A stretch of 64,000 bases of DNA from positions 1,865,748 through 1,929,747 of the forward strand of contig CBDCYU010000003.1 of assembly GCA_965224345.1 (NCBI GenBank), in the 5' to 3' direction. Shown one piece after another: positions 1 to 64,000 of this stretch. A model generated the notes under the pieces. It did no database searches. It was given only the letters and a program-made list of their open reading frames with translations, and had not been told where the DNA came from. How positions within the stretch are numbered: the stretch's first letter is position 1; every line of letters begins with the position of its first letter. The translations under genes were made by a program, and so were the position numbers. Source of the DNA: Dehalococcoidia bacterium (GTDB taxonomy: Bacteria; Chloroflexota; Dehalococcoidia; Lucifugimonadales; CBDCYU01).

Positions 1-2
1 AC

Positions 3-242
3 AACGGCGCCGGCACAGACCACGGCTCCGGCGGCGTGGCTTTCCTGATCGGCGGCGAGGTCAACGGCGGCATGTACGCGGAGTTCCCGTCGCTGAATCC
101 GGATGCCCAGCTAGAGGGCGACCTCCGCTTCAACAACGACTTCCGCTCGACCTACTCGACGGTCTTGGAGCAGTGGCTGGGCCTGGACGCGCCCTCCATC
201 GTCAACGGTCAGTTCGAGCAGTTCCCCGTCTTCCAGGGCTAA
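3..242 (+). CDS. DUF1501 domain protein, C-terminal fragment (5' end outside window)
   Basis: Frame is open from the window edge (NGAGTDHGSGGVAFLIGGEVNGGMY...RFNNDFRSTYSTVLEQWLG), matching the conserved C-terminal block of DUF1501/sulfatase-like proteins. TAA stop at 240-242. A DUF1800 partner gene follows. Confidence 0.7.
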   Translation, partial: NGAGTDHGSGGVAFLIGGEVNGGMYAEFPSLNPDAQLEGDLRFNNDFRSTYSTVLEQWLGLDAPSIVNGQFEQFPVFQG

Positions 243-301
243 CGCTCAAGAAGGCGGAGGACGGCTATCTAGATCAGCAATCCGCGTTGGAAGGAAGTGA
301 T

Positions 302-1717
302 ATGAGCAGTCAAGATATCGAGTTGATGGCCCACCTGATGCGCCGCGCGGGCTTCTCTGCGACGCGAGACGAGCTTGAAGAGTACGTCGCCAAGGGCTAC
401 GACGCCGTGGTGGAGGAGCTCCTCCACCCGGTAGACCCGCAGAATCTGCCCGACGACCTGATCCGGCGCTACCACACGGACCAGCACGAGATGCGGCAGC
501 TTGCCGGCGCCGGCGCCTACTGGATGTACCGGATGATCACCACCAGGTGCCCGCTGGAGGAGAAGGTCGCCCTCTTCTTCCACAGCCTCTTCGCCACCGG
601 GTACTCGAAGCTCAACCAGGCCAGGGTGCTGGCTAACCAGATCGACATGTTCCGGCGGTTCGGCCTGGGAAGCTTCCGAGACCTCCTGATCGAGCTGTCG
701 AAAGACCCGGCCATGATTATCTGGCTGGACAACAACGACAACCACAAGGGGGCGGTCAATGAGAACTACGGCAGGGAGCTGCTGGAGCTGTTCTCGATGG
801 GAATCGGAAACTACACCGAGGATGACGTGAAAGAGTGCGCCAGGGCGTTCACGGGGTGGACGCTAGGCAACGCGGAGTACATGGCGGTCCGCGCCGGCAA
901 AGACTCCGTCTGGCCCTACTCGCGCATCGCCTGGCACTTCGACTACCGCGACTACGATCACGACGACAGCGAGAAGACGTTCCTTGGCGAGGTGGGCAGA
1001 TTCAACGGCCAGGACATCATCGACATCATCGTCAAGCAGGAGGCCGCTGCCAGGTTCATCTGCACGCGCCTGTTCCAGTTCTTCGCCGCGGACGAGGTGG
1101 ACGATGACGGCGAAGAGGTCATTGAGTCGATGATGGCCTCCTACCACGAGTCGGACTACGAGCTGCGCTCGGTCCTCAGGACCCTGTTCACCTCCGACTA
1201 CTTCAAGTCCGAGAAGGCGCGCTTCGCCCGGATGAAGGCGCCGGTGGAGGTCGTGGTCGGCGCGGTACGCCAGGCTGGCGGCTACGACACCCCGACCATA
1301 GGCGTGGAGCAGCTGCCCTCCCAGGCGGGCTTCATGGGTCAGGGCCTTCTTCAGCCGCCCACCGTCGAGGGATGGCACGAGGGCGTCGAGTGGATCGAGA
1401 GCGGCTCGCTGGTAGAGCGGGTCAACTTCGCCTCCAAGCAGGTGAGCGAAGTCAGCAGGCCCGGCGTCCGCGCCATAATCGACAGGATCGCCGCCGACAA
1501 CGGCGGCGTCCTCTCGCCCGAGGAGCTGGTGGACAAGTGCCTGGACCTTCTCGGTCCGATCCCCGCGTCGGAGGAGACCCGCTCCTCGCTGATCGAATAC
1601 GCATCGGCCAACGGCGACGTGGACCTCAGGAAGCATCAGCCGGGGGATGACGCCGAGCAACGGGTGGGCGACGTGCTGAGGCTAGTGGCCTCGTCAAGGG
1701 AGTTCCAGCTGGCCTGA
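302..1717 (+). CDS. DUF1800 domain-containing protein
   Basis: ATG at 302 preceded by GGAAGGAAG. Conserved DUF1800 blocks are present: EKVALFFHSLFAT, MIIWLDNNDNHKGAVNENYGRELLELFSMG, ARAFTGWT. Confidence 0.85.
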   Translation: MSSQDIELMAHLMRRAGFSATRDELEEYVAKGYDAVVEELLHPVDPQNLPDDLIRRYHTDQHEMRQLAGAGAYWMYRMITTRCPLEEKVALFFHSLFATGYSKLNQARVLANQIDMFRRFGLGSFRDLLIELSKDPAMIIWLDNNDNHKGAVNENYGRELLELFSMGIGNYTEDDVKECARAFTGWTLGNAEYMAVRAGKDSVWPYSRIAWHFDYRDYDHDDSEKTFLGEVGRFNGQDIIDIIVKQEAAARFICTRLFQFFAADEVDDDGEEVIESMMASYHESDYELRSVLRTLFTSDYFKSEKARFARMKAPVEVVVGAVRQAGGYDTPTIGVEQLPSQAGFMGQGLLQPPTVEGWHEGVEWIESGSLVERVNFASKQVSEVSRPGVRAIIDRIAADNGGVLSPEELVDKCLDLLGPIPASEETRSSLIEYASANGDVDLRKHQPGDDAEQRVGDVLRLVASSREFQLA

Positions 1718-1823
1718 TGGCGGCCCGCAACCGCCCTTCTCCCTCGTTCCCGGCGCCTGACCTGATGGGCGGCTGGGAGTCGTTCGAATCGCCGGTTCCC
1801 TTACGGCGCACAGGGGTGCGAGA

Positions 1824-2855
1824 GTGACTACCCAGACCTCCAAGCAGAGCTTCCGGCTCGACTACCTCAAGACCATAGGCATCGTCAACAACGGCTTCAA
1901 CGGAAGAGGGTTCGCCAACCCCTACGACGTGTCCATCGGGAGGGACGGGAGAATCTTCGTCCTGAACAGGTGCGATACCGCTCGCGCCATTGCCGTCCGC
2001 GTTGGGATATGCAACCTGGACGAGGACTACCTGGGCGAGTTCAGCAACGGTTACGGCTCGGGAGAGGGCCAGCTCATCTGGCCCGTGGCGATGGCAATGG
2101 ACAGCCAGGACAGCCTGTACGTCACCGACGAGCAGAACCATCGGGTCACCGTGTACGACTCTTCCGGCGTCTTCCTGCGCCAGTGGGGCGGCGCGGGCAG
2201 CGGCGACGGGGAGGTCCAGGGGCCGTCCGGGATCGCCATAGACTCCAAGGACAACGTGTACGTCGTCGACCAGGGCAACAGCCGCATCCACAAGTTCACG
2301 ACCGACGGCCGGCACCTGCTCCAGTGGGGAGGTCCGGGCGGCGGCCCCGGCCAGTTCAACCTTCCGTGGGGCGTGGGAGTCGACTCGGACGACGACGTCT
2401 ACGTGGCCGACTGGCGCAACGACCGCATCCAGAAGTTCGCCCCGGACGGTACGTTCCTAGCCGCCTACGGCGAGTCCGGGAACGGCAACGGCCAGTTCCT
2501 GAGGCCGTCGGGGGTCGCGGTGGACCCGGACGGTTACATCTACGTGGCCGACTGGGGGAACGAGCGGGTGCAGGTGCTGCGGCCGGACGGCAGCTTCCAG
2601 AAGATGCTCAGAGGCGAGGCAACGCTCTCGAAGTGGGCCGAGGAGTTCTTCGCCGCGAACCCGGACGAGATGAAGGAGCGGGTGAGGTCCAATCTGCTCC
2701 CGGAGCTGCCGCCGCACCTGAACACGCCGTACCACACCTCGTCCCAGTCCGAGCCATACTTCTGGGGACCGGTCTCGGTGAGACTGGACACGGAGGGACG
2801 ACTCTACGTTGTGGAGTCGAGCCGCCACCGGATGCAGATATACCAGAGGGCGTAG
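1824..2855 (+). CDS. NHL-repeat (six-bladed beta-propeller) protein
   Basis: Repeated blades of the form GxGxGQFxxPxGVAVDxxGxVYVADxxNxRIQKF, at least 5 copies. Confidence 0.85.
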   Translation: MTTQTSKQSFRLDYLKTIGIVNNGFNGRGFANPYDVSIGRDGRIFVLNRCDTARAIAVRVGICNLDEDYLGEFSNGYGSGEGQLIWPVAMAMDSQDSLYVTDEQNHRVTVYDSSGVFLRQWGGAGSGDGEVQGPSGIAIDSKDNVYVVDQGNSRIHKFTTDGRHLLQWGGPGGGPGQFNLPWGVGVDSDDDVYVADWRNDRIQKFAPDGTFLAAYGESGNGNGQFLRPSGVAVDPDGYIYVADWGNERVQVLRPDGSFQKMLRGEATLSKWAEEFFAANPDEMKERVRSNLLPELPPHLNTPYHTSSQSEPYFWGPVSVRLDTEGRLYVVESSRHRMQIYQRA

Positions 2856-2894
2856 CCCGCCCAAAGACGACGCAGCCGCAACGGAGGACCAGCT

Positions 2895-4046
2895 ATGAGA
2901 GCCGTAGTCTACAAGGGCCCATTCGAGGTCGCAGTCGAGGAGGTGCCGGACCCCAAGATACTGCACCCCAACGACGTGATCGTAAAGATTACCTCTTCCT
3001 GCATATGCGGGTCGGACCTGCACATGTACGAAGGCCGGACGGCCGCCGAGGCGGGCATCGTCTTCGGCCACGAGAACATGGGGGTGATCGCGGAGGCCGG
3101 ACCGGCGGTCAAGACACTGGAGGTCGGCGACCGCGTGGTCATGCCCTTCAACGTGGCGTGCGGCTTCTGCAAGAACTGCCAAAGGGGGTTTACGGGCTTC
3201 TGCACCACGGTGAATCCGGGCTTCGCCGGGGGCGCATACGGCTACGTGTCGATGGGACCGTGGGGCGGCGGCCAAGCCGAGTACCTCCAGGTACCCTTCG
3301 CCGACTTCAACTGCCTGCCCCTGCCGGCCGGGGACGAGTTCGAGGCCGACTTCTCCCTGCTGGCCGACATCTTCCCGACGGGGTACCACGGCGCTGAGCT
3401 GGCGGACGTCAGCCCGGGGGAGAGCGTGGCGGTGTTCGGCGCGGGTCCCGTGGGCCTGATGGCAGCCTACAGCTGCGTGATCCGGGGCGCCGCCGAGGTG
3501 TACTCCGTCGACCACGTCCAGGAGCGTCTGGACAAGGCGGAGGAGATCGGCGCGATTCCCATCAACTTCGACGAGGGCGACTCGGTGGAGCAGATCAAGG
3601 AGCACCGCAGCGGGGAGGGCGTCGACAAGGCCATCGACGCCGTCGGCTACCAGGCCACGGTTCCGGGCTCTTCGCCCGCAGGCGGCGAGGCCGACGAGAT
3701 GCCCAACATCGTGCTCAACCAGATCATCGACGTGGTCAACCCCACCGGAGCGCTGGGGATTCCGGGCCTATACGTGCCCACCGATCCCGGCGGAGTCGAT
3801 GAAGAGGCCAAGAGGGGCTCCCTATCCCTAAACTTCGGGCGACTCTTCGAGAAGGGGCTGAGGCTTGGCACGGGCCAGTGCAACGTCAAGAGCTACAACG
3901 CCTATCTCCGGGACCTGATCATAGCGGGCAAGGCGAAGCCCAGCTTCGTGGTGTCCCACGAGGTACCCCTGGAAGATGCCCCGGACGCCTACGACAAGTT
4001 CGACAAGCGCGTCGAGGGTTACACCAAGGTGATCCTGAACCCGTAG
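2895..4046 (+). CDS. Zn-dependent alcohol dehydrogenase family, glutathione-independent formaldehyde dehydrogenase-like
   Basis: Motifs CGSDLHMYEGR, GHENMGV, structural-Zn cysteines CGFCKNCQRGFTGFC, and Rossmann motif VFGAGPVGLMAA. Confidence 0.9.
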   Translation: MRAVVYKGPFEVAVEEVPDPKILHPNDVIVKITSSCICGSDLHMYEGRTAAEAGIVFGHENMGVIAEAGPAVKTLEVGDRVVMPFNVACGFCKNCQRGFTGFCTTVNPGFAGGAYGYVSMGPWGGGQAEYLQVPFADFNCLPLPAGDEFEADFSLLADIFPTGYHGAELADVSPGESVAVFGAGPVGLMAAYSCVIRGAAEVYSVDHVQERLDKAEEIGAIPINFDEGDSVEQIKEHRSGEGVDKAIDAVGYQATVPGSSPAGGEADEMPNIVLNQIIDVVNPTGALGIPGLYVPTDPGGVDEEAKRGSLSLNFGRLFEKGLRLGTGQCNVKSYNAYLRDLIIAGKAKPSFVVSHEVPLEDAPDAYDKFDKRVEGYTKVILNP

Positions 4047-4086
4047 GCATCGCCCTTCCTGCCCTCAGGCTAAAGGGGACTATCCC

Positions 4087-4899
4087 ATGCTGAAGGTTGG
4101 ATGGTTTTCGACCGGTAGGGGACCGGGCTCCAGGGCCTTCTTGGAGCTGGTGCAGGGCCGAATCGAGTCCGGCGACCTCGGTGCGCGGATCGAGTTCGTA
4201 TTCAGCAACCGGGAGCGCGGCGAGGCCGAGGGCAGCGATGAGTTCTTCGATCTCGTGGAGGGCCACGGCCTGCCCTTGGTCACCCTCTCGTCCGCCAGAT
4301 GGCGTCGGGAGCACGGCGGGGGCTCGATGTCGAGACACCGCGACGCCTTCCACGACGAGGTCATGCGTCGGGTCTCCGCGTTCGCTCCGGACATCTCCGT
4401 GCTCGCCGGCTACATGGTGTTCCTGAGCGACGACATGGTGAGAAGGTACACAGCGGTCAACCTCCATCCGGCGCTCCCCGGCGGCCCCGTGGGGACGTGG
4501 CAGCAGGTGATCTGGGGGCTTATCCGGCAGAGGGCTGCGGAGACCGGGGTCATGGTCCATCTTGCCACCGAGGACTGGGACGAGGGGCCGCTGATATCCT
4601 ACTGCAGCTTCCCCATCCGCGGCCCTGGCTTCGACCCGCTCTGGGAGGGAGCGGAGAACGCCTCCCTGAAGGACCTCAAGGCAGAGGGGGAGGAGCAGCC
4701 CCTGTTCAAGCGGATCCGCCAAGAAGGGATGCGCCGGGAGAGGCCCCTGCTGCTGGAGACGATCAGGGCTCTGGACGACGGCCGTCTGCGGATATCCGGC
4801 GGGCGCGTCCTGGATGCCGACGGAGCTCCGTCGAGCGGTTCGCTCCTCAACGAGGAGGTCGACCACCACCTGGAGAGGGAGACGGCCGAAGGGGGATAG
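4087..4899 (+). CDS. Formyltransferase family protein (PurN-like)
   Basis: N-terminal MLKVGWFSTGRGPGSRAF and the VNLHPALPGGPVGTW motif resemble the folate-dependent formyltransferase fold, with a longer C-terminus than canonical PurN. Confidence 0.7.
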   Translation: MLKVGWFSTGRGPGSRAFLELVQGRIESGDLGARIEFVFSNRERGEAEGSDEFFDLVEGHGLPLVTLSSARWRREHGGGSMSRHRDAFHDEVMRRVSAFAPDISVLAGYMVFLSDDMVRRYTAVNLHPALPGGPVGTWQQVIWGLIRQRAAETGVMVHLATEDWDEGPLISYCSFPIRGPGFDPLWEGAENASLKDLKAEGEEQPLFKRIRQEGMRRERPLLLETIRALDDGRLRISGGRVLDADGAPSSGSLLNEEVDHHLERETAEGG

Positions 4900-4908
4900 A
4901 GAGGTCGC

Positions 4909-6189
4909 CTAGGCGGACTTCTTCTCAGGGGGCATCATCAGCCGCTCCCCGGCCTCGGTCTCGAGCCTGACCGGAGATTCGCCGAGGATGGCGCTGGTGT
5001 CCACTATGCACCGGCTCACGCCGCTCATGCTTGGAAGCTCATACATGACGTCCAGCAGGGTGTACTCCAGGATAGCCCGCAGCCCGCGGGCCCCGGTCCT
5101 CTGCTTCAGGGCCTCTTGGGCCGCCGTCCTGAGGGCGTCTTCGGTGAAGAGCAGCTCCACGTTGTCCATGCCGAACAGGGCCTGGTACTGGCGAACGAAG
5201 GCGTTCTTGGGCTCCGTCAGCACCTGGATCAGCGCCTCTTCGTCGAGGCTCTTCAGGGTGGCAATGACCGGGAGGCGGCCAACGAACTCGGGGATGAAGC
5301 CATACTCCAGTACGTCCTCCGGACCGCAGTGCTCCAGGACCTTCTCCCTGGAGTTGGGGCCCGCGTCGCCGATGGCGTCGGCCCTGAATCCGATGGTACG
5401 GCTGCCCTTGTAGACCCTTCTCTCGATGATGTCGGTCATGCCGCTGAAGGCACCGCCGCACATGAACAGTATGTCGTCGGTACGGATCTGCAGGAAGTCC
5501 TGGTGGGGGTGCTTGCGTCCTCCCTGGGGAGGTACGTTGGCGACGCAGCCCTCTATGATCTTGAGCAGGGCCTGCTGCACGCCCTCGCCGGAGACGTCCC
5601 GCGTGATCGACGGGTTCGAGCCCTTGCGGGCGATCTTGTCTATCTCGTCGATATATATGATCCCCTGCTCCGCCCTGGAAACGTCGAAGTCGGCGGCCTG
5701 TATCAGGTGGAGCAGGATGTTCTCCACGTCCTCTCCGACGTATCCGGCCTCGGTCAGCGAGGTGGCGTCGGCGATGGCGAAGGGGACCTCCAGTATCCTG
5801 GCCAGGGTCTGCGCGAGGTGGGTCTTGCCCGAGCCCGAGGGGCCCAGCATGAGGATATTGGCCTTCTGCAGCTCTACGTCCTCGATCTGCTTGCCCGACC
5901 AGACCCGCTTGTAGTGGTTGTAGACCGCGACGCTCAGAACTTTCTTGGCCATCTCCTGACCGACGACGTACTCCTCCAGCTTCTGGTAGATCCACTTGGG
6001 GTTGAGCCCTTTGGCGACCTCCCTGGCAGACTCGGGGGCCTCGGAGGGACTCTCATCCGCGATGATCTGATCGCAGAGGGTAACGCACTCGTCGCAGATC
6101 CAGACCCTATCCATCCCCGCTATGAGGCGTTTCACCTGGGTCTGCGCCTTCCCGCAGAAGGAGCACTGGAAGTCGCTTCTGATGGTCAT
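4909..6189 (-). CDS. clpX: ATP-dependent Clp protease ATP-binding subunit ClpX
   Basis: N-terminal zinc ribbon CSFCGK...CDEC, Walker A GPSGSGKT, Walker [11 protein letters not shown], and conserved full-length ClpX blocks. Confidence 0.97.
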
Positions 6190-6255
6190 AGACGGTCTAC
6201 CTCCGGGCGCTAAGCGCGGGCTTCGGGTATCAAGCGTCTATCTCCGTGAGGTCCA

Positions 6256-6870
6256 CTAGGCATCGTCTGCCAACGGACGCTGCTTCAGCACCTCGTCGAT
6301 CAGGCCATACTCCTGGGCCTGCTCGGCGCTCAGGTAGTAGTCGCGGTCGGTATCCTGGGCCACCTTATCGTAGGACTGGCCCGTGAACTCGGAGATTATC
6401 AGGCGAAGCTTCTCCTGCATGCGGAGGATCTCCCGCGCCTGAATCTCGATATCGGACGCCTGACCCTGGGCGCCGCCCATGGGCTGGTGCATGTGGATTG
6501 TGGAGTTGGGCAGGGCGTAGCGCTTCTTGGAAGCGCCGGCGCACAGGAGCACTGTTCCCATGCTGGCCGCCAGGCCAACGCATATTGTCGAGATGTCGGG
6601 CCGGATGAGGCGCATCGTATCGTAGATGGCCAGACCCGCCGTGACGACTCCCCCGGGAGAGTTGATGTAGAGGTTGACGTCGCGCTCGGGATCCTCTCGC
6701 TCCAGATAGAGGAGCTGTGCGATGATGTTGTTGGCGACCTGGTCCACGATGGGCATACCGAGAAAGACGATCCGCTCCTTGAGCAGAAGCGAATAGATGT
6801 CGAACGCCCGCTCGCCGCGTGCGCCGGTCTCAACCACCATCGGGATCAAGTCTTCAGGCCTGCTTATCAC
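6256..6870 (-). CDS. clpP: ATP-dependent Clp protease proteolytic subunit ClpP
   Basis: Motifs [21 protein letters not shown], catalytic GLAASMG and IHMHQP. I place the start at GTG 6870 because AAGGAG lies 6 nt upstream. The track ORF extends to 6936 and ATG 6900 is an alternative start. Confidence 0.93.
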
Positions 6871-8230
6871 TAGCTTCTCCTTCGTCCCTCTTGGATTCAT
6901 CGTCTTGCGTATCTTGCGTATCTTCGGTCTGCCCACCCTCGTCTTGAGCCGAGGCAGCGCCCCCCTGTCCCTTGGTGATGGCCACCAAACGGTCCATCGT
7001 CTTCTCGGCGAGTAAGACCTGGCTAACCGAGCTCCTCACGCTCTCCTTGTCTGGTTGTCGACGCCCGCTGTCCGACTCGCTCAGGATCTCCTGGACCCGC
7101 TGCTCAACCTCGTCGTCGGATACCGAGATGCCCTCCGCCCTGCCCAGCTCCTCCAAGGCGACAGCGCGCTTGACCCGCTCCTCAGCGTCGTTGTACATGC
7201 TGAGGCGCATCTCATCCTCGGTCGAGTTGATCGATCTCAGGTAGTCGTCGGGCCGAATGTTTAGTCTGCTCAGAAGAGTCAGCTGCTGCTGCTCCAGGTG
7301 CTTGACCTCGTGCTCGACGATGACCTCGGCGAGCTCGAAGGAGGTGCCGTCCACCAGGGCCGTCATGGCGGCCTCGCGGTACCTTCCTGTCTCGGCGCCC
7401 TCAGCCTCGGTCCTCAGATCGGCCGCGACTCCCTCGCGCAGCTCCGCCAGGTCCTGATATCCTCTGCCGACTCCCTTGGCGAACTCGTCGTCAAGGTCCG
7501 GCAGGATCCTCTCCTTCACCTCTTTTACCGTGACCGAGAAGTGGGCCTCCTTTCCCGCCACGGAGTCGTCATGGAAGTCGCCGGGAATCTGGATGTCAAA
7601 CTCCCTGTCCTCGCCCGGGGGTATGCCCTCCAGGTGCTGGGAGAGGTCTGGGAAGTATGAGGAACCATCTTCTTGGAGGAGGTGCGACTGGTCTTTCACG
7701 TCCAGCAGGACCCTGTCTTCGATCTTGGATACGGCGTCCATAGTGACCAGATCACCCATCTGGAGCGGTCGATCCACCGGCTCCCAGCTCCCCATGCCGT
7801 TCCTCATCTCCTCGAGACGGGCCTGGACGTCTTCGTCGGTGACCTCCACCCCCTCCTCCGGGACCCTGAGCTCAGTGTATGGACCGAGGTCGACCTGGGG
7901 CTTCAGGGGTACGGTTGCCTCGAAGGTGACGGGGGCCATGTCCAGCAGCTCGATGTTGGGCGCGCCGCCAGCTTCGATCTGCTGGTCCTCGATGGCCCTG
8001 GAGGCGGCCTCCGGGAGCATCGAGTCGATGACTTCGCTGAGAAGCCTTTCGCGGCCAAGAAATCCCTCGATGATGCGGCGGGGAGCCTTGCCCTTACGGA
8101 ACCCGGGAATCGAGGTCTGTTGGACCAGGCGTCTGTACCCCATGTTCAGGTAAGGGTCCAAGTCCTCTTCCTGAAGCTCTACGTGGAGCACAGTCTGCAT
8201 GTCTACGATCTCGCTCTGGGTTATCTTCAC
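6854..8230 (-). CDS. tig: Trigger factor
   Basis: [20 protein letters not shown]..., [15 protein letters not shown], acidic C-terminal tail. GTG 8230 has AGGAG 7 nt upstream. The track ORF's extra 81 N-terminal codons look non-coding (R/G/P-rich). Confidence 0.92.
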
Positions 8231-8310
8231 GGACGACTCCTGAGAAAAAGCAAATGCCGCGTCTAGAATTATATCACGGCCCCTGGGAATAGGGGCATCT
8301 GCGGGCCGGG

Positions 8311-9534
8311 CTAGCGTGGGACGAGGCGATAGATACCGGCGCTTCTTGAGGGGTCGAAGTCCAGCACGTAGATCTCGCCCGACTGGTCTTCCCCGAAGGA
8401 CGAGATACTGAGGTCGGTCTCCACGAGCTCCAGCTGCTCCCGGACCTGGGCGCCCTCGTACCTGAGGGCCCATATCCGCCCGCTGCAGAAGTCTCCGTAG
8501 AGGTACGCCCCGAAGAGCGCCGGCAGCCGAGCGCCCCTGTAGACGTAGCCGCCGGTGATGGAGCAGCCCAGGTCATGCTCGTACTCGGCCACCGGCAGCT
8601 CCAAGCCTGTTCGATCGCATCCAACGCGGGGCGAGTAGCAGTGGGCTCCCTCCATCAAGCTCCAGCCGTAGTTCAGGCCCGGCCGGACCACGTCGATCTC
8701 CTCGTACTCCCACTGGCCGACGTCGGCAGCCCACAGGGTCCCGGTCTGCCGGTCGAAGGCGAACCGCCAGGGGTTCCGCAGCCCGTAGGCCCAGACCTCC
8801 TCTCGCGCGCCGCCGCCGGAGTCGACGAAGGGGTTGTCCGAGGGTACGGCATAGCCGCCAAGGGAGTCTATCGCGCTCACGTCTATTCTGATTATCGTTC
8901 CCAGGAGGGTAGATGGGTCCTGGCCATTGCCATGGGGATCACCTCGACTCCCGCCGTCGCCTATGCCTGCATAGAGGTAGCCGTCGGGCCCGAAGGCCAG
9001 CTGCCCGCCGTTGTGATTGGCGTAGGGCTGCGGCACCTCCAGGACGACCCGCTCGCTGTCAGGGTCGGCGACGCCGGGCCTACCCCGGGCAGACTGGAAC
9101 CTGGACACGACGATCCGCCTGGGCCCCGACGCCGAGTAGTAGACGTAGAGATACCCACTCTCCGCGAAGCCCGGGTCGAAGGCCAGCCCCAGCAGCCCCT
9201 CCTCGGTCCCGCGGTCACTGACCCTGTCCGTGATGTCCAGGAACGTCGCCGCCCGGTCGGCGGCCTGATCGTTGGGAAAGACCGCGATCACTCCATGCTT
9301 CTGGGCCACGTACAGCCGGTCTCTGCCGTCGTCCGGGAACGCCATCGCTATCATTCCCCGGAGGGACAGTCCGGGAAACGCCCGCTCGATCTCCATGGGA
9401 GCCAGGGCTTCTACGGAGGCAGCCGCCGGTGTGGGAAGCGGAGTCTCCTCCCCGAAGGAGTCCTCCACGTCGGCGGAAGTTGTGCAGACCGCGGCCACGA
9501 GGGCCGCCAGGATGACGGCGAAGAGGCTCTTCAT
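8311..9534 (-). CDS. PQQ-dependent sugar dehydrogenase (soluble glucose/sorbosone dehydrogenase family), secreted or lipoprotein
   Basis: Signal/lipobox-like MKSLFAVILAALVAAVC. Family blocks GLLGLAFDP, HNGGQLAFGPDGYLY, GDGG, GLRNPWRFAFD, NYGW. Confidence 0.85.
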   Translation of the reverse strand: MKSLFAVILAALVAAVCTTSADVEDSFGEETPLPTPAAASVEALAPMEIERAFPGLSLRGMIAMAFPDDGRDRLYVAQKHGVIAVFPNDQAADRAATFLDITDRVSDRGTEEGLLGLAFDPGFAESGYLYVYYSASGPRRIVVSRFQSARGRPGVADPDSERVVLEVPQPYANHNGGQLAFGPDGYLYAGIGDGGSRGDPHGNGQDPSTLLGTIIRIDVSAIDSLGGYAVPSDNPFVDSGGGAREEVWAYGLRNPWRFAFDRQTGTLWAADVGQWEYEEIDVVRPGLNYGWSLMEGAHCYSPRVGCDRTGLELPVAEYEHDLGCSITGGYVYRGARLPALFGAYLYGDFCSGRIWALRYEGAQVREQLELVETDLSISSFGEDQSGEIYVLDFDPSRSAGIYRLVPR

Positions 9535-9634
9535 ACTGCGATTATACGCTCTAGAGGAACGGCGGGGCTGCTGGTATCATGGCATCGCGCCACGCCCCGG
9601 GGGGCACTGCGATTCGGACTTGGAGGAAGAGACA

Positions 9635-10066
9635 GTGATAGTGAAGATGAACCACACCGGCTTCGTCGTGAGGGACATCGAGAAGTCCATCGAGTTCTAC
9701 CGTGACGTGATGGGCTTGGAGCTGACGAGGACCCTGGAGCGCGAGGGGCCGGCCATATCGCAGGTGCTGGGGTACGAGGCGACCCACATCAAGGGGGCGC
9801 TCCTGAGCGTGGCGGACGGTCACTTCCTGGAGCTTATCCAGTACGTTCACCCGGAGGGGGCCGCACGTCCCACGGAGGAGCGGAACACCCTGGGCGCCAC
9901 GCACTTGGCCTTTAACGTCGAGGGTATCGACGAGACCTTCGACCAGCTGATCAGCCGCGGCGCCCGGAGGCTCAATCCGCCCGCGAAGGTGGCGCCGGGC
10001 CGAACGGTCTGCTATCTCCAGGACCCCGACGGCAACTGGATCGAGCTGATAGAAGACGCCTCCTAG
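9635..10066 (+). CDS. VOC/glyoxalase family protein
   Basis: MNHTGFVVRDIEKSIEFYRDVMGLEL...HLAFNV...YLQDPDGNWIELI. GGAGG at 9622-9626 favours GTG 9635; ATG 9647 is an alternative. The upstream part of the track ORF is antisense to the preceding gene. Confidence 0.8.
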   Translation: MIVKMNHTGFVVRDIEKSIEFYRDVMGLELTRTLEREGPAISQVLGYEATHIKGALLSVADGHFLELIQYVHPEGAARPTEERNTLGATHLAFNVEGIDETFDQLISRGARRLNPPAKVAPGRTVCYLQDPDGNWIELIEDAS

Positions 10067-10917
10067 CGCTGGACCGCGCCGCCCAGCAGACTCGCCGGGT
10101 TGCCCTTCACCAGGGTGGAGACCTCGTCCGGCTCCAGGCCGGCGTTCAGCAGCTCGGCGATGGCCATCCTCATTCCCTCCGCCGGAGGGGGGTTCATCCA
10201 CTGGCCGAAGTCTGTGGTGACTACGCAGCTTGCCACTCCCAGATCCCTGATGGCTTCCGCCATCTTCTTCGGGGTAGTCCGACCCACGGAGGGCATGCAG
10301 GCAAGGAAGGTGAGCTCGACGTAGGCCCCCAGCGAGACCATCTTCCTCAGCTCCTCCGGCGTTGCCGCGCCGGTGGGATGGGTGGCCACCATGCCGCGGA
10401 CTCCCCTGAAGCCAGCCTCCTGGAACAGTGTTATCGCCTCGGTCGGCGAGACATGGCCGGAGGCCAGCACCATACCGCGGCTGCTCACGACGTCCAAGAC
10501 GTCGTGTACCTCCTGGGTAAGGCGGCCCGCCTCGTCCAGAAGAGCGATGCTCCCCTGGCGGTCCCGCATCGAGGAGCGGGCGCTGTACGTGGGCATCCAC
10601 ACCATCCTGGCGCCCAGGTCCGAGGCTGCCTCCACGGCGGCGGCGTTGAGACCGCCCACCGCTGCGTTCAGCGCCACGGCGCCGTGCACCCTAAGCCCGG
10701 GGTACATCCGCGAGAGGATGTCCGCCAGGGGCGCGGTGGGGTAGAGATGGGACTTCAGCACAAAGCCGCCCATCTCTGCCTCGTAGGCGTGCCTTCCCGT
10801 CTCCAGGGCATCCATGCGGCGCTGCCGGCCCGGCTCCGGACCCGAGTGGACGTGCATATCTATGGAGCCCCTGAGGAGCCCCTGGACGACTTCGCTCATC
10901 TGGTCAGATCGTTCCAT
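10063..10917 (-). CDS. Metal-dependent hydrolase, amidohydrolase-like TIM barrel (DUF6282-like)
   Basis: IDMHVHSGPE metal-binding motif near the N-terminus, then FVLKSH and SGHVS blocks. Start uncertain (ATG 10917 or 10899). Confidence 0.65.
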   Translation of the reverse strand: MERSDQMSEVVQGLLRGSIDMHVHSGPEPGRQRRMDALETGRHAYEAEMGGFVLKSHLYPTAPLADILSRMYPGLRVHGAVALNAAVGGLNAAAVEAASDLGARMVWMPTYSARSSMRDRQGSIALLDEAGRLTQEVHDVLDVVSSRGMVLASGHVSPTEAITLFQEAGFRGVRGMVATHPTGAATPEELRKMVSLGAYVELTFLACMPSVGRTTPKKMAEAIRDLGVASCVVTTDFGQWMNPPPAEGMRMAIAELLNAGLEPDEVSTLVKGNPASLLGGAVQR

Positions 10918-11084
10918 CGTCGCGGCGGGGACCGTCCGGCCCTCACCCCTCCTGGCCGTCGAGCCTAGCACATGGACCGCGCCGAGTTCAAACTGGGGAC
11001 GCCTTTGCTGGTGTACAATATGAGGAGGGAAGCTCAGGACTCGCCGGAGACCGGCGGCCTGTCATTCGTCGGCGAGGTGCCCGG

Positions 11085-11699
11085 ATGCTCAACAAGCTGT
11101 GGAAGCGGACGACCATCAGGCAGGACCAGGAGGGCCTCGACGTTCCTCCGGGCCAGTTCGTCACCGAGAAGTTTCCGGTGCTCACCTTCGGTGGGACTCC
11201 GCGGATTGATACGGCTTCGTGGCAGTTGAAAGTCTTCGGGCTGGTGGACCGCGAGGTCACCCTCGACTGGGACGGGTTGAAGGGCCTGGAGATGCGCGTC
11301 GTGGAGGCTCCGTTTCACTGTGTCACCCAATGGAGCCGCCTTCAGAATACCTGGGAGGGCGTGCCCTTTTCGGCGTTGATGGAGCTTGCCAAGCCGGAGC
11401 CGGAGGCCCTGTACGTCATGGCCCACTGCTACGGCGGTTACAGCACGAACGTCCCCCTGAACGTGCTGATGGATGAGGACGTGATTCTCGCCTACCGGCA
11501 CGACGGTCAGCCGCTGGCGCCCGAGCACGGCGGCCCCGTGCGCCTGGTGGTCCCAAAGCGCTACGGCTGGAAGAGCGCCAAGTGGATGAACGGTGTCGAG
11601 CTCATGGACGCCGATTCGCCGGGGTTCTGGGAGGCACGAGGCTACCACATGAACGGAGACCCGGTCAGGGAAGAGCGGTTTTGGGACACCCTCCGATAG
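11085..11699 (+). CDS. Sulfite oxidase-like molybdopterin oxidoreductase (small, about 200 aa)
   Basis: FHCVTQWSRL (Moco cysteine context), GGPVRLVVPKRYGWKSAKW, GFWEARGYH. GAGGTG RBS upstream. Confidence 0.85.
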   Translation: MLNKLWKRTTIRQDQEGLDVPPGQFVTEKFPVLTFGGTPRIDTASWQLKVFGLVDREVTLDWDGLKGLEMRVVEAPFHCVTQWSRLQNTWEGVPFSALMELAKPEPEALYVMAHCYGGYSTNVPLNVLMDEDVILAYRHDGQPLAPEHGGPVRLVVPKRYGWKSAKWMNGVELMDADSPGFWEARGYHMNGDPVREERFWDTLR

Positions 11700-11791
11700 A
11701 GGACCGCTCTCCCCGGCCGGGTCCGAGCCGAGGCGCCGATAGCGTAGGGCACCGGGAGGATCGGCGGGCTGCGAGGCCGCTGCGGCAGCAA

Positions 11792-11956
11792 TCAGGCCAC
11801 CTTCTTCTTTTCGGTCAGGGGCACGGAGAGAAGGGGGCTGGGCTCCGGTATGTCCAGCATGTACCCACACTGGAGACAGCCCACGTACTTTCCGTACATA
11901 TCCCGCCTGGTGTTGAGGTCTCCCCTGCACCGGGGGCATGCCTTGAGCTCTAGCAT
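11792..11956 (-). CDS. Small zinc-ribbon protein (54 aa)
   Basis: MLELKACPRCRGDL...CLQCGY (CxxC...CxxC). GGAGGTG lies 6 nt upstream of ATG 11956. The track ORF's upstream extension runs into the IS element. Confidence 0.5.
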   Translation of the reverse strand: MLELKACPRCRGDLNTRRDMYGKYVGCLQCGYMLDIPEPSPLLSVPLTEKKKVA

Positions 11957-12093
11957 CTTGCTCACCTCCTCGAGCGCTGTATCTCGGACTTGCATCGTAT
12001 GACGGCCTGCGTCTCCCACAAGGAGTGGCTGCAGGATGTCACAAACTCTAAGAGGGTGTTTGCAAAGTCTTGAACTTGTACTAAACTTGATGA

Positions 12094-12501
12094 ATGAGCC
12101 GCAAATCGTACCCCAGCGACCTGACGGACGAACAGTGGGAGATCCTCGGCCCCCTACTCCCACCAGCCAAGCCCGGAGGCCGGCCCCGTACAGTGGACCT
12201 GCGGGAGGTAGTGAACGGCATCCTGTATTTGCTTCGGAGCGGATGCCCCTGGCGGATGGTCCCGCACGATCTGCCTCCCTGGCAGACCCTGTACAAATAC
12301 TTCCGCAGTTGGACCATAGATGGAACGTGGGAACGAGTCAATGAGACGCTACGCCCCTGCGTCCGAGAGGCCGAAGGTAGAAATCCTACTCCCAGCGCAG
12401 CGATCATAGATAGCCAGAGCGTGAAGACGACTGAAAAAGGGGGCCTCGTGGCTATGATGCTGGTAAGAAGATCAACGGTCGAAAGCGACACGTCATCGTA
12501 G
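12094..12501 (+). CDS. IS5/IS427-group transposase OrfA
   Basis: [53 protein letters not shown], the typical DUF4096-like N-terminal transposase domain. Confidence 0.85.
12433..12440 (+). promoter_or_regulatory. Candidate programmed -1 ribosomal frameshift site (GAAAAAGG; A AAA AG slippery run)
   Basis: Frame 0 reads ACT GAA AAA GGG. Slipping back one base gives AAA AGG GGG CCT CGT GGC TAT GAT (KRGPRGYD), which restores the conserved transposase sequence. Confidence 0.65.
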
Positions 12502-12878
12502 ATACCATGGGCTTGCTGTTGGCGGTGGTGGTGCATCCTGCCAATATCCAAGACCGAGATGGGGCGAGGCTGGTCATCGATAAATTGATAGGACGATTCC
12601 CACGCCTGCGACTCATCTGGGCTGACGCTGGCTACAGCGGCCAGTTGGTGGACTGGGTGATGTCCATGTCGGGCTGGGTCTTGGAGATCGTCAAGCGTCC
12701 CAGGGCCAGCCATCAGTTTGAGGTGCTGCCACGCAGGTGGGTGGTTGAGCGAACACTGGCGTGGCTGGGACGTTGTCGCCGGTTGAGCAAGGACTATGAA
12801 GCCTTGACCGGTACAACGGAAGCGTGGCTGCATATAGCTGCGATTCATCTCATGCTCCGACGCTTAGCTCCGTCATGA
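12435..12878 (+). CDS. IS5/IS427-group transposase OrfB frame (DDE domain), presumably expressed as an OrfAB fusion by -1 frameshifting
   Basis: The -1 frame reads ...[44 protein letters not shown]...IWADAGYSG...[22 protein letters not shown], the conserved DDE blocks. The track lists only 12507-12878. Confidence 0.8.
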
Positions 12879-12920
12879 TGTACTTCGAAAACACCCTCTA
12901 AGGTATTTGTATAATACCGA

Positions 12921-12949
12921 TTGACACGTTCTATATCAAGTCATATAAT
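12921..12949 (+). promoter_or_regulatory. Consensus sigma-70-type promoter upstream of hspR-grpE-dnaK, overlapped by a HAIR-like inverted repeat
   Basis: TTGACA (12921-12926), 17-nt spacer, TATAAT (12944-12949). ATTGACA-N7-TATCAAG (12920-12940) keeps the TTGA-N11-TCAA core of the HspR operator CTTGAGT-N7-ACTCAAG. Confidence 0.5.
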
Positions 12950-13105
12950 GACGCTGACCCTGTTACTCTCCTGCGAATCGACCATGTTGCCGTCTCACAT
13001 ACTAAAACGAATTGGCGCGGCGGAGGTTAGCCGTGATTGCTGCGAAAGTAGTCTCGACGGGCGGCTTCCCAAGCCGCTCCCGTACATAGCCGCCGGGAGG
13101 CGCGA

Positions 13106-13495
13106 GTGATTCCGCGGGAGCTCCGGACCGCCGTCACGCGGCGCCGGAGGCAAGAGGAGCTTCAGGGCGTCTACATCATCAGCGTCGCGTCCCGGATGTT
13201 GGACATGCACCCCCAGACCCTCCGCAAGTACGAGCGGATAGGGCTCGTCACCCCATCGAGGACCCACGGCATGCTGCGGCTCTACTCGGCGGAGGACATC
13301 GCCCGGCTGAGGCTGATCAAGCACCTCGTCGGCGAGCTGAGGCTCAACCTGGCCGGAGTCCAGCTGGCGCTGGGGCTCTTCAATCGTCTGATGACGATGA
13401 GGGCCCAGGTAAGAGTGCGGGAGGGGAAGGCTCTGAAGAGCTACCTTGACGAGAGCATCGACGAGATGCTGGAGATTCTCCACGCCCGGCTGTGA
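13106..13495 (+). CDS. hspR: MerR-family heat-shock repressor HspR
   Basis: YIISVASRMLDMHPQTLRKYERIGLVTPSRTHGMLRLYSAEDIARLRLIKHL. GGAGG 6 nt upstream of GTG 13106. Lies directly upstream of grpE-dnaK. Confidence 0.85.
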   Translation: MIPRELRTAVTRRRRQEELQGVYIISVASRMLDMHPQTLRKYERIGLVTPSRTHGMLRLYSAEDIARLRLIKHLVGELRLNLAGVQLALGLFNRLMTMRAQVRVREGKALKSYLDESIDEMLEILHARL

Positions 13496-13526
13496 TGGAG
13501 GGTCAAAACGGCGGAGGCCTTGCGGT

Positions 13527-14135
13527 ATGTCCGAGCAGAGACAGCAGGAAGAGTCTGAGATGGTGGAGAACTCCGAGGAGGAGTGCGAGCTCCAGGAGGA
13601 GCAGGCGGCTGCGTCGGATGGAGACGAGACCGCGGGGGTCCGCGAGGAGCTGGAAGAGGCGCTGAGGGAAAAGGGCCAGTTTCGCACCATGGCCCTGAGG
13701 GCCCAGGCCGACCTCACCAACTTCAAGCGCCGCGCGTCGGAGGAGCAGCAGGAGGTGAGGCGCACCGCCAACACAGGGCTGCTCTTGAAGGTCCTGTCGG
13801 TCATGGACGACCTGGAAAGGGCGCTGGCCCTCGTCCCGGAGGATGCCGTCGCCGAGGGTTGGCTCGACGGGCTGAAGCTGATAAAGCGCAACGTCGAGCA
13901 TCTGCTGGACTCGGAGGGCGTCAGGAGGATCGACGCGGACGGCAAGCCCTTCGCCCCGTGGGAGCACGAGGCCGTCACCTATGAGGAGGCGGCGGACTGC
14001 GACGCGGATACGGTGGTGCGGATAGTCAGAGAGGGGTATACACTGCAGAACCGGGTCCTTCGAGCGGCCCAGGTGGTCGTATCGAAGGCGCCGGTACCGG
14101 ATAGCGGACCGGAAATAGACGATCAGGAGGCGTAA
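13527..14135 (+). CDS. grpE: Nucleotide exchange factor GrpE
   Basis: Acidic N-terminus, then [63 protein letters not shown] 13527 has GGAGG 9 nt upstream. Confidence 0.92.
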
Positions 14136-14137
14136 CG

Positions 14138-16072
14138 ATGCCCAAAGTCCTAGGAATAGATCTGGGCACGACCAACTCGTGCATGGCGGTCATCGAGGCC
14201 GGGGAGCCTCGAGTCGTGGAGAACTCCGAGGGCGCTCGGACGACACCTTCGGTGGTAGCCACCAACCCCAGAACGGGGGAGCGCTACGTAGGCACCACCG
14301 CGAAGCGGCAGGCGGTGACCAACCCGGAGAACACGGTCAACTCGGTGAAGCGCTTCATGGGCCGCCGCTTTACGGACGAGACCATTCAGAGAGACGTCGA
14401 TCTAGTGCCGTTCAAGGTGACCCAGCACACCAACGGCGACGCCTACGTCGTCATGCAGGACAAGCCCTTCGCGCCGCCGGAGATTTCAGCCATGGTGCTC
14501 CAGAAGCTGAAGCAGGACGCCGAGGCCAAGCTGGGGGAGCCGGTCAACCAGGCCGTCATCACGGTCCCCGCATACTTCAACGACAGCCAGCGCAACGCCA
14601 CCAAGGACGCGGGGCGCATAGCCGGGCTCGAGGTGCTCCGGATCATCAACGAGCCCACGGCGGCCTCCCTGGCGTATGGGCTGGACACCAAGACGGAGGA
14701 GGCCATCGCGGTCTTCGACCTGGGCGGCGGCACTTTCGACATCACCATACTGCAGCTTGGCGACGGTGTGTTCGAGGTCAAGGCGACGAACGGAGACACC
14801 CACCTGGGAGGCGACGACTTCGACCAGCGCGTCATGGACTGGATATGCGACGAGTACCGGCGGGAGCAGGGGATCGATCTGAAGCAGGACAGCATGGCGC
14901 TGCAGCGTCTGCGCGAGGCGGCCGAGCGGGCCAAGGTGGAGCTCTCGACCCTCATGCAGACGGAGATCAACCTGCCCTTCATCACAGCCGACACCTCGGG
15001 CCCCAAGCACCTGGTCATGACCCTCACCCGCTCCAAGCTGGAGCAGCTGATCGGCGATCTTATACAGAAGACCGTCGCTCCCTGTAAACAGGCTATGGAG
15101 GACGCCGGGTTCGCGTCGGTGGACGAGGTGATCCTCGTAGGAGGAATGACGCGAATGCCCGCGGTCCAACAGGCGGTTACCGACCTGTTCGGCAAGGAGG
15201 CCCACCAGGGCGTGAACCCCGACGAGGTTGTGGCCGTCGGCGCGGCCATACAGGCGGGCGTCCTGCAGGGCGACGTGCAGGACATACTGCTGCTGGACGT
15301 GACCCCGCTGACTCTCGGTATCGAGACTCTGGGACGCGTCTCCACGAGCCTCATCTCCAGGAATACCACGATCCCGACCTCCAAGAGCGAGACCTTCACC
15401 ACTGCCGCGGACGGTCAGACCAGCGTGGAGGTCCACGTGCTCCAGGGGGAGCGCACCATGGCTGCCGAGAACAAGTCCATCGGGCGGTTCATCCTCGAAG
15501 GGGTCCTGCCGGCGCCCCGGGGGGTGCCGCAGGTCGAGGTAACCTTCGACATCGACGCCAACGGCATCCTGAACGTGTCCGCCAAGGACAAGGGGACCGG
15601 CAAAGAGCAGCGCATCACCATCACGGCCAGCTCCGGCCTGGCGCAGGAGGAGATCGACCAGATGGTCAAGGACGCCGAGGAGCACGCGGAGGAGGACCGG
15701 CACCGTCGTGAGGAGGTGGAGACCCGCAACATGGCGGAGACCGCCGCCTACAGCGCGGAGAAGCTGCTGGCCGACAACGCCGAGAAGGTGAACGAAGAGC
15801 TCAAGGCGGAGATCGAGGGCAAGGTCGCCGCCCTACGGACCGCGCTCCAGGGCGACGACGTGAACCAAGTGAACACGGCGCTCCAGGAGCTCCAGACATC
15901 GATACAGCGGGTCGGCCAGGAGATATACAGCCAGGCCGGGGGAGCGCCGCCCGGCGGCGGCCCCAGCCAGGGAGACCCCTCTTCCGAGGCGGGCGGCGAG
16001 CCCCCGCACGGTACCGTCGAAGGGGAGTTCCGCGAGGTGGACGGCGAAGAGCCCCCCAAGGCGTCGTCGTGA
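14138..16072 (+). CDS. dnaK: Molecular chaperone DnaK (Hsp70)
   Basis: [28 protein letters not shown], full-length Hsp70 architecture. Confidence 0.98.
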
Positions 16073-16094
16073 AGCCCATAGCGCGTTTGCAGCG

Positions 16095-17027
16095 GTGCAT
16101 CCGATGGACCTGATCTGGGGACAGCCCGTAGCCTCCACCGACGCGTGGGCTGGCACCGTGGCCGGAGCCGTCCTGGCCGTCGACCGCCGTGCCGTCACGC
16201 GCCTCGTAGTGAAGCGGGGCCTCGCCTTCCCCAGGCGGTACGCCGTTCCCATGGCACACCTGCGGCGTTGGGACCTGGATGGCCTGTACCTGGACATCGA
16301 TACGACGACCCTTTTCGGATTCCGCTCAGGCCGGGAGCCGGAAGCGCCGTCCGTGGCCGTAGCCTCCGGTACGCGTGTCGCCGCCTCGGACGGTGCCGTC
16401 CTTCACGTCAGGGGACTGCGGGTGCGGGGCGACGAGGGCTCGGTAAGCCACCTGGTCGTCAGCCGGTCTCGGCGGACGGGGCGCCGGTTCCTGGCGCCCG
16501 AGGCTATGGTCGTGGAGCTGAGCGCGGCCGGGATAAGGCTGGCGGTCGACGCGGCGGAGCTGGAGGGTCTTCCCACGCACAGGGCCGACGACGCCGTCCA
16601 GGAGGAGCTGTGGGAGACGCTGTACGACTCCCAGGCCGTCCCTCCGGTGGACCTGGGCGGCATGAGGCTGGAGGTATCGGAAGGGGTCGTGAGGCTGGAG
16701 GGCAACGCCAGAAGCGCGACGGCCATCTCCGATGCGGAGCGGATCGTCCGATCCGTGGGCGGTGTCGCGGGCGTGGACAACCGGCTGGTCAGCGACTGGG
16801 AGATCGAGCTCGCCGCAGCGTCCGGCATCGCCGACGTGGCGCCGGAGCTGGCGGGCAGCGTCTCGGCGCACACGCAGCTGGGGACCGTACAGATGGAGGG
16901 GTGGGTCCCTTCGGATGACGCGAGGCGGGCGGTCGTCGAGGCCGTGGCCTCCGTGGCCGGCGTCCTCAGCGTGGAGGACGCCCTAAGCGTGCGCCCTCCC
17001 CCTGACGAGGAGCCGGCCAGCGGCTAA
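16095..17027 (+). CDS. PRC-barrel-like / BON domain protein
   Basis: Two C-terminal BON-like units (VVRLEGNARSATAISDAERIVRSVGGVAGVDNRL and VQMEGWVPSDDARRAVVEAVASVAGVLSVEDAL). The N-terminal halves resemble PRC barrels. Starts 22 nt after dnaK. Confidence 0.7.
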   Translation: MHPMDLIWGQPVASTDAWAGTVAGAVLAVDRRAVTRLVVKRGLAFPRRYAVPMAHLRRWDLDGLYLDIDTTTLFGFRSGREPEAPSVAVASGTRVAASDGAVLHVRGLRVRGDEGSVSHLVVSRSRRTGRRFLAPEAMVVELSAAGIRLAVDAAELEGLPTHRADDAVQEELWETLYDSQAVPPVDLGGMRLEVSEGVVRLEGNARSATAISDAERIVRSVGGVAGVDNRLVSDWEIELAAASGIADVAPELAGSVSAHTQLGTVQMEGWVPSDDARRAVVEAVASVAGVLSVEDALSVRPPPDEEPASG

Positions 17028-17033
17028 AGCCCG

Positions 17034-18020
17034 CTAGATCACGTGGTAGAGGAGCAGGTGCTCCCGCAGCACGTCCGAGGCGAAGTCGTTCTCGACGTCC
17101 CGCCAGACCGAGTGGATGTGGTTCGCGCCGTTCTGCCTGTTATCGAACTCCACCAGGAAGTCCCCGCCGTGGATGCGGTAGTAGTGGGCGTCGCTGCCGT
17201 CGATGGGACCGGCCCACGCCAGGTGCAGCCCGTCGTAGCCCTCCTCGCCCAGGGCTCGTAGCCTCTCCTCGGATAGGTCGCTCCGCACCTGGTTGACGTA
17301 TTCGGCCACCAGGCCCACCAGCAGCTCCTTCTGCGTCCCCGTCATTCGCGCTGCGGCGAGTCCCTCCTCCTTGGGCAGGGACACCTTGGAGCTATTGTAG
17401 GTGAGGATGTCGTAGGGCGCCTCGTCGTAGATGGTCGCCTTGGAGCGCTGGCCCGCGTCCAGGCTCTCCATCAGCTCGAAGGCCATGTCCTCCCGGTCGC
17501 CGAGCACGCGCTGTCCCTTCTTCGGCCCCTTCCTGACCTCTGCCGGATTGGCGCCGAAGAAGAAGGGCGTGACGGAGACCACCTTGTCGTCCCATATACT
17601 GAAGTGCAGCGAGACGTGATGGCCCTCCGCCCTCCAGCCCCAGGGGTCGCTGCCGGAGGGGTCTCCGAACACCGTGAAGTAGTAGAGGGCCGGGTCTCTT
17701 AGGAAGGTGACCTGTCCCGCCTCCTTCTCCAGCGGGCCCAGAACTGATTCTAGCTCGATGATCTGCTTCGCCTGCTCATACGACCTGTCGGTCAGGCCGG
17801 TGGCCATGAGGGCGTAGGCGTTGTCCCTCTGGTGGGCCTCCATGTCCCTGAGGGCCAGGCCGTGCCGGTTCATGGGGGGGTAGTACCAGAAGACCCGCTC
17901 CCCATCTTCATAGCGATAGGTCGCCGTCTCGGTCTGGGCGGGGTCGAGGCTGTCCAGGAAGCCAGTGGCCGCCTCGGACATCTCTGCCGCCGCGCTCCTC
18001 TTTTCCACGTCTGTAGCCAT
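17034..18020 (-). CDS. DUF3500 domain-containing protein
   Basis: FWYYPPMNRHGLALRDM..., WGWRAEGHHVSLHF, HYYRIHGGDFLVEFDNRQNGANHIHSVWRD match my recollection of DUF3500. Confidence 0.8.
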   Translation of the reverse strand: MATDVEKRSAAAEMSEAATGFLDSLDPAQTETATYRYEDGERVFWYYPPMNRHGLALRDMEAHQRDNAYALMATGLTDRSYEQAKQIIELESVLGPLEKEAGQVTFLRDPALYYFTVFGDPSGSDPWGWRAEGHHVSLHFSIWDDKVVSVTPFFFGANPAEVRKGPKKGQRVLGDREDMAFELMESLDAGQRSKATIYDEAPYDILTYNSSKVSLPKEEGLAAARMTGTQKELLVGLVAEYVNQVRSDLSEERLRALGEEGYDGLHLAWAGPIDGSDAHYYRIHGGDFLVEFDNRQNGANHIHSVWRDVENDFASDVLREHLLLYHVI

Positions 18021-18048
18021 CGATCACCTCCCGAGTGACACCACTCTG

Positions 18049-18073
18049 TCCCCTCCCCGACTGCGGAGAGGGC
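18049..18073 (+). repeat. GC-rich REP-like hairpin element (degenerate copy)
   Basis: TCCCCTCCCCGACTGCGGAGAGGG resembles the CCTTCTCCC-N6-GGGAGAGGG elements at 49927, 55480 and 60995. Confidence 0.35.
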
Positions 18074-18089
18074 CTGTACGAGTCCCCGT

Positions 18090-19043
18090 CTATACCGCCT
18101 TCACCAGCTTCTGGAAGCTGCGCACGCCGGCGGCGGGCAGGTTGTTATTGTTTGCGTTGGTCCAGGCCACCTCCCCCACGTAGATGTTGTCCCGGGAGTC
18201 GAGACAGAGGCCGTGGGGAGCCATGAACTGCCCGACGTCCTGGCCGAAGCCGAGATGGCCGACGACGGCGAGGCGCTCTCCCGAGGTGTCCATCACCGTG
18301 ATCCTGGGGCCAATATTCGGATGGTCGCGGTTCACGCTCATACCGTAGCCCAGCTCTCCAATGTAGACGTGCTGCTCGTCAGAGATGTAGAGGGCGCACG
18401 GCCGATGAAGGTTGACCCACTGCGTCTAGTACCTGCCCTGGGAGTCGAACACCTGGACCCTGTGGTTCTCCCGGTCGGCGACGTAGACGTAGCCGTTTCC
18501 GTCCGTGGCTATGTTGTGGACGATGTTGAACTGCCCGGGGTCCGTGCCGGGCTCGCCCCATGAGAACAGCAGCTTGCCGTCGGGCGAGTACTTGTGGACC
18601 CTGGCGTTGCCGTAGCCGTCGGAGACGTAGAGGTCTCCGGTTCGAGGGTCGATAGCCACGTGGGTGCAGCGATTGAAGGGTTGGCCGCCGTAGAGGTCCG
18701 CGGCCTGCCCCGGCGTGCCGATGGTCATGAGCACCTCGCCGTCCAGGGTGCACTGGCGGACCGTGTGGTCGCCGTCGTCGGTGCAGTAGAGGGTCCCGTC
18801 GGGGGCGAACGTTAGCCCGTGGGCCCTGGTGAACACCCCCTCACCCCAGGACTTGATGAAGTTGCCCTCGCTGTCGAAGACGATCATGGGATGCTCGCCG
18901 CGGTTGAAGACGTAGACACGGTCCTGGGAGTCAGTGGCGACCGCGGCGGCGTCGGTCCACGAGTAGCCGGGAGGGAGCTTCTCCCAGTCGACCGCGATCT
19001 CGTATGTAAATCCGCCGGACCCGATCTTGACGGTACTTACCAT
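18090..19043 (-). pseudogene. NHL-repeat protein (peptidylglycine-amidating-lyase-like propeller) interrupted by one in-frame TAG
   Basis: Track ORFs 18426-19043 and 18090-18341 are in the same frame. The gap reads ...VQVFDSQGRY*TQWVNLHRPCALYISDEQHVYIGELGYGMSVNRDH... with a single TAG at 18426-18428 and NHL-blade periodicity continuing across it. Confidence 0.8.
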
Positions 19044-19121
19044 GGCAGCTCGCCTCCTCGCGACGTTGCTCTCTGTGTGACCGCATGGCCTGCCGAGATT
19101 ATAACACCCAGTGCGGGTATC

Positions 19122-19541
19122 ATGGTCGATAGAGGCTGTGACCTTTAGACCCGGGGACCAAGGCGTGCACTTGACATTGGCTGCGGCGCGGGGGGAATCA
19201 TCGTCGCTCTCGCTCGAAGGGGATGGTAAGTGACCGGTATCGACTTAGCGACCAAGGCAATCGAGGCAGCGAGGAAGATTGTTCAGACTAGAGGCATCAA
19301 CGCACAGCTTTTCGTGGCTGATGCGACCATTTGGAGGCCGGACGGCCGCTACGATCTGATAACGAGCACCTTCGCTCTACCGGGAAGCAACCCGGAACGG
19401 GCCTCTGTCTTTCAGATGGTGAGAAAAGCCCTCGCGCCTGGCGGCACCGTGCTCCTGAAAGACTTCGACTCTACCATGAACCGTGTAACATTCTACTCAG
19501 ACGACTTGAAGAGCGATATGCGATTGCCAGCGATGTCATAG
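19122..19541 (+). pseudogene. Class I SAM-dependent methyltransferase remnant with two in-frame stops
   Basis: A single frame reads MVDRGCDL*TRGPRRALDIGCGAGGIIVALARRGW*VTGIDL...DLITSTFAL...LAPGGTVLL, with TAG at 19146-19148 and TAA at 19227-19229. The 3' end overlaps the convergent VOC gene. Confidence 0.6.
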
Positions 19542-20248
19542 AATATGGCAATCGAGCCGAATCCGCCGGGAATCTCTGTGGGGGGCATTAAGGCGCTGCC
19601 GCCCAGGCTTACGGCCTTGTCAAGATAGGCTTGCAGGTCGTTGACCATAACGGCAACGGAAGGATGGTTGGGCGGCATATCCTCTGTGTGCTGGAAGATG
19701 CCGCCGCCAATCCCTCCAGATTCCTGTTGGATAAGGCGGTAGTTGACCTCCTCGTGATGGTGGATTTGCCAGTCGAACATTCCGGTGTAGAACTCGGCGA
19801 GCGCCGCTGCGTCGCTGCCTCCAACCTCGAAGTGCACCACCGGCGGAGCGTTCCCCTTGGGCGGCATCTGTCCGTCCCATTCCGGCGGTAGTGAATACAG
19901 CCCTATAGTGTTGTCGGCGGGGTCCCCGAACATAGCGATGGAGCCCATGCCGGGCGCTATCTCCATCGGTGACATGATGGCGTTCCCACCCATACCGGCC
20001 ACCTTATCCAGCGCCGCTTGAAGGTCGTCAACCTGCACGTAGAAGGTAACGTAGCTGCGCGCCGGCATATCCGCAGTCGTAGGAAACACGCCGCCACCGA
20101 TGCCGCCCTCGTTTGTGTACACCAAACCGTAGTCGCCCATCGCTTCGCTCTGCACGTCAACCTTCCATCCGAACAAGTCGCGATAGAACTGCTGCAACGC
20201 AGGCCCATCCGGGCCGGCAATTTCAAAGTGCACTACTGGGTTTCCCAC
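19493..20248 (-). CDS. Two-domain VOC/glyoxalase family protein
   Basis: Internal duplication of the module VVHFEIxG...FYxxxFxW...GGIGGG(V/I)F...(V/Y)VxVDDLQAxLDKA...GGxxxMxPxEIxxGxGSIAxFxDxxxNxIxL(Y/F). Confidence 0.8.
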   Translation of the reverse strand: MGNPVVHFEIAGPDGPALQQFYRDLFGWKVDVQSEAMGDYGLVYTNEGGIGGGVFPTTADMPARSYVTFYVQVDDLQAALDKVAGMGGNAIMSPMEIAPGMGSIAMFGDPADNTIGLYSLPPEWDGQMPPKGNAPPVVHFEVGGSDAAALAEFYTGMFDWQIHHHEEVNYRLIQQESGGIGGGIFQHTEDMPPNHPSVAVMVNDLQAYLDKAVSLGGSALMPPTEIPGGFGSIAIFYDIAGNRISLFKSSE

Positions 20249-20612
20249 TGTTTACCCCCTTCAGGGTTATGAATTTCTCTGGTCACAATGTATCGCTGGA
20301 TCCTACGACGCGTCAAGCTAGTTCACTATCGAGTTAACTCGACGGTGTTGCTGATGAGGTATAGCAAAGCGCCGAGGGGGGCGAGGCCGGGCCGCTCCAG
20401 GACCACCTTGCGGCACTTGCCGCGAGGGCTGTTGCGCCCGCCTTCCAGAGAGTCACTTTCGGATCCAGCATCCGCCAACATCTCTGTTCTTGTCAAGACC
20501 CTGTGCTGGCTGTGATCCGGTGGCCGGCCCTTGCCAGAGCGGGGGCCACTCGTGTAGGTTCTTCGATGCCGGCCTTGGCGGCGGCGAAGGCAGCGATACG
20601 ACAGAGGAACAG

Positions 20613-21767
20613 GTGGCGGACTTGGAGAACGGCTCCGACTACTACATCGAGGCTGCCCGCACGTTGGCGGCGCGCGCCGCGGAGGAGGCGGACCGCATAG
20701 ACCGCGAGCGCGAGATACCTCCCGGTCTCGCCGCCGAGCTTGCGGATAGGGGCCTCTTTCGTCTGCTCATGCCCCGGACCTTGGGCGGTGCGGAGATGGA
20801 CTACCTGGACTTTCTGGAGATTGTCCGGATATTCGGCGAGGCTGACGGCAGCACCGCATGGTGCATCAACCAAAACAACGTGTTCGCCACCAACTCCGTC
20901 CGAATGCCGGAGAGGGCCGCGAGGGAGATATACCGCGACAGGAGAGCCGTAGTGACTAACGGTCCTCCCACTTCGTCGGCGATAGCGGTCCCGGTGAATG
21001 GGGGCTACCGCCTCACGGGGAGGTGGAACTTCAGCAGCGGCATCCGCCACGCCACCTGGGTTGCCGCCCTCACTCCCATTGGCCGTGAAGACGGTGGATC
21101 GATGGACCGCAGGGAGGTGCGAACGCTGCTGGTGCCGAGGGAGGAGGTGCGCCTGGTGGACGTATGGGAGGTCAGCGGCCTCAGGGGCACGGGAAGCTTC
21201 AGCTTCGAGGTCGACGATCTGTTCGTCCCGGGTCACCGGTCCTACGGCCCGTCCGACGGGTCAAGGGATGACGGCGCCCTGTACGTCATACCGACGAGCC
21301 TGCTTTTTCCCATGGGATTCGCGACGGTGGCGCTGGGCGTCGCCCGTGCCAGCCTGGACGCCGCCATCGAGCTGTCGGGCAGCAAGGACGTGGACCAGGA
21401 GGTGCTGCGGGACAAGCCCACGGTCCAGCGCCAGATCGGGACCGCCGAGGCCGTCTGGAGGTCCGCATGGGCCTTTCTGCGAGAGAGCGCGGCGGCGGCG
21501 TGGGACAGCGCGCGAAAGAGCCGCACGCTGTCGGTGGAGGAGCGCATCCTGCTGCGTGTGGCGGGCACCCACGCCATCCACGCGGCGGCGCAGGTCGTGG
21601 ACGTCGCCTACAACGTCTGCGGCTCCAGCTCCATCTTCGCGGCCAATCCCGTACAGCGCCGCTTCCAAGACGTGCACGTCATCACCCAGCAGATCCAGGG
21701 ACGCCTGTCCCACTACGAGACCGCCGGCCAGTTCTTCCTCGGCCTCGAACCCAAGGGGTTCTTTTGA
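20613..21767 (+). CDS. Acyl-CoA dehydrogenase-fold flavin monooxygenase/dehydrogenase (type-2 ACAD family)
   Basis: ADRIDREREIPPGLAAELADRGLFRLLMPRTLGGAEMDY, DGSTAWC, GGYRLTGRWNFSSG, C-terminal ACAD-like helices. GTG 20613 follows GAGGAA. The track ORF starts at 20490 with an implausible Cys/Gly-rich leader. Confidence 0.8.
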   Translation: MADLENGSDYYIEAARTLAARAAEEADRIDREREIPPGLAAELADRGLFRLLMPRTLGGAEMDYLDFLEIVRIFGEADGSTAWCINQNNVFATNSVRMPERAAREIYRDRRAVVTNGPPTSSAIAVPVNGGYRLTGRWNFSSGIRHATWVAALTPIGREDGGSMDRREVRTLLVPREEVRLVDVWEVSGLRGTGSFSFEVDDLFVPGHRSYGPSDGSRDDGALYVIPTSLLFPMGFATVALGVARASLDAAIELSGSKDVDQEVLRDKPTVQRQIGTAEAVWRSAWAFLRESAAAAWDSARKSRTLSVEERILLRVAGTHAIHAAAQVVDVAYNVCGSSSIFAANPVQRRFQDVHVITQQIQGRLSHYETAGQFFLGLEPKGFF

Positions 21768-21782
21768 AGGGGAGCAAACCGA

Positions 21783-21816
21783 CCTCTCCCCCTGGCAGCG
21801 GAGATCGAGAGGGGGG
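21783..21816 (+). repeat. 34-bp GC-rich intergenic REP-like element (family 1)
   Basis: CCTCTCCCCCTGGCAGCGGAGATCGAGAGGGGGG is near-identical to 38067-38100. Both lie immediately 3' of a stop codon. Confidence 0.6.
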
Positions 21817-21834
21817 TGCCCCTTTCCACGCCCA

Positions 21835-23919
21835 TCAGTTGTACGTGTCAGGCGGCGTCACGCCGTGGAAGATGGAGTATTCCGAGATAACCAGGTCCTC
21901 GCCGCCGAGAGCGGCCCACACGAGGACTGTGTAGACGCCATTCCCGTACCTGCTCAGCAGGCCGCCGATGTCCGCGTTCACCTCAAACGACGCGCCGTCT
22001 GCGCGCCACGACCGCGCGGTGACCCGCGACACGATAGTGATGCGCTCCTCCATGAGGTGGCTCGCGTCGTAGGCCGCTTGCCAGAACCGGTGCGCCTCGT
22101 TGTGTGACTGCGGCGCGGGCGCATCCGGCGGAACGTCGAAGGGGTCGGGGCAGGGTTTGTGCGTGGTCGTGTACTCGTCCTCGTCGTAGAACCAGCCTCC
22201 GGATAGAGGCGGTCTTAGCGAGGCTATCGAAAGGCCGAGGCTGTAGCAGTAGGTCCGAGAGACTTGACCTCGCGTGAGATTATGAGGCGGCGGGTCGTAG
22301 TATATCTGGACTCTCAGATCCTGTTCGTCCTCAAACATCACGCCGTTCTTTGTCGTTCCAGACATAGCGAGAACGCCGTCCTCGATTGCTGGCAGCTGGT
22401 CGTACTCCACGTAGTCGCCCTCGAAGTGCTGGAAAGCCATGACGTTGTATCGGTCCCAGGCGAGGCCGATGTTGATCTTCCTGTGCCAGGGGTCGAGGAT
22501 GTTGCGCCGGTGTCCTGGGCTGTCCATCCAGCCATCCATAGCTTCCCGGACCTCCTGCTCGATACTACGGATGGCCCGATAGCCATCGGATGCCCTGATG
22601 CAGTAGTCTGATCCACGCCCGTTCTCTCCGTTGGACTGGTAGCCTCCGGCAAGGCTGTACCTCATGTAGGGCTTCAGGCCGTCGATGCCCCAGTGGGACG
22701 AGAAGCAGCTCTCCAGCGCCGACTCGGCGTGCATCTGCGCGGCAACGTTGTCGCCGAGGACCACGGGGCTGACGCCCACCTTGGCCCGCTCCGCGTTGAT
22801 CAGCTCCAACATGTACCGTTTCTCCTCCACGTGGCGCAGGTCGGGAGGAAGCGAGGGTGGTGTCGTGGTCCCCGCGGGCGTTCCGGTCGGCTTAGGCGTG
22901 ACCGTCGGCACGGGCGTGCCTGTCGGTGTGACCGCTGGCGTCAGGGGAGTGACCGTCGGCACGGGCGTGTCTGTCGGCGTCGGGGGAGTGACCGTCGGCA
23001 CGGGCGTGTCTGTCGGCGTCGGGGGAGTGACCGTCGGCACGGGCGTGCCTGTCGACGTCGGGGGAGTGACCGTCGGCACGGGCGTGTCTGTCGACGTCGG
23101 GGGAGTGACCGTCGGCACGGGCGTGTCTGTCGGCACGAGCGTGGAGGTAGGCCCCGGCGTAGAGGTCGATGTTGGCGTCCCATACAGCGCCCGGACGGTT
23201 GCCTGTACCTGGGCCTCTACTGTCGCCTGCGTGTTCGGCCCAAGGCCTGAGCGCGGCGTCGCCAGAGCTTTCGCCACGGCCGCCTCCACAGTGGCCGCTA
23301 CGTTGGGGGGTATCGGAGTCGGCTCGACCCCAATCCACTCCAATGACTCTTCCAGGTCGACCTTCCGGGCCTTAAACCACTCATCCCCGTTCCCGTAGAC
23401 GATGAACCCCACCACGAACGTTGCAATGAGAGCCGCGACAATCAGGATTCCCAGTCTAGGCCCACCGCCACCGGAACGTGCAGGCCGAGTGGTCCTAGCA
23501 GGGGGACGACGCGGCGGCGGCCTGTACCTACCACGGCCGCTGCGACTCGTGTACGTCTGCCCGCGCTGAATCGGGGGATTCGACTGTGGCTGACTGCGCC
23601 TTGGAGAAGTCCGCTTAGGTGACGCAGGCACCGCGCTTCCGAGGGGTGGCGGGCCTCTGTCAGGAAGGGTGAGGTCGACGTCCTTCAGGAGTTCTTCGAG
23701 ACTTAACGGTCGTACCGGGCGACGGCGCTGGCGCTTATCTTTCTCCATATGCTTCGTTGCAATCCAGCCGACCTTGAAGCACCTGGGGCATCTAGTCAGT
23801 TTTCCGCCGAGTTTCTCCGTCCACCGGGCCATTATCTCGCCGGCGCCGTTGCAGGTCTGGCAGACCCTCCAAACATGGCTTGGTGGAGGTGTGGTGGTAG
23901 GTCGTGGGCGAGAGGCCAT
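21835..23919 (-). CDS. Membrane-anchored CAP/SCP-domain protein with N-terminal zinc ribbon and Pro/Thr-rich repeat linker
   Basis: CQTCNGAG...CPRC zinc ribbon, basic/Pro-rich segment, TM helix LGILIVAALIATFVVGFIV, (TPPTSTDTPVPTV)n linker. CAP-like block YMLELINAERAKVGV...SHWG...MDGWMDSPGHRRNIL, plus about 230 aa of unassigned C-terminal domain. ATG 23919 has AGGAGG 6 nt upstream. Confidence 0.8.
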   Translation of the reverse strand: MASRPRPTTTPPPSHVWRVCQTCNGAGEIMARWTEKLGGKLTRCPRCFKVGWIATKHMEKDKRQRRRPVRPLSLEELLKDVDLTLPDRGPPPLGSAVPASPKRTSPRRSQPQSNPPIQRGQTYTSRSGRGRYRPPPRRPPARTTRPARSGGGGPRLGILIVAALIATFVVGFIVYGNGDEWFKARKVDLEESLEWIGVEPTPIPPNVAATVEAAVAKALATPRSGLGPNTQATVEAQVQATVRALYGTPTSTSTPGPTSTLVPTDTPVPTVTPPTSTDTPVPTVTPPTSTGTPVPTVTPPTPTDTPVPTVTPPTPTDTPVPTVTPLTPAVTPTGTPVPTVTPKPTGTPAGTTTPPSLPPDLRHVEEKRYMLELINAERAKVGVSPVVLGDNVAAQMHAESALESCFSSHWGIDGLKPYMRYSLAGGYQSNGENGRGSDYCIRASDGYRAIRSIEQEVREAMDGWMDSPGHRRNILDPWHRKINIGLAWDRYNVMAFQHFEGDYVEYDQLPAIEDGVLAMSGTTKNGVMFEDEQDLRVQIYYDPPPHNLTRGQVSRTYCYSLGLSIASLRPPLSGGWFYDEDEYTTTHKPCPDPFDVPPDAPAPQSHNEAHRFWQAAYDASHLMEERITIVSRVTARSWRADGASFEVNADIGGLLSRYGNGVYTVLVWAALGGEDLVISEYSIFHGVTPPDTYN
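22898..23137 (-). repeat. 39-bp tandem repeat, about 6 units, in-frame (13-aa Pro/Thr linker units)
   Basis: Unit GTGACCGTCGGCACGGGCGTG(T/C)CTGTCG(G/A)CGTCGGGGGA restarts at 22949, 22988, 23027, 23066 and 23105, with a diverged first unit at 22898. Confidence 0.9.
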
Positions 23920-24048
23920 ATCATCCTCCTGTGGTAGAATCATGGGCAACATCGACTTGGGGAGACACCCAAGATGGAGTTGGACCTGGACGAGTAAGCT
24001 AGGCCGCGTCCTCGGCTATGAGGTCGGAAAGGAGAAGAAGGGAAACGG

Positions 24049-24531
24049 ATGTCAATTAAGCACTGGTGGGCAGGGGGAGTCCTCGCCGTCCTGGCGGCGT
24101 TCATCGTTGGGGTATACCTCAGTCCCGTCGGGGCTGAGCCCGCATCGGACGATCCCAACCCGATTGTGGCTACCTCCACCGGTCCTGTTTTTCAGATCGA
24201 GGGGTCTTCAGTCTAGGTCGAGAAACTGTACGAGATTGTCCCAAGCGAGTCGACCTTCGTACCGAGCAGTACCTTGGACAGCGCCACCAAGCCCACATCA
24301 GGTAAGTGGGTCTACCTAGCGACGATTGGAAGATACATCAGCCTGCCGGACTGGGCAGTGTGGTCCGGGACCGCTATCTTCGCTTATTGCTTACCCCCTG
24401 GGCCATGTGTCGATGCCCCTGTGCAGTTTTACCGAAAGGGGAATGTCGAGGTTGGAATCGACCAGTCCGGCATCCTTTACGGCTCGGAGAGCGATAAAGC
24501 TCTGTTCCCATTCTTCCAGGAGGACGAATAA
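24049..24531 (+). pseudogene. Hypothetical membrane-anchored protein, one frame with an internal TAG (alternatively two small ORFs)
   Basis: ATG 24049 gives MSIKHWWAGGVLAVLAAFIVGVYL (TM helix) ...QIEGSSV*VEKLYEIVPSE... continuing in frame to TAA at 24529-24531. TAG at 24214-24216. No ATG or GTG directly after the TAG; the first possible restart is TTG 24274. Confidence 0.35.
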
Positions 24532-24794
24532 TGGACCGACGACTAATCCTGGGGCTGATAGCACTGACGCTGACCGTTGCCGTCTTCGGCTCGTATACCG
24601 CTGGGGTCGTCTTCGCCAAGATTGTCGCGGGCAAGCGTTCCGTGACCGGCGACACCGCCTTGCGGTTCGGACACTGGTTCGGAGTTGATCCTCAATTCTG
24701 GCTGAACCTCCAGGCGCAGTTCGACCTCGCTGCCGCCGACCGGAGGGTCGGGGCGGTGGTACGCACATTGCCAACTGCCGATCGAAGCGCATAG
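24531..24794 (+). CDS. HigA-family (XRE HTH) antitoxin-like protein, N-terminally divergent or truncated
   Basis: IVAGKRSVTGDTALRFGHWFGVDPQFWLNLQAQFDLAAA matches the HigA signature (GKRxITxDTALRLxxxFGxSxxFWLNLQxxYDL). The start overlaps the upstream stop (TAATG). Confidence 0.5.
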   Translation: MDRRLILGLIALTLTVAVFGSYTAGVVFAKIVAGKRSVTGDTALRFGHWFGVDPQFWLNLQAQFDLAAADRRVGAVVRTLPTADRSA

Positions 24795-24979
24795 CGCATT
24801 CGGTTTTGCCCTTTGCACTGCGGCTATCCGTTGACCCCGTTGAGCGGGGAGGCTAAACTCTAGGTTAGCAGTCGAACGCGGTGACTGCTAACTTCGGCCA
24901 AGCGCCAACCGTTAATATATGTGACAGGGTTGCTTCCAGGGCAGGCGTGACGCCATAGAGTGATTCAGGAGGAGAAAAG

Positions 24980-25204
24980 ATGAGTTACGTGAGCTTCGGC
25001 TGGAACGGGCGTGATCGAGACATCGAAGTGTTCGTCAAGGACGGTGTCTGGATGACGCGCCATACCATCGACGGCGAGCCCGACGAGCAGCTGATCAGGA
25101 TGTTGGGCTCCCACGAGCTCCCCACTCCCTGGTCTGATGGTACGGACCGCGATACCGTTGTCAAGGATCTGTCCGACCGGAATCGACACGCAACGATCCA
25201 TTAG
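24980..25204 (+). CDS. Hypothetical small protein (74 aa)
   Basis: Strong RBS AGGAGGAG 5 nt upstream of the ATG. The opposite-strand ORF 24965-25201 has no RBS. Confidence 0.5.
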   Translation: MSYVSFGWNGRDRDIEVFVKDGVWMTRHTIDGEPDEQLIRMLGSHELPTPWSDGTDRDTVVKDLSDRNRHATIH

Positions 25205-25284
25205 ACCTCAGCCCCCGCGCACAGTAGGGGCCCCCAGCGCTGCCCCCCTGTTATGAGGGCGGCTGCGGTGGCGGGCATAGACTT

Positions 25285-28200
25285 ATGCAACATCTGTCTC
25301 TACCAAAGCTCCTAATACGGCGTCTCACCAACGACTGGAAGCTCCTGACAGCCGTATTCTTCGGCATAGCGGCTGCTACCGCCCTGGCAGCGGGAGGGCC
25401 GCTGTACCTGAGGTCGCTGGACCAGGTGGACTTCGAGGCCTCCGTTGACAGGCTGGACGCCCCCACGCTTACACTGCTCGTCTTCGGACCCGACACACCT
25501 GCGTCGGAGAGCGCGCTTGAGCAGATCGAGGCCTCGCTGTCGGAGGCCATCGAGACCCACCTCTCGCCAATCTACCTCAGCCGCGAGAAGGCCACCAAGG
25601 GCCCCAACTCCCTGCTGGGCGTCGAGGACCGTCCGATACCCCCCAGCGGCGGAAAGGGGGTGCTACTCTCGCGGGGCTTCCTGCAGTCCCTATCCAACCT
25701 GGAGAGCCACTCTCGGTTCCTGGAAGGCCGGATGGCTACCGACGAGACGAAGCTGACGTCTCAGGGGTTGGAGGTGGAGGCGGTAATCGGGTCGGAGACG
25801 GCCAGCAGGTTCTCCCTGGGACTGGACGACGTGGTTGGGTTCTCCCCGGGCATAGAGTCGCTGGACGCGGCCCTGGCCCGGATAGTCGGCATAATCGAGC
25901 CGAAGGACCCCACAAGCGATCTCTGGAGAGTCGCCGCCCCCCTGCTGGCCCCAGACCCCCTGACGGAGCCGCCGCCCCTGCTGATACAGGTCGACCCGGA
26001 GGAGCCGCCGGTGTCCGTATTCGTGACCAGGGAGGCCCTGTTGAAGGCCATCGGCGAGCCGACTATTGCCGCTCCGCTGCAGCAGGAGGTGTTCCTGGCC
26101 AGCAACACCCTCCTGGTGGGCCTGCCGTCCAGGCCGCTGCCCCTGTCCGGAGGAACGGGGATCCTGGCCTATATCGGCTACCTCCAGAACCTCTCGAACC
26201 TGGAGCAGCACGCGCGTTTCCTGGAGGGTCGGATGGCCGGCAGCCGGGTCGTCGACGGCCCCAATGGAAAGAGGGTAGAGGCGGTCATCCCCACGCAGCT
26301 TGCGACGCGGTACCACCTGGAGGTGGGCGACACAGTGGAGTTGTCGCCATCCCTGGGGCTGGACACCAGCATCACGGCGGAGATCACGGGAATCATCGAG
26401 CCGACGGACAGGACCGATGCCTACTGGAGCTTGATGTTCGGGTACCTCATACCGTCGTCATTGGTGTCCGACTCGGCGCCCGGAGGACCGGACGCCGACC
26501 CCGACGAGCAGCCCGAAGGCGGCCTCGTCCGCGCTCCGGGCATCCCTCTGGGGGTGCAGCCCAGCGGCAGGCCTCCGCTGCCGCTGATGACCTCCGAGGA
26601 GGTCCTGGCGGAGGCTACCTCGGCAACCTTCCCGGGGTCCCTCGCCAGGGCCACGTGGTTCATAGACATCGATACCGAGGCGCTCAAGGAGCTCCCCATC
26701 TCCGAGGCGCGCCAGCGCCTGTTGGGCTTCGAGGAGGCGCTGCAAAGAGCCATGCCGGGAGTGGACATAAGCCCGGGAGCGGTGAGAGGCCTCACCGCGG
26801 AGGAGGCGAACAGCAACCTGCTGTCCAGCGTTCCGCTGAGGCTGCAGATGACGGTGCTGGTCGGCGTGGCGCTGCTGTTCCTTGCGATGATGGTCTTCCA
26901 CCTGGTGCAGACCCGCGAGAGCGACTCGACCATGATGAGGAGCAGGGGATTGGGCATATCGCATCTCCTGAACCTGTACGTCTTGGAGGGCTTCATCGTA
27001 GCGCCGGCCGCCACCGTGGCGGGCATACTCCTGGCCCTGGGCGGCGTAACCCTGGCCGGGACCATGCCCTCTTTCCAAGATCTGACCGATGGGGACCCGC
27101 TGCCCCTCAGGGCGGACCTGACGCCCATCGTCTATGCGTTGGCCGTGGGGCTGTTGTGCCACGTCATGTTCGTAGTCCTGGGTGTGCTTTCCGCAATGCG
27201 GTTGCAGCTGGTGGGGCGCTTCAGCGCGTCCCGTCCGTCGGAGACACCCTTCTTCCAGCGCTACTACCTCGACATCGTCCTCATGGCCATCGGGGCCTTC
27301 GTCTTCTGGGAGCTGGATTCCAGGGGGCAGTTCGTGTCCGGGGGACTCTTCAAGGACGTCGAGGTGAACGAGACCCTGCTGCTGGCGCCGGGCCTCTTCC
27401 TCATAGCGGCGGCGCTGATCTTCAACAGGCTCTTCCCGCTGATCGTTCGATTCCTCAGCGGAGAGTCGGCCGCCCTGCTCCATCTCGTAACGGTCGCTGC
27501 GGCGGCAGCCGTCGCAGTCGGCACGGTCGTCGAGTCGGAGAGCGAAGAGCTGGGCCTCAGAGTCGGCCTGGGGCTTCTGCTCCTGGGCCTACTGGCCGTG
27601 TACTGGGTCACCAACCGGATCCGCGGCCTGTACCCCCAGGTGATGGGACTCCTGGTCCAGGCGGCGCTGGTGGCGGCCGTCCTGGCGGTCCAACGCCCCG
27701 AGAGGGGCGATCTGCTCTTCGCACCGCTAATCGTCCTCCTGTCGATTGTTCCCGCGCAGCTGCTGTTCCGGGGCCTCAGGGAGGCCGCCGCCGGGCTGCC
27801 CGCATGGGTCTCAGTGGGGCTGTGGCACATGTCGCGGAACTCGGTCCAGTACAATTGGCTGGTCCTCCTCATGGTCCTGGTAACGGGCGTTGCGGTCCTG
27901 GCGGCGACCGTCGGAGAGACCTTCGATAGGGGACGCCGTGACAGCCTTCATTACTCCGTAGGGTCCGACCTTCGCCTTACCGGCGTCGACATGATGCCCG
28001 GGGGTGTGGCCGCTTTGAGGGAGCAGCATCTCTCTCGATTTGGCGTCAGCTCAGCCGTCGTATACCGCACAGCCGGAACCGTGAGCACCGACATCGTGGA
28101 TGTCTTGGCGGTGGAGCCCGACGAGTTCGAGGCGGTCTCATGGTACAGGGACGACTTCTCCTCTCTCCCCTTGGAGGGCATCATGGGTCGGATCAGCCCC

Positions 28201-29487
28201 GAGCCCCGGTCCCCGCGGATCACTATTCCCCGGGACACCGAGAGCATCGGCATGTGGGTCCGGGGCGTGGATATCAGAGCGTCCCAGTCGGTAGCGGTGG
28301 TGCTGAGCGACCCGGAGGGAGAGACTGAGCTGGTGTTCCTGGGGACCGTAGCCAGCTCCGACTGGCAGCTTCTGAGAACGGAAGTGGCTGCCTCCGAGGC
28401 GCCCCGCCACCTGGCATCCGTGGTGACCTTCGAACCCCCGGGGATGAACCTGCCGCTGGCCGGATCGATCCAGGTCGACAATCTCCACGTAACGGCCGGC
28501 GTGCTGCAGGAGGAGATCGTACTCGAAGATTTCGAGGGCCAGCGGACGTGGGTGCCCATCGCCCTCTCCACTCTGGCATCCGAGAGCGAGTTCTCCCTGG
28601 CCGGGGACGCATTCGACGGCAACGGAGCCGGGCTATTCTCCTTCGGTATCCGGAGCCTCAACAGCTTCCGCGGCTTCTATCCGAGCCCATCCTCGGGCGC
28701 CATGCCGGTGGTGGTCAGCTCGTCCCTGGATGCGCCATCCGCCGCCGCCGTCGGGGACCTCTTCGTGGTCGAGATAGGAGGCCGCTGGATACCGGCCCGG
28801 ATCGCGGATATCGTGGAGTACTTCCCCACGACGGACGAGGACCGGCCGTTCATCCTCGCCGATCTGGAGAGCCTCCAGGCACACCTCAACGCCTTCCCGG
28901 CCCAGGTGTCGACCAAGCCGAACGAGCTGCTCATAGATACCGGCGCGGCAGACCGGCAGGCGTTGGTCGACACGCTGGCAGGCCTCGAACCGGCGCCGCG
29001 CCAGATCATGGACCTGGCCTCGTTGGTGGACGAGCAGGAGCTGGACCCCTTCACGACGGCGGCGTGGAGACCGGTGGCCTATCTGTCCATCGGCATGGCG
29101 TTGATAGCCACCGCGGTAACCTACATGGCCTACGTCGTGCTCTTCCTCAGGCGCAGCCGCGTCGAGATGGGCGCCCTGGCGTCCCTCGGCCTCTCCAGGG
29201 GCCAGACTCTGGCGCTGCTGGTCTTCGAGCACCTGTCCATCGCGGCGATAGGCATTGGCGTGGGCGTCTGGGCCAGCTTCATGACGCGCTCCCCCATCGT
29301 CTCGCCGCTGGCCGTAACGACGGAGGGAGGCCGACTCGTTCCCCCCTTCGTGATGACCACGGATTGGGGCCTACTGATACCGATTTTCGCCATACAGGCC
29401 GCTTTCCTGCTTGTCGGTCTGCTGGTGCTGAGCCGTAGGGCGGGAGACGCGAACCTCAGCTCCATCGTCAGAAGAGGAGAAGTCTAG
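25285..29487 (+). CDS. Giant FtsX/MacB-type ABC permease (1400 aa) with two FtsX modules and two large extracytoplasmic domains
   Basis: N-terminal TM helix, about 460-aa ectodomain with two MacB-PCD-like repeats, a TM cluster, a second about 360-aa ectodomain, and a C-terminal FtsX-like three-helix bundle (LSRGQTLALLVFEHLSIAAIGIGVGVW...). Confidence 0.85.
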   Translation: MQHLSLPKLLIRRLTNDWKLLTAVFFGIAAATALAAGGPLYLRSLDQVDFEASVDRLDAPTLTLLVFGPDTPASESALEQIEASLSEAIETHLSPIYLSREKATKGPNSLLGVEDRPIPPSGGKGVLLSRGFLQSLSNLESHSRFLEGRMATDETKLTSQGLEVEAVIGSETASRFSLGLDDVVGFSPGIESLDAALARIVGIIEPKDPTSDLWRVAAPLLAPDPLTEPPPLLIQVDPEEPPVSVFVTREALLKAIGEPTIAAPLQQEVFLASNTLLVGLPSRPLPLSGGTGILAYIGYLQNLSNLEQHARFLEGRMAGSRVVDGPNGKRVEAVIPTQLATRYHLEVGDTVELSPSLGLDTSITAEITGIIEPTDRTDAYWSLMFGYLIPSSLVSDSAPGGPDADPDEQPEGGLVRAPGIPLGVQPSGRPPLPLMTSEEVLAEATSATFPGSLARATWFIDIDTEALKELPISEARQRLLGFEEALQRAMPGVDISPGAVRGLTAEEANSNLLSSVPLRLQMTVLVGVALLFLAMMVFHLVQTRESDSTMMRSRGLGISHLLNLYVLEGFIVAPAATVAGILLALGGVTLAGTMPSFQDLTDGDPLPLRADLTPIVYALAVGLLCHVMFVVLGVLSAMRLQLVGRFSASRPSETPFFQRYYLDIVLMAIGAFVFWELDSRGQFVSGGLFKDVEVNETLLLAPGLFLIAAALIFNRLFPLIVRFLSGESAALLHLVTVAAAAAVAVGTVVESESEELGLRVGLGLLLLGLLAVYWVTNRIRGLYPQVMGLLVQAALVAAVLAVQRPERGDLLFAPLIVLLSIVPAQLLFRGLREAAAGLPAWVSVGLWHMSRNSVQYNWLVLLMVLVTGVAVLAATVGETFDRGRRDSLHYSVGSDLRLTGVDMMPGGVAALREQHLSRFGVSSAVVYRTAGTVSTDIVDVLAVEPDEFEAVSWYRDDFSSLPLEGIMGRISPEPRSPRITIPRDTESIGMWVRGVDIRASQSVAVVLSDPEGETELVFLGTVASSDWQLLRTEVAASEAPRHLASVVTFEPPGMNLPLAGSIQVDNLHVTAGVLQEEIVLEDFEGQRTWVPIALSTLASESEFSLAGDAFDGNGAGLFSFGIRSLNSFRGFYPSPSSGAMPVVVSSSLDAPSAAAVGDLFVVEIGGRWIPARIADIVEYFPTTDEDRPFILADLESLQAHLNAFPAQVSTKPNELLIDTGAADRQALVDTLAGLEPAPRQIMDLASLVDEQELDPFTTAAWRPVAYLSIGMALIATAVTYMAYVVLFLRRSRVEMGALASLGLSRGQTLALLVFEHLSIAAIGIGVGVWASFMTRSPIVSPLAVTTEGGRLVPPFVMTTDWGLLIPIFAIQAAFLLVGLLVLSRRAGDANLSSIVRRGEV

Positions 29488-32400
29488 TGCAGACCTCCCC
29501 CCGCACGATGCTCTCAAGATCGGTACATACCTTCCTGACCACGTGGAGGATGACCTTCAAGAGGAGCCTCTCGCGCTGGCGGCTTCTGTCAACGGTCGTT
29601 ATTGGCGTTCTTCTGGCGGCGTCGGTCCTGTCGGGCGCCGTGATCTACTTCAACGCCCTGAGGGAGGTGGCGCTGGGTCACGCCCTGGAGCGCCGGTCGT
29701 CGTCAGAGCTGGCCATCGTCATACAGACCACGCGGGGGCCTACCACCAGGGTCGAGTACGACACGGCCTCAGCCGTGCTGGGCCGGTCGGTCGACGAGCG
29801 CCTGGGGTGGCTCGTAACGGATAGGGTGCGCATGGGCAAGTCTCCCACGATGTACCTGGAGGAGCCCGGAGCGGGTCCGGACGCCCAGCCGAGTCAGAGC
29901 GACGCCCGGTCGTACTTCGCATTCCTACCCCGGCTGTTCGAACAGGGGCTCGTTACCATCCTGCCCGGAGGCAGCCCCCCGGCGGAGAGCGGAACCTTGT
30001 CGCCGGACGGTGTGACGGTGCTGGAAGCCGTCGTGCCGGAGGAGGAGGCCGCCCTGTTCGGTGTCGGCGTGGGAGACCGCATGGCCGCCGGACCCACTTG
30101 GGAGGACAGCACGGACAGGGTTGAGGTGGTCATCAGCGGGATCTTCCGGGTCAATGATCCGGAGGACGACGTCTGGCGCCTCCAGAGGGATGTCCTCAGC
30201 GCTTCCACGAGGACGATAGAGCGCACGATGCCCTTCTACGTCTCCGAGGCGGCCTTCCTGGAGACTCTGGGCGGGGCCCTCTCCAACATGGAGAGCACCT
30301 ACGCCTGGCTCCTGAGGATCAGTCCCCAGCGGATCACCGCCATCAACTCCAAGAGTGCCCTGGACGACCTGAGGGCGCTGCGGGTGGATTCGGTATCGGC
30401 GCTGCCGAACTATCACCAGGCCACCGCCCTAGACCGCACCCTGGAGGAGTATGACCGGAGGATATTCTTCAGCAGGCTGCCGATGTTCGTAGTGCTCATC
30501 CTGGTAGCCGTGGTCGTCGTCTACTACGTGGCGATGCTGGCTTCGCTGGTCGTGGAGGAGCGCAGGGGGGAGATGGCGCTGCTGCGCAGCCGCGGAGCCA
30601 GCTCCATCCAGATCATCGCGGTGTTTGCGCTGGAGGGAGCAACCATCGCCATCCTTGCCGCGGTCGCCGCCCCGTTCCTGGCGGCCGTGGCCGTCAGCCT
30701 GATGGGCTACACGCCCTCGTTCTCCGAGCTCACGGACGGCTCCAGGCTGCAGGTGGCGCTGACGCCGGTCGCCTTCATACTGAGCGCCCTGGGAGCCGTT
30801 CTCAGCTTCGTCGCGTTGATGGTGCCCGCCGTGCAGGTGTCCCGGGTCGGGGTCACCCGCCATCGCCAGGAGGCGGCTCGGCCCACCCGTCTGCCCGCCT
30901 TCCAGCGCTACTACCTGGACGTTTTCCTGCTGGTGATCAGCATTCTGCTGTTCCGGCAGCTGACGGAGCAGGGCTCCGTGGTTGCGACCAACACCCTGGG
31001 CGAGTCGGTTGCCAACGAAGCCCTCCTGGCGCTGCCGGGCCTGATCCTGGTCGCATCGGCCATGGTCCTCCTCAGGCTCTTCCCGCTGGCCATGGGCCTC
31101 GTGAGCCGCGTGGCCGCGGCGGTGTTCCCCGCCGGGCTGACGATGGGCGCATGGCAGATGGCGCGCAACCCATCACACTACGCCCGGCTGTCGCTGCTGC
31201 TGATCCTGGCGGCCGGCCTGGGCATATTCGCCTCCAGCTTCAAGGCCACCCTGGACACCAACTTCCGGGAACGCGTCCTCTACGCCACCGGCAGCGACGT
31301 CAGGCTGGACGAAGTGTCCCCCGTGCCCGGCGCCGTCTCTTTCGACGCTCAGCCGCAGGAGTACAAGGCGGGACAGGACATGACGGCTGCCTTCCAAGAG
31401 GTGCCGGGGGTCGACCGCGTGAGCTCGGTCCTCCGTACGCGAGGGCTGGACCTGCGTGGAGGCAGTGCGACGGACTTCACGGTCCTGGCCGTAGATGGAG
31501 AGAGCTTCCACGAGGTGGCCTGGTTCCGAGAGGACTTCGCGAACGAGTCCCTGGAGAGCCTTCTCGACAAGCTGTCCCTCGTCGAGTCCCCGCAGGGTCT
31601 GCCGCTCCCGGTAGATGCGGAGCGTCTCAGCCTGCGGCTGCGGCCGGACCGCCTGCTCCCCTCGGTCTCGGTCAACGTCCGGCTGAGGAACGCCCAGGAC
31701 GAGCACTCCAACGTCTCTCTGGGGACGCTGAGCGACAGCGAGTGGACTGTTCTCACGGTGGGCCTGACCCAGGAGGAGCTGGGCTCATTCTCCCTCAGAC
31801 GTCCGCTGACCATGGTATCCCTCTACGTGGAGGAGATAGCGGTGGGCAACTCTCTCGACTCGGGCTCTCTGCTGATCGATGAGATCACCGTTACGACCGG
31901 CGACGGGGCCGTGAGTGCCATCGAGGACTTTGACGATGCCATTGACTGGAGGGTGGTCAGGAATGCGACCGCTGCGGTCCCCGACGCCGTCTACGCATCG
32001 AACGAGGTGCTCGAAGGCGAGTCCGGCTCTCTGCTCTTTTCCTGGTCCAGGGGGGGCTTCCTGGAGCCGCGAGGCATCTACTACGGCTCCGAGCCGGAGG
32101 CCGTGCCTGTGCTGGTGAACCGATCGTTCATCCAGTCCACCGACTACGCGGTGGGAGACGAGCTGGAGGTGGCAGTCGGCGAGGACCTCTTCGGTGGACA
32201 CCAGATGAGGGTTACGCTGGTCGGTGTTGTAGACTACTTCCCCACCATCCTGGACCACGACGAGAGGCTGCTGGTCGCCGACCTGACGGCCGTAAGCCGC
32301 AACGCGAACCTGCTATACCGCGGCTCCGGCACCTTTCCCATGGAGCTCTGGGCCTCGGCGGCGGAAGGCGCCCCGGACCGCGAGGGGCTCGTACAGAGGC

Positions 32401-32915
32401 TGGAGAGCGTCCCCCAGTACCGCAGCCGCTTCTCCAGGGACACCCTGGAGGGGCTCAACATCTCCAGGGTCGATCCCCTGGTGGGAGCAGGCTGGAGCGC
32501 CCTGCTGCTCCTCGCCTTCGTGGCGGTGCTGATCCTGAGCGGCCTAGGATTCCTGGTACACGCCTACGTCTCCTTCAGGAACCGGGAGGTGGAGTTCGCC
32601 TTCGCCAGGACGTTGGGCTTCTCCGTCTGGCAGCAGACGGCGCAGATCTGGCTGGAGCAGGTGGTAATAGTGGCCATTGGCATAGCCCTGGGTACCTGGA
32701 TGGGCGGACGAATCAGCGCCGCAGTCATGCCCTTCCTGGGCCACGACGACTGGGGCGGGCAGGTGCTGCCTCCCTTCGCCATACACACCGACACCGGAGC
32801 ACTGGTTCTCACGTATGCCGCCATGTTCGTTGTGTTCGCCACCATAAGCCTGAGCCTGCTGGTGATGATCCACCGGATCTCGCTGCACCGGGTTCTCAGA
32901 CTGGGAGAGCGGTAA
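29487..32915 (+). CDS. Giant FtsX/MacB-type ABC permease (1142 aa), paralogous architecture
   Basis: GTG overlaps the upstream stop (TAGTG). Same TM-ectodomain-FtsX-TM-ectodomain-FtsX layout, with blocks LRSRGASSIQIIAVFALEGATIA and FQRYYLDVFLLVISILLF as in the first permease. Confidence 0.85.
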   Translation: MQTSPRTMLSRSVHTFLTTWRMTFKRSLSRWRLLSTVVIGVLLAASVLSGAVIYFNALREVALGHALERRSSSELAIVIQTTRGPTTRVEYDTASAVLGRSVDERLGWLVTDRVRMGKSPTMYLEEPGAGPDAQPSQSDARSYFAFLPRLFEQGLVTILPGGSPPAESGTLSPDGVTVLEAVVPEEEAALFGVGVGDRMAAGPTWEDSTDRVEVVISGIFRVNDPEDDVWRLQRDVLSASTRTIERTMPFYVSEAAFLETLGGALSNMESTYAWLLRISPQRITAINSKSALDDLRALRVDSVSALPNYHQATALDRTLEEYDRRIFFSRLPMFVVLILVAVVVVYYVAMLASLVVEERRGEMALLRSRGASSIQIIAVFALEGATIAILAAVAAPFLAAVAVSLMGYTPSFSELTDGSRLQVALTPVAFILSALGAVLSFVALMVPAVQVSRVGVTRHRQEAARPTRLPAFQRYYLDVFLLVISILLFRQLTEQGSVVATNTLGESVANEALLALPGLILVASAMVLLRLFPLAMGLVSRVAAAVFPAGLTMGAWQMARNPSHYARLSLLLILAAGLGIFASSFKATLDTNFRERVLYATGSDVRLDEVSPVPGAVSFDAQPQEYKAGQDMTAAFQEVPGVDRVSSVLRTRGLDLRGGSATDFTVLAVDGESFHEVAWFREDFANESLESLLDKLSLVESPQGLPLPVDAERLSLRLRPDRLLPSVSVNVRLRNAQDEHSNVSLGTLSDSEWTVLTVGLTQEELGSFSLRRPLTMVSLYVEEIAVGNSLDSGSLLIDEITVTTGDGAVSAIEDFDDAIDWRVVRNATAAVPDAVYASNEVLEGESGSLLFSWSRGGFLEPRGIYYGSEPEAVPVLVNRSFIQSTDYAVGDELEVAVGEDLFGGHQMRVTLVGVVDYFPTILDHDERLLVADLTAVSRNANLLYRGSGTFPMELWASAAEGAPDREGLVQRLESVPQYRSRFSRDTLEGLNISRVDPLVGAGWSALLLLAFVAVLILSGLGFLVHAYVSFRNREVEFAFARTLGFSVWQQTAQIWLEQVVIVAIGIALGTWMGGRISAAVMPFLGHDDWGGQVLPPFAIHTDTGALVLTYAAMFVVFATISLSLLVMIHRISLHRVLRLGER

Positions 32916-32937
32916 CACCTTTCAAGGAGAGAGGAAG

Positions 32938-33825
32938 ATGTCGAACGATGATCGGAGTCCCTACGTCGTCTGCGACGACCTGTACAAGATCTACAAGATC
33001 GCCGACCTGGAGGTCGTGGCGCTTCGCGGCTTGGACCTGACTGTGGACAGGGGTGAGGTGGTGGCCGTCGTGGGCGCCAGCGGCAGCGGCAAGACCACCC
33101 TGCTCAACATACTCGCCGGATACGATACGCCGTCAGCCGGCAGCGTGACGGTCGGCGAGAGGGACCTCCTCGACATGTCGGCCAGGGGCGTCGAAGCGTA
33201 CCGCAGGGAGGAGGTCGGCTTCATCTGGCAGCAGACGAGCCGGAACCTGCTCCCATACCTGTCGGTCCTGGAGAACGTGGACCTGCCGATGATGATCACC
33301 AACCTGGGGCCTTCCGAGATGAGAGACAGGAGCGAGAGCTTGGTGGAGATGGTGGGCCTCAGCCACCGGAGCGGGCACACACCGGATATGCTCTCCGGCG
33401 GTGAGCAGCAGCGGGCCGCCATCGCCGTCGCGCTGGCCAACAACCCCTCCATGCTGCTGGCCGACGAGCCGACCGGCGAGCTGGACGATGCGACGGCCGG
33501 CGAGATCCTGGACCTGCTAGGCAAGCTAAACGACGAGTTCGGCACCACCCAGGTCATCGTGACCCACGACCCCGATATCGTCAGCAAGGTCGATAGGGCG
33601 GTCAGAATCAGCGATGGCAAGACCTCCTCCGAGCTGCGGAAAGCGGACGGATTCCGCCGGCGCTCCCAAGGCGGTGAGCCGGGGGCCACGGAGGAGTACG
33701 CCCTGGTTGACGGCTCCGGCAGGATCCAGATACCCGAAGAGTTCCTGAAGCAAGTCGATATCACCGGCAGAGCGAAGATCAGGTTGACCGATGGCAAGGT
33801 CACCATCGTCGCACAGGAGGAGTAG
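32938..33825 (+). CDS. ABC transporter ATP-binding protein (MacB/LolD-type NBD) with C-terminal AbrB/SpoVT-like extension
   Basis: Walker A GASGSGKTT, signature LSGGEQQR, Walker [13 protein letters not shown]-loop THD. The C-terminal about 70 aa end in GRIQIPEEFLKQVDITGRAKIRLTDGKVTIV. Confidence 0.92.
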   Translation: MSNDDRSPYVVCDDLYKIYKIADLEVVALRGLDLTVDRGEVVAVVGASGSGKTTLLNILAGYDTPSAGSVTVGERDLLDMSARGVEAYRREEVGFIWQQTSRNLLPYLSVLENVDLPMMITNLGPSEMRDRSESLVEMVGLSHRSGHTPDMLSGGEQQRAAIAVALANNPSMLLADEPTGELDDATAGEILDLLGKLNDEFGTTQVIVTHDPDIVSKVDRAVRISDGKTSSELRKADGFRRRSQGGEPGATEEYALVDGSGRIQIPEEFLKQVDITGRAKIRLTDGKVTIVAQEE

Positions 33826-33827
33826 CG

Positions 33828-34538
33828 ATGAGCAGCCAGAACGCTATCATCGATGCGCGGGACCTAGGCCGCAGCTTTCAAGTCGGCTCCGATGAGGTGG
33901 TGGCCGTCCACGACGTGAACATGCAGGTGCGACCCGGGCAGTTTGTAGCCGTAGTCGGCAGGTCCGGATCGGGCAAGACGACGCTGCTCAACCTGATGGC
34001 GGGACTGGACAAGCCAACCTCGGGCAGGGTGCTGCTGGAGGGCCAGGACCTCTCCCAGATGAGCTCCGGAGAGCTGACCCAGATACGCAGGCACAAGATA
34101 GGGTTCGTGTTCCAGTCCTTTGGCCTTCTACCGCTGCTGTCGGCCTACGAGAACGTCGAGCTTCCCCTTCGAATCTCAGGTACGAGAAGGAGGGACCGCG
34201 CCCCGCGAGTACAGGAAGTGTTGGAGATGGTGGGCCTCACCCGCAGGGCAAGTCACAGGCCCTACGAGCTGTCCGGCGGCGAGCAGCAGCGGGTAGCCAT
34301 CGCCCGCGCCGTCGTCACTCGTCCCCCGATAGTCCTGGCGGACGAGCCGACGGGAGAGCTGGACTCCGTCAACGCCCGCGCCATCTTCAGGCTATTCGAG
34401 GAGATGGTCCGCACTCAGGGGTTGAGCGTCGTCACCGTCACCCACGACTCGACCCTGCTGGCGATGGCGGATGAGGTAAAGGAGATGCGCGACGGCGGGC
34501 TGCACGAGGCCGGCGTATCCGCCGGGCGCTTCGTGTAG
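33828..34538 (+). CDS. ABC transporter ATP-binding protein (MacB/LolD-type NBD)
   Basis: Walker [33 protein letters not shown]. Confidence 0.95.
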
Positions 34539-34586
34539 CGTCCCTCCGCGCGTGTCCATCCCAGGCCGCGGCGGCGTAGTGCCCGG

Positions 34587-35369
34587 CTAGTTGTCGGGTG
34601 TGCCGCCCGCGAGGAAGCCGCCGTCCACGGTGATGCATTCGCCGTTGACGTAGTCCCCCAGATCGGAAGACAGGAAGAGTACGGCCCTGGCGATGTCGTG
34701 GGGGAAGCCCCCGCGGCGGGAGGGGATCCACTCCATCGCGCCGCCGAGGTAGGCCGGGCCGGCCCTCAGGTGCTCCTCCTCGGGTGGGAGGCTGCGGCTG
34801 TCGATGTATCCCGGAGCCACACAGTTGAAGGCGATGCCCTGGCCGGCGAGGTCGACCGCCATGCTCTTGGCCATCCGAACGAGCCCAGCCTTGCAGACCC
34901 CGTACACCAGGTCCCCCGGCCAAGAGCGGAAGGCGTGGACGCTGCTGATGCTGACCACGCGCCCTCCCTGGCCCTGTGCCACCATCTCGCGAGCCGCTCT
35001 CTGACTGCATAGGAAGTAGCCCTTCAGCGCGTTGCTCACGAGGTGGTCCCAATCATCTTCGGTGATCTCCAGGAAGGAGTAGTTGGTGCTGGAGACCGCG
35101 TTGTTGACCAGGATGTCGATGCGTCCGTGCTCCGAGAGGAACTCATCGAACATTCTGTTCACCTGACGGCTGTCCGCGATGTCCGCCAGGTGCCAGCTCA
35201 CGGCGCGGCCTTCCGCCCGCACCATCTCCATGGTCTGCTCCGCGTCCCGGTCCCGCTCGATGTCGTTGATGCCGACGTCCGCCCCCTCGCTGGCGAACAG
35301 CTTGGCTATCCCCCGTCCGATTCCCCGGCGTGATCCTGTGATCAGCGCTTTCTTGCCCTTCAGTAGCAT
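34587..35369 (-). CDS. SDR family oxidoreductase (FabG-like)
   Basis: TGSRRGIGRGIA cofactor motif, NNAV, catalytic YGVCK. ATG 35369 follows GGGAGGGAG. Confidence 0.9.
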   Translation of the reverse strand: MLLKGKKALITGSRRGIGRGIAKLFASEGADVGINDIERDRDAEQTMEMVRAEGRAVSWHLADIADSRQVNRMFDEFLSEHGRIDILVNNAVSSTNYSFLEITEDDWDHLVSNALKGYFLCSQRAAREMVAQGQGGRVVSISSVHAFRSWPGDLVYGVCKAGLVRMAKSMAVDLAGQGIAFNCVAPGYIDSRSLPPEEEHLRAGPAYLGGAMEWIPSRRGGFPHDIARAVLFLSSDLGDYVNGECITVDGGFLAGGTPDN

Positions 35370-35607
35370 GGCTCCCTCCCTTCCGCGCCAGTATACCAAT
35401 TCGCCGCGCCGGCGTTGCCATGGCCCGTCTCACTAGGAGTAGGGTTGAAGGACATGCCACACCAACCATGAACAGTTACATACGGGCTTGAAAGGAGGTT
35501 GGCGGGCTGATACTCTTGCAATCCGAAAACACCGTAGTTAGCGGGGCCGTAACCGCCCTGAGACGCCTCCAGCCCTCCGGTTCCTCATCGGAACAGAAAA
35601 GCCAACG

Positions 35608-35958
35608 ATGCACCAATCGCTTATGCAGGCGAAAGCCGCAGCCGAGAGGGCCGTCTACGGGGACTCCGAGGAGGCGCTGCTGACGGTGCTGGCGCTAGAC
35701 TGCGGCGGGCCGCTTGAAGGTGTGACGGTACGTGTCGAGGTGACCACTCCGTCCGGCATCGGGAGGGCGGCCGAGACGGTTACGAGCGCGGACGGTGCGG
35801 CCAGCCTCACCTACATGACCGACGCCGCGCGAGACGGCGAGGGCGTCTACGCTATCGACGCCCTGGCGTCCAGGGACGGCTACGATTCGGTGCTGGCATC
35901 CGCGACCTTCGAGGTGACAGGCGGGACCGCAGAAGCGGGTAGGAGGACCCAGAGATGA
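35608..35958 (+). CDS. Hypothetical protein (possible Ig-like beta-sandwich)
   Basis: High third-position GC. Stop overlaps the acs start (ATGA at 35955-35958). No obvious RBS and no signal peptide. Confidence 0.45.
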   Translation: MHQSLMQAKAAAERAVYGDSEEALLTVLALDCGGPLEGVTVRVEVTTPSGIGRAAETVTSADGAASLTYMTDAARDGEGVYAIDALASRDGYDSVLASATFEVTGGTAEAGRRTQR

Positions 35959-38060
35959 CACAGAGTGACGTCAGCGAAGCGGAGATTGCGTCTCACTGGA
36001 AGGAAGAGGAGAGCATCCATCCCAGCCCGGAGTTCGTCGCCCAGGCCAACCTCACGGATCGGTCCGCCTTCGACAGGTTCGGCCTCGACGGCTTCCCGGA
36101 GTGCTTCCGCGAGTACGCGGACCTTCTCACCTGGGACAAGTACTGGCACACGACCCTGGACTCGTCCAACCCGCCCTTCTGGAAGTGGTGGGTCGGCGGC
36201 AAGCTGAACGCCTCCTACAACTGCGTCGACCGCCACCTGGCGAAGCACAGGAACAAGGCTGCCTTCATCTGGGTGTCGGAGCAGGAGGACGAGAACGACC
36301 AGGTCGTCACCTACCAGGACCTGTACGTGAGGGTCAACGAGTTCGCGTCCCTGCTGAGGGAGTCCGCCGGGGTGAAGGCCGGGGACAGGGTCACATTCCA
36401 CATGCCCATGCTGCCCGAGCTTCCGGTATCGATGCTCGCCTGCGCGAGGCTTGGCGCGGTCCACTCGCAGGTGTTCGGCGGGTTCAGCGGCTCTGCCTGC
36501 GGGGACCGGATCGTCGACTCCGGCAGCCACGTCCTCGTGACCATGGACGCCTACTGGCGCAACGGCCAGCTCCTGGACCACAAGATCAAGGCCGACGAGG
36601 CCGTCGCCCAGGCCGAAGCGGGAGGCGCCAAGGTCGACAAGGTGCTGGTCTGGCGACGGTACCCGGGAGAGTACTCTTCGCCGACCCCCATGGTCCAGGG
36701 CCGAGACTACTTCGTCGACGAGCTGCTGAAGGAGCACCGGGGCAAGAGGGTGGAGCCGGTGTCGATGGATGCCGGGGACCCGCTGTTCCTGATGTACACC
36801 AGCGGCACTACGGCCCAGCCCAAGGGCTGCCAGCACAGCACCGGCGGATACCTGTCCTACGTCACGGGCACCGCGAAGTACTACCAGGACATCCGCCCCG
36901 AGGACGTCTACTGGTGCTTCGCCGACATCGGATGGATCACGGGCCACTCCTACATCGTCTACGGGCCGCTGGCCCTGGCCGCCACCAGCGTGCTGTACGA
37001 GGGCGTTCCCACTTACCCCGATCCCGGTAGGCCGTGGAGAATAGCCGAGCGGCTGGGCGTCAACATCTTCCACACGGCCCCCACGACCATCCGTATGCTG
37101 AGGAAGTCGGGTCCCGACGAGCCCGCGAAGTACAACTACCACTTCAAGCACATGACCACCGTGGGGGAGCCCATCGAGCCGGAGGTGTGGCGCTGGTACT
37201 ACGAGGTCGTGGGCAAGGGAGAGGCGGCCGTCGTCGATACCTACTGGCAGACGGAGACCGGCGGCTTCCTGGGCTCCACGGCGCCCGCCCTCCAGCCGAT
37301 GAAGCCCGGCAGCTGCGGGCCCGGCGTGCTGGGCATCAATCCGGTGATCTTCGACGACGAGGGAAACGAGGTCGAGCGGGGCAGCGGCAAGGCGGGCAAC
37401 ATCTGCATCAGGAACCCGTGGCCCGGCTTCATGCAGACGGTCTGGGGAGACCCCGACCGCTTCGTGGAGACCTACTTCAGCCGGTTCTGCAAGGACCCGG
37501 AGAGTAAGGACTGGCGCGACTGGCCGTACATGACCGGAGACGGCGCGACGGAGGCCGCCGACGGATACTTCCGCATCATCGGCAGGCTGGACGACGTGAT
37601 CAACGTCGCGGGCCACAGGCTGGGCACCAAGGAGCTGGAGTCCGCCGTGCTCACGGTGGAGGCCGTGGGCGAGGCGGCGGCCGTTCCAGCCTACGACGAG
37701 CTCAAGGGCCGCGTACCCGAGATATACCTCTCCCTCAAGCCGGGCTACGACGCCACCGAGGGCGTGGAGGACCAGGCCAAGCAGGCCGTCACCCAGATCA
37801 TTGGCCCGATAGCCAGGCCGTCCCAGGTCTGGGTGACCGAAGACCTCCCCAAGACCCGCTCGGGCAAGATCATGCGCCGCGTTATAGCCTCCATCTCCAA
37901 CTTCATGGACGTCGGCGACACGACGACGTTGGCGAACCCGGAGGTGGTGGAGGACATCCGGATGCAGGTCCAGAGCGCCAAGGTCAGGCAGGGCGTAGTG
38001 CCCAGGGAGATACCCAAGGAGCTGGAGGAGGAGCTCAGGCGCTTCGGCGAGGAGCAGTGA
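35955..38060 (+). CDS. acs: Acetyl-CoA synthetase family (AMP-forming acyl-CoA ligase, long form)
   Basis: WWVGGKLNASYNCVDRHL, YTSGTTAQPKG, WITGHSY, TYWQTETGG, GRLDDVINVAGHRLGT, KTRSGKIMRR. Confidence 0.92.
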   Translation: MTQSDVSEAEIASHWKEEESIHPSPEFVAQANLTDRSAFDRFGLDGFPECFREYADLLTWDKYWHTTLDSSNPPFWKWWVGGKLNASYNCVDRHLAKHRNKAAFIWVSEQEDENDQVVTYQDLYVRVNEFASLLRESAGVKAGDRVTFHMPMLPELPVSMLACARLGAVHSQVFGGFSGSACGDRIVDSGSHVLVTMDAYWRNGQLLDHKIKADEAVAQAEAGGAKVDKVLVWRRYPGEYSSPTPMVQGRDYFVDELLKEHRGKRVEPVSMDAGDPLFLMYTSGTTAQPKGCQHSTGGYLSYVTGTAKYYQDIRPEDVYWCFADIGWITGHSYIVYGPLALAATSVLYEGVPTYPDPGRPWRIAERLGVNIFHTAPTTIRMLRKSGPDEPAKYNYHFKHMTTVGEPIEPEVWRWYYEVVGKGEAAVVDTYWQTETGGFLGSTAPALQPMKPGSCGPGVLGINPVIFDDEGNEVERGSGKAGNICIRNPWPGFMQTVWGDPDRFVETYFSRFCKDPESKDWRDWPYMTGDGATEAADGYFRIIGRLDDVINVAGHRLGTKELESAVLTVEAVGEAAAVPAYDELKGRVPEIYLSLKPGYDATEGVEDQAKQAVTQIIGPIARPSQVWVTEDLPKTRSGKIMRRVIASISNFMDVGDTTTLANPEVVEDIRMQVQSAKVRQGVVPREIPKELEEELRRFGEEQ

Positions 38061-38066
38061 TTAGCG

Positions 38067-38100
38067 CCTCTCCCCCTCGCAGGGGGAGATTGAGAGGGGG
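38067..38100 (+). repeat. 34-bp GC-rich intergenic REP-like element (family 1)
   Basis: CCTCTCCCCCTCGCAGGGGGAGATTGAGAGGGGG, compare 21783-21816. A second short hairpin TCCCCCGTGGGGA lies at 38126-38138. Confidence 0.6.
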
Positions 38101-38160
38101 TCACGACGGCCCCCCTTCCTAACATTCCCCCGTGGGGAGAAGGGACTGCAGAAGATACCC

Positions 38161-39129
38161 ATGAGAGTCGGATTCGGACAGTTCAGGGAGGCCAGCCCGG
38201 AGTACCTGCGGTTCGCGGCGCAGCTCGGAGCGACAGACGTGCTGTTCAACATACCGGTGCTGCCGTCGGCGGGCGGCCGCTGGGAGCTCTATGACCTCGT
38301 CCGGCTGCGGAGGAACGTCGAGCAGCACGACCTCAAGCTGTCGGCCATCGAGAACGTCCCCACGACCTTCTACGACCACATCATGCTGGGCGGGCCAAGG
38401 CGCGACGAGCAGATGGAGAACATGATCTACACGGTGCGCAACATCGCGCGGGCGGGGATACCGATATTCGGGTACAACTGGATGCCCTCGCACACCTGGC
38501 GCACCCCGTCGGCGGTGATCCGCTGCGGCGCGGTGGCGACGGCCTTCGACTACGACCTGGCCAAGCAGCTGCCCAATACCCACGACCGGGAGTACGGCGA
38601 ACAGGAGATGTGGGACAACCTGGAGTACTGGATCAAGACCATCACCCCCATCGCGGAGGAGGAGGGGATCCGGCTCGGCATCCACCCGTGCGACCCGCCC
38701 GTGGAGAAGCTGGGCGGCATCCCGCAGCTGCTGCGGAGCTTCGACTCCTACAAGCGGCTGGTGGAGATATACCCCTCCGACTCCAACGGCATCGAGTTCT
38801 GCCAGGGGACCTTCTCAGAGATGGAAGGCGAGGACATCTACGAGATGATCCGCTACTTCGGGGAGAGGAACAAGATACTGTACGTCCACTTCAGGAACGT
38901 CTCGGGGCAGGTGCCCAGGTTCCACGAGGAGTTCATCAACACCGGCTACGTCGACATGCACAGGGCGATGAGCATCTACCACGAGGTGGGCTTCGACGGC
39001 TTCTTCATCGACGACCACGTCCCCCAGACCTACCAGGACACCCAGTGGGGCCACCGGGGGCGCGCCTTCGCCAACGGCTACATGCAGGCGATGATCGAGG
39101 CGGTGACCAAGCAGGCCCGGGCCTATTAA
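38161..39129 (+). CDS. uxuA: Mannonate dehydratase family protein (xylose-isomerase-like TIM barrel)
   Basis: IENVP, GIPIFGYNWMP, GIEFCQGTFSEM, ILYVHFRNV, FIDDHVP blocks as recalled for UxuA-like enzymes. The exact substrate is not inferable. Confidence 0.75.
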   Translation: MRVGFGQFREASPEYLRFAAQLGATDVLFNIPVLPSAGGRWELYDLVRLRRNVEQHDLKLSAIENVPTTFYDHIMLGGPRRDEQMENMIYTVRNIARAGIPIFGYNWMPSHTWRTPSAVIRCGAVATAFDYDLAKQLPNTHDREYGEQEMWDNLEYWIKTITPIAEEEGIRLGIHPCDPPVEKLGGIPQLLRSFDSYKRLVEIYPSDSNGIEFCQGTFSEMEGEDIYEMIRYFGERNKILYVHFRNVSGQVPRFHEEFINTGYVDMHRAMSIYHEVGFDGFFIDDHVPQTYQDTQWGHRGRAFANGYMQAMIEAVTKQARAY

Positions 39130-39152
39130 GCCGCTGAGTACGGGGTGTGCAG

Positions 39153-39195
39153 AGGGGCGGTAGCCCCTTGCCGGGAGTCTGAGGGTGTCCCTCAG
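39153..39195 (+). terminator. Two GC-rich hairpins 3' of the uxuA-like gene (candidate terminator or REP-like)
   Basis: AGGGGCggtaGCCCCT (39153-39168) and CTGAGGGtgtCCCTCAG (39179-39195). No clear U-tract. Confidence 0.3.
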
Positions 39196-39276
39196 AAATG
39201 ATTCCTTCTTTCTTCTCTTGGTGGGTGGGGTGGCTGATGGTAAGACCTAAGGGCTTTTTCAGGAGACCCGACCGCA

Positions 39277-40194
39277 TTGGGCAAACCGCTGGGCAACAAG
39301 GTGATGACGGCCAGGGAGGCCGTCGAGAGGTTCGTCTCCGACGGCGCCACCGTGGGGATGGGCGGGCAGAGTATCGGCCGGTGCTCCATGGCCCTGTCCC
39401 ATGAGATCGTCCGCCAGGGCAAGGGGGGCCTGACCCTGGTGGGGTGCAACCTCTCCCTGTCCATGGACCTCATGGTCGGTGCGGGCTTGGTGAAGCGCAC
39501 GGAGTGCGGCACGGGCAACCTGGAGCGGTTCGGCACGGCGTTCCGGTGGCGCCGCGCCATCGAGGAGGGCCGCCTGGAGGTCGAGGACTTCAGCCACCTT
39601 GCGATAGCCTCCAGGTTCCTGGCCGGGTCGCTGGGCCTCCCCTTCATGCCATCCAAGAGCCTCCTGGGCAGCGACATCCTGAAGAAGAGGCGGGACGGCA
39701 GTACGATGGAGGTCGTGAGTAACCCGTGGGACCCCGACGAGCCCGTCGTGCTGCTGCGGGCGTGTACGCCCGACGTCTCCATCGTCCACGTCCAGACGGC
39801 GGACGAGCTGGGCAACCTGATGGTCGCCGGCTTCACGACCCACGAGGTCGAGATGGTAAAGGCGTCCAGGGCGGTCATAGCCAGCTGCGAGAAGCTGGTG
39901 AGCTCCGACGAGGTGAGGCGTGAGCCGGACCGGACGACCATCCCCTACCTCTTCGTCGACGCGGTGGTCGAGCAGCCCTGGGGGGCCTATCCGACCTCGG
40001 TCTACAGGTACTACGAGCACGACGAGGAGCACCTACGCAGCTACCAGGCCCGCGCCCGGACCGGCGGCGAGCCCTACGAGGAGTACCTCCGGGAGAACGT
40101 CTACGGCTGCGGCGACTTCGACGACTTCCTGGCCAAGGCGCTGCCCGAGGCCAGGAGGAGGGAGCTCAACAGCTCGATGCGGCGAGTGGTATGA
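39277..40194 (+). CDS. CoA-transferase subunit A (glutaconate CoA-transferase-like)
   Basis: AREAVERFVSDGATVGMGG, GGLTLVGCN, VHVQTADELGNL. Start uncertain (TTG 39277 or ATG 39304). Confidence 0.85.
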   Translation: MGKPLGNKVMTAREAVERFVSDGATVGMGGQSIGRCSMALSHEIVRQGKGGLTLVGCNLSLSMDLMVGAGLVKRTECGTGNLERFGTAFRWRRAIEEGRLEVEDFSHLAIASRFLAGSLGLPFMPSKSLLGSDILKKRRDGSTMEVVSNPWDPDEPVVLLRACTPDVSIVHVQTADELGNLMVAGFTTHEVEMVKASRAVIASCEKLVSSDEVRREPDRTTIPYLFVDAVVEQPWGAYPTSVYRYYEHDEEHLRSYQARARTGGEPYEEYLRENVYGCGDFDDFLAKALPEARRRELNSSMRRVV

Positions 40195-40973
40195 CACAGG
40201 AGAGATACGGCCTCGACGAGCTGATGGTAATCGAGGCGTCGCGCTACATCGGGGACGGGGACAACGTGCTGGTGGGCACCGGGCTGCCGATGGTGGCTGG
40301 GCTGTTCGCGCTGAAGACCCACGCGCCCAACATGTGCTACATCGTCGAGACGGGGCCCATCGCCCCGGAGGTTATTCCGACGCCGATATCGGTCTCCGAC
40401 CCCAGGGTGATGTACCGCGCCGTGCAGCACGGCTCGCTGATAGACGCCCTGGGCGGCGTGCTGCAGCGCGGGCTGGTGGACGTGGCGTTCTTGGGCGGGG
40501 CCCAGATCGACCGGTTCGCCAACGTCAACTCGACGGTCATCGGAGACTACGACGACCCCAAGGTCAGGCTCCCCGGAAGCGGCGGGGCCAACGACTTGGC
40601 CTCCCACTCCGGCAAAATCCTCATAATCGCTCCCCACGAGAAGCGCCGCTTCCCCCAGCGCTGCGACTACATCACCAGCCCCGGCTACATCGACGGCCCA
40701 GAGGGCCGCAAGAGGGCCGGCCTTCCCGTCGCCTACCCGGAGATCTTCGTCATAACCGACCTGGCCGTGATGTCCATCTACAGGGAGCAGGGCGTCCTGG
40801 GCGTGACCAAGCTGATGCCCGGCGTGTCGATGGAGCAGGTGCGGGAGAACACCGGCTTCGAGCCCTTGGAGCCGCCCGAGATCGTCGGGGTGGAGCCGCC
40901 GACTCAGCGGGAGCTCCGTGTCCTCCGAGAGGAGGTCGACCCGGAGGGCGCTTACCTGAAGGGCGCGCGGTAG
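40191..40973 (+). CDS. CoA-transferase subunit B
   Basis: ATGA overlap with subunit A. VGTGLP, GGAQIDRFANVN, LPGSGGANDLAS. Confidence 0.85.
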   Translation: MTQERYGLDELMVIEASRYIGDGDNVLVGTGLPMVAGLFALKTHAPNMCYIVETGPIAPEVIPTPISVSDPRVMYRAVQHGSLIDALGGVLQRGLVDVAFLGGAQIDRFANVNSTVIGDYDDPKVRLPGSGGANDLASHSGKILIIAPHEKRRFPQRCDYITSPGYIDGPEGRKRAGLPVAYPEIFVITDLAVMSIYREQGVLGVTKLMPGVSMEQVRENTGFEPLEPPEIVGVEPPTQRELRVLREEVDPEGAYLKGAR

Positions 40974-40990
40974 ACCAGAGGAGGCAGCCT

Positions 40991-42940
40991 GTGTCCAGTC
41001 CCATCACCCCCGACCACCTCTACAGCCTCACGACCGTGTCCGAGCCGTCACTGGCCCCGTCCGGGGACCGGCTGGCCTTCGTGCGCTCGCGGATCGACCG
41101 GGAGTCGATGGAGACCCGCTCTCAGGTGATGATGAGACTCGCGGACGGCCGGACCTTCGAGTTCACCGGCGGACCCGACGACCGCGGGCCGAGGCTCTCC
41201 CCCGACGGCCGGTCGCTGGCCTTCGTCCGGCCCGACGACGATGGCCGCCGGCAGCTGTGGACCATGCCCACGTCGGGCGGGGAGGCCAGGCGGCTGACCT
41301 CGGTCCCCGGAGGGGCCGCCGAGCACGCCTGGTCGCCCGACTCTCGCAGCCTCGCCTTCGTTTCGGACGTCGACCCCGACCGGCCGCCCAGCGGCCGCGA
41401 CGGCAAGAGGACCCCTACGGTCCGGGTCGTGCGGCGCATCCGGTACAGGGCGGACACCGTCGGCTGGCGCGGCGACTCCTTCCGGCACCTCTTCGTGGCC
41501 GACGCCGAGACCGGGGAGAGCCGCCAGCTCACCCGCGGCGAGGGCGAGGACTCCACGCCCGTCTGGTCTCCCGACGGCTCGAAGGTCGCCTTCATCTCGG
41601 ACCGGGGCGACACCCGAGAGGTGGCGATGGCGTCGGGGGCCTACGTCGTACCGGCGGAGGCCGGCGAGCCGGAGCTGTGGTCTGATGGGCTGTCCAGCGT
41701 CGTCGCCCTGGCGTGGTCGCCCGACGGCGCCAGGCTGGCCGTCGCCGGCTCCGACGACCCCCGGCTGGCCGCCGGTTGGCAGGGCTGGGTGTTCGTCCTG
41801 GAGCCGGGAGAGGCCCCCAGGAGGCTGACCGACGACTCCATCAACCCCACCGGCGGCAACACGCCGATAACCCCTCCGCCCGAGATGCGCTGGACCGGCG
41901 ACGGCTCGGTCCGCTTCGTGGCGGACGCCCGCGGCGAGTCGTACCTCTACCAGGTCTCCGAGTCCGGGGGAGGCCAGCGGCCCGTCGCGGGAGGCGGCTT
42001 CCAGATGGGCGCGGCGAGCTTCGATGCTGCCGGCGGCAGGGCCGCCGCCGTCATCGTACCCCCGGACAGCGCGGGAGACCTGGCCATGCTGGAGTGCGCC
42101 ACCGGCGCCGTTACCAGGCTGGGAGAGTACAACCGCGCCTACTTCGCGGAGCACCCGGCGGCGAGGCTGGAGAAGTTCGTCATCGAGAGGAAGGGGACGG
42201 AGATCGAGTCCCGGCTGCTGCTGCCGCCGGAGTTCGACCCCTCACGGCGGTACCCGATGCTGCTGGACATCCACGGCGGGCCCCACGGCGTCTTCTCCGA
42301 CTCCTTCAACGCCGTGCAGCAGGTACTGGCCACCAACGGCTACGTCGTCCTGGCGGTGAACCCCCGGGGCACCTCGACCTACGGCGCCGACTTCATGGCC
42401 GCCGTGATAGGGGACTGGGGAGGAGAGGACTACCTGGACATCATGGCGTCGGTGGACGAGGTGAGCGCCCGCCCATACGTGGACGCCGGACGCATGGGCG
42501 TGACGGGCTACAGCTACGGCGGCTACATGACGAGCTGGATAGTCGGCCACGACACCAGGTTCGCCGCCGCCGTCGTCGGAGCGCCGTGCATCAACCTCTC
42601 CAGCATGTACGGCACGTCGGACATCGGGGTGCGGTTCGGCGAGGTCGAGTGGGGCGGCCCCAGGCACGAGAACCTGGACGCCTTCCTGGAGCGCTCTCCC
42701 CTGACCTACGCCCCCAACGTGGAGACGCCGGTGCTCCTTCTCCACGGCGAGGACGACGTGCGATGCCCCATCGAGCAGAGCGAGCAGTACTTCGTGGCCC
42801 TCAAGAGGCTGGGCAAGAAGGTCGAGCTCGTCCGGTTCCCGGGGTGCGCCCACAGCCTCCTACGAAGCGGCCACCCCAAGATGCGCGAGGAGTACCTGGC
42901 CCGCGCCCTCCAATGGTTCGACGACCACCTGAGTGCTTAG
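40991..42940 (+). CDS. S9 family serine peptidase (acylaminoacyl-peptidase/prolyl-oligopeptidase-like)
   Basis: N-terminal beta-propeller repeats (SPDGxxLAF), catalytic GYSYGGYM, LLLHGEDDVRCP, CAHS. GTG 40991 has GGAGG 6 nt upstream. The track ORF 39920-42940 runs on upstream in a frame overlapping the CoA-transferase genes. Confidence 0.9.
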   Translation: MSSPITPDHLYSLTTVSEPSLAPSGDRLAFVRSRIDRESMETRSQVMMRLADGRTFEFTGGPDDRGPRLSPDGRSLAFVRPDDDGRRQLWTMPTSGGEARRLTSVPGGAAEHAWSPDSRSLAFVSDVDPDRPPSGRDGKRTPTVRVVRRIRYRADTVGWRGDSFRHLFVADAETGESRQLTRGEGEDSTPVWSPDGSKVAFISDRGDTREVAMASGAYVVPAEAGEPELWSDGLSSVVALAWSPDGARLAVAGSDDPRLAAGWQGWVFVLEPGEAPRRLTDDSINPTGGNTPITPPPEMRWTGDGSVRFVADARGESYLYQVSESGGGQRPVAGGGFQMGAASFDAAGGRAAAVIVPPDSAGDLAMLECATGAVTRLGEYNRAYFAEHPAARLEKFVIERKGTEIESRLLLPPEFDPSRRYPMLLDIHGGPHGVFSDSFNAVQQVLATNGYVVLAVNPRGTSTYGADFMAAVIGDWGGEDYLDIMASVDEVSARPYVDAGRMGVTGYSYGGYMTSWIVGHDTRFAAAVVGAPCINLSSMYGTSDIGVRFGEVEWGGPRHENLDAFLERSPLTYAPNVETPVLLLHGEDDVRCPIEQSEQYFVALKRLGKKVELVRFPGCAHSLLRSGHPKMREEYLARALQWFDDHLSA

Positions 42941-42959
42941 AAGACCGTAGGGGAAGAAG

Positions 42960-43379
42960 ATGCTGCCTGAAAGAGTAAAGAAATTCGTCAGCGAGAACCA
43001 TCGGGCGGTGCTGACGACCTTCCGGCGCAACGGGGCCGCCCAGATGAGTATCGTCACGACCGGGGCGTACTCCGATGGCGCGGCCTTCACCACCACCGAG
43101 GACAGGGCGAAGCTGGCCAACCTGAAGCGCGATCCGCGCTGCTCCCTGCTCGTCTCCCACGAGAGCTGGTGGGGATACGTGGTCCTGGAGGGTCGGGCGC
43201 GGGTCATGGCGCCGGACAACACCGGCGCCGAGGAGCTCCGGCAGGCCCTCAGGGACGTCTACCGGGCCGCGTCGGGCGAGGAGCATCCCGACTGGGACGA
43301 GTACGACCGGGCGATGGTGGACGACCGCCGCGCGGCGGTCGTCGTCGTGCCGGAGCACGTCTACGGCACCGCGGTGTGA
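42960..43379 (+). CDS. PPOX-class (F420/FMN-dependent) oxidoreductase
   Basis: ENHRAVLTTFRRNGAAQMSIV...KLANLKRDPRCSLLV...YVVLEGRARV matches the pyridoxamine-5'-phosphate-oxidase-like split barrel. Confidence 0.8.
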   Translation: MLPERVKKFVSENHRAVLTTFRRNGAAQMSIVTTGAYSDGAAFTTTEDRAKLANLKRDPRCSLLVSHESWWGYVVLEGRARVMAPDNTGAEELRQALRDVYRAASGEEHPDWDEYDRAMVDDRRAAVVVVPEHVYGTAV

Positions 43380-43425
43380 GGCCGTGCTGCCGAACAATGG
43401 CTAGCTGCAGCGAAGGGAGGCGGCC

Positions 43426-46400
43426 ATGGCGGCAACCGGAGCCAGGCTGACCGCGGCCGTCCAGGAGTATCTCGACGATCTCCGCCGCGTCAGGGCGTCC
43501 GGCGGCGCCACGGGCGAGCGCTCCTACTACCCTCCCCTGGCCAGCCTGCTGAACGCCGTCGGCGGGACGCTCAGGCCCAAGGTCTTCTGCGTCGGCGAGC
43601 TAGCGCAGCAGGGCGCGGGACACCCCGACTTCGGCCTCTACGCCGCCAAGCAGGTGCAGAGGGGAAGGCCCCGCGAGGGGCAGCTCCCCGAGTGCGGCGT
43701 GGTGGAGGTCAAGCCAACCGGCGACGACGCCTGGCTGACCGCCCAGGGCGATCAGGTGAGCCGCTACTGGAGCAGGTACCGCCTCGTGCTCGTGACCAAC
43801 ACCCGCGACTTCGTGCTTCTCGGCGAGGACTTGGAGGGCAACCCCGTGAAGCTGGAGACCTTCCGGCTGGCGGAGTCCGCCCCGGAGTTCGAGTCGCGGC
43901 TGGAGACGCCGCGTACCTTCGCCAGGGAGGTGGGAGTCGGCCTGGGGGAGTACCTGTGCCGGGCGTTGTCCCATCGCGCCGCGCTGGTCGAGCCCAGGGA
44001 CCTGGCGTGGCTGCTGGCGTCCTACGCGCGGGACGGGCTGGCCCGGGTCGAGGCGGCGGGCGACGCGCCGTCGCTCGGGGCGGTGCGGACGGCCCTGGAG
44101 GAGGCGCTGGGGGTGCGCTTCCAGGGCGAGCGTGGCGCGGCCTTCTTCCGCTCCACGATGGTGCAGACCCTCTTCTACGGCGTCTTCTCCGCCTGGGTGC
44201 TCTGGGCGCGGCAGACGCCGCCGCCCACCGGCGCCTTCGACTGGCGCACAGCCGTCTGGCACCTCCGCGCGCCTGTGCTGCGGGCGCTCTTCCAGCAGCT
44301 GTCCGATCCCGGCCGGTTGGAGCCACTGGGACTGGTCGAGGTGCTGGACTGGACGGCGGCGGCGCTGGACCGCGTAGAGCGCGGGGCCTTCTTCGACCGC
44401 TTCAGCGAGGGTGAGGCCGTGCCCTACTTCTACGAGCCGTTCCTGGAGGCCTTCGACCCCGCCCTGCGCAAGCAGCTGGGCGTCTGGTACACGCCCGCCG
44501 AGGTGGTGCGCTACATGGTCTCCCGCGTCGACTTGGCGCTGAGAGACGACCTGGGCATCGCCGACGGGCTGGCGGCTGAGAACGTCTACGTCCTGGACCC
44601 TTGCTGCGGCACGGGGGCGTATCTTGCGGAGGTGCTGCGGCGCATCGCCGCCAACCTGGAGGGCCGAGGCCTGGGCGCCCTCACCGGGGCGCGGGTGAAG
44701 CGGGCCGCCACGGAGCGGGTCTTCGGCTTCGAGATCATGCCCGCGCCCTTCGTGGTCGCCCACCTGCAGGTCGGGCTGACGATGCAGGGGCTGGACGCGC
44801 CCCTGTCCGAGGACGGGACGGAGCGGGCCGGGGTCTTCCTCACCAACGCCCTCACCGGCTGGGAGCCCAGGGTGCAGAAGCCGCTCCCCTTCCCGGAGCT
44901 GGAGGAGGAGCGGGACCGCGCCGAGCGTGTGAAGCGGGAGGAGCCGGTGCTGGTAATCCTGGGCAACCCGCCCTACAACGGCTTCGCGGGGATGGCCCCA
45001 TCCGATGACGAGGAGCGGGGACTCACCACGGCCTACCGGACGACCAAGCGGGTGCGGAAGCCGGAGGGCCAGGGACTCAACGACCTCTACGTCCGGTTCT
45101 TCCGCATGGCCGAGCGCCGCATCGCCGAGAAGACGGGCCGGGGCGTCGTCTGCTTCATATCCAACTACTCCTGGCTGGACGGTCTCTCCTTCACCGGCAT
45201 GAGGGAGCGTTACCTGGAGGCCTTCGACGCGGTCCGCATAGACTGTCTCAACGGCGACAAGTACAGGACCGGCAAGACAGCGCCGGACGGCGCGCCCGAC
45301 CCCAGCATCTTCTCGACGCCGGAGGACCCGGTTGGCATCCAGGTCGGAACGGCAATCACGACTCTGGTGCGCAAGGCCGACCACGCGCCTGCCGAGACCG
45401 TCGGTCTTCGTAACCTCTGGGGCCAAGCCAAGCTGGAGGAGCTGACGGCGACGGCGCAAGTAGAGGCGGATGCGCTCTACGACAGAATCGAGCCGAACCT
45501 GCCACTAGGCCTGCCTTTCATGCGGACAACGGTGAGCGACGGGTGGTCCGATTGGCCATCACTCCCTGATCTGTTGCCAACCTCGTTTCCGGGGGTCAAG
45601 AGCGGCCCGGGACCCATTCGTCGTCGACATCGACCTAGACCGGCTCAGGGGGCGCATCGACGACTATTTCAACGCAGACTTGAGCCACGACGAGATCGAA
45701 CGGCGCTACCCAACTGCAATGCGTAACCCCCGAGAGTACGACGCTCGTGCAGTCAGAAGCGCCCTGCTGGAACGCGGCGGCCCGGAGACGGCAGGCTTCA
45801 TCCGCTACGCCTACAGGCCGTTCGACAACCGCTGGCTCTATTGGGAGCCTAGGGAGAAGCTGGTCGATCGTCCACGACCCGAATACAAGCCACATGTATT
45901 CGAGGGCAACCTGTGGCTTTCCTCCGTTCCTCGTCTACGGAGGGACGCAACGGAATCACAGTCCGCAGTTACGCAACTTATGGCGTCGCTTCACCTGAAT
46001 GAATGGGGTGCCAGTATGTTCCCCGTATGGCTCCGAGAAGACGGCCTGGGACTCTACAGCGGCGGAACCCAGCGACGCCCCAACCTGTCACCTGCCGCGC
46101 AACGCTACCTCGACCGCCTGGGCCTAGGCGTAGAGGACCTGTTCCACCACGTCCTCGCCGTGCTGCACGACCCCGCCTACCGCGAGGCCAACGCGGGGGC
46201 GCTGCGGATGGAGTGGCCGCGCATCCCGCTTCCGGGCTGGCCCGACGGCGACCAGCAGGGAGCGGCGGAGGATCTGGCCGCGTCCGCGGCGCGCGGCCGG
46301 GAGCTGGCCGCGCTGCTGGACTCCGACACGCCCGTTCCCGGCGTCACGACGGGCACGCTGCGCCCCGAGGCCGCCGCCGTCGCAGTGCCGTCCACCACCG

Positions 46401-46786
46401 AGGGCGGCAACATGGCCGGCGGCGACTTCGCGCTGACGGCGGGCTGGGGCCATTTCGGCTCGGGCCAAGCCGTCATGCCGGGCCAGGGCCGGGTCGTCGA
46501 GCGCCCCTACACCGCACACGAGCGCGCCGCCCTGGGCGAGTCCGCCCGTACTCTCGGCGACACGACCTTCGACGTCCACCTGAACGACCGCGCCTACTGG
46601 CGCAACGTCCCAGCCGCCGTCTGGAGCTACAAGCTCGGCGGCTACCAGGTCCTCAAGAAGTGGCTCTCCTACCGCGAGCACAAGGTCCTGGGCAGGCCCC
46701 TACTCCCGTCAGAGGTCCAGCACTTCACGGATACCGCACGGCGCATCGGGGCGATCTTGACGCAGTCTGAACGACTGAAGACATGA
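43426..46786 (+). pseudogene. Single-chain restriction-modification enzyme (Type IIG / Type ISP-like: PD-(D/E)xK-like N-terminus + gamma-class N6-adenine MTase + Type-ISP-like C-terminal specificity domain), split by a 1-nt frameshift near 45607
   Basis: N-terminus HPDFGLY...GVVEVKP (D...ExK). MTase motif I VLDPCCGTGAY and motif IV GNPPYNGF (44965-44976). C-terminal IRYAYRPFDNRWLYWEP. Frame 1 reads FPGVKSG, then the +1 frame reads RDPFVVDIDLDRLRGRIDDYFNADLSHDEIERRY, which joins track ORFs 43426-45726 and 45680-46786. Confidence 0.8.
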
Positions 46787-46897
46787 ACACGCCTAGAGGG
46801 TCTCGGGTTTCCTGAATACCCTGTCCCTACGCAGGTTTGATAGCCCATGCTACAATGCGCGCGTACGTGCGCACCGTTGGATTAAGGAGGAACTCCC

Positions 46898-47170
46898 ATG
46901 ACGATCCGCGTCCTTACTCTGAGCGACCAGGCGAAAGACATACTCAAGGAACGTATCCTCAGATATGAGGACCGCTATGAAATGTCATCTTCTGAGATGG
47001 TGACAGCTCTTTCCAATGGAAGCGAGCGGGAGACAGCAGAGAAACTGGAATGGATGTTCGATTATCACGTGCTGGAATCCATGATAGAGGAACAGACCCT
47101 CACGACTGGAACACCTGGGACAGATACAAGCTCATCCACGAGAAGCGTCTCTCTGAGCATCAGTTCGTAG
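46898..47170 (+). CDS. Hypothetical small protein, possibly antitoxin-like
   Basis: AAGGAGG RBS upstream. AT-richer than the flanks. The last about 25 codons are low-complexity (TTGTPGTDTSSSTRSVSLSISS) and overlap the next ORF. Confidence 0.45.
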   Translation: MTIRVLTLSDQAKDILKERILRYEDRYEMSSSEMVTALSNGSERETAEKLEWMFDYHVLESMIEEQTLTTGTPGTDTSSSTRSVSLSISS

Positions 47171-47553
47171 ACCATCGCACCCCTGATACTCTCAGATACT
47201 CAAATCTGAGTTCAAGCCTCATCCATATGTCAGGGCTGGTGTTCTGCCTGGGCGGTGTCACTCTAGAAGTCGATAAGTCGCTCCGGCAGGCCTACGTGGG
47301 CAATAGCCTCAAGGTTCGCGGAGTGAGATACCGATACGTTGCATGGATTCCGAGAGGCTCCCAACAAGGAAAGGCTCCTGTGCTACGCTATCACAACATC
47401 CACAGGAATGATCGAGACTACCACCACAGAGTCTTTAACCCACAGACCGGTGAGTTGGTTGGCTATGAAACGTTAAGGCGATTCCAGTTTCCCACGCTAG
47501 GCGAAATAATTGACGAGATCGCAGTGGTGCTGGAACTTTACCCTCTAGGGTAG
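47050..47553 (+). CDS. DUF6516 / TumE-like toxin-antitoxin family protein
   Basis: VRYRYVAWIP...VLRYHNIHRNDRDYHHRVF...TLGEIIDEI resembles the YxY...RYDNxxH...HHxH...F core I recall for DUF6516 (TumE). Start uncertain (ATG 47050 or ATG 47227). Confidence 0.5.
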   Translation: MDVRLSRAGIHDRGTDPHDWNTWDRYKLIHEKRLSEHQFVDHRTPDTLRYSNLSSSLIHMSGLVFCLGGVTLEVDKSLRQAYVGNSLKVRGVRYRYVAWIPRGSQQGKAPVLRYHNIHRNDRDYHHRVFNPQTGELVGYETLRRFQFPTLGEIIDEIAVVLELYPLG

Positions 47554-47624
47554 CATCGTATCCCAGAGTACCTCATATATCTCTCCGACTTCGGGTTTCC
47601 CCGTAATTCTTCTCCCCAACACCC

Positions 47625-48704
47625 CTAGCTCCCCGCGACGACCGAGCCGTCCGGGTTCAGGCTCTTGACGCGGGTGGCTCCCGTGTAGGCGACGGCCTTG
47701 AGGGAGGCGGCAACTCTCTGGCCGGGTTGGAGCAGCAGGGCCGTGCCGTTCTCGACGGCGCCCTCTATGCCGTTGTTGCCGTAGCTGGTGAAGGGCTCCA
47801 GGCCCAGGTTGTACGCCTTTCCGTACCAGGGGTATCCGAGCCCCCGGAAGGACTGCCAGTACCAGAGGTAGCGGAAGTGGTCCGGTGGGAACACCAGCCC
47901 GAATCCGACCCGTGTGCGCTGGTTGGTGATAGCGTACCACCCCTCCGGCATGTCGGTGACGTAGGTGATGTCGGAGATCCTGTCGTCGCCGGTGGGCACC
48001 CTGCTCAGGTCAACGCGGCCCCCGTCTCTGCCCTCCGACCAGGGCCAGGCGCCCTCGTATCCCGCCTTCAGGCGGCTCTCGGGGCCGCCGCTCTCGGCGT
48101 TGAAGAGGCGGCCTCCCGGCAGATCGATGACGCAGTCGCCGCTGAGGAAGGGAGGCCCGATGGCGATGTGCTGCCCCCAGACGCAGTGGACCGGCTCCTC
48201 CCCCTCGTTGGTCAGCTCCTCTTCGATGGACAGCACGGGCGAGCCCGACTCTAGGGACAGGGTCTTCTGGAAGAAGAAGGGCGTCCTGTAGGTGCGGACC
48301 GAGCAGCGGAGGCCGACCCTGTCCGGGGAGTCCTCGGTGATGACGGAGTCCCAGGGCATGGTGTTGACCTCGGCGTGGGCGCCGAGGTCGGCGCCCCTAT
48401 AGCTGCAGTGGCCGCCGCCGCTGGGAAGGACCGTCTGCCAACCACCCTCGTACACGTCCATCCACACGAGCTCCGGCGACGCGGTGGTACCCACGAACCT
48501 GGAGGGGTCTCGCACCCCCATGGGCGCGCGCCACATGAAGTCGACGTCGGTGGGCTTGTGGACGAATTGGTAGATGTCGGCGCCCTTGTCGACCAGGACG
48601 ACGACGCGGAGCAGCTCGTTCTCCAGGATGGCGGTCTTCAGCCCGCGGTAGCTCCAGGCGTCGGAGACGCGGCAGCCGTGGCTCCTCTCCAGCTGGTAGT
48701 GCAT
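47625..48704 (-). CDS. Aldose-1-epimerase-like (galactose mutarotase fold, DUF4432-like) protein, paralog 1
   Basis: RGLKTAILENELLRVVVLVDKGADIYQFVHKPTDVDFMW...CVWGQHIAIGPPFL. Tandem paralog of the next gene. Confidence 0.75.
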   Translation of the reverse strand: MHYQLERSHGCRVSDAWSYRGLKTAILENELLRVVVLVDKGADIYQFVHKPTDVDFMWRAPMGVRDPSRFVGTTASPELVWMDVYEGGWQTVLPSGGGHCSYRGADLGAHAEVNTMPWDSVITEDSPDRVGLRCSVRTYRTPFFFQKTLSLESGSPVLSIEEELTNEGEEPVHCVWGQHIAIGPPFLSGDCVIDLPGGRLFNAESGGPESRLKAGYEGAWPWSEGRDGGRVDLSRVPTGDDRISDITYVTDMPEGWYAITNQRTRVGFGLVFPPDHFRYLWYWQSFRGLGYPWYGKAYNLGLEPFTSYGNNGIEGAVENGTALLLQPGQRVAASLKAVAYTGATRVKSLNPDGSVVAGS

Positions 48705-48710
48705 CCGGAG

Positions 48711-49793
48711 TCACTCCCTGGCGACCACGGAGCCGTCCGGTCGTATCGCCTCGACCCCTTGGGCGCCGGTGTAGGCGACTGCCTTGAGGGACGCCTCTAT
48801 GCGCTGCCCCGCTTCGACCCTGAGGGCCGTGCCGTTGGCGACGGCGGTCTCGACGCCCTGGTTATCGTAGCTGGTGAAGGGCTCCAGGCCGACGTTGTAG
48901 GTCCTGCCCCACCAGGGGTAGCCGAAGCCACCGAAGGACTGCCAGTACCACAGGTATCGGAAGAGGTCCTGGGGGAAGAGCACCCCAAGCCCGACCTGCA
49001 TACGCCGGTTGGTGATGGCGTACCATCCCTCGGGCATGTCGGTGACGTAGGACATGTCCATGATGCGGCTGCCGCGGGCGGGCACCCTGCTCAGGTCGAC
49101 GCGCCCGCCGTCCCTGGCGTCCGACCAGGGCCAGGGTCCGTCGAAGCCCGCCTCCAGGCGGTTGGCGGCGTCCCACTCAGTGTCGTGGTTCAGCAGGCGG
49201 CCTCCTGGCAGATCGATGACGCAGTCGCCGCTGAGGAAGGGAGGCCCGATGGCGATGTGCTGCCCCCAGACGCAGTCGACGGCCTCCTCGCCCTCGTTGG
49301 TCAGCGCCTCCTCGATGGACAGCACGGGCGAGCCCGACTCCAGGGACAGGGTCTTCTCGAAGAAGAAGGGCGTCCTGTAGGTGCGGACCCAGCAGCGGAG
49401 GCTAACCCTGTCCGGGGAGTCCTCGGTGATGACGGAGTCCCACGGCATGGTGTTGACCTCGGCGTGGATGCCGAGGTCGGCCCCCCGGTAGTTGGACGGG
49501 TAGCCTCCGCCCGGAAGGACCGTCTGCCACCCTCCCTCGTACACGTCCATCCAGACGGCCGCCGGATCGGAGGTGGTGGCCATGAACTTGGAGGGGTCGC
49601 GGACGCCCCACGGAGAGCGCCACATGAAGTCGACGTCTGTGGGCTTGTGGACGAGCTGGTATATGTCGGCGCCTTTGTCGATCAGGACGACGACGCGGAG
49701 CAGCTCGTTCTCCAGTATGGCGGTCTTCAGCCCGCGGTAGCTCCAGGCGTCCGAGACGCGGCAGCCGTGGTTCCTCTCGGTCTGGTAGTGCAC
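48711..49793 (-). CDS. Aldose-1-epimerase-like (DUF4432-like) protein, paralog 2
   Basis: About 80% identical in protein to 47625-48704, same length class, separated by 6 nt. Confidence 0.75.
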   Translation of the reverse strand: MHYQTERNHGCRVSDAWSYRGLKTAILENELLRVVVLIDKGADIYQLVHKPTDVDFMWRSPWGVRDPSKFMATTSDPAAVWMDVYEGGWQTVLPGGGYPSNYRGADLGIHAEVNTMPWDSVITEDSPDRVSLRCWVRTYRTPFFFEKTLSLESGSPVLSIEEALTNEGEEAVDCVWGQHIAIGPPFLSGDCVIDLPGGRLLNHDTEWDAANRLEAGFDGPWPWSDARDGGRVDLSRVPARGSRIMDMSYVTDMPEGWYAITNRRMQVGLGVLFPQDLFRYLWYWQSFGGFGYPWWGRTYNVGLEPFTSYDNQGVETAVANGTALRVEAGQRIEASLKAVAYTGAQGVEAIRPDGSVVARE

Positions 49794-49926
49794 TGTGCTA
49801 CTCCTCGCTGCTGCGGCAAGATCGGCTCGCGGGCGGAAGACGGACCTTCACCCTCGAACCGGGCTCGGGGCGGGACGAAGCGGCAGTCATCCTGGCACAT
49901 GGGGTCGGTTGGCGGGGAGTTTCCAA

Positions 49927-49962
49927 CCCTCACCTCAGCCCTCTCCCGGACTTGGGAGAGGA
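49927..49962 (-). repeat. GC-rich REP-like hairpin element (family 2)
   Basis: Reverse complement CCTCTCCCAAGTCCGGGAGAGGGCTGAGGTGAGGG, compare 60995-61032 and 55480-55517. Confidence 0.6.
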
Positions 49963-49995
49963 GGCAGGATCCGGGGCGCGGGGGGCTCGCGAGGG

Positions 49996-50814
49996 TCAGC
50001 CGCGGACGGCTATGACGTCCAGCCAGTTCCGGCCCACGTACTTGATGCCCATCTCCTCGTAGGTCTGGGTGACGCCCTCCTTGAGGGCTGCGCTGGCCTT
50101 GTCCAGGGGGACGCCCGGCATGATGCCGACGATGAAGTCCTCGAAGTCGCTGATGTCCAGCCAACCCTCCAGGGGGACCTGGACCAGGTCAATCTCCTGC
50201 TTCACGACGTAGAGTCCGTGGCTCTCCACCAGCTCGCGGTACTGGTCCGGTGTCAGGTGCTTGCGCGACTCTACCTTCTCGGACCTGATGGGAGCGAGGC
50301 CGTACTTGCGCCGGAGGATTCGCGACGACCTGAGCATCCACTTCCGGTAGAAGGGCAGCGACTCAGGCGTCTGGCCGCCCTCGAAGAAGGAGGTGTTGAA
50401 GACGAACTTGCCGCCGGGCTTGAGGGTCTTGGCGATCTCCTCCATCAGCGCGTCTTTGTCGTTGACGTAGTGGATGGCGTTGCAGAAGACGATGGTGTCG
50501 GCGGACTTCTTGACCGAATCGGAGAGTTGCTCCACGCGGCTCTGCACGAAGTGCACGGAGGCGTCTCGCGCGCCTCTCAGGTTCTCCATAGCCTGCTTCA
50601 ACGCCGTGGCAGACTGGTCGATGGCTATTATCACCGACTCGTGGGCGTCCCGGAGCCGGTCCAGAATCAGCTGCGTGACGCCGCCGGTGCCGCATCCCAG
50701 GTCGACGATCCGCTGGCCGTCCTTCAGCTCGGCCATGTCGACAAGCCGGGCGTTAATAGACCAGTAGAAGGGGTTAGCGGAGAACTTGGAGAAGGAGAAG
50801 TTTTCCGAGGCCAC
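49996..50814 (-). CDS. Class I SAM-dependent methyltransferase
   Basis: Motif I IVDLGCGTGGVT, post-I acidic residue, LKPGGKFVF. Confidence 0.85.
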   Translation of the reverse strand: MASENFSFSKFSANPFYWSINARLVDMAELKDGQRIVDLGCGTGGVTQLILDRLRDAHESVIIAIDQSATALKQAMENLRGARDASVHFVQSRVEQLSDSVKKSADTIVFCNAIHYVNDKDALMEEIAKTLKPGGKFVFNTSFFEGGQTPESLPFYRKWMLRSSRILRRKYGLAPIRSEKVESRKHLTPDQYRELVESHGLYVVKQEIDLVQVPLEGWLDISDFEDFIVGIMPGVPLDKASAALKEGVTQTYEEMGIKYVGRNWLDVIAVRG

Positions 50815-51002
50815 GGCACCCTCCTTGAGCGCGCATGGGTTTTCCCGTACCGCCTTAGCAGGTGAAGTATACCAAATCCTCTCGGAGTACGCTCGTTTTC
50901 ACCATGTCAGGTTTCGTATTGGAATTATATACGAAATTACCCTATCGACTTCTGCCAGCCGCTTGGGGTAAAATGGTACCGTAAATTACGGAGGCGGGTA
51001 TC

Positions 51003-51950
51003 ATGGCACAGAACGCACCAGGCAAGCACTACCGCAAGGGGCTCTCCCTAGTCCAGGCTGTTGAGATGTTCGTAGACCCGGACTTCACGGAGCAGTGGTT
51101 CATTGAGCAACGCTGGCCCAACGGCGTAGCCTGCCCCGGTTGTGGGAGCCTCAACATACAGACCCGGCGCACCCGCAAGCCTCAGCCCTTCCGGTGCAAC
51201 GACTGCCGCAAGGATTTCTCAGTCAAGACGGACACCGTAATGCACTCGTCCAAGCTCCCCTTGAAGACCTGGGGCCTGGCGATGTACCTACTGACGACCG
51301 GCATCAAGGGCACGTCCAGCATGAAGCTCTACCGTGACCTGGGCGTCACCCAGAAGACAGCCTGGTTCTTGGCCCATCGCATACGCAAGGCGTGGAAGAT
51401 TGACAACGCGCCGTTCTCCGGCCCCGTTGAGGCAGACGAAACGTTCATAGGCGGCCTGGAGAAGAACAAGCACCCACACAAGCGCCGGAACTCCGGGCGG
51501 GGGCCGACTGGCAAGGCCATCGTCGTTGGCGTCAAGGACCGCGCCACTAAGCGGGTGTCCGCCCAGGTGGTACCGTCCACAAGCAGCTTCTACCTGAAGC
51601 ACTTTGTCGGTACCCATATGGAGCCAGAGGCCAAGGTCTACACCGATGAGCACGGCGGCTACGTCGGGCTACCCAACCACGAGACCATCAAGCACTCAGT
51701 GGGCCAGTACGTCAGTGGCATGGCCCACACGAACGGCATTGAGTCATTCTGGGCTGCGCTCAAGCGCGGATACCACGGTACATACCACCACATGAGCGTT
51801 AAGCACCTGGGCCGGTACATCGGGGAGTTTGAGGGCCGTCACAATGACCGGCCAGCCGACACGGTTGACCAGATGGCTCACATGGTACGGGGGATGGAAG
51901 GGAAGCGGCTCCGGTACGAGGACTTGATTGCGGAGGACGAGGCGGCCTAG
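51003..51950 (+). CDS. IS1595-family (ISXO2-like) transposase
   Basis: N-terminal zinc ribbon CPGCGS...CNDCRKDFS, GVTQKTAWFLAHRIR, VEADETFIGG, and a DDE region ...YTDEHGGY...NGIESFWAALKRG. Confidence 0.9.
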   Translation: MAQNAPGKHYRKGLSLVQAVEMFVDPDFTEQWFIEQRWPNGVACPGCGSLNIQTRRTRKPQPFRCNDCRKDFSVKTDTVMHSSKLPLKTWGLAMYLLTTGIKGTSSMKLYRDLGVTQKTAWFLAHRIRKAWKIDNAPFSGPVEADETFIGGLEKNKHPHKRRNSGRGPTGKAIVVGVKDRATKRVSAQVVPSTSSFYLKHFVGTHMEPEAKVYTDEHGGYVGLPNHETIKHSVGQYVSGMAHTNGIESFWAALKRGYHGTYHHMSVKHLGRYIGEFEGRHNDRPADTVDQMAHMVRGMEGKRLRYEDLIAEDEAA

Positions 51951-52186
51951 CTCATAGATACTGCCGATGATATCGGGCCGAGACTAGGATACGACACTCC
52001 CCAGGGAACTAGTAATCGCGCCGATCAGCCTGCCGAGACTGGCAAATCGGGGGTTAGCCACTCAACCGCAACCAGTACACCCATCAACGTCACCCACCAT
52101 TTGTTTTTCTGCCACCACCTGTTCATTCTTCCTAACACCCCCCCCTCTTCGCCTCTTTGAAGGGCGCGCCACCAGCGCCTTGAGAA

Positions 52187-52354
52187 CTAGCTATCCCGGC
52201 CGTTTCGACGGATGATTTCTCGTGCCTCATCAATAACGCGCTGGACCTCCTCAGGAGTCCAGTCTGGACGATTCCCCACCACTCTTTCTACAGCCGCCAG
52301 CGCTTCTTCCCGTCCCTTAGCTCGATTCTTGCGCATGAATGAGTCAGCTAACAT
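52187..52354 (-). CDS. Hypothetical small protein (55 aa) in the IS passenger region
   Basis: GGAGGG lies 7 nt upstream of ATG 52354. MLADSFMRKNRAKGREEALAAVERVV.... Upstream frames encode TM-like segments and may be frameshifted. Confidence 0.3.
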   Translation of the reverse strand: MLADSFMRKNRAKGREEALAAVERVVGNRPDWTPEEVQRVIDEAREIIRRNGRDS

Positions 52355-52871
52355 TGTGAATCCCTCCGTGATAGTGTATGCCAGTATTGCTTCTCCTATC
52401 CATAGAGGTCCAACCTTGTGTCCTCCGAGTAACCAGGGCTTCCCATATGCTATCGGGGCGGGTAGTCGTAAGGACAACCGCAACCCCGCTTACGGTAGCA
52501 AGTCCGACGAACAAGCCCCAAGCCCACAACTCCCGGAATATGGGCAAAGGGTTAGCCCTTGAGGATGCGGTCTAGCTCAGCCTTAGGGCGGGTCCGCACG
52601 ACGGCAGCCACAATGTTCTCCGGGATGTCCGGTATGGGCTCCGGCTCTGGGCGCGGGGGGCGGCCCCGCTGACGCTTTGCCTCTGGCATCGCCTGACCCC
52701 CTCGTACCCGATTATCCTACGCGCTAGTCCTTCCCGTCAATACCTTTTCTCCCCAGGCGGTGGGTCAGCCGCGCCTCTAGGGTAATTTCGTATATAATTC
52801 CCTTTCGTATTTGGCATTTTCACCTGACCCCAGCCGCTCCCACCGAGGAAAGGAGGTAGTTGGCCCGGCCG

Positions 52872-54809
52872 TCAGTTTGCGGGGCTGAGGGACAGGTTGT
52901 AGGGGGCCGGCTGGTGAGTCCCCCTGGTGACGGGCGATACGACGACCACGGCGCTGAGGAGCTCCGGGCCGAGCTCCAGGACCTGCAGCCGGCCCGCCCG
53001 GCTCTCGTCCAGCTCCATCTTCCGGACGGACGCCGCACCGTCGGCTCCCATCAGTATGAGCTGGACCACGTACTCTTGGGGGAGGGTGTTGTCGAAGCGT
53101 ACGAACCCGTCCGCGTCCCAGCCGGACGGCTGCTCGGCGTCGTCGAAGAAGCCCGCCTCGGGAACGGAGATGTCGTCGATCACGAAGCCGTCCAGGTGCA
53201 CCGCGTCGTCGGTGACGTACTCGAACCGGAGCAGCAGCTTGCCGCCGGCGTAGTCGGAGAGGTCGATCCTCTCCAGGAGCCAGCCTCCGCTGTCGCCGGT
53301 GTAGCCGTCTCCGAAGCTGTTGCCCATGGGGTTGAAGGTGGAGGTGTGACCTCCCTTCAGGACCGTCCAGGTGACGCCGCCGTCGGTGGAGACCTCGGCG
53401 TAGGCGTAGTCCCATCCCTCCTCCACACTGAACCAGGTCCTGAACTCCAGGGTGGCGCGGCTCACGCCGGTCAGGTCGAGCTCCCGTGTCAGGGTCGAGT
53501 CGATGAGGTCTCCCCGGTTGCCCCACCAGCAGCGGCGTCCGCTGTGACAGGAGGTGTCGGCCTGCGCCACCTCGCGCTCTCCCTGGAAGCTTACGACGGC
53601 GCCGCCTTCCAGGGGGAGGCTGTAGTAGTGGGCGGAGAACTGGGGCAGACTGCCGCCTCTCTCAGATCCGGCGGCCAGGCGCCTCACCCTCCGCACCTTG
53701 ACGTCGCGCCCCCGGTAGCCGTATGGCCCCTCCGGGGCGTCGACGTAGTTGGCGACCACCCAGTCGCTGAAGAGGTCCACGAAGGTCACGCCCGACCCGG
53801 AGAGAAACCTCTCGACGCCGTTGATGCCGTCGGCGCTCTCAGCCGCCAGCTCCCTGAGCCTCTCGTGGCCGCCGTGCTCCTGGACCAGATAAGCGAGGAA
53901 CAGGACAGCCGCTCCGTAGTGCGGCCCACTCGTTCCGGGCCCATCGGGCCAGTAGTTCAGCTGAGTGGAGGGCCTCCACAGGAAAGCCTCCACGAAGGGC
54001 GAAGGGTAGCCCGCCAGCTCCCTGGCCGCCTCCGCCATCCCCTCGTTGATCCAAGCGTCCTCGCCGTGGTCGTTGTTCCAGTGTATCGCGTGCTGGAGCT
54101 CATGGACCAAGGTGCCCAGGTACTCCGGAGACCCGGGCCTCAGGTCCGAGTTCATGTAGACGATCTCCCGCTCGTTGCTGTACGGGTGGATATCGTCCGG
54201 GTACTCGTCATCGGAGCCAAAGTAGCCGCCGACTCCCCGGAGAGGCGTGTGGAGCACAGTCATCCTGGGGTCGTTGTCCACGCCGGGGTTCCAGACCTCC
54301 CCGAAGGACCTGGTCATGAGGGGCAGAATATCGCCCTCGAAGGCCTCCGCGGCCGACGCGATGTCATCGTCGTCGAGCTCCGCCGCGTCGTCGACGTACC
54401 AGTAGGCGTTCTCGCTGGCCAGCCGCAGCGTGGCCTGCACCGTGTAGCTCCGCAGCTCGTGCAGGTCGAGGACCCAGAACTCCTGCGTGTGCCCCTCCCG
54501 GTAGCTCACGGGCCCCGGATTGGCGAGGCGTGACAGGGCGCCGCCGGGGTTGGGACGCAGCCTTCGGGCGAGCTCGAAGAGGTCCCGCTCCGGCGGCTCC
54601 GCGACAGAAGCCGGGGCCGGTGTCTCTATCGGGACTTCTGGGGGCTTCTCATCGCCGGGGGCGGCCCTCTCGGCTACGGTGGGAGCGGAGGCGGGTGATT
54701 GGGTTTCGCCCTCCCCGCAGGCGGCAGCCGCCGCCAGTACGGCTCCCACGAGCAGGAGCGCCCCACACCTGGAGGCTGGGACCGCCGCGACTTGGAAAAG
54801 GCTGCGCAT
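52872..54809 (-). CDS. Secreted/lipoprotein zinc metallopeptidase (gluzincin HExxH...NEG) with InhA-like C-terminal beta-sandwich domain
   Basis: Lipobox-like LAAAAACG, HELQHAIHWNNDHGEDAWINEGMAE, C-terminal WDYAYAEVSTDGGVTWTVL...LLLRFEYVTDD as in immune-inhibitor-A-type proteases. Confidence 0.8.
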   Translation of the reverse strand: MRSLFQVAAVPASRCGALLLVGAVLAAAAACGEGETQSPASAPTVAERAAPGDEKPPEVPIETPAPASVAEPPERDLFELARRLRPNPGGALSRLANPGPVSYREGHTQEFWVLDLHELRSYTVQATLRLASENAYWYVDDAAELDDDDIASAAEAFEGDILPLMTRSFGEVWNPGVDNDPRMTVLHTPLRGVGGYFGSDDEYPDDIHPYSNEREIVYMNSDLRPGSPEYLGTLVHELQHAIHWNNDHGEDAWINEGMAEAARELAGYPSPFVEAFLWRPSTQLNYWPDGPGTSGPHYGAAVLFLAYLVQEHGGHERLRELAAESADGINGVERFLSGSGVTFVDLFSDWVVANYVDAPEGPYGYRGRDVKVRRVRRLAAGSERGGSLPQFSAHYYSLPLEGGAVVSFQGEREVAQADTSCHSGRRCWWGNRGDLIDSTLTRELDLTGVSRATLEFRTWFSVEEGWDYAYAEVSTDGGVTWTVLKGGHTSTFNPMGNSFGDGYTGDSGGWLLERIDLSDYAGGKLLLRFEYVTDDAVHLDGFVIDDISVPEAGFFDDAEQPSGWDADGFVRFDNTLPQEYVVQLILMGADGAASVRKMELDESRAGRLQVLELGPELLSAVVVVSPVTRGTHQPAPYNLSLSPAN

Positions 54810-54840
54810 CGGATGACGTATGCAGGCAATAGGGACGGGT

Positions 54841-55485
54841 TCAGTTGAAGCGGTTCATCGTCGACGTTATACCGTTGGTCAGCACGGCCACTGCGGCCTG
54901 GGAGGCGCGCTCCACGGCTTCGTTGACGACCTCCAGCTCCTCCTCCGGTATCTCGCCCAGGACGTGCTCGATCTGGTCGGCGCCCTGGGAAGGGCCCCCT
55001 ATCCCGACCCGAAGCCTGGGAAATGCCTGGGTGCCTATGGCCTCAGTGATGGACCTGGCCCCGTTGTGGCCGCCGGCGCTCCCATCGGGCCGCAGCCGGA
55101 TCTTGCCCAAGGGGAGGGCGATGTCGTCGAAGATGACCAGCAGCCTTGCGGGCGGCGCCCTGTACCGCGCCAGCAGGTACGCAACGGCTTGGCCGCTGCG
55201 GTTGACGTAGGTCCGCGGCTTGGCCAGAGCTATGGGCAGCCCCTCCACGGTCCCTTCGCCGATGAGGGCGGTCCTGTGGCGCCGCGAGAGGGAGATGGAG
55301 TACTCGCTGGCGATGCGGTCTATGCACCGGAATCCCAGGTTGTGCCGCGTCCTCGCGTACTCGCTGCCGGGATTGCCCAGTCCGACCACGATCAGGTCCC
55401 GGGGGGCGGGCGGGCCTCCTGGCCCGATGAGCGACTTTCGGACTGACTGTAAGATGCGCAGGTGCTTCTCCTGATTCGTCCTCAC
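54841..55485 (-). CDS. pth: Peptidyl-tRNA hydrolase
   Basis: LIVVGLGNPGSEYARTRHNLGF, VNRSGQAV, DDIALPLGKIRLRPDGSAGGHNG. Start uncertain: GTG 55485 lies inside a REP-like element; the alternatives are CTG 55461 (AGGAGAAG RBS) and GTG 55389. Confidence 0.88.
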   Translation of the reverse strand: MRTNQEKHLRILQSVRKSLIGPGGPPAPRDLIVVGLGNPGSEYARTRHNLGFRCIDRIASEYSISLSRRHRTALIGEGTVEGLPIALAKPRTYVNRSGQAVAYLLARYRAPPARLLVIFDDIALPLGKIRLRPDGSAGGHNGARSITEAIGTQAFPRLRVGIGGPSQGADQIEHVLGEIPEEELEVVNEAVERASQAAVAVLTNGITSTMNRFN

Positions 55486-55517
55486 CCCAGCCCTCTCGCA
55501 TCGAAGGGTGAGGGGGG
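55480..55517 (-). repeat. GC-rich REP-like hairpin element (family 2)
   Basis: CCTCACCCcagccctctcgcatcgaaGGGTGAGG with an 8-bp stem. The minus strand contains GAGAGGGCTGGGGTGAGG. Confidence 0.5.
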
Positions 55518-55526
55518 ATGGCGGCG

Positions 55527-56429
55527 CTACTCCTCCAGGGTGTAGTCGCCGCTGGCTCCGCCGCTCTTCCTGACGAGCCTGACACCCTCGATCCGCATCC
55601 CGCGGTCCGCCGCCTTGCACATGTCGTAGAGGGTCAGCGCGGCGACGGCGACGGCCGTCATCGCCTCCATCTCGACCCCGGTCTTGGCGGTCGTCTTGGC
55701 CGTGGCCGTGATGACGGCGGCGCTGCGGGCGCGGTCGAGCTCGAAGTCCACCGTCACCTGGTCCAAGGGCAGCGGGTGACACAGCGGGATCAGCTGCGAC
55801 GTGCTCTTGGCCCCCATGACTCCGGCGATCCTTGCGACCCCCAGGACGTCGCCCTTCTCGAACCCGTTGGACTCTATCAGCCTCAGGGTCTCCGGCTTCA
55901 TGACCACCGCGCCCATGGCCACCGCCACGCGCTGGGTATCCGGCTTCTGCCCGACGTCCACCATGCGCGCTCTGCCCGACTCATCGACGTGGGACAGGGG
56001 GGCCTCCGGTGCGCTGGGGCCGGGGCGCCTCCCTCCCGGACCTCTCAGGTGGGCCTGCTCATTGGCCAGGGCGTCCGCCTTCTCGTTCAGGGGATTGCCG
56101 ACGTGGGCGCGGACCCACTGCCACCGGACGGTGCGCTTGCTGGCCTCAGCGTCCAGCCTACCCCACAGGTCCCGGTTTGCGTTGCGCTTCCAGTTGCGGG
56201 TCATCGTGTTTACGACGTACTGGCTGTCGCTGAGGACGGTGACCCTTGCGGACTCCGGGACGGCGGCGACGCCGTTGATGACGGCCAGCATCTCCATGCG
56301 GTTGTTGGTCGTGGAGTCCTCTCCGCCCCGCACGACCCTCTCGGAGCCGTTCTCCACTATGACAGCCGCCCAGCCGCCGGGGCCTCCAGGGTTCTTCAGG
56401 CAGGAGCCGTCCGTGTATATCTCGATCAA
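55527..56429 (-). CDS. moaC: RNase HI - MoaC (cyclic pyranopterin monophosphate synthase) fusion protein
   Basis: N-terminal IEIYTDGSC...NNRMEM...SDSQYV...[17 protein letters not shown] (RNase HI DEDD residues), a Pro/Gly linker, then [18 protein letters not shown]...LIPLCHPL...[10 protein letters not shown]...YDMCKA (MoaC), all in one uninterrupted 300-codon frame. Confidence 0.85.
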
Positions 56430-56450
56430 CCGGGTCTCTCTCCTGAATCT

Positions 56451-57068
56451 CTAGCTCGGCGGCGCTGAGGATGAAACGTACTCGGGAGGGGGCACTCTAT
56501 CCGCCAGGAGCAGGTCGTTGCGCAGGGCGACGGACGATGGGTCGATGACGAATCCCCGCTCCAGGAAGCCTACCAGCTGCAGGTCCAGGAAACGCAGCAG
56601 GGCGCGGTCGAGGTCCTGGCGGGAAATCGCGTACACGCTGTCTTGAAAGGGGTAGCGCTGCGCCTTGGACGGGTCGAGCTTGTCCGCCAGAAAGACCACC
56701 CTGGCGATGGGGCCCATGCCCGGGGAGCCCGACGTATGCGATCTCACCGCCTCCAGCACCTCCTCGTCGGCGACCCGGGCCTCGCGCTGGAGCCACGCCG
56801 CGCCGACCGGGCCGTGCAGGAGGACAGGACTGGCTCGGTCGATGGGGCGGACGGGGATACCGTAGGCGCTGGCCGACTCCAGCAGCTCGTCGCCTCCGCA
56901 CGCGCGGGCCAGGTCATGGGCCGCGGCCGCCAGGTCCGACCTCTCGACGTCGAGGCCGTGGACAGCGGCGAGGTCTCGCGTGATTTCGCGCACCCTCTCG
57001 ACGTGCTGGAAGAGTCCCCTGGGCAGCTCGCGGAGGCGCGCCTCGACGGCGTCGGGAAGCGGCCGCAA
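56451..57068 (-). CDS. yqeK: HD-domain phosphohydrolase, YqeK-like (bis(5'-nucleosyl)-tetraphosphatase family)
   Basis: HVERVREITRDLA, AAAHDLAR (HD), LLHGPVGA, SHTSG, VVFLADKLDPSK. Confidence 0.7.
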   Translation of the reverse strand: MRPLPDAVEARLRELPRGLFQHVERVREITRDLAAVHGLDVERSDLAAAAHDLARACGGDELLESASAYGIPVRPIDRASPVLLHGPVGAAWLQREARVADEEVLEAVRSHTSGSPGMGPIARVVFLADKLDPSKAQRYPFQDSVYAISRQDLDRALLRFLDLQLVGFLERGFVIDPSSVALRNDLLLADRVPPPEYVSSSAPPS

Positions 57069-57073
57069 CCGGG

Positions 57074-57418
57074 CTATCCCATCCTTCCCAGGGGCTTACC
57101 GCCGATGACGTGCAGATGGAGGTGCTCCAGGGTCTGCCCTCCATTCTCGCCTTGGTTGATAGTCAGGCGGTAGCCGGAGCTCCCGACCCCCTCCTCGGCG
57201 GCCAGGCGGCTCGCCGCCGCCAGCATGTCCCCCAGGACGGAGCGGGTCTCGGCGGACAGGTCGGACAGGCGGGTCACGTGGCGGTTGGGTATCACCAGCA
57301 GATGCACGGGAGCGATGGGCGCGATGTCCCTAACTGCGAAGCAACTCTCGTCCCGGTAGAGGACGTCGCTCTCTACCTCACCGGACCCGATCTTGCACAA
57401 GATACAGTCGTCGAACAT
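57074..57418 (-). CDS. HIT family (histidine triad) protein
   Basis: CILCKI, APVHLLVIP, HLHLHVIGG. Confidence 0.9.
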   Translation of the reverse strand: MFDDCILCKIGSGEVESDVLYRDESCFAVRDIAPIAPVHLLVIPNRHVTRLSDLSAETRSVLGDMLAAASRLAAEEGVGSSGYRLTINQGENGGQTLEHLHLHVIGGKPLGRMG

Positions 57419-57490
57419 GGGGTGCTCTCAGGCTTCTCCTCTTGCTCACGCCGCCGACCGTCCCTGCCGGAAGGGGGGAGCTGCGAAGCG

Positions 57491-57874
57491 TCACTCCAGT
57501 ACCGCGATGGCCTCGATCTCGACCAGGTAATCGGGCAAGACCAGCGCCTTCACGACGACGGTGCTGCTGGCGGGCCCGTCCTCGGGGAAGCGCCGGAGCC
57601 GCGCCTGGGCGTAGGCTTGGTAGTCGTCGACGTCGACCAGGAAGGCGGTGATCTTGGTGACGTCGCCCATGGCGGCGCCGGCGGCCTTCAGCGCCGCCTC
57701 CACGTTGTCGAGGCACTGCGCCGCCTGGGCGCCGCAGTCTCCCCGGCCAACCAGCCCTCCACCGGCGTCGGTCGATACCTGCCCCGACACGAAGACCAGG
57801 TTGCCGGCCCTGGTGGCCGGTGAGAAGCCTTGGGGCTTGTTGTCGGGGTTGGGAAAGAAGGTCTGTCTTGGCAT
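57491..57874 (-). CDS. ridA: RidA/YjgF family deaminase
   Basis: GNLVFVSGQV, NVEAALKAAGAAMGDVTKITAFL, VEIEAIAV. ATG 57874 follows GGAGAAG. Confidence 0.88.
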   Translation of the reverse strand: MPRQTFFPNPDNKPQGFSPATRAGNLVFVSGQVSTDAGGGLVGRGDCGAQAAQCLDNVEAALKAAGAAMGDVTKITAFLVDVDDYQAYAQARLRRFPEDGPASSTVVVKALVLPDYLVEIEAIAVLE

Positions 57875-57949
57875 TTTCTTCTCCGAGGCGGCCTCATCCC
57901 AGCGGGAGATGCCGTGCCGGGGACAGGCGGGTTGAAGCCCGCCCACCGG

Positions 57950-58339
57950 TCACGGGAGCTGCAACAGCTCGATACGCACGTCCACCGGCGCCTTGATGAA
58001 GGCTATGCGCGGGCCGTTGGGAACGTCGATGGGGCCCTCCATCAGCTCGGCGCCGAGGCCCGACAGGCGCTCGATCTCGGCGTCCAGATCGTCCACGTTC
58101 ACGCCGAAGTGCTCCAGGCCCCAGTGTGGAACGGCATCACCGTCGCCCATCTGCTCGTTGGCGCGCGCCCCCGAGATGTTGACCGCGACGCCGTCGGGCG
58201 TCTTGCACCTGATGAAGCGGTCGCCGTAGGGGCGCACGACATCGCTCTCGATCTGGAAGTTGAAGGCCTTGACGTACCAGTCGGCGGTCTCCCCGGGGTC
58301 GGGGGACTTGAGGTGGACGTGGTTGAACTCGTAGGGCAT
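57950..58339 (-). CDS. VOC/glyoxalase family protein
   Basis: FNHVHLKSPDP...GLEHFGVNVDDLDAEIERL...AFIKAPVDVRIEL. ATG 58339 has AGGAG 8 nt upstream; the track starts at GTG 58348. Confidence 0.8.
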   Translation of the reverse strand: MPYEFNHVHLKSPDPGETADWYVKAFNFQIESDVVRPYGDRFIRCKTPDGVAVNISGARANEQMGDGDAVPHWGLEHFGVNVDDLDAEIERLSGLGAELMEGPIDVPNGPRIAFIKAPVDVRIELLQLP

Positions 58340-58442
58340 GGGACTCACTCCTAGCCGTTACGGCGGGTCTCGTACGGCCAGCCTATGACATGCGCAAGGG
58401 GACTGTCAAGGAACGAGGACCGCCTGCTGCCCGTCAAATAGA

Positions 58443-58471
58443 TTGACACCCTATGTAGGCGCGGATAGAAT
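58443..58471 (+). promoter_or_regulatory. Candidate sigma-70-type promoter for the DUF59-apbC operon
   Basis: TTGACA (58443-58448), 17-nt spacer, TAGAAT (58466-58471), about 50 nt upstream of the ATG at 58524. Confidence 0.4.
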
Positions 58472-58523
58472 TGAGGCGTGACCTTGAGAGACCATAAAGG
58501 AACAGACCACTAAGGAGCAGGGG

Positions 58524-58838
58524 ATGGTAGAGACAGCGGTTGTTACTCATGATGAGGTCGTTGAAGCCCTGAGGGAGGTCTACGACCCCGAGATTCCCGT
58601 CAACATAGTGGACCTCGGTCTCGTGTACGACATAAGGGTAGACGAGGGCGACATCGACATCCAGATGACCCTCACCTTCGCGGGATGCGGCATGGGGCCC
58701 TACATCGCGCAGCAGGCCGAGTGGCGTCTCGCCGAGATCGACGGCGCCGAGGACATCAACGTCGAGGTCGTCTACGACCCGCCGTGGACTCCCGAAATGA
58801 TCACCCAGGAGGGCAAGAGGCTCCTCGGCATGGACTGA
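58524..58838 (+). CDS. sufT: DUF59 Fe-S cluster assembly protein (SufT/PaaD-like)
   Basis: VVEALREVYDPEIPVNIVDLGLVYDI...TLTFAGCGMG...VYDPPWTPEMI. Confidence 0.88.
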   Translation: MVETAVVTHDEVVEALREVYDPEIPVNIVDLGLVYDIRVDEGDIDIQMTLTFAGCGMGPYIAQQAEWRLAEIDGAEDINVEVVYDPPWTPEMITQEGKRLLGMD

Positions 58839-58950
58839 GCTTGGGGCTCCCCGCACGACGCCTACGAGCCTGAGGTGCCGACACAGAGCCCCGCCCTTTT
58901 CGGACGCGCCCGCCGCGGCGAGCGCTCCCTGAATAGCTGAGGAGACCGCA

Positions 58951-59787
58951 TTGGCCAACCAGCAGATGAACAACCCCCAGGCCGCGCAGGCGCGGGCAAA
59001 AATCGAGTCGATGAAGCGGCAGTTCGAGCAGCGCCGCAACATCGCCGACGCGCTGTCGGGCGTCGGTCACAAGATCGGCGTCTACAGCGGCAAGGGGGGA
59101 GTCGGCAAGACCACCGTCGCCGTGAACCTTGCCACTGCGCTGGCCTACGACGGAATGCGCACGGGCATTCTGGACGTGGACATAGACTGCCCCAACGTGG
59201 TGCGGGCCATGAAGGTCTCGGAGCCGCCCCTCGTCGGCCAGGACAGCCGCATGGTCCCGTCGCAGCGGTTCGGCGTCAAGGTTATGTCCATGGGCTTCTT
59301 CCAACAGAACGAGGACGAGGCCATCATCTGGCGCGGCCCCATGGTACACAACGCCATCAACAAGCTCCTGCAGGCCACCGACTGGGGCGAGCTGGACTAC
59401 CTCGTCATAGACCTGCCCCCGGGGACCTCGGACGCTCCCCTCACCGTAATGCAGACGCTGGACATGGACGGCTTCATCGTGGTGACGACGCCGCAGGAGC
59501 TGGCGATGGTGGACGCCAAGCGCTCCATCAACATGATCCGCAAGCTGCAGGTCAACGTCCTGGGCGTGGTCGAGAACTTCTCCGGAGAGGTCTTCGGGTC
59601 CGGGGCTGGCGAGGCGCTGGCGTCGGAGCTGGACCTTCGCTTCCTGGGCCGCTTGGACCTGCGCGCCGACTACCGGGACACGTCGAAGCCCGCCGTCCTC
59701 AGCAGCAAGGACGTCCTCGAGGAGTACCGGCACATAGCGCGGCAAGCCAAGTCCGCCCTGGAGGCCGTAACCGCAGGGGCCGACTAG
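58951..59787 (+). CDS. apbC: Mrp/NBP35 (ApbC) family Fe-S cluster carrier ATPase
   Basis: Deviant Walker A SGKGGVGKTT, DVDIDCPN, WGELDYLVIDLPPGTSD, VENFSG. Start TTG 58951 or ATG 58966. Confidence 0.9.
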   Translation: MANQQMNNPQAAQARAKIESMKRQFEQRRNIADALSGVGHKIGVYSGKGGVGKTTVAVNLATALAYDGMRTGILDVDIDCPNVVRAMKVSEPPLVGQDSRMVPSQRFGVKVMSMGFFQQNEDEAIIWRGPMVHNAINKLLQATDWGELDYLVIDLPPGTSDAPLTVMQTLDMDGFIVVTTPQELAMVDAKRSINMIRKLQVNVLGVVENFSGEVFGSGAGEALASELDLRFLGRLDLRADYRDTSKPAVLSSKDVLEEYRHIARQAKSALEAVTAGAD

Positions 59788-59916
59788 GCCCGACCTTCGG
59801 GCTCGCCACCGCGACCCAGTCCTCACCCCTTCGGCACACTCCGGGCAGAGCCCTAACCCTCTCACCGACACCATTGTGTGGTAAGATTCGCACGCCAGAA
59901 TGCTGAGGAGGCGGTT

Positions 59917-60984
59917 ATGCCCACGATCACGGCGGATAAGATCAGCACCATCGCCAGGGAAGTGCTGCACGCGGCGGGGGCGTCCGAGGGCCACGCGAGG
60001 ACCGTCGGCACGCACCTGGCCAACGCCAACCTTGCCGGACACGACTCCCACGGATTCATCCGCATCATCCAGTACGTCGGCAACATCAGGCAGGGGGACA
60101 TCGACCCCAGGGCCGAACCCGAGGTCGAGCGTGACGTGGGCGCCATGGCGCAGATCAACGGCAACTCGACCTTCGGCCAGGTCGTGGCCATGATGGCCTC
60201 GGACCTGGCCATGAACAAAGCGCGGGAGCACGGCATAGGCCTCGTCGCCATGCACAACCTGGGACACACGGGCCGCGTCGGCACCTACCCCGAGAGAATC
60301 GCCAACGAGGGCATGGCCGCCATGATGTGGACCGGCTTCGTCGGGGGCACGGCGGCCAACAGCGTCGCCCCCTTCGGCGGGCGCGCCAGGAGGCTGGGGA
60401 CGAACCCCGTGTCGATGAGCTTCCCCTCGCCGACGGAGGGCCCGGTGCTCCTCGACTTCGCCACCTCCGTCGCCGCCGAGGGCAAGCTGCGGGTCTACCG
60501 CGCCAGGGGGCACACCCTCCCCAGCGAGTGGGTGCTGAACAAGGAGGGCGTCCCCAGCAGGGACCCCAACGACTACTACGAGGGCGGCGCGCTGCTGCCA
60601 ATGGGGGGTCTGGACGGCGGCCACAAGGGATACGGCCTCTCCATCATGGTCGCCCTCTTCGGCGCCGTGCTGGGCTCCCTGGGACACCAGAGCGCCACCA
60701 TGGACACCCAGAAGAACGGCTCATCCATCGTGGCCATAGACCTGAGCCGGCTGGCGTCCATCGATCACGTCAGGGAGCTGGTGGGCAACATCGTCGCGTA
60801 CGTCAAGGACACCCCCGCCATGGAGGGCTCCGGCGGCGTGCTCTACCCCGGAGAGATCGAAGCCATGACCCGCAAGGAGAGGCTGGCCGAGGGCGTCTCC
60901 ATCGAACAGAGCACCTGGGACGAGGTCGTGGGGCTGGTCCAAGAGCTCGGCGTCGAGTCGAAGGTCGGCCCGCTGCCTGAGTAG
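59917..60984 (+). CDS. Ldh family oxidoreductase (malate/L-lactate dehydrogenase type 2)
   Basis: LAGHDSHGFIR, GHTGRVG, NPVSMSFP, DFATSVAAEGK, GGHKGYGLS. GAGGAGG lies 6 nt upstream of ATG 59917. Confidence 0.88.
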   Translation: MPTITADKISTIAREVLHAAGASEGHARTVGTHLANANLAGHDSHGFIRIIQYVGNIRQGDIDPRAEPEVERDVGAMAQINGNSTFGQVVAMMASDLAMNKAREHGIGLVAMHNLGHTGRVGTYPERIANEGMAAMMWTGFVGGTAANSVAPFGGRARRLGTNPVSMSFPSPTEGPVLLDFATSVAAEGKLRVYRARGHTLPSEWVLNKEGVPSRDPNDYYEGGALLPMGGLDGGHKGYGLSIMVALFGAVLGSLGHQSATMDTQKNGSSIVAIDLSRLASIDHVRELVGNIVAYVKDTPAMEGSGGVLYPGEIEAMTRKERLAEGVSIEQSTWDEVVGLVQELGVESKVGPLPE

Positions 60985-60994
60985 CCACTAGGGT

Positions 60995-61032
60995 CCCCTT
61001 CTCCCGAGTCTGGGAGAGGGTTAAGGTGAGGG
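60995..61032 (+). repeat. GC-rich REP-like hairpin element (family 2)
   Basis: CCCCTTCTCCCGAGTCTGGGAGAGGGTTAAGGTGAGGG, stem TTCTCCC/GGGAGAG plus an AGGTGAGGG tail. Confidence 0.6.
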
Positions 61033-61076
61033 TTGGGAGCCGCACATTTCAGACGTAGGTTAGAGGCTCGCGGACG

Positions 61077-61898
61077 ATGCCCCCTCAGCCGCAAGACGGT
61101 CATCTACAGGTAGGGGAGCTCCAACTCCACTACCTCCGGTGGGGCGACGCCTCGGCCCCGCCGATGCTGCTTCTGCACGGACTCCAGGACTGCGCCCGCA
61201 GCTGGGACGTCTTCGCCTCCGCCATGTCCCGCGACTATAACGTCGTGGCCCTGGACCACCGGGGCCACGGCGACAGCGAGTGGGCCGACCGGTACCGCCT
61301 CAACGACTACGTCGAGGACGTGAAGGCGCTGGTCGAGGCCCTCTCCCTGCGAGACTTCGTGCTCGTGGGACACTCGGCCGGCGGACGCAACGCCTTCCTC
61401 TACACCGTGCGCCACCCGGAGATGGTGAGAGCCCTGGTCATCGTCGACATCGACCCCGACGCCGCCAACCCGGAGTCGGCCTCCATGTTCCAACGCTACA
61501 AGACGGAGTCCGACGAGTGGGGCTCCCTGGACGCCGTGATCGAGAGGCTGCGCTCCCGCCAACCCAGCTCCACCGACGAGACGCTGGCCCACCAGGCCCG
61601 GCACATGACGCGGCAGTCCCCCGGCGGGAAGAGGGTGTGGAAGCGGGACCGCAGGCTCGTCGAGGCCTACGAGAGGCCCGACCTCTGGGCCGAGTGGTCC
61701 CGCATCGAGTGCCCCACCCTCATCGCCAGGGGCCGTCAGAGCAACCTCCTGACCCACGAAGTCGCCGTCAGGATGCGCGAGGCCATCCCCCGCGCCCGCC
61801 TCGCCGAGCTCGAGGGCGGCGGCCACTGGTTCTACCAAGAGCTCCCCGGCCCCTTCGAGGCCACCATCCGCTGGTTTTTGGAGGCCCCTCCGGCGTAG
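61077..61898 (+). CDS. Alpha/beta hydrolase
   Basis: LLLHGL oxyanion region, nucleophile elbow VGHSAGG, C-terminal GGHW. Confidence 0.85.
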   Translation: MPPQPQDGHLQVGELQLHYLRWGDASAPPMLLLHGLQDCARSWDVFASAMSRDYNVVALDHRGHGDSEWADRYRLNDYVEDVKALVEALSLRDFVLVGHSAGGRNAFLYTVRHPEMVRALVIVDIDPDAANPESASMFQRYKTESDEWGSLDAVIERLRSRQPSSTDETLAHQARHMTRQSPGGKRVWKRDRRLVEAYERPDLWAEWSRIECPTLIARGRQSNLLTHEVAVRMREAIPRARLAELEGGGHWFYQELPGPFEATIRWFLEAPPA

Positions 61899-62054
61899 GG
61901 CATTACCTCTGAGGGCTAGAACGGGCTGAATTGCTCCAAAAAGGTCCATCTAACGGATAGACAAAGCTACGATAACCATGGTATTATTCAGGTTGGTTTG
62001 CGATTATTCGAGAGCGCCTTTCGGAGACAACATTTTTGCAAAAAGGAGGCTACA

Positions 62055-62240
62055 ATGGGCAGTGGAAATTGGCATCAGGACGTCAGCATGGAGAATGCCC
62101 GCGCGGCCAGCATGGCCATTAGAAAGACCATTAGGAACGTTGAGGAAGCTTTAGGCATTGCTTTCCCTCGCGGGGGCAGTCCTAGTGAAGACAGGGATAT
62201 GATGGTTGAAGTCCTCAGGGACTTGCTGTATGGGCGATGA
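62055..62240 (+). CDS. Hypothetical small protein (61 aa)
   Basis: AAGGAGG lies 5-6 nt upstream of ATG 62055. AT-richer region. Followed directly by the 44-bp palindrome. Confidence 0.45.
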   Translation: MGSGNWHQDVSMENARAASMAIRKTIRNVEEALGIAFPRGGSPSEDRDMMVEVLRDLLYGR

Positions 62241-62284
62241 GGTCAGCCGGGGCCACTATAGCGCTATAGTGGCCCCGGCTGACC
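62241..62284. repeat. 44-bp perfect palindrome (22-bp arms, no loop)
   Basis: GGTCAGCCGGGGCCACTATAGC|GCTATAGTGGCCCCGGCTGACC, located between the small ORF's stop codon and the HARE-HTH gene. Confidence 0.95.
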
Positions 62285-62314
62285 TAGAAATCACCAGAAT
62301 CAGGGAGGAATCTC

Positions 62315-62827
62315 ATGGCCAACGAATCTACGATCAGCGACTTGAAAGCGGCGATTGGGAAGTTGAGGGCAGAGAGACGCCGGATCGAAGAACAGCATCG
62401 TGCGCTAGTCACGACTCTGCGGTTCTTCGAGGAGTCGGAGCCGGGTACAGAGCTCACGTCATCTTCGATTCCGACGCAGGGCCATTTCGAGAGTTCGGGG
62501 TCCCAGCGTAAGCGCGCCGATAACGACCTGCGCAACGCAATGGCGCAAATACTGGCGGCCGAAGGCCCGCTGCACCGCCGGGAAGTCCATGATCGCCTCG
62601 TGGAGATGGGCGTGCACGTGGGGGGCCAAGACCCGATCAATAACGTGGGGGCACACCTGAGCATCGATCCGCGTTTCACGAATGTAGGCAGAGGCGTGTG
62701 GGGCCTGACGACGCAAGACGACACTGAGCCCGACATATTTGGCACCGAACCCGAAGGAGAAAGTGACAGTCTCTTCGATAATCAGGAAGAGGATGACTCA
62801 GATGAGGAGGACAAAGTCGCATGGTGA
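62315..62827 (+). CDS. HARE-HTH (winged-helix) protein with N-terminal coiled coil and acidic C-terminal tail (RNAP delta-like architecture)
   Basis: GGGAGG RBS. ILAAEGPLHRREVHDRLVEMG...HLSIDPRFTNVGRGVWGL matches the HARE-HTH signature. Tail is DDTEPDIFGTEPEGESDSLFDNQEEDDSDEEDK. Confidence 0.65.
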   Translation: MANESTISDLKAAIGKLRAERRRIEEQHRALVTTLRFFEESEPGTELTSSSIPTQGHFESSGSQRKRADNDLRNAMAQILAAEGPLHRREVHDRLVEMGVHVGGQDPINNVGAHLSIDPRFTNVGRGVWGLTTQDDTEPDIFGTEPEGESDSLFDNQEEDDSDEEDKVAW

Positions 62828-63234
62828 AGAGCAACGGACAGTCAATCTTGAGAGCAGAGTCAGAAGGAGGAGTTATGAGACGCAGCGAAATGTATCGACG
62901 GATAGGACTTGCGCCTGAGCGATGGAACTGCTCGGAGAAAGAGCGGCACTCGATCCAAGCGGATGCCGCCAAGGCATCTCTCGCCCATAGACGGCGAATC
63001 TCCGTATGCTACGGCGTAAATGAATACTGGTGTCGTGAACACCAATGTTGGCACTGGGGTCATACCGATAAGCACAGAGTGGCTAATCGGATCATGTGGG
63101 AAAGCCTCGTTTGGTTCATGGCGTGGCAGACTCAGTCCAAGCCCGCCACGACACTGCCAACTCCAAGTAGCGTTGGTCTACTACCGGAAACTTTATGGCT
63201 TGTCCAAGCGCTGAGGCACGGGAGTGCCACATGA
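62821..63234 (+). CDS. Hypothetical Cys/His/Trp-rich protein
   Basis: Overlaps the upstream stop by 7 nt (ATGGTGA); alternative ATG 62875 follows AAGGAGGAG. Stop overlaps the helicase start (ATGA). Contains CYGVNEYWCREHQCWHWGH. Confidence 0.5.
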   Translation: MVKSNGQSILRAESEGGVMRRSEMYRRIGLAPERWNCSEKERHSIQADAAKASLAHRRRISVCYGVNEYWCREHQCWHWGHTDKHRVANRIMWESLVWFMAWQTQSKPATTLPTPSSVGLLPETLWLVQALRHGSAT

Positions 63235-64000
63235 TCTCGACAAGAAATGAAGACCCGGCATACCAAGAGGAAGCCCAGAAGCTGACGGAGGTGGTCCAGT
63301 ACATCACCGAGGCGCGCCACAACATGCAGGGTCAGATGCCGGCGACGGCGGCGCATCAGGAGGCGGCGGACGCTATACAGGAGATCCTGCAGGAGAACGC
63401 CGACACGCTTTACTCCGCGCTGGAGCGGCCATACTTCGGACGCATCGACTACTTCGATAAAGGCGACATAGCCTCTGTCCAAGGACAGGTTGATGAGGAA
63501 CCGGACGACCTTGCCAAGCAGCGGCGAAAGATCTACCTAGGGATCACTTTCATCCCCGGCCACGACGTCTTCAGCTGGACGTCGCCCGTGGCAAAGCTCT
63601 GGTATACCCAGAGCTACGAGGACGGCTACACGGCGCCCAGGGGCTATATCCCCACCAGGGTCGATCTGAAGCGCTACCTCCGCATCAGGGAGAGCCGTCT
63701 CGAAGACCTGAACGACATATTCCGCCGGCAGCTCCCCGCTCCCGACACGGCCAGACAGGGCATCCTGACCGAGGCCCTCAGCGGGGTCGGCAGCGATGAC
63801 GGCCACCTGCAGGTGATCGTCGAGACGATAGAGCCGGGCCAGTACGAGAGCATCGCCAACGTCAGCGACAGAGTGCTCATCGTTCAGGGAGCGGCGGGAA
63901 GCGGCAAGAGCGAGATCGGGCTGCATCGAATCGCCTACCTGCTGTCTCCGCACAACGAGATTCCCGCACGCGAGCGGCCCACGCCGGACACCACACTGTT
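63231..64000 (+). CDS. HelD-like superfamily-1 (UvrD-type) helicase, N-terminal part (3' end outside window)
   Basis: Frame is open to the window end and is not in the supplied track. ERPYFGRIDYF, KIYLGITFI, VFSWTSPVAKLWY, Walker A VQGAAGSGKSEIGLHRIAYLL. Confidence 0.8.
   Translation, partial: MISTRNEDPAYQEEAQKLTEVVQYITEARHNMQGQMPATAAHQEAADAIQEILQENADTLYSALERPYFGRIDYFDKGDIASVQGQVDEEPDDLAKQRRKIYLGITFIPGHDVFSWTSPVAKLWYTQSYEDGYTAPRGYIPTRVDLKRYLRIRESRLEDLNDIFRRQLPAPDTARQGILTEALSGVGSDDGHLQVIVETIEPGQYESIANVSDRVLIVQGAAGSGKSEIGLHRIAYLLSPHNEIPARERPTPDTTL

Follow-up and report, generated by a model that had tools for sequence, protein, structure and literature searches.

Two fused YbbP-type permeases and two distinct ATPases encoded by a conserved locus of marine Dehalococcoidia: a putative type VII ABC machine

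The window analysed here, i.e. the whole stretch of 64,000 nucleotides, carries a marine Dehalococcoidia/SAR202 locus made of four intact, co-oriented and tightly spaced genes in the order P1-P2-A1-A2. All of them are located on the + strand. P1 (25285..29487, ATG start, 1400 aa) and P2 (29487..32915, GTG start, 1142 aa) encode permeases, while A1 (32938..33825, 295 aa) and A2 (33828..34538, 236 aa) encode ATPases. The open reading frames and their translations agree with the original prediction, which had described two consecutive permease genes of these sizes overlapping at a TAGTG sequence and two different ATPase genes 2 nt apart. Indeed, the TAG stop codon of P1 shares one base with the GTG start codon of P2, which is preceded, 6 nt 5', by a GAGGAG Shine-Dalgarno sequence. 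The P2/A1 and A1/A2 gaps are 22 nt and 2 nt, respectively, and a separate Shine-Dalgarno sequence precedes the start of each ATPase gene. No terminator-like site was found at the three junctions, the sole one detected on the + strand being located inside P1. Tight spacing, Shine-Dalgarno sequences and terminator-free junctions were all counted for an operon structure, and the sequence is consistent with a single operon. This arrangement is not due to chance, since it recurs in dozens of genomes.

A small ORF (24980-25204), whose ATG is preceded by AGGAGGAG, lies 80 nt upstream of P1 and had been associated with the ABC locus. It is a real and conserved gene. However, the association did not hold: its position is kept in a single close relative (L081, 81% identity), it is not found in the other loci, and its more distant homologues (61-64% identity) adjoin groES-groEL. 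It was therefore rejected as a component of the ABC system.

Both permeases contain two FtsX-type modules, as originally predicted, the Pfam FtsX family (PF02687) matching each of them twice above the gathering score (39.5 and 56.6 versus 25.5 bits). According to the hydropathy topology, P2 has 10 transmembrane (TM) helices (4+2+4) and two ectodomains (residues ~60-325 and ~590-994). P1 follows the same plan with 4 additional linker helices, i.e. ~14 TM helices and ectodomains at residues ~43-515 and ~881-1263. The ectodomain size proposed from the sequence (~350-460 aa) was roughly right, the topology giving 265-470 aa across both permeases. The AlphaFold model of P2 (pLDDT 80.4, pTM 0.67) has YbbP of Escherichia coli (9ge6_A, 9ge7_A) as its best Foldseek match, with an E value of 2.6e-16 over the full length. 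As modelled, P2 has the YbbP fold, the 4+2+4 TM helices and both ectodomains being part of one chain. Topology and model matches also reveal that, in each module, TM1 and TM2 are separated by a large Porter/Sabre domain.

The first ectodomain of P2 (29664..30461, + strand) is predicted to be of Porter/Sabre type by the topology and by its alpha/beta pattern in the model, and it matches the periplasmic domains of LolC/E and MacB in Foldseek. The second one (31254..32468, + strand) is predicted to combine a MacB/LolE-type core and a beta-sandwich insert. A separate model of residues 596-990 (pLDDT 83.5, pTM 0.80) matches the periplasmic domains of LolE, LolC, MacB and YknZ with E values of 7.5e-6 to 1e-3. 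The insert (31617..32120, + strand, residues ~711-878), all-beta in the model, displays marginal matches, with probabilities of 0.77-0.98 and E values of 2e-3 to 1.5e-2, to PLAT/LH2 domains (pancreatic lipase, 5-lipoxygenase, alpha-toxin), and lower-scoring ones to generic sandwiches. Hence, the view that these ectodomains are unassigned has to be abandoned, the models matching the MacB/LolC/LolE/YknZ periplasmic-domain fold plus an extra beta-sandwich. This fold does not point to a substrate.

P1 is a divergent paralogue that is placed in the P1 clade with a support of 100. Its second ectodomain (27925..29073, + strand), delimited by hydrophobic segments 853-880 and 1264-1289, can be aligned with that of P2. 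Its first ectodomain holds a tandem duplication of a ~134-aa module. The two copies, residues 110-242 (25612..26010, + strand) and 277-410 (26113..26514, + strand), share 43% identity in a self-BLAST comparison (E 2e-30). This duplication explains why P1 reaches 1400 aa versus ~1215 aa in most homologues.

Both A1 and A2 match ABC_tran (Pfam). Their best NCBIfam matches are LolD, FtsE, YbbA and MacB, every one of them below the equivalog cut-off; therefore, they are members of the subfamily but not orthologues of any named member. A1 is LolD/YbbA-like and carries a C-terminal extension, whereas A2 is LolD/FtsE-like and tail-less. The two proteins are encoded by distinct, anciently diverged genes (44% identity), and their Q-loop regions differ while each is conserved (QQTxRN versus QSFGLLP). 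Motif conservation among 45 orthologues shows that all the catalytic motifs are intact in both. Altogether, FtsX modules, Porter/Sabre ectodomains and LolD/MacB/FtsE-type ATPases were all found, in agreement with the predicted assignment to type VII (MacB/FtsX/YbbP). A 259-aa ATPase encoded 5' of some P1-P2 loci was considered as a third type of motor but was not counted as a member of the family because it is merely ~34% identical to A1 and A2.

The C-terminal tail of A1 (33643..33822, + strand, residues ~236-295) is a candidate AbrB/MazE/MraZ-like swapped-hairpin half-domain. Searching with the tail alone by a word-based method retrieved close relatives only, and an exhaustive profile search was required. 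In the family alignment, 23 of the 30 tails match MazE_antitoxin (PF04014, best E 1.1e-6) and 22 of the 30 match MraZ, whereas the tail of the window matches MraZ alone (E 0.16). A profile search of the PDB returned MraZ, SpoVT, AbrB and MazE with E values of 0.18-1.4. Domains of the AbrB, MazE and MraZ kind require dimerization to be complete. In one relative (P0226), two tails follow each other in tandem within one chain. Another (P0222, 858 aa), made of an ATPase, a tail and a membrane region, was discarded as an informative fusion, its C-terminal part having no FtsX match.

The order P1-P2-A1-A2 is found in 43 of 80 related Dehalococcoidia loci, and also at a second locus of the same genome. 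In the phylogeny, P1 and P2 fall into two distinct clades whose subclades match each other. The 12 complete genomes checked each harbour exactly one A1 gene and one to six P2-type genes, most of which are beside or near a P1 gene. Likewise, exactly one orthologue of A2 (67-73% identity) is found per genome in 8 genomes. In three genomes (G304, G306 and G311), A1 and A2 adjoin each other at a site distant from both P1-P2 pairs. In split loci, P1 remains with P2, and A1 with A2. Independently scattered permease-ATPase pairs, which had been set beforehand as a refutation of the original prediction, were not seen, nor was any P-A, P-A order or P1-A1/P2-A2 split among the loci surveyed. A1 is present and A2 absent at two loci, L026, in a genome that keeps A2 12 kb away, and L082, which has the structure P1-P2-A1. 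Solo P1 clades and solo P2 genes also exist. At some loci, P1 and P2 are 5-6 kb apart, with other genes in between; L085 has there a gene for a 1555-aa FN3 protein, and L083 one for a DUF11/GLUG surface protein. Some loci carry further genes between P2 and A1; these were rejected as partners, since they are Uma2-endonuclease-like and Fic-like selfish genes; a Uma2 gene of the same kind is also present in the P1-P2 gap of L083. No conserved partner gene was found across the 80 loci.

The origin of this organization can be traced in other Chloroflexota, in which adaptor-P-A1-A2 modules (L086, L087/L088, L089) encode one double-FtsX permease and orthologues of both A1 (50-54% identity, with the tail) and A2 (53-57%). 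Their lone permease (945-968 aa) is 25-28% identical to P2 and has smaller ectodomains but the same two types of coupling helices. Their adaptor is an HlyD/YknX-like membrane-fusion protein (MFP) of 489-950 aa, that of L086 having a lipoprotein-type N-terminus. Unlike these modules, the locus of the window has no adaptor gene and a second permease gene occupies its position. No MFP gene was found at the paralogous loci either, and the MFP homologues of this genome are encoded only beside two conventional MacB-like systems. As a single permease accompanies A1-A2 in other Chloroflexota, the A1/A2 pair predates the P1/P2 duplication; the phylogeny also nests this duplication inside Dehalococcoidia, later than the A1/A2 split. 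Furthermore, both ATPases are kept beside the lone permease, and therefore the ancestral state is two different ATPases per permease. The two types of coupling helices are conserved from the single-permease systems into both P1 and P2, and the N-module helices are similar in P1 and P2 and unlike the C-module helices.

We favour, with a probability of about 55%, the reading that an A1-A2 heterodimeric motor drives each permease and that the locus encodes a type VII mechanotransmission machine specific to Dehalococcoidia/SAR202. The paralogues P1 and P2 would be complete pseudo-dimeric membrane domains of YbbP fold (N-terminal FtsX module, linker helices, C-terminal FtsX module), both ectodomains of each facing outward. 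Each permease would therefore present its two ATPase subunits with two distinct coupling helices. The N-module helix (LRSRG type) would receive one of A1 and A2, and the C-module helix (LRAxGLS type) the other. P1 and P2 would share this motor, as would, in genomes with extra copies, the paralogous P1-P2 pairs and the solo permeases. The ATP-driven closure of the motor would be transmitted through helical stalks to the large ectodomains, and P1 and P2, as a co-inherited pair, would take part in the same process. Judging from the modelled folds, the work would be done outside the membrane, with no transmembrane path for the substrate.

This reading has to be set against known stoichiometries. 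YbbAP contains 2 YbbA for 1 YbbP, with coupling helices between TM2-3 and TM8-9, and in both YbbAP and BceAB an ATPase homodimer sits on one double-FtsX chain (PMC12646458). The original prediction had considered a hetero-assembly of four FtsX modules with a heterodimeric ATPase pair. The heterodimer fits the evidence, but four modules on one pair are unlikely in view of the YbbAP precedent because one double-FtsX chain already serves two ATPases. With one A1-A2 heterodimer per permease, any P1-P2 assembly would need two ATPase pairs. Several points weigh against the heterodimer. The catalytic sites of A1 and A2 are fully canonical, and therefore no asymmetry forces them to pair. A single AbrB-like half-barrel normally needs a second copy, a requirement that an A1 homodimer would satisfy no less than a heterodimer. 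L026 and L082 contain A1 but not A2. Lastly, the conservation of the coupling helices could merely reflect descent.

The alternative that survives best, although we consider it rather unlikely, is an obligate supercomplex, P1·P2·(A1A2)2, in which the A1 tails would pair into a swapped-hairpin barrel linking the two motors and P1 would have taken the gene position, and perhaps a scaffold role, of the lost MFP adaptor. P1-P2 pairing outlasts repeated duplications of the locus and the loss of ATPase genes from it. The single candidate AbrB/MazE-like half-domain of A1 belongs to a type that is completed by dimerization, the tandem tails of P0226 would give a complete barrel from one A1, and single-permease ancestors carry an MFP gene where P1 now sits. 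However, the solo P1 clades and solo P2 genes indicate that pairing is not obligatory for every paralogue, P1 and P2 genes lie kilobases apart at some loci, and the tail of A1 may have another target, either a permease loop, a ligand or DNA. The complete picture, with two A1-A2 motors joined by a barrel of A1 tails and P1 replacing the ancestral membrane-fusion adaptor, is unlikely.

Whatever the stoichiometry, the machine could also be a handler or regulator of surface proteins, like FtsEX with EnvC/PcsB, and not a small-molecule transporter, the movements of the ectodomains activating, anchoring or releasing large extracellular proteins or envelope enzymes. The very large size of the ectodomains and the surface-protein genes found between P1 and P2 in L085 and L083 point in this direction, and type VII systems that do not transport, such as FtsEX, are established (PMC12646458). 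We nevertheless find this possibility doubtful: no partner gene is conserved across the 80 loci, surface-protein inserts occur in few loci, that of L083 being accompanied by a selfish-type gene, and no gene encoding a peptidoglycan hydrolase or a coiled-coil activator lies near the locus in the window.

Two independent head-to-tail transporters, one permease working with an A1 homodimer, whose tails would pair under the ATPases in the manner of MetN or MalK, and the other with an A2 homodimer, would agree with the YbbAP and BceAB homodimers, the catalytic completeness of both ATPases, the suitability of a half-barrel tail for A1-A1 pairing and the absence of A2 from L082, but are improbable. 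Split loci never part P1 from P2 or A1 from A2, a permease-by-permease order or split is seen at no locus, and single-permease relatives retain both ATPases. Moreover, P1 and P2 have similar N-module helices, which differ from the C-module ones, whereas homodimers specific to each permease would predict the reverse.

Within the favoured A1-A2 heterodimer reading, the machine would most likely extract or expel a hydrophobic or lipid-like molecule; this substrate class is proposed by analogy with YbbAP, LolCDE, BceAB and HrtBA. The PLAT-like matches of the modelled beta-sandwich are a weak hint of a lipid substrate. In 34 of the 80 loci, and also at the second locus of this genome, acyl-CoA dehydrogenase (ACAD) genes immediately precede the ABC genes in the same orientation; this is also a weak hint of a lipid-like substrate and concerns one major clade only. 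As a clue for the locus of the window itself, the ACAD linkage was partly rejected, because the ACAD-like gene of the window (20490-21767) is not orthologous: it belongs to a different subfamily and lies 3.5 kb away, with opposite-strand genes between.

Type VII ABC systems power key processes of the cell envelope, namely the sorting of lipoproteins, cell division, efflux and sensing of antibiotics, and detoxification of the membrane. To our knowledge, their characterised members associate one ATPase species with two single-module permeases or one fused permease. The module of the window, with its two fused YbbP-type permeases, probable heterodimeric motor and candidate AbrB-like ATPase tail, has a subunit make-up that was not previously described for this class of transporters. 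In the literature searched, no paper linked SAR202 with FtsX-type permeases, and none containing "swapped-hairpin" was found in combination with ABC-transporter terms. SAR202/Dehalococcoidia count among the dark ocean's most abundant bacterial groups, and the module is conserved across them in one to six copies per genome. Identifying its cargo could explain how these monoderm-like cells deal with organic matter that is hydrophobic or refractory, or how they build their envelope, and the A1/A2 asymmetry offers a natural system for studying how the two halves of a pseudo-symmetric MacB-type permease are each powered. If the supercomplex were real, four FtsX modules, four ectodomains and four ATPase subunits would work in concert, a first for a type VII ABC machine, which could capture or extract hydrophobic dissolved organic matter in SAR202.

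Among known systems, YbbAP(-TesA) (9GE6/9GE7/9GE8; PMC12646458) resembles the locus by its single chain with two FtsX modules and linker helices, its two coupling helices and its two LolD-like ATPases. YbbP also shares with P2 Porter/Sabre-type ectodomains between TM1-2 and TM7-8. However, the sequences are only 13% identical, and YbbP has 804 aa versus 1142-1400 aa for the permeases of the window. Unlike YbbAP, the window encodes an extra ectodomain beta-sandwich, a duplicated P1 module, 4 additional P1 TM helices and two co-inherited paralogous permeases. Furthermore, YbbAP has one ATPase gene (homodimer), whereas the window has two distinct ones, A1 with a candidate AbrB-like tail; the two ATPases score 191 and 199 bits against NCBIfam YbbA (cut-off 336). 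No TesA-like SGNH esterase/lipase gene was found among the window neighbours or the recurrent families of the 80 loci. In the bacitracin-type detoxification module BceAB(-BceRS) (7TCG, 8G4C), two ATPases likewise serve a double-FtsX permease of 10 TM helices (Foldseek hits down to E ~3e-8), but BceB has one large ectodomain (TM7-TM8) versus two per window permease, BceA forms a homodimer, and BceAB modules also encode BceRS, whereas no histidine kinase or response regulator gene is present near the locus. MacAB-TolC, YknWXYZ and LolCDE share with the locus the FtsX fold, the Porter/Sabre domain and LolD/MacB-type ATPases. However, their 4-TM permeases have a single module and dimerise, unlike the double-module chains of the window, and the locus lacks genes for partners of the adaptor, outer-membrane or LolA type. 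Orthology to LolC, LolE and LolD is not supported by the NCBIfam scores, which are far below the cut-offs (LolC, 38 versus 473 bits; LolD, 224 and 240 versus 307.75 bits). LolCDE nevertheless resembles the locus in combining two different permease paralogues, with LolC and LolE sharing one LolD homodimer.

Judged from sequence, P1-P2-A1-A2 is a real, conserved and intact operon. Its four ORFs, co-oriented on the forward strand within 25285-34538, encode two double-FtsX permeases, P1 (25285-29487, ATG start, 1400 aa) and P2 (29487-32915, GTG start, 1142 aa), and two ABC ATPases, A1 (32938-33825, 295 aa) and A2 (33828-34538, 236 aa). P1 and P2 overlap at their stop and start codons (TAGTG), with a GAGGAG Shine-Dalgarno 6 nt 5' of the P2 GTG. 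Gaps of 22 nt and 2 nt separate P2 from A1 and A1 from A2, the starts of both ATPase genes having their own Shine-Dalgarno. A terminator scan found no terminator-like site at the junctions between the four genes, the sole plus-strand site lying within P1. Pfam detects two FtsX domains per permease, and ABC_tran in both A1 and A2. In NCBIfam, A1 and A2 are nearest to LolD, YbbA, FtsE and MacB, below all equivalog cut-offs, and P1 and P2 score far under the LolC/LolE cut-offs.

According to hydropathy, P2 has 10 TM helices (4+2+4) and two ectodomains (residues ~60-325 and ~590-994). P1 displays the same plan with four additional linker helices (ectodomains ~43-515 and ~881-1263). It is longer than most of its homologues (1400 vs ~1215 aa) because its ectodomain 1 includes a tandem duplication (residues 110-242 vs 277-410, 43% identity, E 2e-30). 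ORFs, Pfam, topology and this duplication bear out the four-gene locus of double-FtsX permeases and two ATPases put forward in the original prediction. The AlphaFold2 model of P2, built from an input of 34 orthologues (pLDDT 80.4, pTM 0.67), has E. coli YbbP as its top PDB matches (9ge6_A and 9ge7_A, E 2.6e-16, full-length alignment), followed by LolC/LolE, MacB, Spr0694-type proteins and BceB. YbbAP contains two YbbA per YbbP; its 10 TM helices come with a pair of Porter/Sabre periplasmic domains, and its coupling helices lie between TM2 and TM3 and between TM8 and TM9 (PMC12646458). Given this 2:1 layout, a single YbbP-type chain already provides the entire membrane domain that two ATPases need. 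Modelled separately (pLDDT 83.5, pTM 0.80), P2 ectodomain 2 matches the periplasmic domains of LolE, LolC, MacB and YknZ (E 7.5e-6 to 1e-3). By these matches, the ectodomains, initially described as unassigned, are predicted to be enlarged versions of a known fold. The ectodomain 2 model also includes an inserted beta-sandwich of ~170 aa, whose best matches, the PLAT/LH2 domains of lipases, 5-lipoxygenase and alpha-toxin, are marginal (E 2e-3 to 1.5e-2, probability 0.77-0.98).

The Walker A, Q-loop, signature, Walker B and H-loop motifs are intact in both ATPases, and their Q-loop regions are distinct but each conserved (QQTxRN in A1 vs QSFGLLP in A2; 44-45 orthologues). Beyond the ATPase domain, A1 carries ~60 more aa (C-terminus ...EEYALVDGSGRIQIPEEFLKQVDITGRAKIRLTDGKVTIV), a tail kept in all orthologues. 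Among 30 orthologous tails, Pfam detects MazE_antitoxin (SpoVT/AbrB) in 23 (best E 1.1e-6) and MraZ in 22; MraZ, SpoVT, AbrB and MazE also rank top in a PDB profile search, with non-significant E-values. The window's own tail reaches MraZ only, at E 0.16, so the AbrB/MazE-like assignment depends on the family. Profile searching across 1.84 billion representatives gave 494 matches at E <= 1e-3, and nearly all the full-length tail matches that were scanned are ABC ATPases bearing an A1-type tail. One of these matches, the distant A1-type ATPase P0226 (381 aa; JGI sample 3300047160), carries two tandem AbrB-like tails, which is the MraZ arrangement.

The search of species-representative genomes yielded 267 matches, of which 80 loci were fetched; the hosts are Dehalococcoidia, SAR202 or Chloroflexota MAGs. 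The order P1-P2-A1-A2 is found in 43 of the 80 loci, 18 carry P1-P2 without a complete ATPase pair (one of them with A1 only) and 19 carry a solo P1, some being truncated by contig ends and a distinct solo-P1 clade adjoining housekeeping genes. The window's own genome harbours three P1-P2 pairs: the window locus, a second locus organized as ACAD-ACAD-P1-P2-A1-A2 (C3:1723169-1734751; ACAD, acyl-CoA dehydrogenase) and a third limited to P1-P2 (C3:451059-458542). It also encodes one further, single double-FtsX permease (1176 aa; G000:C2:176387-179917, +), which is very divergent and has no ATPase gene beside it. A phylogeny of 147 permeases separates P1 (81 rows, support 100) from P2 (64 rows, support 99) as two clades whose subclades mirror each other; therefore, the P1-P2 pair was duplicated and inherited as a unit. 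In several Dehalococcoidia genomes, the operon has same-strand genes inserted between its own, either Uma2-like endonuclease genes (L006:17428-18424, L012:17445-19314, L025, L020, L083:5711-6799) or Fic-like (L049:17010-18276, L054, L074), which look like selfish insertions tolerated by the operon.

The permeases and the ATPases differ in copy number. Exactly one A1 is encoded by each of 12 complete Dehalococcoidia genomes, and exactly one A2 orthologue (67-73% identity) by each of eight genomes, adjoining A1 in seven and lying 12 kb off in the eighth. The same 12 genomes encode one to six P2-type genes, most of which adjoin a P1, while some lie 5-6 kb from one; in five genomes both P1 and P2 are single-copy, and the census includes at least two solo P2 and several solo P1. 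In three genomes (G304, G306 and G311), the A1-A2 pair is remote from both P1-P2 pairs, so the two ATPase genes keep together, as do P1 and P2. The check proposed in the original prediction, whether permease-ATPase pairs scatter independently, found no such scattering and speaks against two independent head-to-tail transporters.

In a different class of Chloroflexota, loci L086, L087/L088 and L089 are organized as adaptor-permease-A1-A2, with an HlyD/YknX-like adaptor (489-950 aa), a single double-FtsX permease (945-968 aa, 25-28% identity to P2), a tailed A1 (50-54% identity) and A2 (53-57%). The P0226 contig displays the order A1-A2-permease, the latter being a 996-aa FtsX protein. As both ATPases are encoded with one pseudo-dimeric permease, an A1-A2 heterodimer is the simplest reading. 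When the permease tree is rooted with these single-permease proteins, P1, P2 and the permeases of L091, a basal Dehalococcoidia P-P-A1-A2 locus, are monophyletic (support 100), as are P1 and P2 (100 each). The sequences indicate that the A1/A2 split came first, that the permease then duplicated within Dehalococcoidia and that the locus finally lost its adaptor gene; in the window's own genome, adaptor genes are found only beside two conventional MacB-like systems. Another Chloroflexota class provides an independent tandem of two double-FtsX permeases (~930-940 aa), near which no A1/A2 is encoded (L090, G259:C1:3286003-3291730); permease doubling therefore occurred more than once.

The most likely architecture (probability about 0.55) would be a shared A1-A2 heterodimeric motor that drives each of the YbbP-fold permeases P1 and P2, which are inherited together. 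The coupling helices are of two distinct types, E-I/V-A-L-L/K-R/K-SRG in the N-module and LRAxGLS-like in the C-module, both kept from single-permease systems into P1 and P2. This pattern would be compatible with a fixed A1-A2 orientation on every permease, although shared descent alone could yield the same. Assembly of P1 and P2 into one supercomplex, which the joint inheritance of the pair would also allow, is unlikely. Two independent homodimeric transporters encoded head to tail, an option of the original prediction, are still more improbable, since P1-P2 and A1-A2 are linked, no P-A, P-A arrangement was seen among the loci and complete genomes surveyed, and the helix types of the N- and C-modules appear opposite to those predicted for permease-specific homodimers, a pattern that descent could nevertheless explain.

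The small upstream ORF singled out initially (24980-25204, +; 74 aa, no Pfam match) does have a strong Shine-Dalgarno and is a real conserved gene (11 clusters, 59-95% identity), but it was rejected as a part of the module. Its position before P1 is kept only in the closest relative, homologues are absent from the other related loci, and those with 61-64% identity directly flank groES-groEL rather than an ABC locus.

No partner gene conserved across clades was found in the 80 loci. In one major clade (34 of 80 loci), which includes the second locus of the window's genome (ACAD genes at G000:C3:1723169-1725583), one to three same-strand ACAD genes directly precede P1, often with a short-chain dehydrogenase (SDR) gene next. 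Three of the six ACAD-fold genes of this genome lie within ~4 kb upstream of its two P-P-A-A loci. In the window, the ACAD type-2-like gene (20490-21767, +) belongs to a different subfamily, is not orthologous to the ACADs of sister loci and is separated from the operon by opposite-strand genes; a CAP/SCP-domain protein of 705 aa is encoded in between (21835-23952, -). Downstream are an SDR gene (34587-35399, -) and an acyl/acetyl-CoA synthetase-like gene (35955-38060, +). Together with fold analogies to YbbAP, LolCDE, BceAB and HrtBA and the weak PLAT-like insert, these locus hints tentatively suggest, as the likeliest action, that hydrophobic or lipid-like species may be extracted or expelled at the outer membrane face; alternatively, the module may act on surface proteins in an FtsEX-like manner. 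Two variant loci encode a protein between P1 and P2, a 1555-aa FN3-domain protein (L085:6319-10986, -) and a 630-aa DUF11/GLUG surface-type protein (L083:6816-8708, +), which could be surface partners or unrelated insertions.

In the literature searched, no paper links SAR202 to FtsX-type permeases and none contains 'swapped-hairpin' together with ABC-transporter terms. The window locus departs from a defining feature of each of BceAB, LolCDE and MacAB. With only 13% sequence identity, ATPases under the NCBIfam YbbA cut-off, two ATPase species instead of one and no TesA partner gene encoded alongside, it does not belong to the YbbAP-TesA orthologues, although this E. coli system, with which it shares its fold, is the closest one characterised.

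What the first reader, a model, noticed from the sequence alone, without database searches (positions are those of the whole stretch)
62055..64000. Delta-like HARE-HTH/acidic-tail protein translationally coupled to a HelD-like helicase on an AT-richer island
Seen in sequence: after the alpha/beta hydrolase gene the DNA becomes visibly more AT-rich. It carries a tight operon. 62315-62827 encodes a coiled coil, a winged helix with a HARE-HTH signature (ILAAEGPLHRREVHDRL...HLSIDPRFTNVGRGVWGL) and a strongly acidic tail. Its stop overlaps by 7 nt a Cys/His/Trp-rich ORF (CYGVNEYWCREHQCWHWGH). That ORF's stop in turn overlaps (ATGA) the start of an SF1 helicase with the HelD-type N-terminal region (ERPYFGRIDYF, IYLGI, SWTSPVAKLWY) and Walker A GAAGSGKS. 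Established knowledge: the Bacillus RNA polymerase delta subunit is a HARE-HTH domain plus an acidic tail, and it acts together with HelD in RNAP recycling. Actinobacterial HelD-like proteins can protect RNAP from rifamycins. HARE-HTH domains also occur in restriction and defence contexts. Inference: this looks like a horizontally acquired three-gene module in which a delta-like factor and an unknown putative Zn-binding adaptor are genetically linked to a HelD-like motor. It could be an RNAP-rescue or antibiotic-protection unit, or a nucleic-acid-sensing defence system. I do not know of this operon arrangement being described.
Basis: partly seen in the sequence, partly recalled or inferred. 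Interest (0 to 1): 0.7.

Follow-up and report, generated by a model that had tools for sequence, protein, structure and literature searches.

The report
HelD-like motor with docking-tail partner proteins
A Dehalococcoidia genome carries a conserved gene cassette in which a helicase-like motor of the family that strips RNA polymerase off DNA is paired with a DNA-binding winged-helix protein and a small zinc-type protein; the winged-helix protein ends in an acidic, tryptophan-tipped tail that also occurs on unrelated replacement partners, so the tail is probably how partners plug into the motor.

Summary
Window 62055-64000 holds a co-directional cassette. It comprises a small gene (62055-62240), ORF1 (62315-62827: long helix, HARE-type winged helix, 39-aa acidic tail ending VAW), ORF2 (62821-63234: basic, invariant Cys/His) and a truncated SF1 ATPase (63231 to the window end). 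The ATPase's best matches are HelD. ORF1-ORF2-helicase recurs in at least 16 Dehalococcoidia species genomes and in all 5 ORF1-homologue contexts checked, in different neighbourhoods. The partner genes are 6-11 GC points below their flanks.

Equally close helicases instead carry two DndB-like (ParB-fold) genes, one fused to an intact HEPN RNase. The helicase-proximal DndB-like protein, and a third unrelated family, end in the same acidic [VIL][PA]W tail as ORF1. Of 37 ORFs among 8439 with that ending, 33 are these partners. I read the tail as a docking peptide for the motor. This parallels B. subtilis HelD, which binds delta through delta's acidic tail.

ORF1 is not a delta orthologue, and the helicase is a divergent HelD (SWT[S/A]P in place of DWR[A/S]P, below NCBIfam cut-off). 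The biological role is open: conflict or defence (favoured) versus RNAP recycling. I rate it a new variant of a known kind.

The parts
61958..61987 (+). Promoter-like site (TAGACA-18-TATTAT with TG) upstream of the small first gene
   Evidence: Consensus scan only: 3 sites found against 0.6 expected from shuffles. Not evidence of function.
62055..62240 (+). gene0: small 61-aa protein, an optional first gene of the cassette
   Evidence: The ATG at 62055 is preceded by AAAGGAGG. Homologues sharing 'AIxKTIR...LG[IV]xFPRG[ST]PSE[SD]RxIM' occupy the same position in L002, L005/L016 and L012. No Pfam or NCBIfam hit.
62240..62285 (.). Perfect 46-nt palindrome (two 23-nt arms, no spacer) between gene0 and ORF1
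   Evidence: No T-run follows it, so it is not a canonical intrinsic terminator. L005 has a different 18-nt perfect inverted repeat at the same relative position; L002, L012 and L004 have none.
62315..62827 (+). ORF1: partner protein of 170 aa. N-terminal 40-residue helix (62318-62437), HARE-type winged helix (62498-62707), acidic disordered tail (62708-62824) ending D-K-V-A-W.
   Evidence: AF2 model with pLDDT 78 overall and about 95 in the helix and winged helix. Pfam hits. 38 homologues with the helix, the winged-helix core and the terminal Trp conserved. Tail net charge -16.
62821..63234 (+). ORF2: small basic Cys/His/Trp-rich protein (137 aa from the overlapping ATG; 119 aa if started at 62875). 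Conserved core 62929-63063 has invariant C19, C53, H56 (Cys in distant members), H60 and H63 (119-aa numbering).
   Evidence: pI 9.7. 57 clusters at 50% identity among 1.84 billion representatives. No Pfam family. PHROGs 15216 and 14788 (function unknown) are hit by 15 and 11 of 51 members. The AF2 model is poor, pLDDT 50.
63231..64000 (+). HelD-like SF1 ATPase, N-terminal 256 aa (the gene runs off the window; orthologues are 746-791 aa). Predicted helical hairpin lies before PYFGR (63429-63443); SWTSP at 63573-63587; Walker A GAAGSGKS at 63888-63911.
   Evidence: The syntenic contigs L001 and L002 carry the rest of the gene at 85-87% identity.

Best explanation
The region is one functional cassette of a lineage-specific (Dehalococcoidia) system built around a HelD-family ATPase.

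Shown:
- The helicase belongs to the HelD branch of SF1. It has a PYFGR N-terminal domain, a retained cage Trp, Walker A/B about 290-300 residues apart as in class I HelD, and a 2A domain.
- It is translationally coupled to ORF2, which in turn is coupled to ORF1.
- The trio is co-inherited across many species.
- In sister lineages the ORF1+ORF2 pair is replaced at the same place by a HEPN-DndB-like plus DndB-like pair.
- Three unrelated partner families share an acidic C-terminus ending [VIL][PA]W.

Inferred mechanism:
- The partner protein is anchored on nucleic acid through its variable DNA-binding module. That module is a HARE-HTH in one or two copies, Mrr_N, a ParB-fold DndB-like domain, or a DUF2924-like domain.
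- The partner uses its constant acidic Trp-tipped tail as a docking peptide that recruits or licenses the HelD-like motor. This would be analogous to B. subtilis delta binding HelD through its acidic C-terminal region.
- ORF2, a basic Zn-type protein, and ORF1's conserved N-terminal helix would form the adaptor part of the ORF1-type partner set.
- The motor then does what HelD-family proteins are known to do: it uses its arms and ATP to clear RNA polymerase (or another tightly bound complex) from the DNA marked by the partner.

Inferred role: a nucleic-acid surveillance or conflict (defence-type) function, rather than general housekeeping. The reasons are swappable sensor modules of kinds typical of restriction and conflict systems, an intact HEPN RNase in the alternative set, consistently lower GC, and patchy presence.
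For: HelD assignment:
- NF041464 E=4.6e-22 on the fragment.
- 213 and 194 bits on the full-length orthologues, against about 100 bits for class II HelD/HelR and about 40 bits for PcrA/UvrD.
- PDB 6wvk_H 7.9e-40 and 6yxu_H 1.1e-21.
- Motif table.

Co-conservation:
- ORF1 and ORF2 lie directly upstream of the helicase in about 16 of the 29 closest GTDB species loci.
- The same arrangement is seen in 5 of 5 contexts retrieved from the ORF1 side, with unrelated flanks.
- The start/stop overlaps are conserved.

Partner swapping:
- In the NJ tree, the DndBx2 loci L015, L017 and L034 are nested among ORF1/ORF2 loci.
- L013 (O1O2) and L017 (DndBx2) are sisters.
- L012 and L017 share the downstream gene.

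Shared tail:
- 33 of the 37 ORFs ending [VILF][PA]W, among 8439 ORFs, are helicase-adjacent partners from three families.
- The partnerless helicases have none.

Sensor variability: ORF1 homologues carry Mrr_N, or one or two HARE-HTH copies, while keeping the helix and the tail.

Other points:
- HEPN Rx4H motif intact.
- Partner genes are 6-11 GC points below their flanks in 19 of 21 loci.
- One cassette abuts a Dnd/GmrSD/GIY-YIG island.
- Precedent for an acidic tail binding HelD: PMC7749165.
Against: - No binding or activity was tested, and the tail's receptor is inferred only from co-occurrence.
- The ORF1/ORF2 version has no recognisable nuclease or toxin. No PADLOC model hits ORF1, ORF2 or gene0, and the helicase gives only generic GajB/UvrD-core hits.
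- Most cassettes sit among metabolic genes. PADLOC hits in the flanks are few (some R-M and PDC hits in crown loci, none in controls) and not statistically convincing.
- Eight loci share DUF1800-DUF1501-NHL synteny, which indicates long vertical inheritance.
- Each complete chromosome in the scan showed only one HelD-like gene (pattern-limited). That fits a housekeeping HelD.
- The winged-helix core is strongly conserved, with mean column identity 69%. It is not diversifying.
- The helicase lacks the D and R of the 'absolutely conserved' DWR motif, and its N-terminal arm is about 25-30 residues shorter than in Firmicutes. RNAP binding is therefore assumed, not shown.
Confidence: 0.45

Rival explanations
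1. Delta-analogue reading. The cassette encodes the lineage's housekeeping RNAP-recycling machine. ORF1 acts like Firmicute delta: its winged helix sits on RNAP, and its acidic tail both competes with nucleic acids and recruits HelD. ORF2 is an extra RNAP- or HelD-binding subunit. The DndB-like sets would be unrelated add-ons.
For: - The helicase belongs to the HelD family.
- ORF1 has the HARE-HTH plus acidic disordered tail architecture.
- B. subtilis HelD binds delta's acidic CTR (PMC7749165), and delta and HelD act synergistically (PMC8655204).
- Only one HelD-like gene was seen per complete chromosome.
- The winged-helix core is highly conserved, as expected for a conserved target such as RNAP.
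- Synteny is conserved in 8 species.
Against: - ORF1 is not detectably related to delta beyond the generic HARE signature: TIGR04567 14.8 bits against 42; no delta in the PDB profile searches; hhalign probability 18.6% over 25 residues.
- The winged helix can be duplicated, supplemented or replaced by Mrr_N. That is hard to reconcile with a fixed RNAP docking domain.
- The same tail occurs on ParB-fold DndB-like and DUF2924-like proteins.
- The partner sets are exchanged between sister helicases.
- About half of the closest helicases, and all deeper ones, lack ORF1 and ORF2.
- The tail is 39 aa with net charge -16, against 83 aa and -47 in delta.
- The partner genes have anomalously low GC.
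Confidence: 0.3
2. DNA-repair or replication-conflict reading. The acidic [VIL]PW end mimics the SSB C-terminal tip (D-D-D-I-P-F type; established knowledge, not tested here). The partners would bring the motor, or other SSB-client enzymes, to particular DNA structures or lesions to clear roadblocks.
For: - The tail has the form acidic run, aliphatic residue, Pro/Ala, then a C-terminal aromatic residue.
- Lhr-type repair helicases lie within 6 kb of several partnerless relatives.
- HelD was first tied to replication-transcription conflicts (PMC7749167).
Against: - The resemblance to the SSB tip is recalled from memory, not tested.
- HEPN RNase, Mrr_N and HARE-HTH domains are not typical repair modules.
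- The low GC and the partner swapping are not explained by this reading.
Confidence: 0.1
3. Regulator-only reading. ORF1 is just an autoregulatory winged-helix repressor of the helicase operon, for example binding the upstream palindrome, and ORF2 is an unrelated small protein. There would be no physical complex.
For: - A perfect 46-nt palindrome lies just upstream of ORF1.
- Winged-helix proteins are often operon regulators.
Against: - The palindrome is not conserved in sequence and is absent from most loci.
- A regulator does not need a conserved acidic Trp-tipped tail that is shared with DndB-like and C45 partners.
- The translational coupling of all three genes is conserved.
Confidence: 0.07
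4. Antibiotic-protection reading. The helicase is a HelR-like guard that removes rifamycin-type inhibitors from RNAP, with ORF1 and ORF2 as helpers.
For: The HelR models match weakly, at 94-110 bits. HelD/HelR proteins protect RNAP from rifamycins (bioRxiv 2021.05.10.443488 and PMC12802891, listed).
Against: - The scores are far below the HelR cut-offs of 750-1100 bits, and class I HelD is the better match.
- No resistance-gene context was seen in any locus.
- This reading explains neither the DNA-binding partners nor the HEPN domain.
Confidence: 0.04

Closest known systems
Bacillus subtilis HelD (class I) with RNAP delta subunit RpoE
   Same: - Same SF1-derived motor family: best NCBIfam and PDB matches, PYFGR N-terminal domain, cage Trp, 1A split by an arm insertion of similar length.
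- The partner is a winged helix of the HARE type followed by a disordered acidic tail.
- In B. subtilis the acidic tail is the part that binds HelD (PMC7749165).
   Different: - In Firmicutes the genes are unlinked. Here they are translationally coupled and include a third, Zn-type protein.
- ORF1 has an extra N-terminal 40-residue helix, a much shorter tail (39 against 83 aa) with a conserved terminal [VIL][PA]W, and no detectable specific sequence relationship to delta.
- The helicase has SWT[S/A]P instead of DWR[A/S]P, about 66-75 residues rather than about 95-100 before PYFGR, and scores below the equivalog cut-off.
- The partners are interchangeable with DndB-like proteins.
Actinobacterial class II HelD / HelR (M. 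smegmatis HelD, Streptomyces HelR)
   Same: HelD-family ATPase with a short secondary-channel arm. It is often multi-copy and horizontally mobile (PMC8655204). Weak but significant model matches (6yxu_H 1e-21).
   Different: The sequence is closer to class I. Rifamycin-linked context was not looked for; none of the Pfam or PADLOC hits in the annotated neighbourhoods were resistance-related. No dedicated partner genes are described for class II. Chloroflexota are not in the published three-class scheme ('chloroflex' occurs 0 times in PMC8655204).
Conflict-system winged helices and ParB-fold sensors (HARE-HTH, Mrr_N and DUF3320 on type IV restriction enzymes; Swt1-type HEPN fused to ParB; DndB/DpdB)
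   Same: The same sensor domain families occur here: Pfam HARE-HTH, DUF3320 and Mrr_N in the ORF1 family, and DndB plus HEPN_Swt1 in the alternative set. HEPN-ParB fusions and DUF3320-type winged helices on SF1-helicase giants were described as R-M or defence components (PMC3710099). The modular swapping is of the same kind.
   Different: In those systems the domains are fused or linked to nucleases. Here they are linked to a HelD-type motor, and in the ORF1 version no nuclease is recognisable. No Dnd or Dpd modification genes are part of the cassette.
UvrD-like defence helicases (Gabija GajB and relatives)
   Same: An SF1 UvrD-type core in a small operon. The PADLOC GajB models match the generic core at 1e-14 to 1e-7.
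   Different: The matches cover only the shared 1A/2A core (residues about 510-680). There is no GajA-like partner. The HelD-specific N-terminal domain and arm are absent from GajB. HelD models score far higher.
SSB C-terminal acidic tip docking onto client proteins (analogy only)
   Same: A disordered acidic tail that ends in an aliphatic residue, Pro, then an aromatic residue at the very C-terminus, used as a portable docking peptide (resemblance recalled from established knowledge; tail data).
   Different: The terminal residue is Trp, not Phe. The carriers are dsDNA-type binding proteins, not SSB. No binding was tested.

Membership tests
HelD (RNAP-recycling SF1-like motor; classes I-III) | HelD-specific N-terminal domain with the PYFGR[IL]DF motif, preceded by an antiparallel helical arm (SCA) | tested here: met
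   ERPYFGRIDYF is present at residues 65-75 and invariant in 22 relatives. It aligns to residues 91-302 of B. subtilis HelD. The arm itself was not modelled: there are about 66 residues before the motif, against about 95-100 in Firmicutes, and the tip is QMPATAA, not acidic.
HelD (RNAP-recycling SF1-like motor; classes I-III) | DWR[A/S]P 'Trp-cage' motif, described as absolutely conserved (PMC8655204) | tested here: not met
   The window has SWTSP and the whole clade has SWT[S/A]P. Trp and [S/A]P are kept, but Asp and Arg are replaced. A second Dehalococcoidia clade has SRNAP, without the Trp. The Firmicute loci in the same scan have DWR[A/S]P.
HelD (RNAP-recycling SF1-like motor; classes I-III) | Walker A/B ATPase with domain 1A split by a clamp-arm insertion, plus domain 2A | tested here: met
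   Walker A GAAGSGKS is in the window. In full-length orthologues Walker B is [IV]V[IV]DEAQD, 280-308 residues after Walker A, against 259-333 in Firmicute HelD. The 2A region aligns to 6wvk_H residues 520-763. The window copy is truncated before these parts.
HelD (RNAP-recycling SF1-like motor; classes I-III) | Score above the curated NCBIfam equivalog cut-off | tested here: not met
   HelD_BACSU scores 213.5 and 194.2 bits against a cut-off of 419. HelD_MYCSM scores 101 and 88 against 1051. HelR scores 94-110 against 750-1100. HelD_BACSU is still by far the best-scoring family.
HelD (RNAP-recycling SF1-like motor; classes I-III) | Binds RNA polymerase channels and releases nucleic acids | not testable with these tools
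   This needs biochemistry or complex modelling.
RNAP delta subunit (RpoE) | Match to the delta family model (TIGR04567) or to solved delta chains | tested here: not met
   14.8 bits against a cut-off of 42, over only 21 residues. No delta chain is found with profiles A4 or A6 at E<=1 or E<=10. Foldseek places delta chains at ranks 5, 25, 31, 33 and 34 among generic winged helices, all at E>=0.02.
RNAP delta subunit (RpoE) | Architecture: N-terminal HARE-type domain directly followed by a long polyanionic disordered region (83 aa, net -47; PMC7749165) | tested here: inconclusive
   A winged helix followed by an acidic disordered tail is present. However, it is preceded by a 40-residue helix and a linker, the tail is 39 aa with net charge -16, and it ends in a conserved VAW/VPW that delta is not known to have.
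HARE-HTH (Pfam PF05066) | Score at or above the gathering threshold of 25.9 bits | tested here: inconclusive
   The window ORF1 scores 20.4 bits, E=7e-4. Clear homologues pass: L018 at 26.0 bits, L027 at 38.3 bits with two copies, and P0119, P0120, P0124 and P0138 carry precomputed PF05066. The related wHTH model DUF3320 passes at 27 against 25 bits.
Known anti-phage defence systems (PADLOC-DB 2.0) | Any component matching a system-specific model | tested here: not met
   ORF1 gives only a coiled-coil-type hit to PDC-S37 at E=1.5e-3. ORF2 and gene0 give none. The helicase gives generic GajB core hits. The alternative partners match DndB/DpdB models but lack the rest of those systems.

The most novel reading that the evidence does not exclude
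HelD-type RNA-polymerase-evicting motors have been co-opted in Chloroflexota as the effector arm of a modular immune or surveillance system. Interchangeable DNA sensors would flag foreign or modified DNA. These sensors are HARE-HTH/Mrr_N winged helices, ParB-fold DndB-like proteins (one carrying a HEPN RNase) and a DUF2924-like protein. Through a common acidic Trp-tipped docking tail they would load the motor, which strips host RNA polymerase from that DNA. This would be immunity by transcription eviction. It would also imply that binding of acidic tails is an ancestral, general way of addressing HelD motors, with Firmicute delta as one instance.
Probability: 0.2. Interest if true: 0.9.

Novelty: new variant of a known kind. 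Interest (0 to 1): 0.7.

Why it matters
HelD proteins are known as stand-alone RNAP-recycling or antibiotic-guard factors in Firmicutes, Actinobacteria and Deltaproteobacteria. Their only described partner, delta, is encoded elsewhere in the genome.

- This case gives a fourth-phylum HelD branch with dedicated, translationally coupled and swappable partners.
- It also gives a simple, testable recognition rule: an acidic tail ending [VIL][PA]W.
- If the tail docks on the motor, it explains how HelD-type motors can be addressed to specific sites.
- It would place the delta-HelD interaction in a broader evolutionary frame.
- It supplies a peptide-level handle (W-to-A change, tail swap) for experiments.
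- If the role is defence, it would be a new effector logic: removing RNAP rather than cutting nucleic acid.
- It also flags a widespread uncharacterised small Cys/His protein family (ORF2 type) with phage-borne relatives.

Tried and rejected
- Exact-sequence look-ups of window ORF1 and ORF2 found nothing on record, although an identical ORF1 (P0116) exists in the protein collection.
- A genome scan with single ORF1 peptides found no relative because it is pattern-limited. The scan with the helicase alignment worked.
- The search for homologous proteins returned only helicase fragments of 447 aa or less. Full-length genes had to be read from loci.
- AF2 of ORF2 with 4 sequences gave pLDDT 50, so no fold search was run on it.
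- PDB sequence or profile searches for ORF1, its winged helix and ORF2 gave nothing meaningful.
- Foldseek on ORF1 gave only generic winged-helix matches.
- I first took ORF2's true start to be the SD-preceded ATG at 62875. The conserved ATGGTGA/GTGGTAA overlap and the 'MV' N-termini across loci make the overlapping start at least as likely. Both starts are reported.
- Phage and plasmid collections held no ORF2 or ORF1 relatives. IMG/VR held only 3 distant HelD genes near contig ends.
- PADLOC enrichment in the flanks of partner-linked versus partnerless loci was weak and not decisive.
- Residues specific to partner-linked helicases (32 columns) showed no obvious basic pocket.
- DUF1800-DUF1501-NHL upstream genes, and Lhr, TyrRS, AspRS and MutS neighbours, were considered as system parts and rejected as synteny or housekeeping.
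- Literature searches for a HelD link to HARE-HTH, DndB or defence found no description of this arrangement.
- Rfam and tRNA scans of the window were empty.

Full report
**1. What is in the sequence**

After the alpha/beta-hydrolase gene (61077-61898; Pfam Abhydrolase_1 E=2e-30), four co-directional ORFs follow.

- gene0 (62055-62240, 61 aa) has an ATG preceded by AAAGGAGG.
- A perfect 46-nt palindrome lies at 62240-62285.
- ORF1 spans 62315-62827 (170 aa).
- ORF2 spans 62821-63234.
- An SF1 ATPase starts at 63231 and runs off the window; 256 aa are visible.
- The ORF1 stop and the first ORF2 ATG overlap by 7 nt (ATGGTGA). The ORF2 stop and the helicase ATG overlap as ATGA.
- GC drops from 0.66-0.70 to 0.53-0.60. 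The drop is real but not unique: other 1-kb bins of the window are equally low.

**2. The helicase**

The fragment matches NCBIfam HelD_BACSU at E=4.6e-22, covering model positions 85-254. Full-length orthologues were read from related loci (761 and 767 aa).

| Model or structure | Score |
|---|---|
| HelD_BACSU | 213 and 194 bits |
| HelR / HelD_MYCSM | 88-110 bits |
| PcrA / UvrD | 30-43 bits |
| PDB 6wvk_H (B. subtilis HelD) | 7.9e-40 |
| PDB 6yxu_H (M. smegmatis HelD) | 1.1e-21 |

Walker A and Walker B lie 280-308 residues apart, compared with 259-333 in Firmicute HelD genes caught by the same scan. This indicates the arm insertion in domain 1A.

There are three departures from HelD as published.
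- All scores are below the curated cut-offs.
- The motif called absolutely conserved, DWR[A/S]P (PMC8655204), reads SWT[S/A]P here: the Trp is kept, but Asp and Arg are lost.
- The stretch before PYFGR is about 66-75 residues instead of about 95-100, with a non-acidic tip (the acidic tip D56/D57 of B. subtilis is described in PMC7749167).

The three published HelD classes do not include Chloroflexota. I therefore file the protein as a divergent HelD-family member, closest to class I, and not as an orthologue of B. subtilis HelD.

**3. ORF1**

AlphaFold2 on a 38-sequence alignment gives a confident 40-residue N-terminal helix, a disordered linker, a confident winged helix (62-131) and a disordered tail.

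- Pfam HARE-HTH is sub-threshold in the window protein (20.4 bits against 25.9). It passes in homologues (26.0 and 38.3 bits). DUF3320, a related winged-helix model, passes.
- Foldseek finds only generic winged helices. Delta chains are among them but not distinguished.
- Neither the delta family model nor PDB profile searches link ORF1 specifically to delta.
- Across homologues, three parts are conserved: the N-terminal helix (ESTIxDLxAAIxxLExEKRxIxEQxRAL), the winged-helix core, and the C-terminal acidic run ending [VIL][PA]W.
- The DNA-binding part varies: one or two HARE-HTH copies, an added N-terminal Mrr_N, or Mrr_N alone. The last case is L001, at the same chromosomal position as the window.

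**4. ORF2**

- It is basic (pI 9.7).
- Invariant residues are C19, K22, A31, Y51, C53, H56, W59, H60, G62 and H63 across cassette copies.
- In distant members H56 alternates with Cys, as expected for a metal ligand.
- A search of 1.84 billion representative proteins with a profile of window ORF2 and three close relatives finds 57 clusters.
- There is no Pfam family. Two function-unknown PHROGs are hit by many members.
- One distant member lies beside a VRR_NUC gene among small overlapping genes.
- The structure prediction failed, with pLDDT 50. 'Zn-binding adaptor' therefore remains an inference from the ligand pattern.

**5. Relatives and co-conservation**

A scan of one genome per GTDB species with the helicase alignment returned about 50 Chloroflexota (mostly Dehalococcoidia) loci. 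Firmicute HelD genes followed at about 30% identity. The window is therefore from a Dehalococcoidia genome. Two ENA contigs, L001 and L002, are syntenic with it.

- HMMs built from the cassette proteins find ORF1 and ORF2 directly upstream of the helicase in about 16 of the 29 closest species loci, and in none of the more distant ones.
- From the ORF1 side, all five homologue contexts retrieved show ORF1, a small ORF and a 750-780-aa helicase, in unrelated neighbourhoods.
- The overlapping start/stop junctions are maintained. The Pro/Ala codon before the terminal Trp ends in A in 14 of 21 loci, in genomes of about 65% GC, which preserves the overlapping ATG.
- gene0 is found in only four loci.

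**6. Partner swapping and the shared tail**

An NJ tree of 70 full-length helicases separates three groups.
- Firmicute HelD.
- A Dehalococcoidia clade that sits next to housekeeping genes (MutS, Lhr and others) and has no partners.
- A second Dehalococcoidia clade. Its basal members are also partnerless (next to AspRS and TyrRS). Its crown carries the partners.

Inside the crown, loci with two DndB-like genes upstream (L015, L017, L034, plus the metagenomic L003) are nested among ORF1/ORF2 loci.
- L013 (ORF1/ORF2) and L017 (DndB x2) are sisters.
- L012 and L017 share the downstream gene.
- The first DndB-like protein carries an N-terminal Swt1-type HEPN domain with an intact Rx4H motif. The second overlaps the helicase start.

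The second DndB-like protein ends in an acidic run plus VPW, VAW or LPW, the same terminus as ORF1. A third family (C45, weakly DUF2924-like, in L020 and L026) ends in [VI]PW.

Among 8439 six-frame ORFs of at least 40 aa in 88 loci, 37 end in [VILF][PA]W. Of these, 33 are helicase-adjacent partners. The other four are non-acidic and look spurious. The only component common to all these contexts is the helicase.

The simplest reading is that the tail is a docking peptide for the motor. This was not tested physically. It has a precedent: B. subtilis HelD binds delta through delta's acidic C-terminal region and not through its N-terminal domain (PMC7749165).

**7. Role**

For a conflict or defence-type role:
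- The sensor modules are of restriction or conflict type and are swappable (PMC3710099 describes Swt1-HEPN-ParB fusions and DUF3320 winged helices in such systems).
- The alternative set has an intact HEPN.
- Partner genes are 6-11 GC points below their flanks in 19 of 21 loci, with the helicase intermediate.
- IS elements lie in or near some cassettes.
- One cassette sits next to a Dnd/GmrSD/GIY-YIG island.
- Presence among close species is patchy.

Against that role:
- There is no PADLOC match.
- The ORF1/ORF2 version has no recognisable toxin.
- The flanks are mostly metabolic, with only a few R-M hits.
- Synteny is shared over eight species.
- Apparently there is one HelD-like gene per chromosome (pattern-limited).
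- The winged-helix core is strongly conserved.

These last points keep the delta-like RNAP-recycling reading alive. I put the sensor-docked motor with a conflict role at 0.45, the delta-analogue housekeeping role at 0.30, and the repair, regulator-only and antibiotic-guard readings together at about 0.2.

**8. Novelty**

I found no paper that describes a HelD-family gene coupled to HARE-HTH, DndB-like or small Cys/His partners, or the shared tail. The sources give these proteins no names.

The motor family, the winged-helix family and the principle of an acidic tail binding HelD are all known. The operon, the third protein, the interchangeable partner sets and the Trp-tipped tail rule are not. 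Hence my rating: a new variant of a known kind, and of clear interest to both transcription and defence-system research. All functional statements are inference from sequence and context.

Noticed in passing
window 62055-62285: A small conserved gene (gene0, 61 aa) is followed immediately by a perfect 46-nt palindrome with no T-run. L005 has a different 18-nt perfect inverted repeat at the same relative place, and other loci have none. The function is unknown (operator, RNA hairpin or REP-like element).
   Followed up: partly
window 12094-12878: Two consecutive + strand ORFs (135 and 123 aa) resemble, by eye, a transposase split by a frameshift (possibly IS5-type). They lie in a 1-kb bin with GC 0.558, the lowest in the window. 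Not checked against any family library.
   Followed up: no
window 46898-47553: Another AT-richer spot (GC 0.571) holds two small overlapping + strand ORFs (90 and 167 aa) of unknown function. The 90-aa one looks, by eye, like a small regulator or antitoxin.
   Followed up: no
L001 5627-6715 and L002 7883-8752 versus window 61077-61898: The alpha/beta-hydrolase gene next to the cassette carries an in-frame insertion after 'GDSEW'. In L002 it is one copy of SPSQGEIER with a short leader. In L001 it is three tandem copies, two of them extended by TQHETHL. The window gene has no insertion.
   Followed up: no
L045-L058 (Dehalococcoidia clade 2 helicases): A second Dehalococcoidia HelD-like clade has S[RH]NAP where all published HelD proteins have DWR[A/S]P. 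The 'absolutely conserved' cage Trp is missing. These genes have no partner genes and sit among housekeeping genes.
   Followed up: partly
L032/L035 214-4491, L045 8477-12517, L054 52-3519: Lhr-type large helicases lie within a few kb of partnerless HelD-like genes in several species. PADLOC DpdF models hit two of them at up to 2e-218. In L032 and L035 a DpdB-like gene without the Trp tail sits between Lhr and the HelD-like gene and overlaps its start.
   Followed up: partly
L092 1-5408: Divergent from one cassette lies a Dnd-type island: DndB, GIY-YIG, GmrSD_N/C, PAPS_reduct (DndC-like) and a cysteine-desulfurase-type aminotransferase.
   Followed up: no
L001 10527-11450, L002 13605-14528, L050 8942-10105: A 307-387-aa protein with no Pfam hit and an internal duplication (ETDDGRxxVRFLVDxMQGxLxGxKPxHRL twice) lies downstream of the cassette in the two contigs syntenic with the window. 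It also lies near a clade-2 HelD-like gene. It would be just beyond the end of the window.
   Followed up: no
L001 7981-10246, L002 9965-11979, L003 10001-12303: In the ENA long-read contigs the helicase is split into two or three ORFs by frameshifts. In L002 a DUF772 transposase-like gene lies just downstream of the fragmented helicase. At 5-18x coverage these may be assembly errors rather than pseudogenes. This also explains why the protein search returned only fragments.
   Followed up: partly
L088 341-915: A distant ORF2-family member (CxxC variant, 73 aa) overlaps the end of a VRR_NUC nuclease gene in a short contig of small overlapping genes. This suggests the ORF2 fold also occurs on phage-like elements without a helicase.
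   Followed up: no
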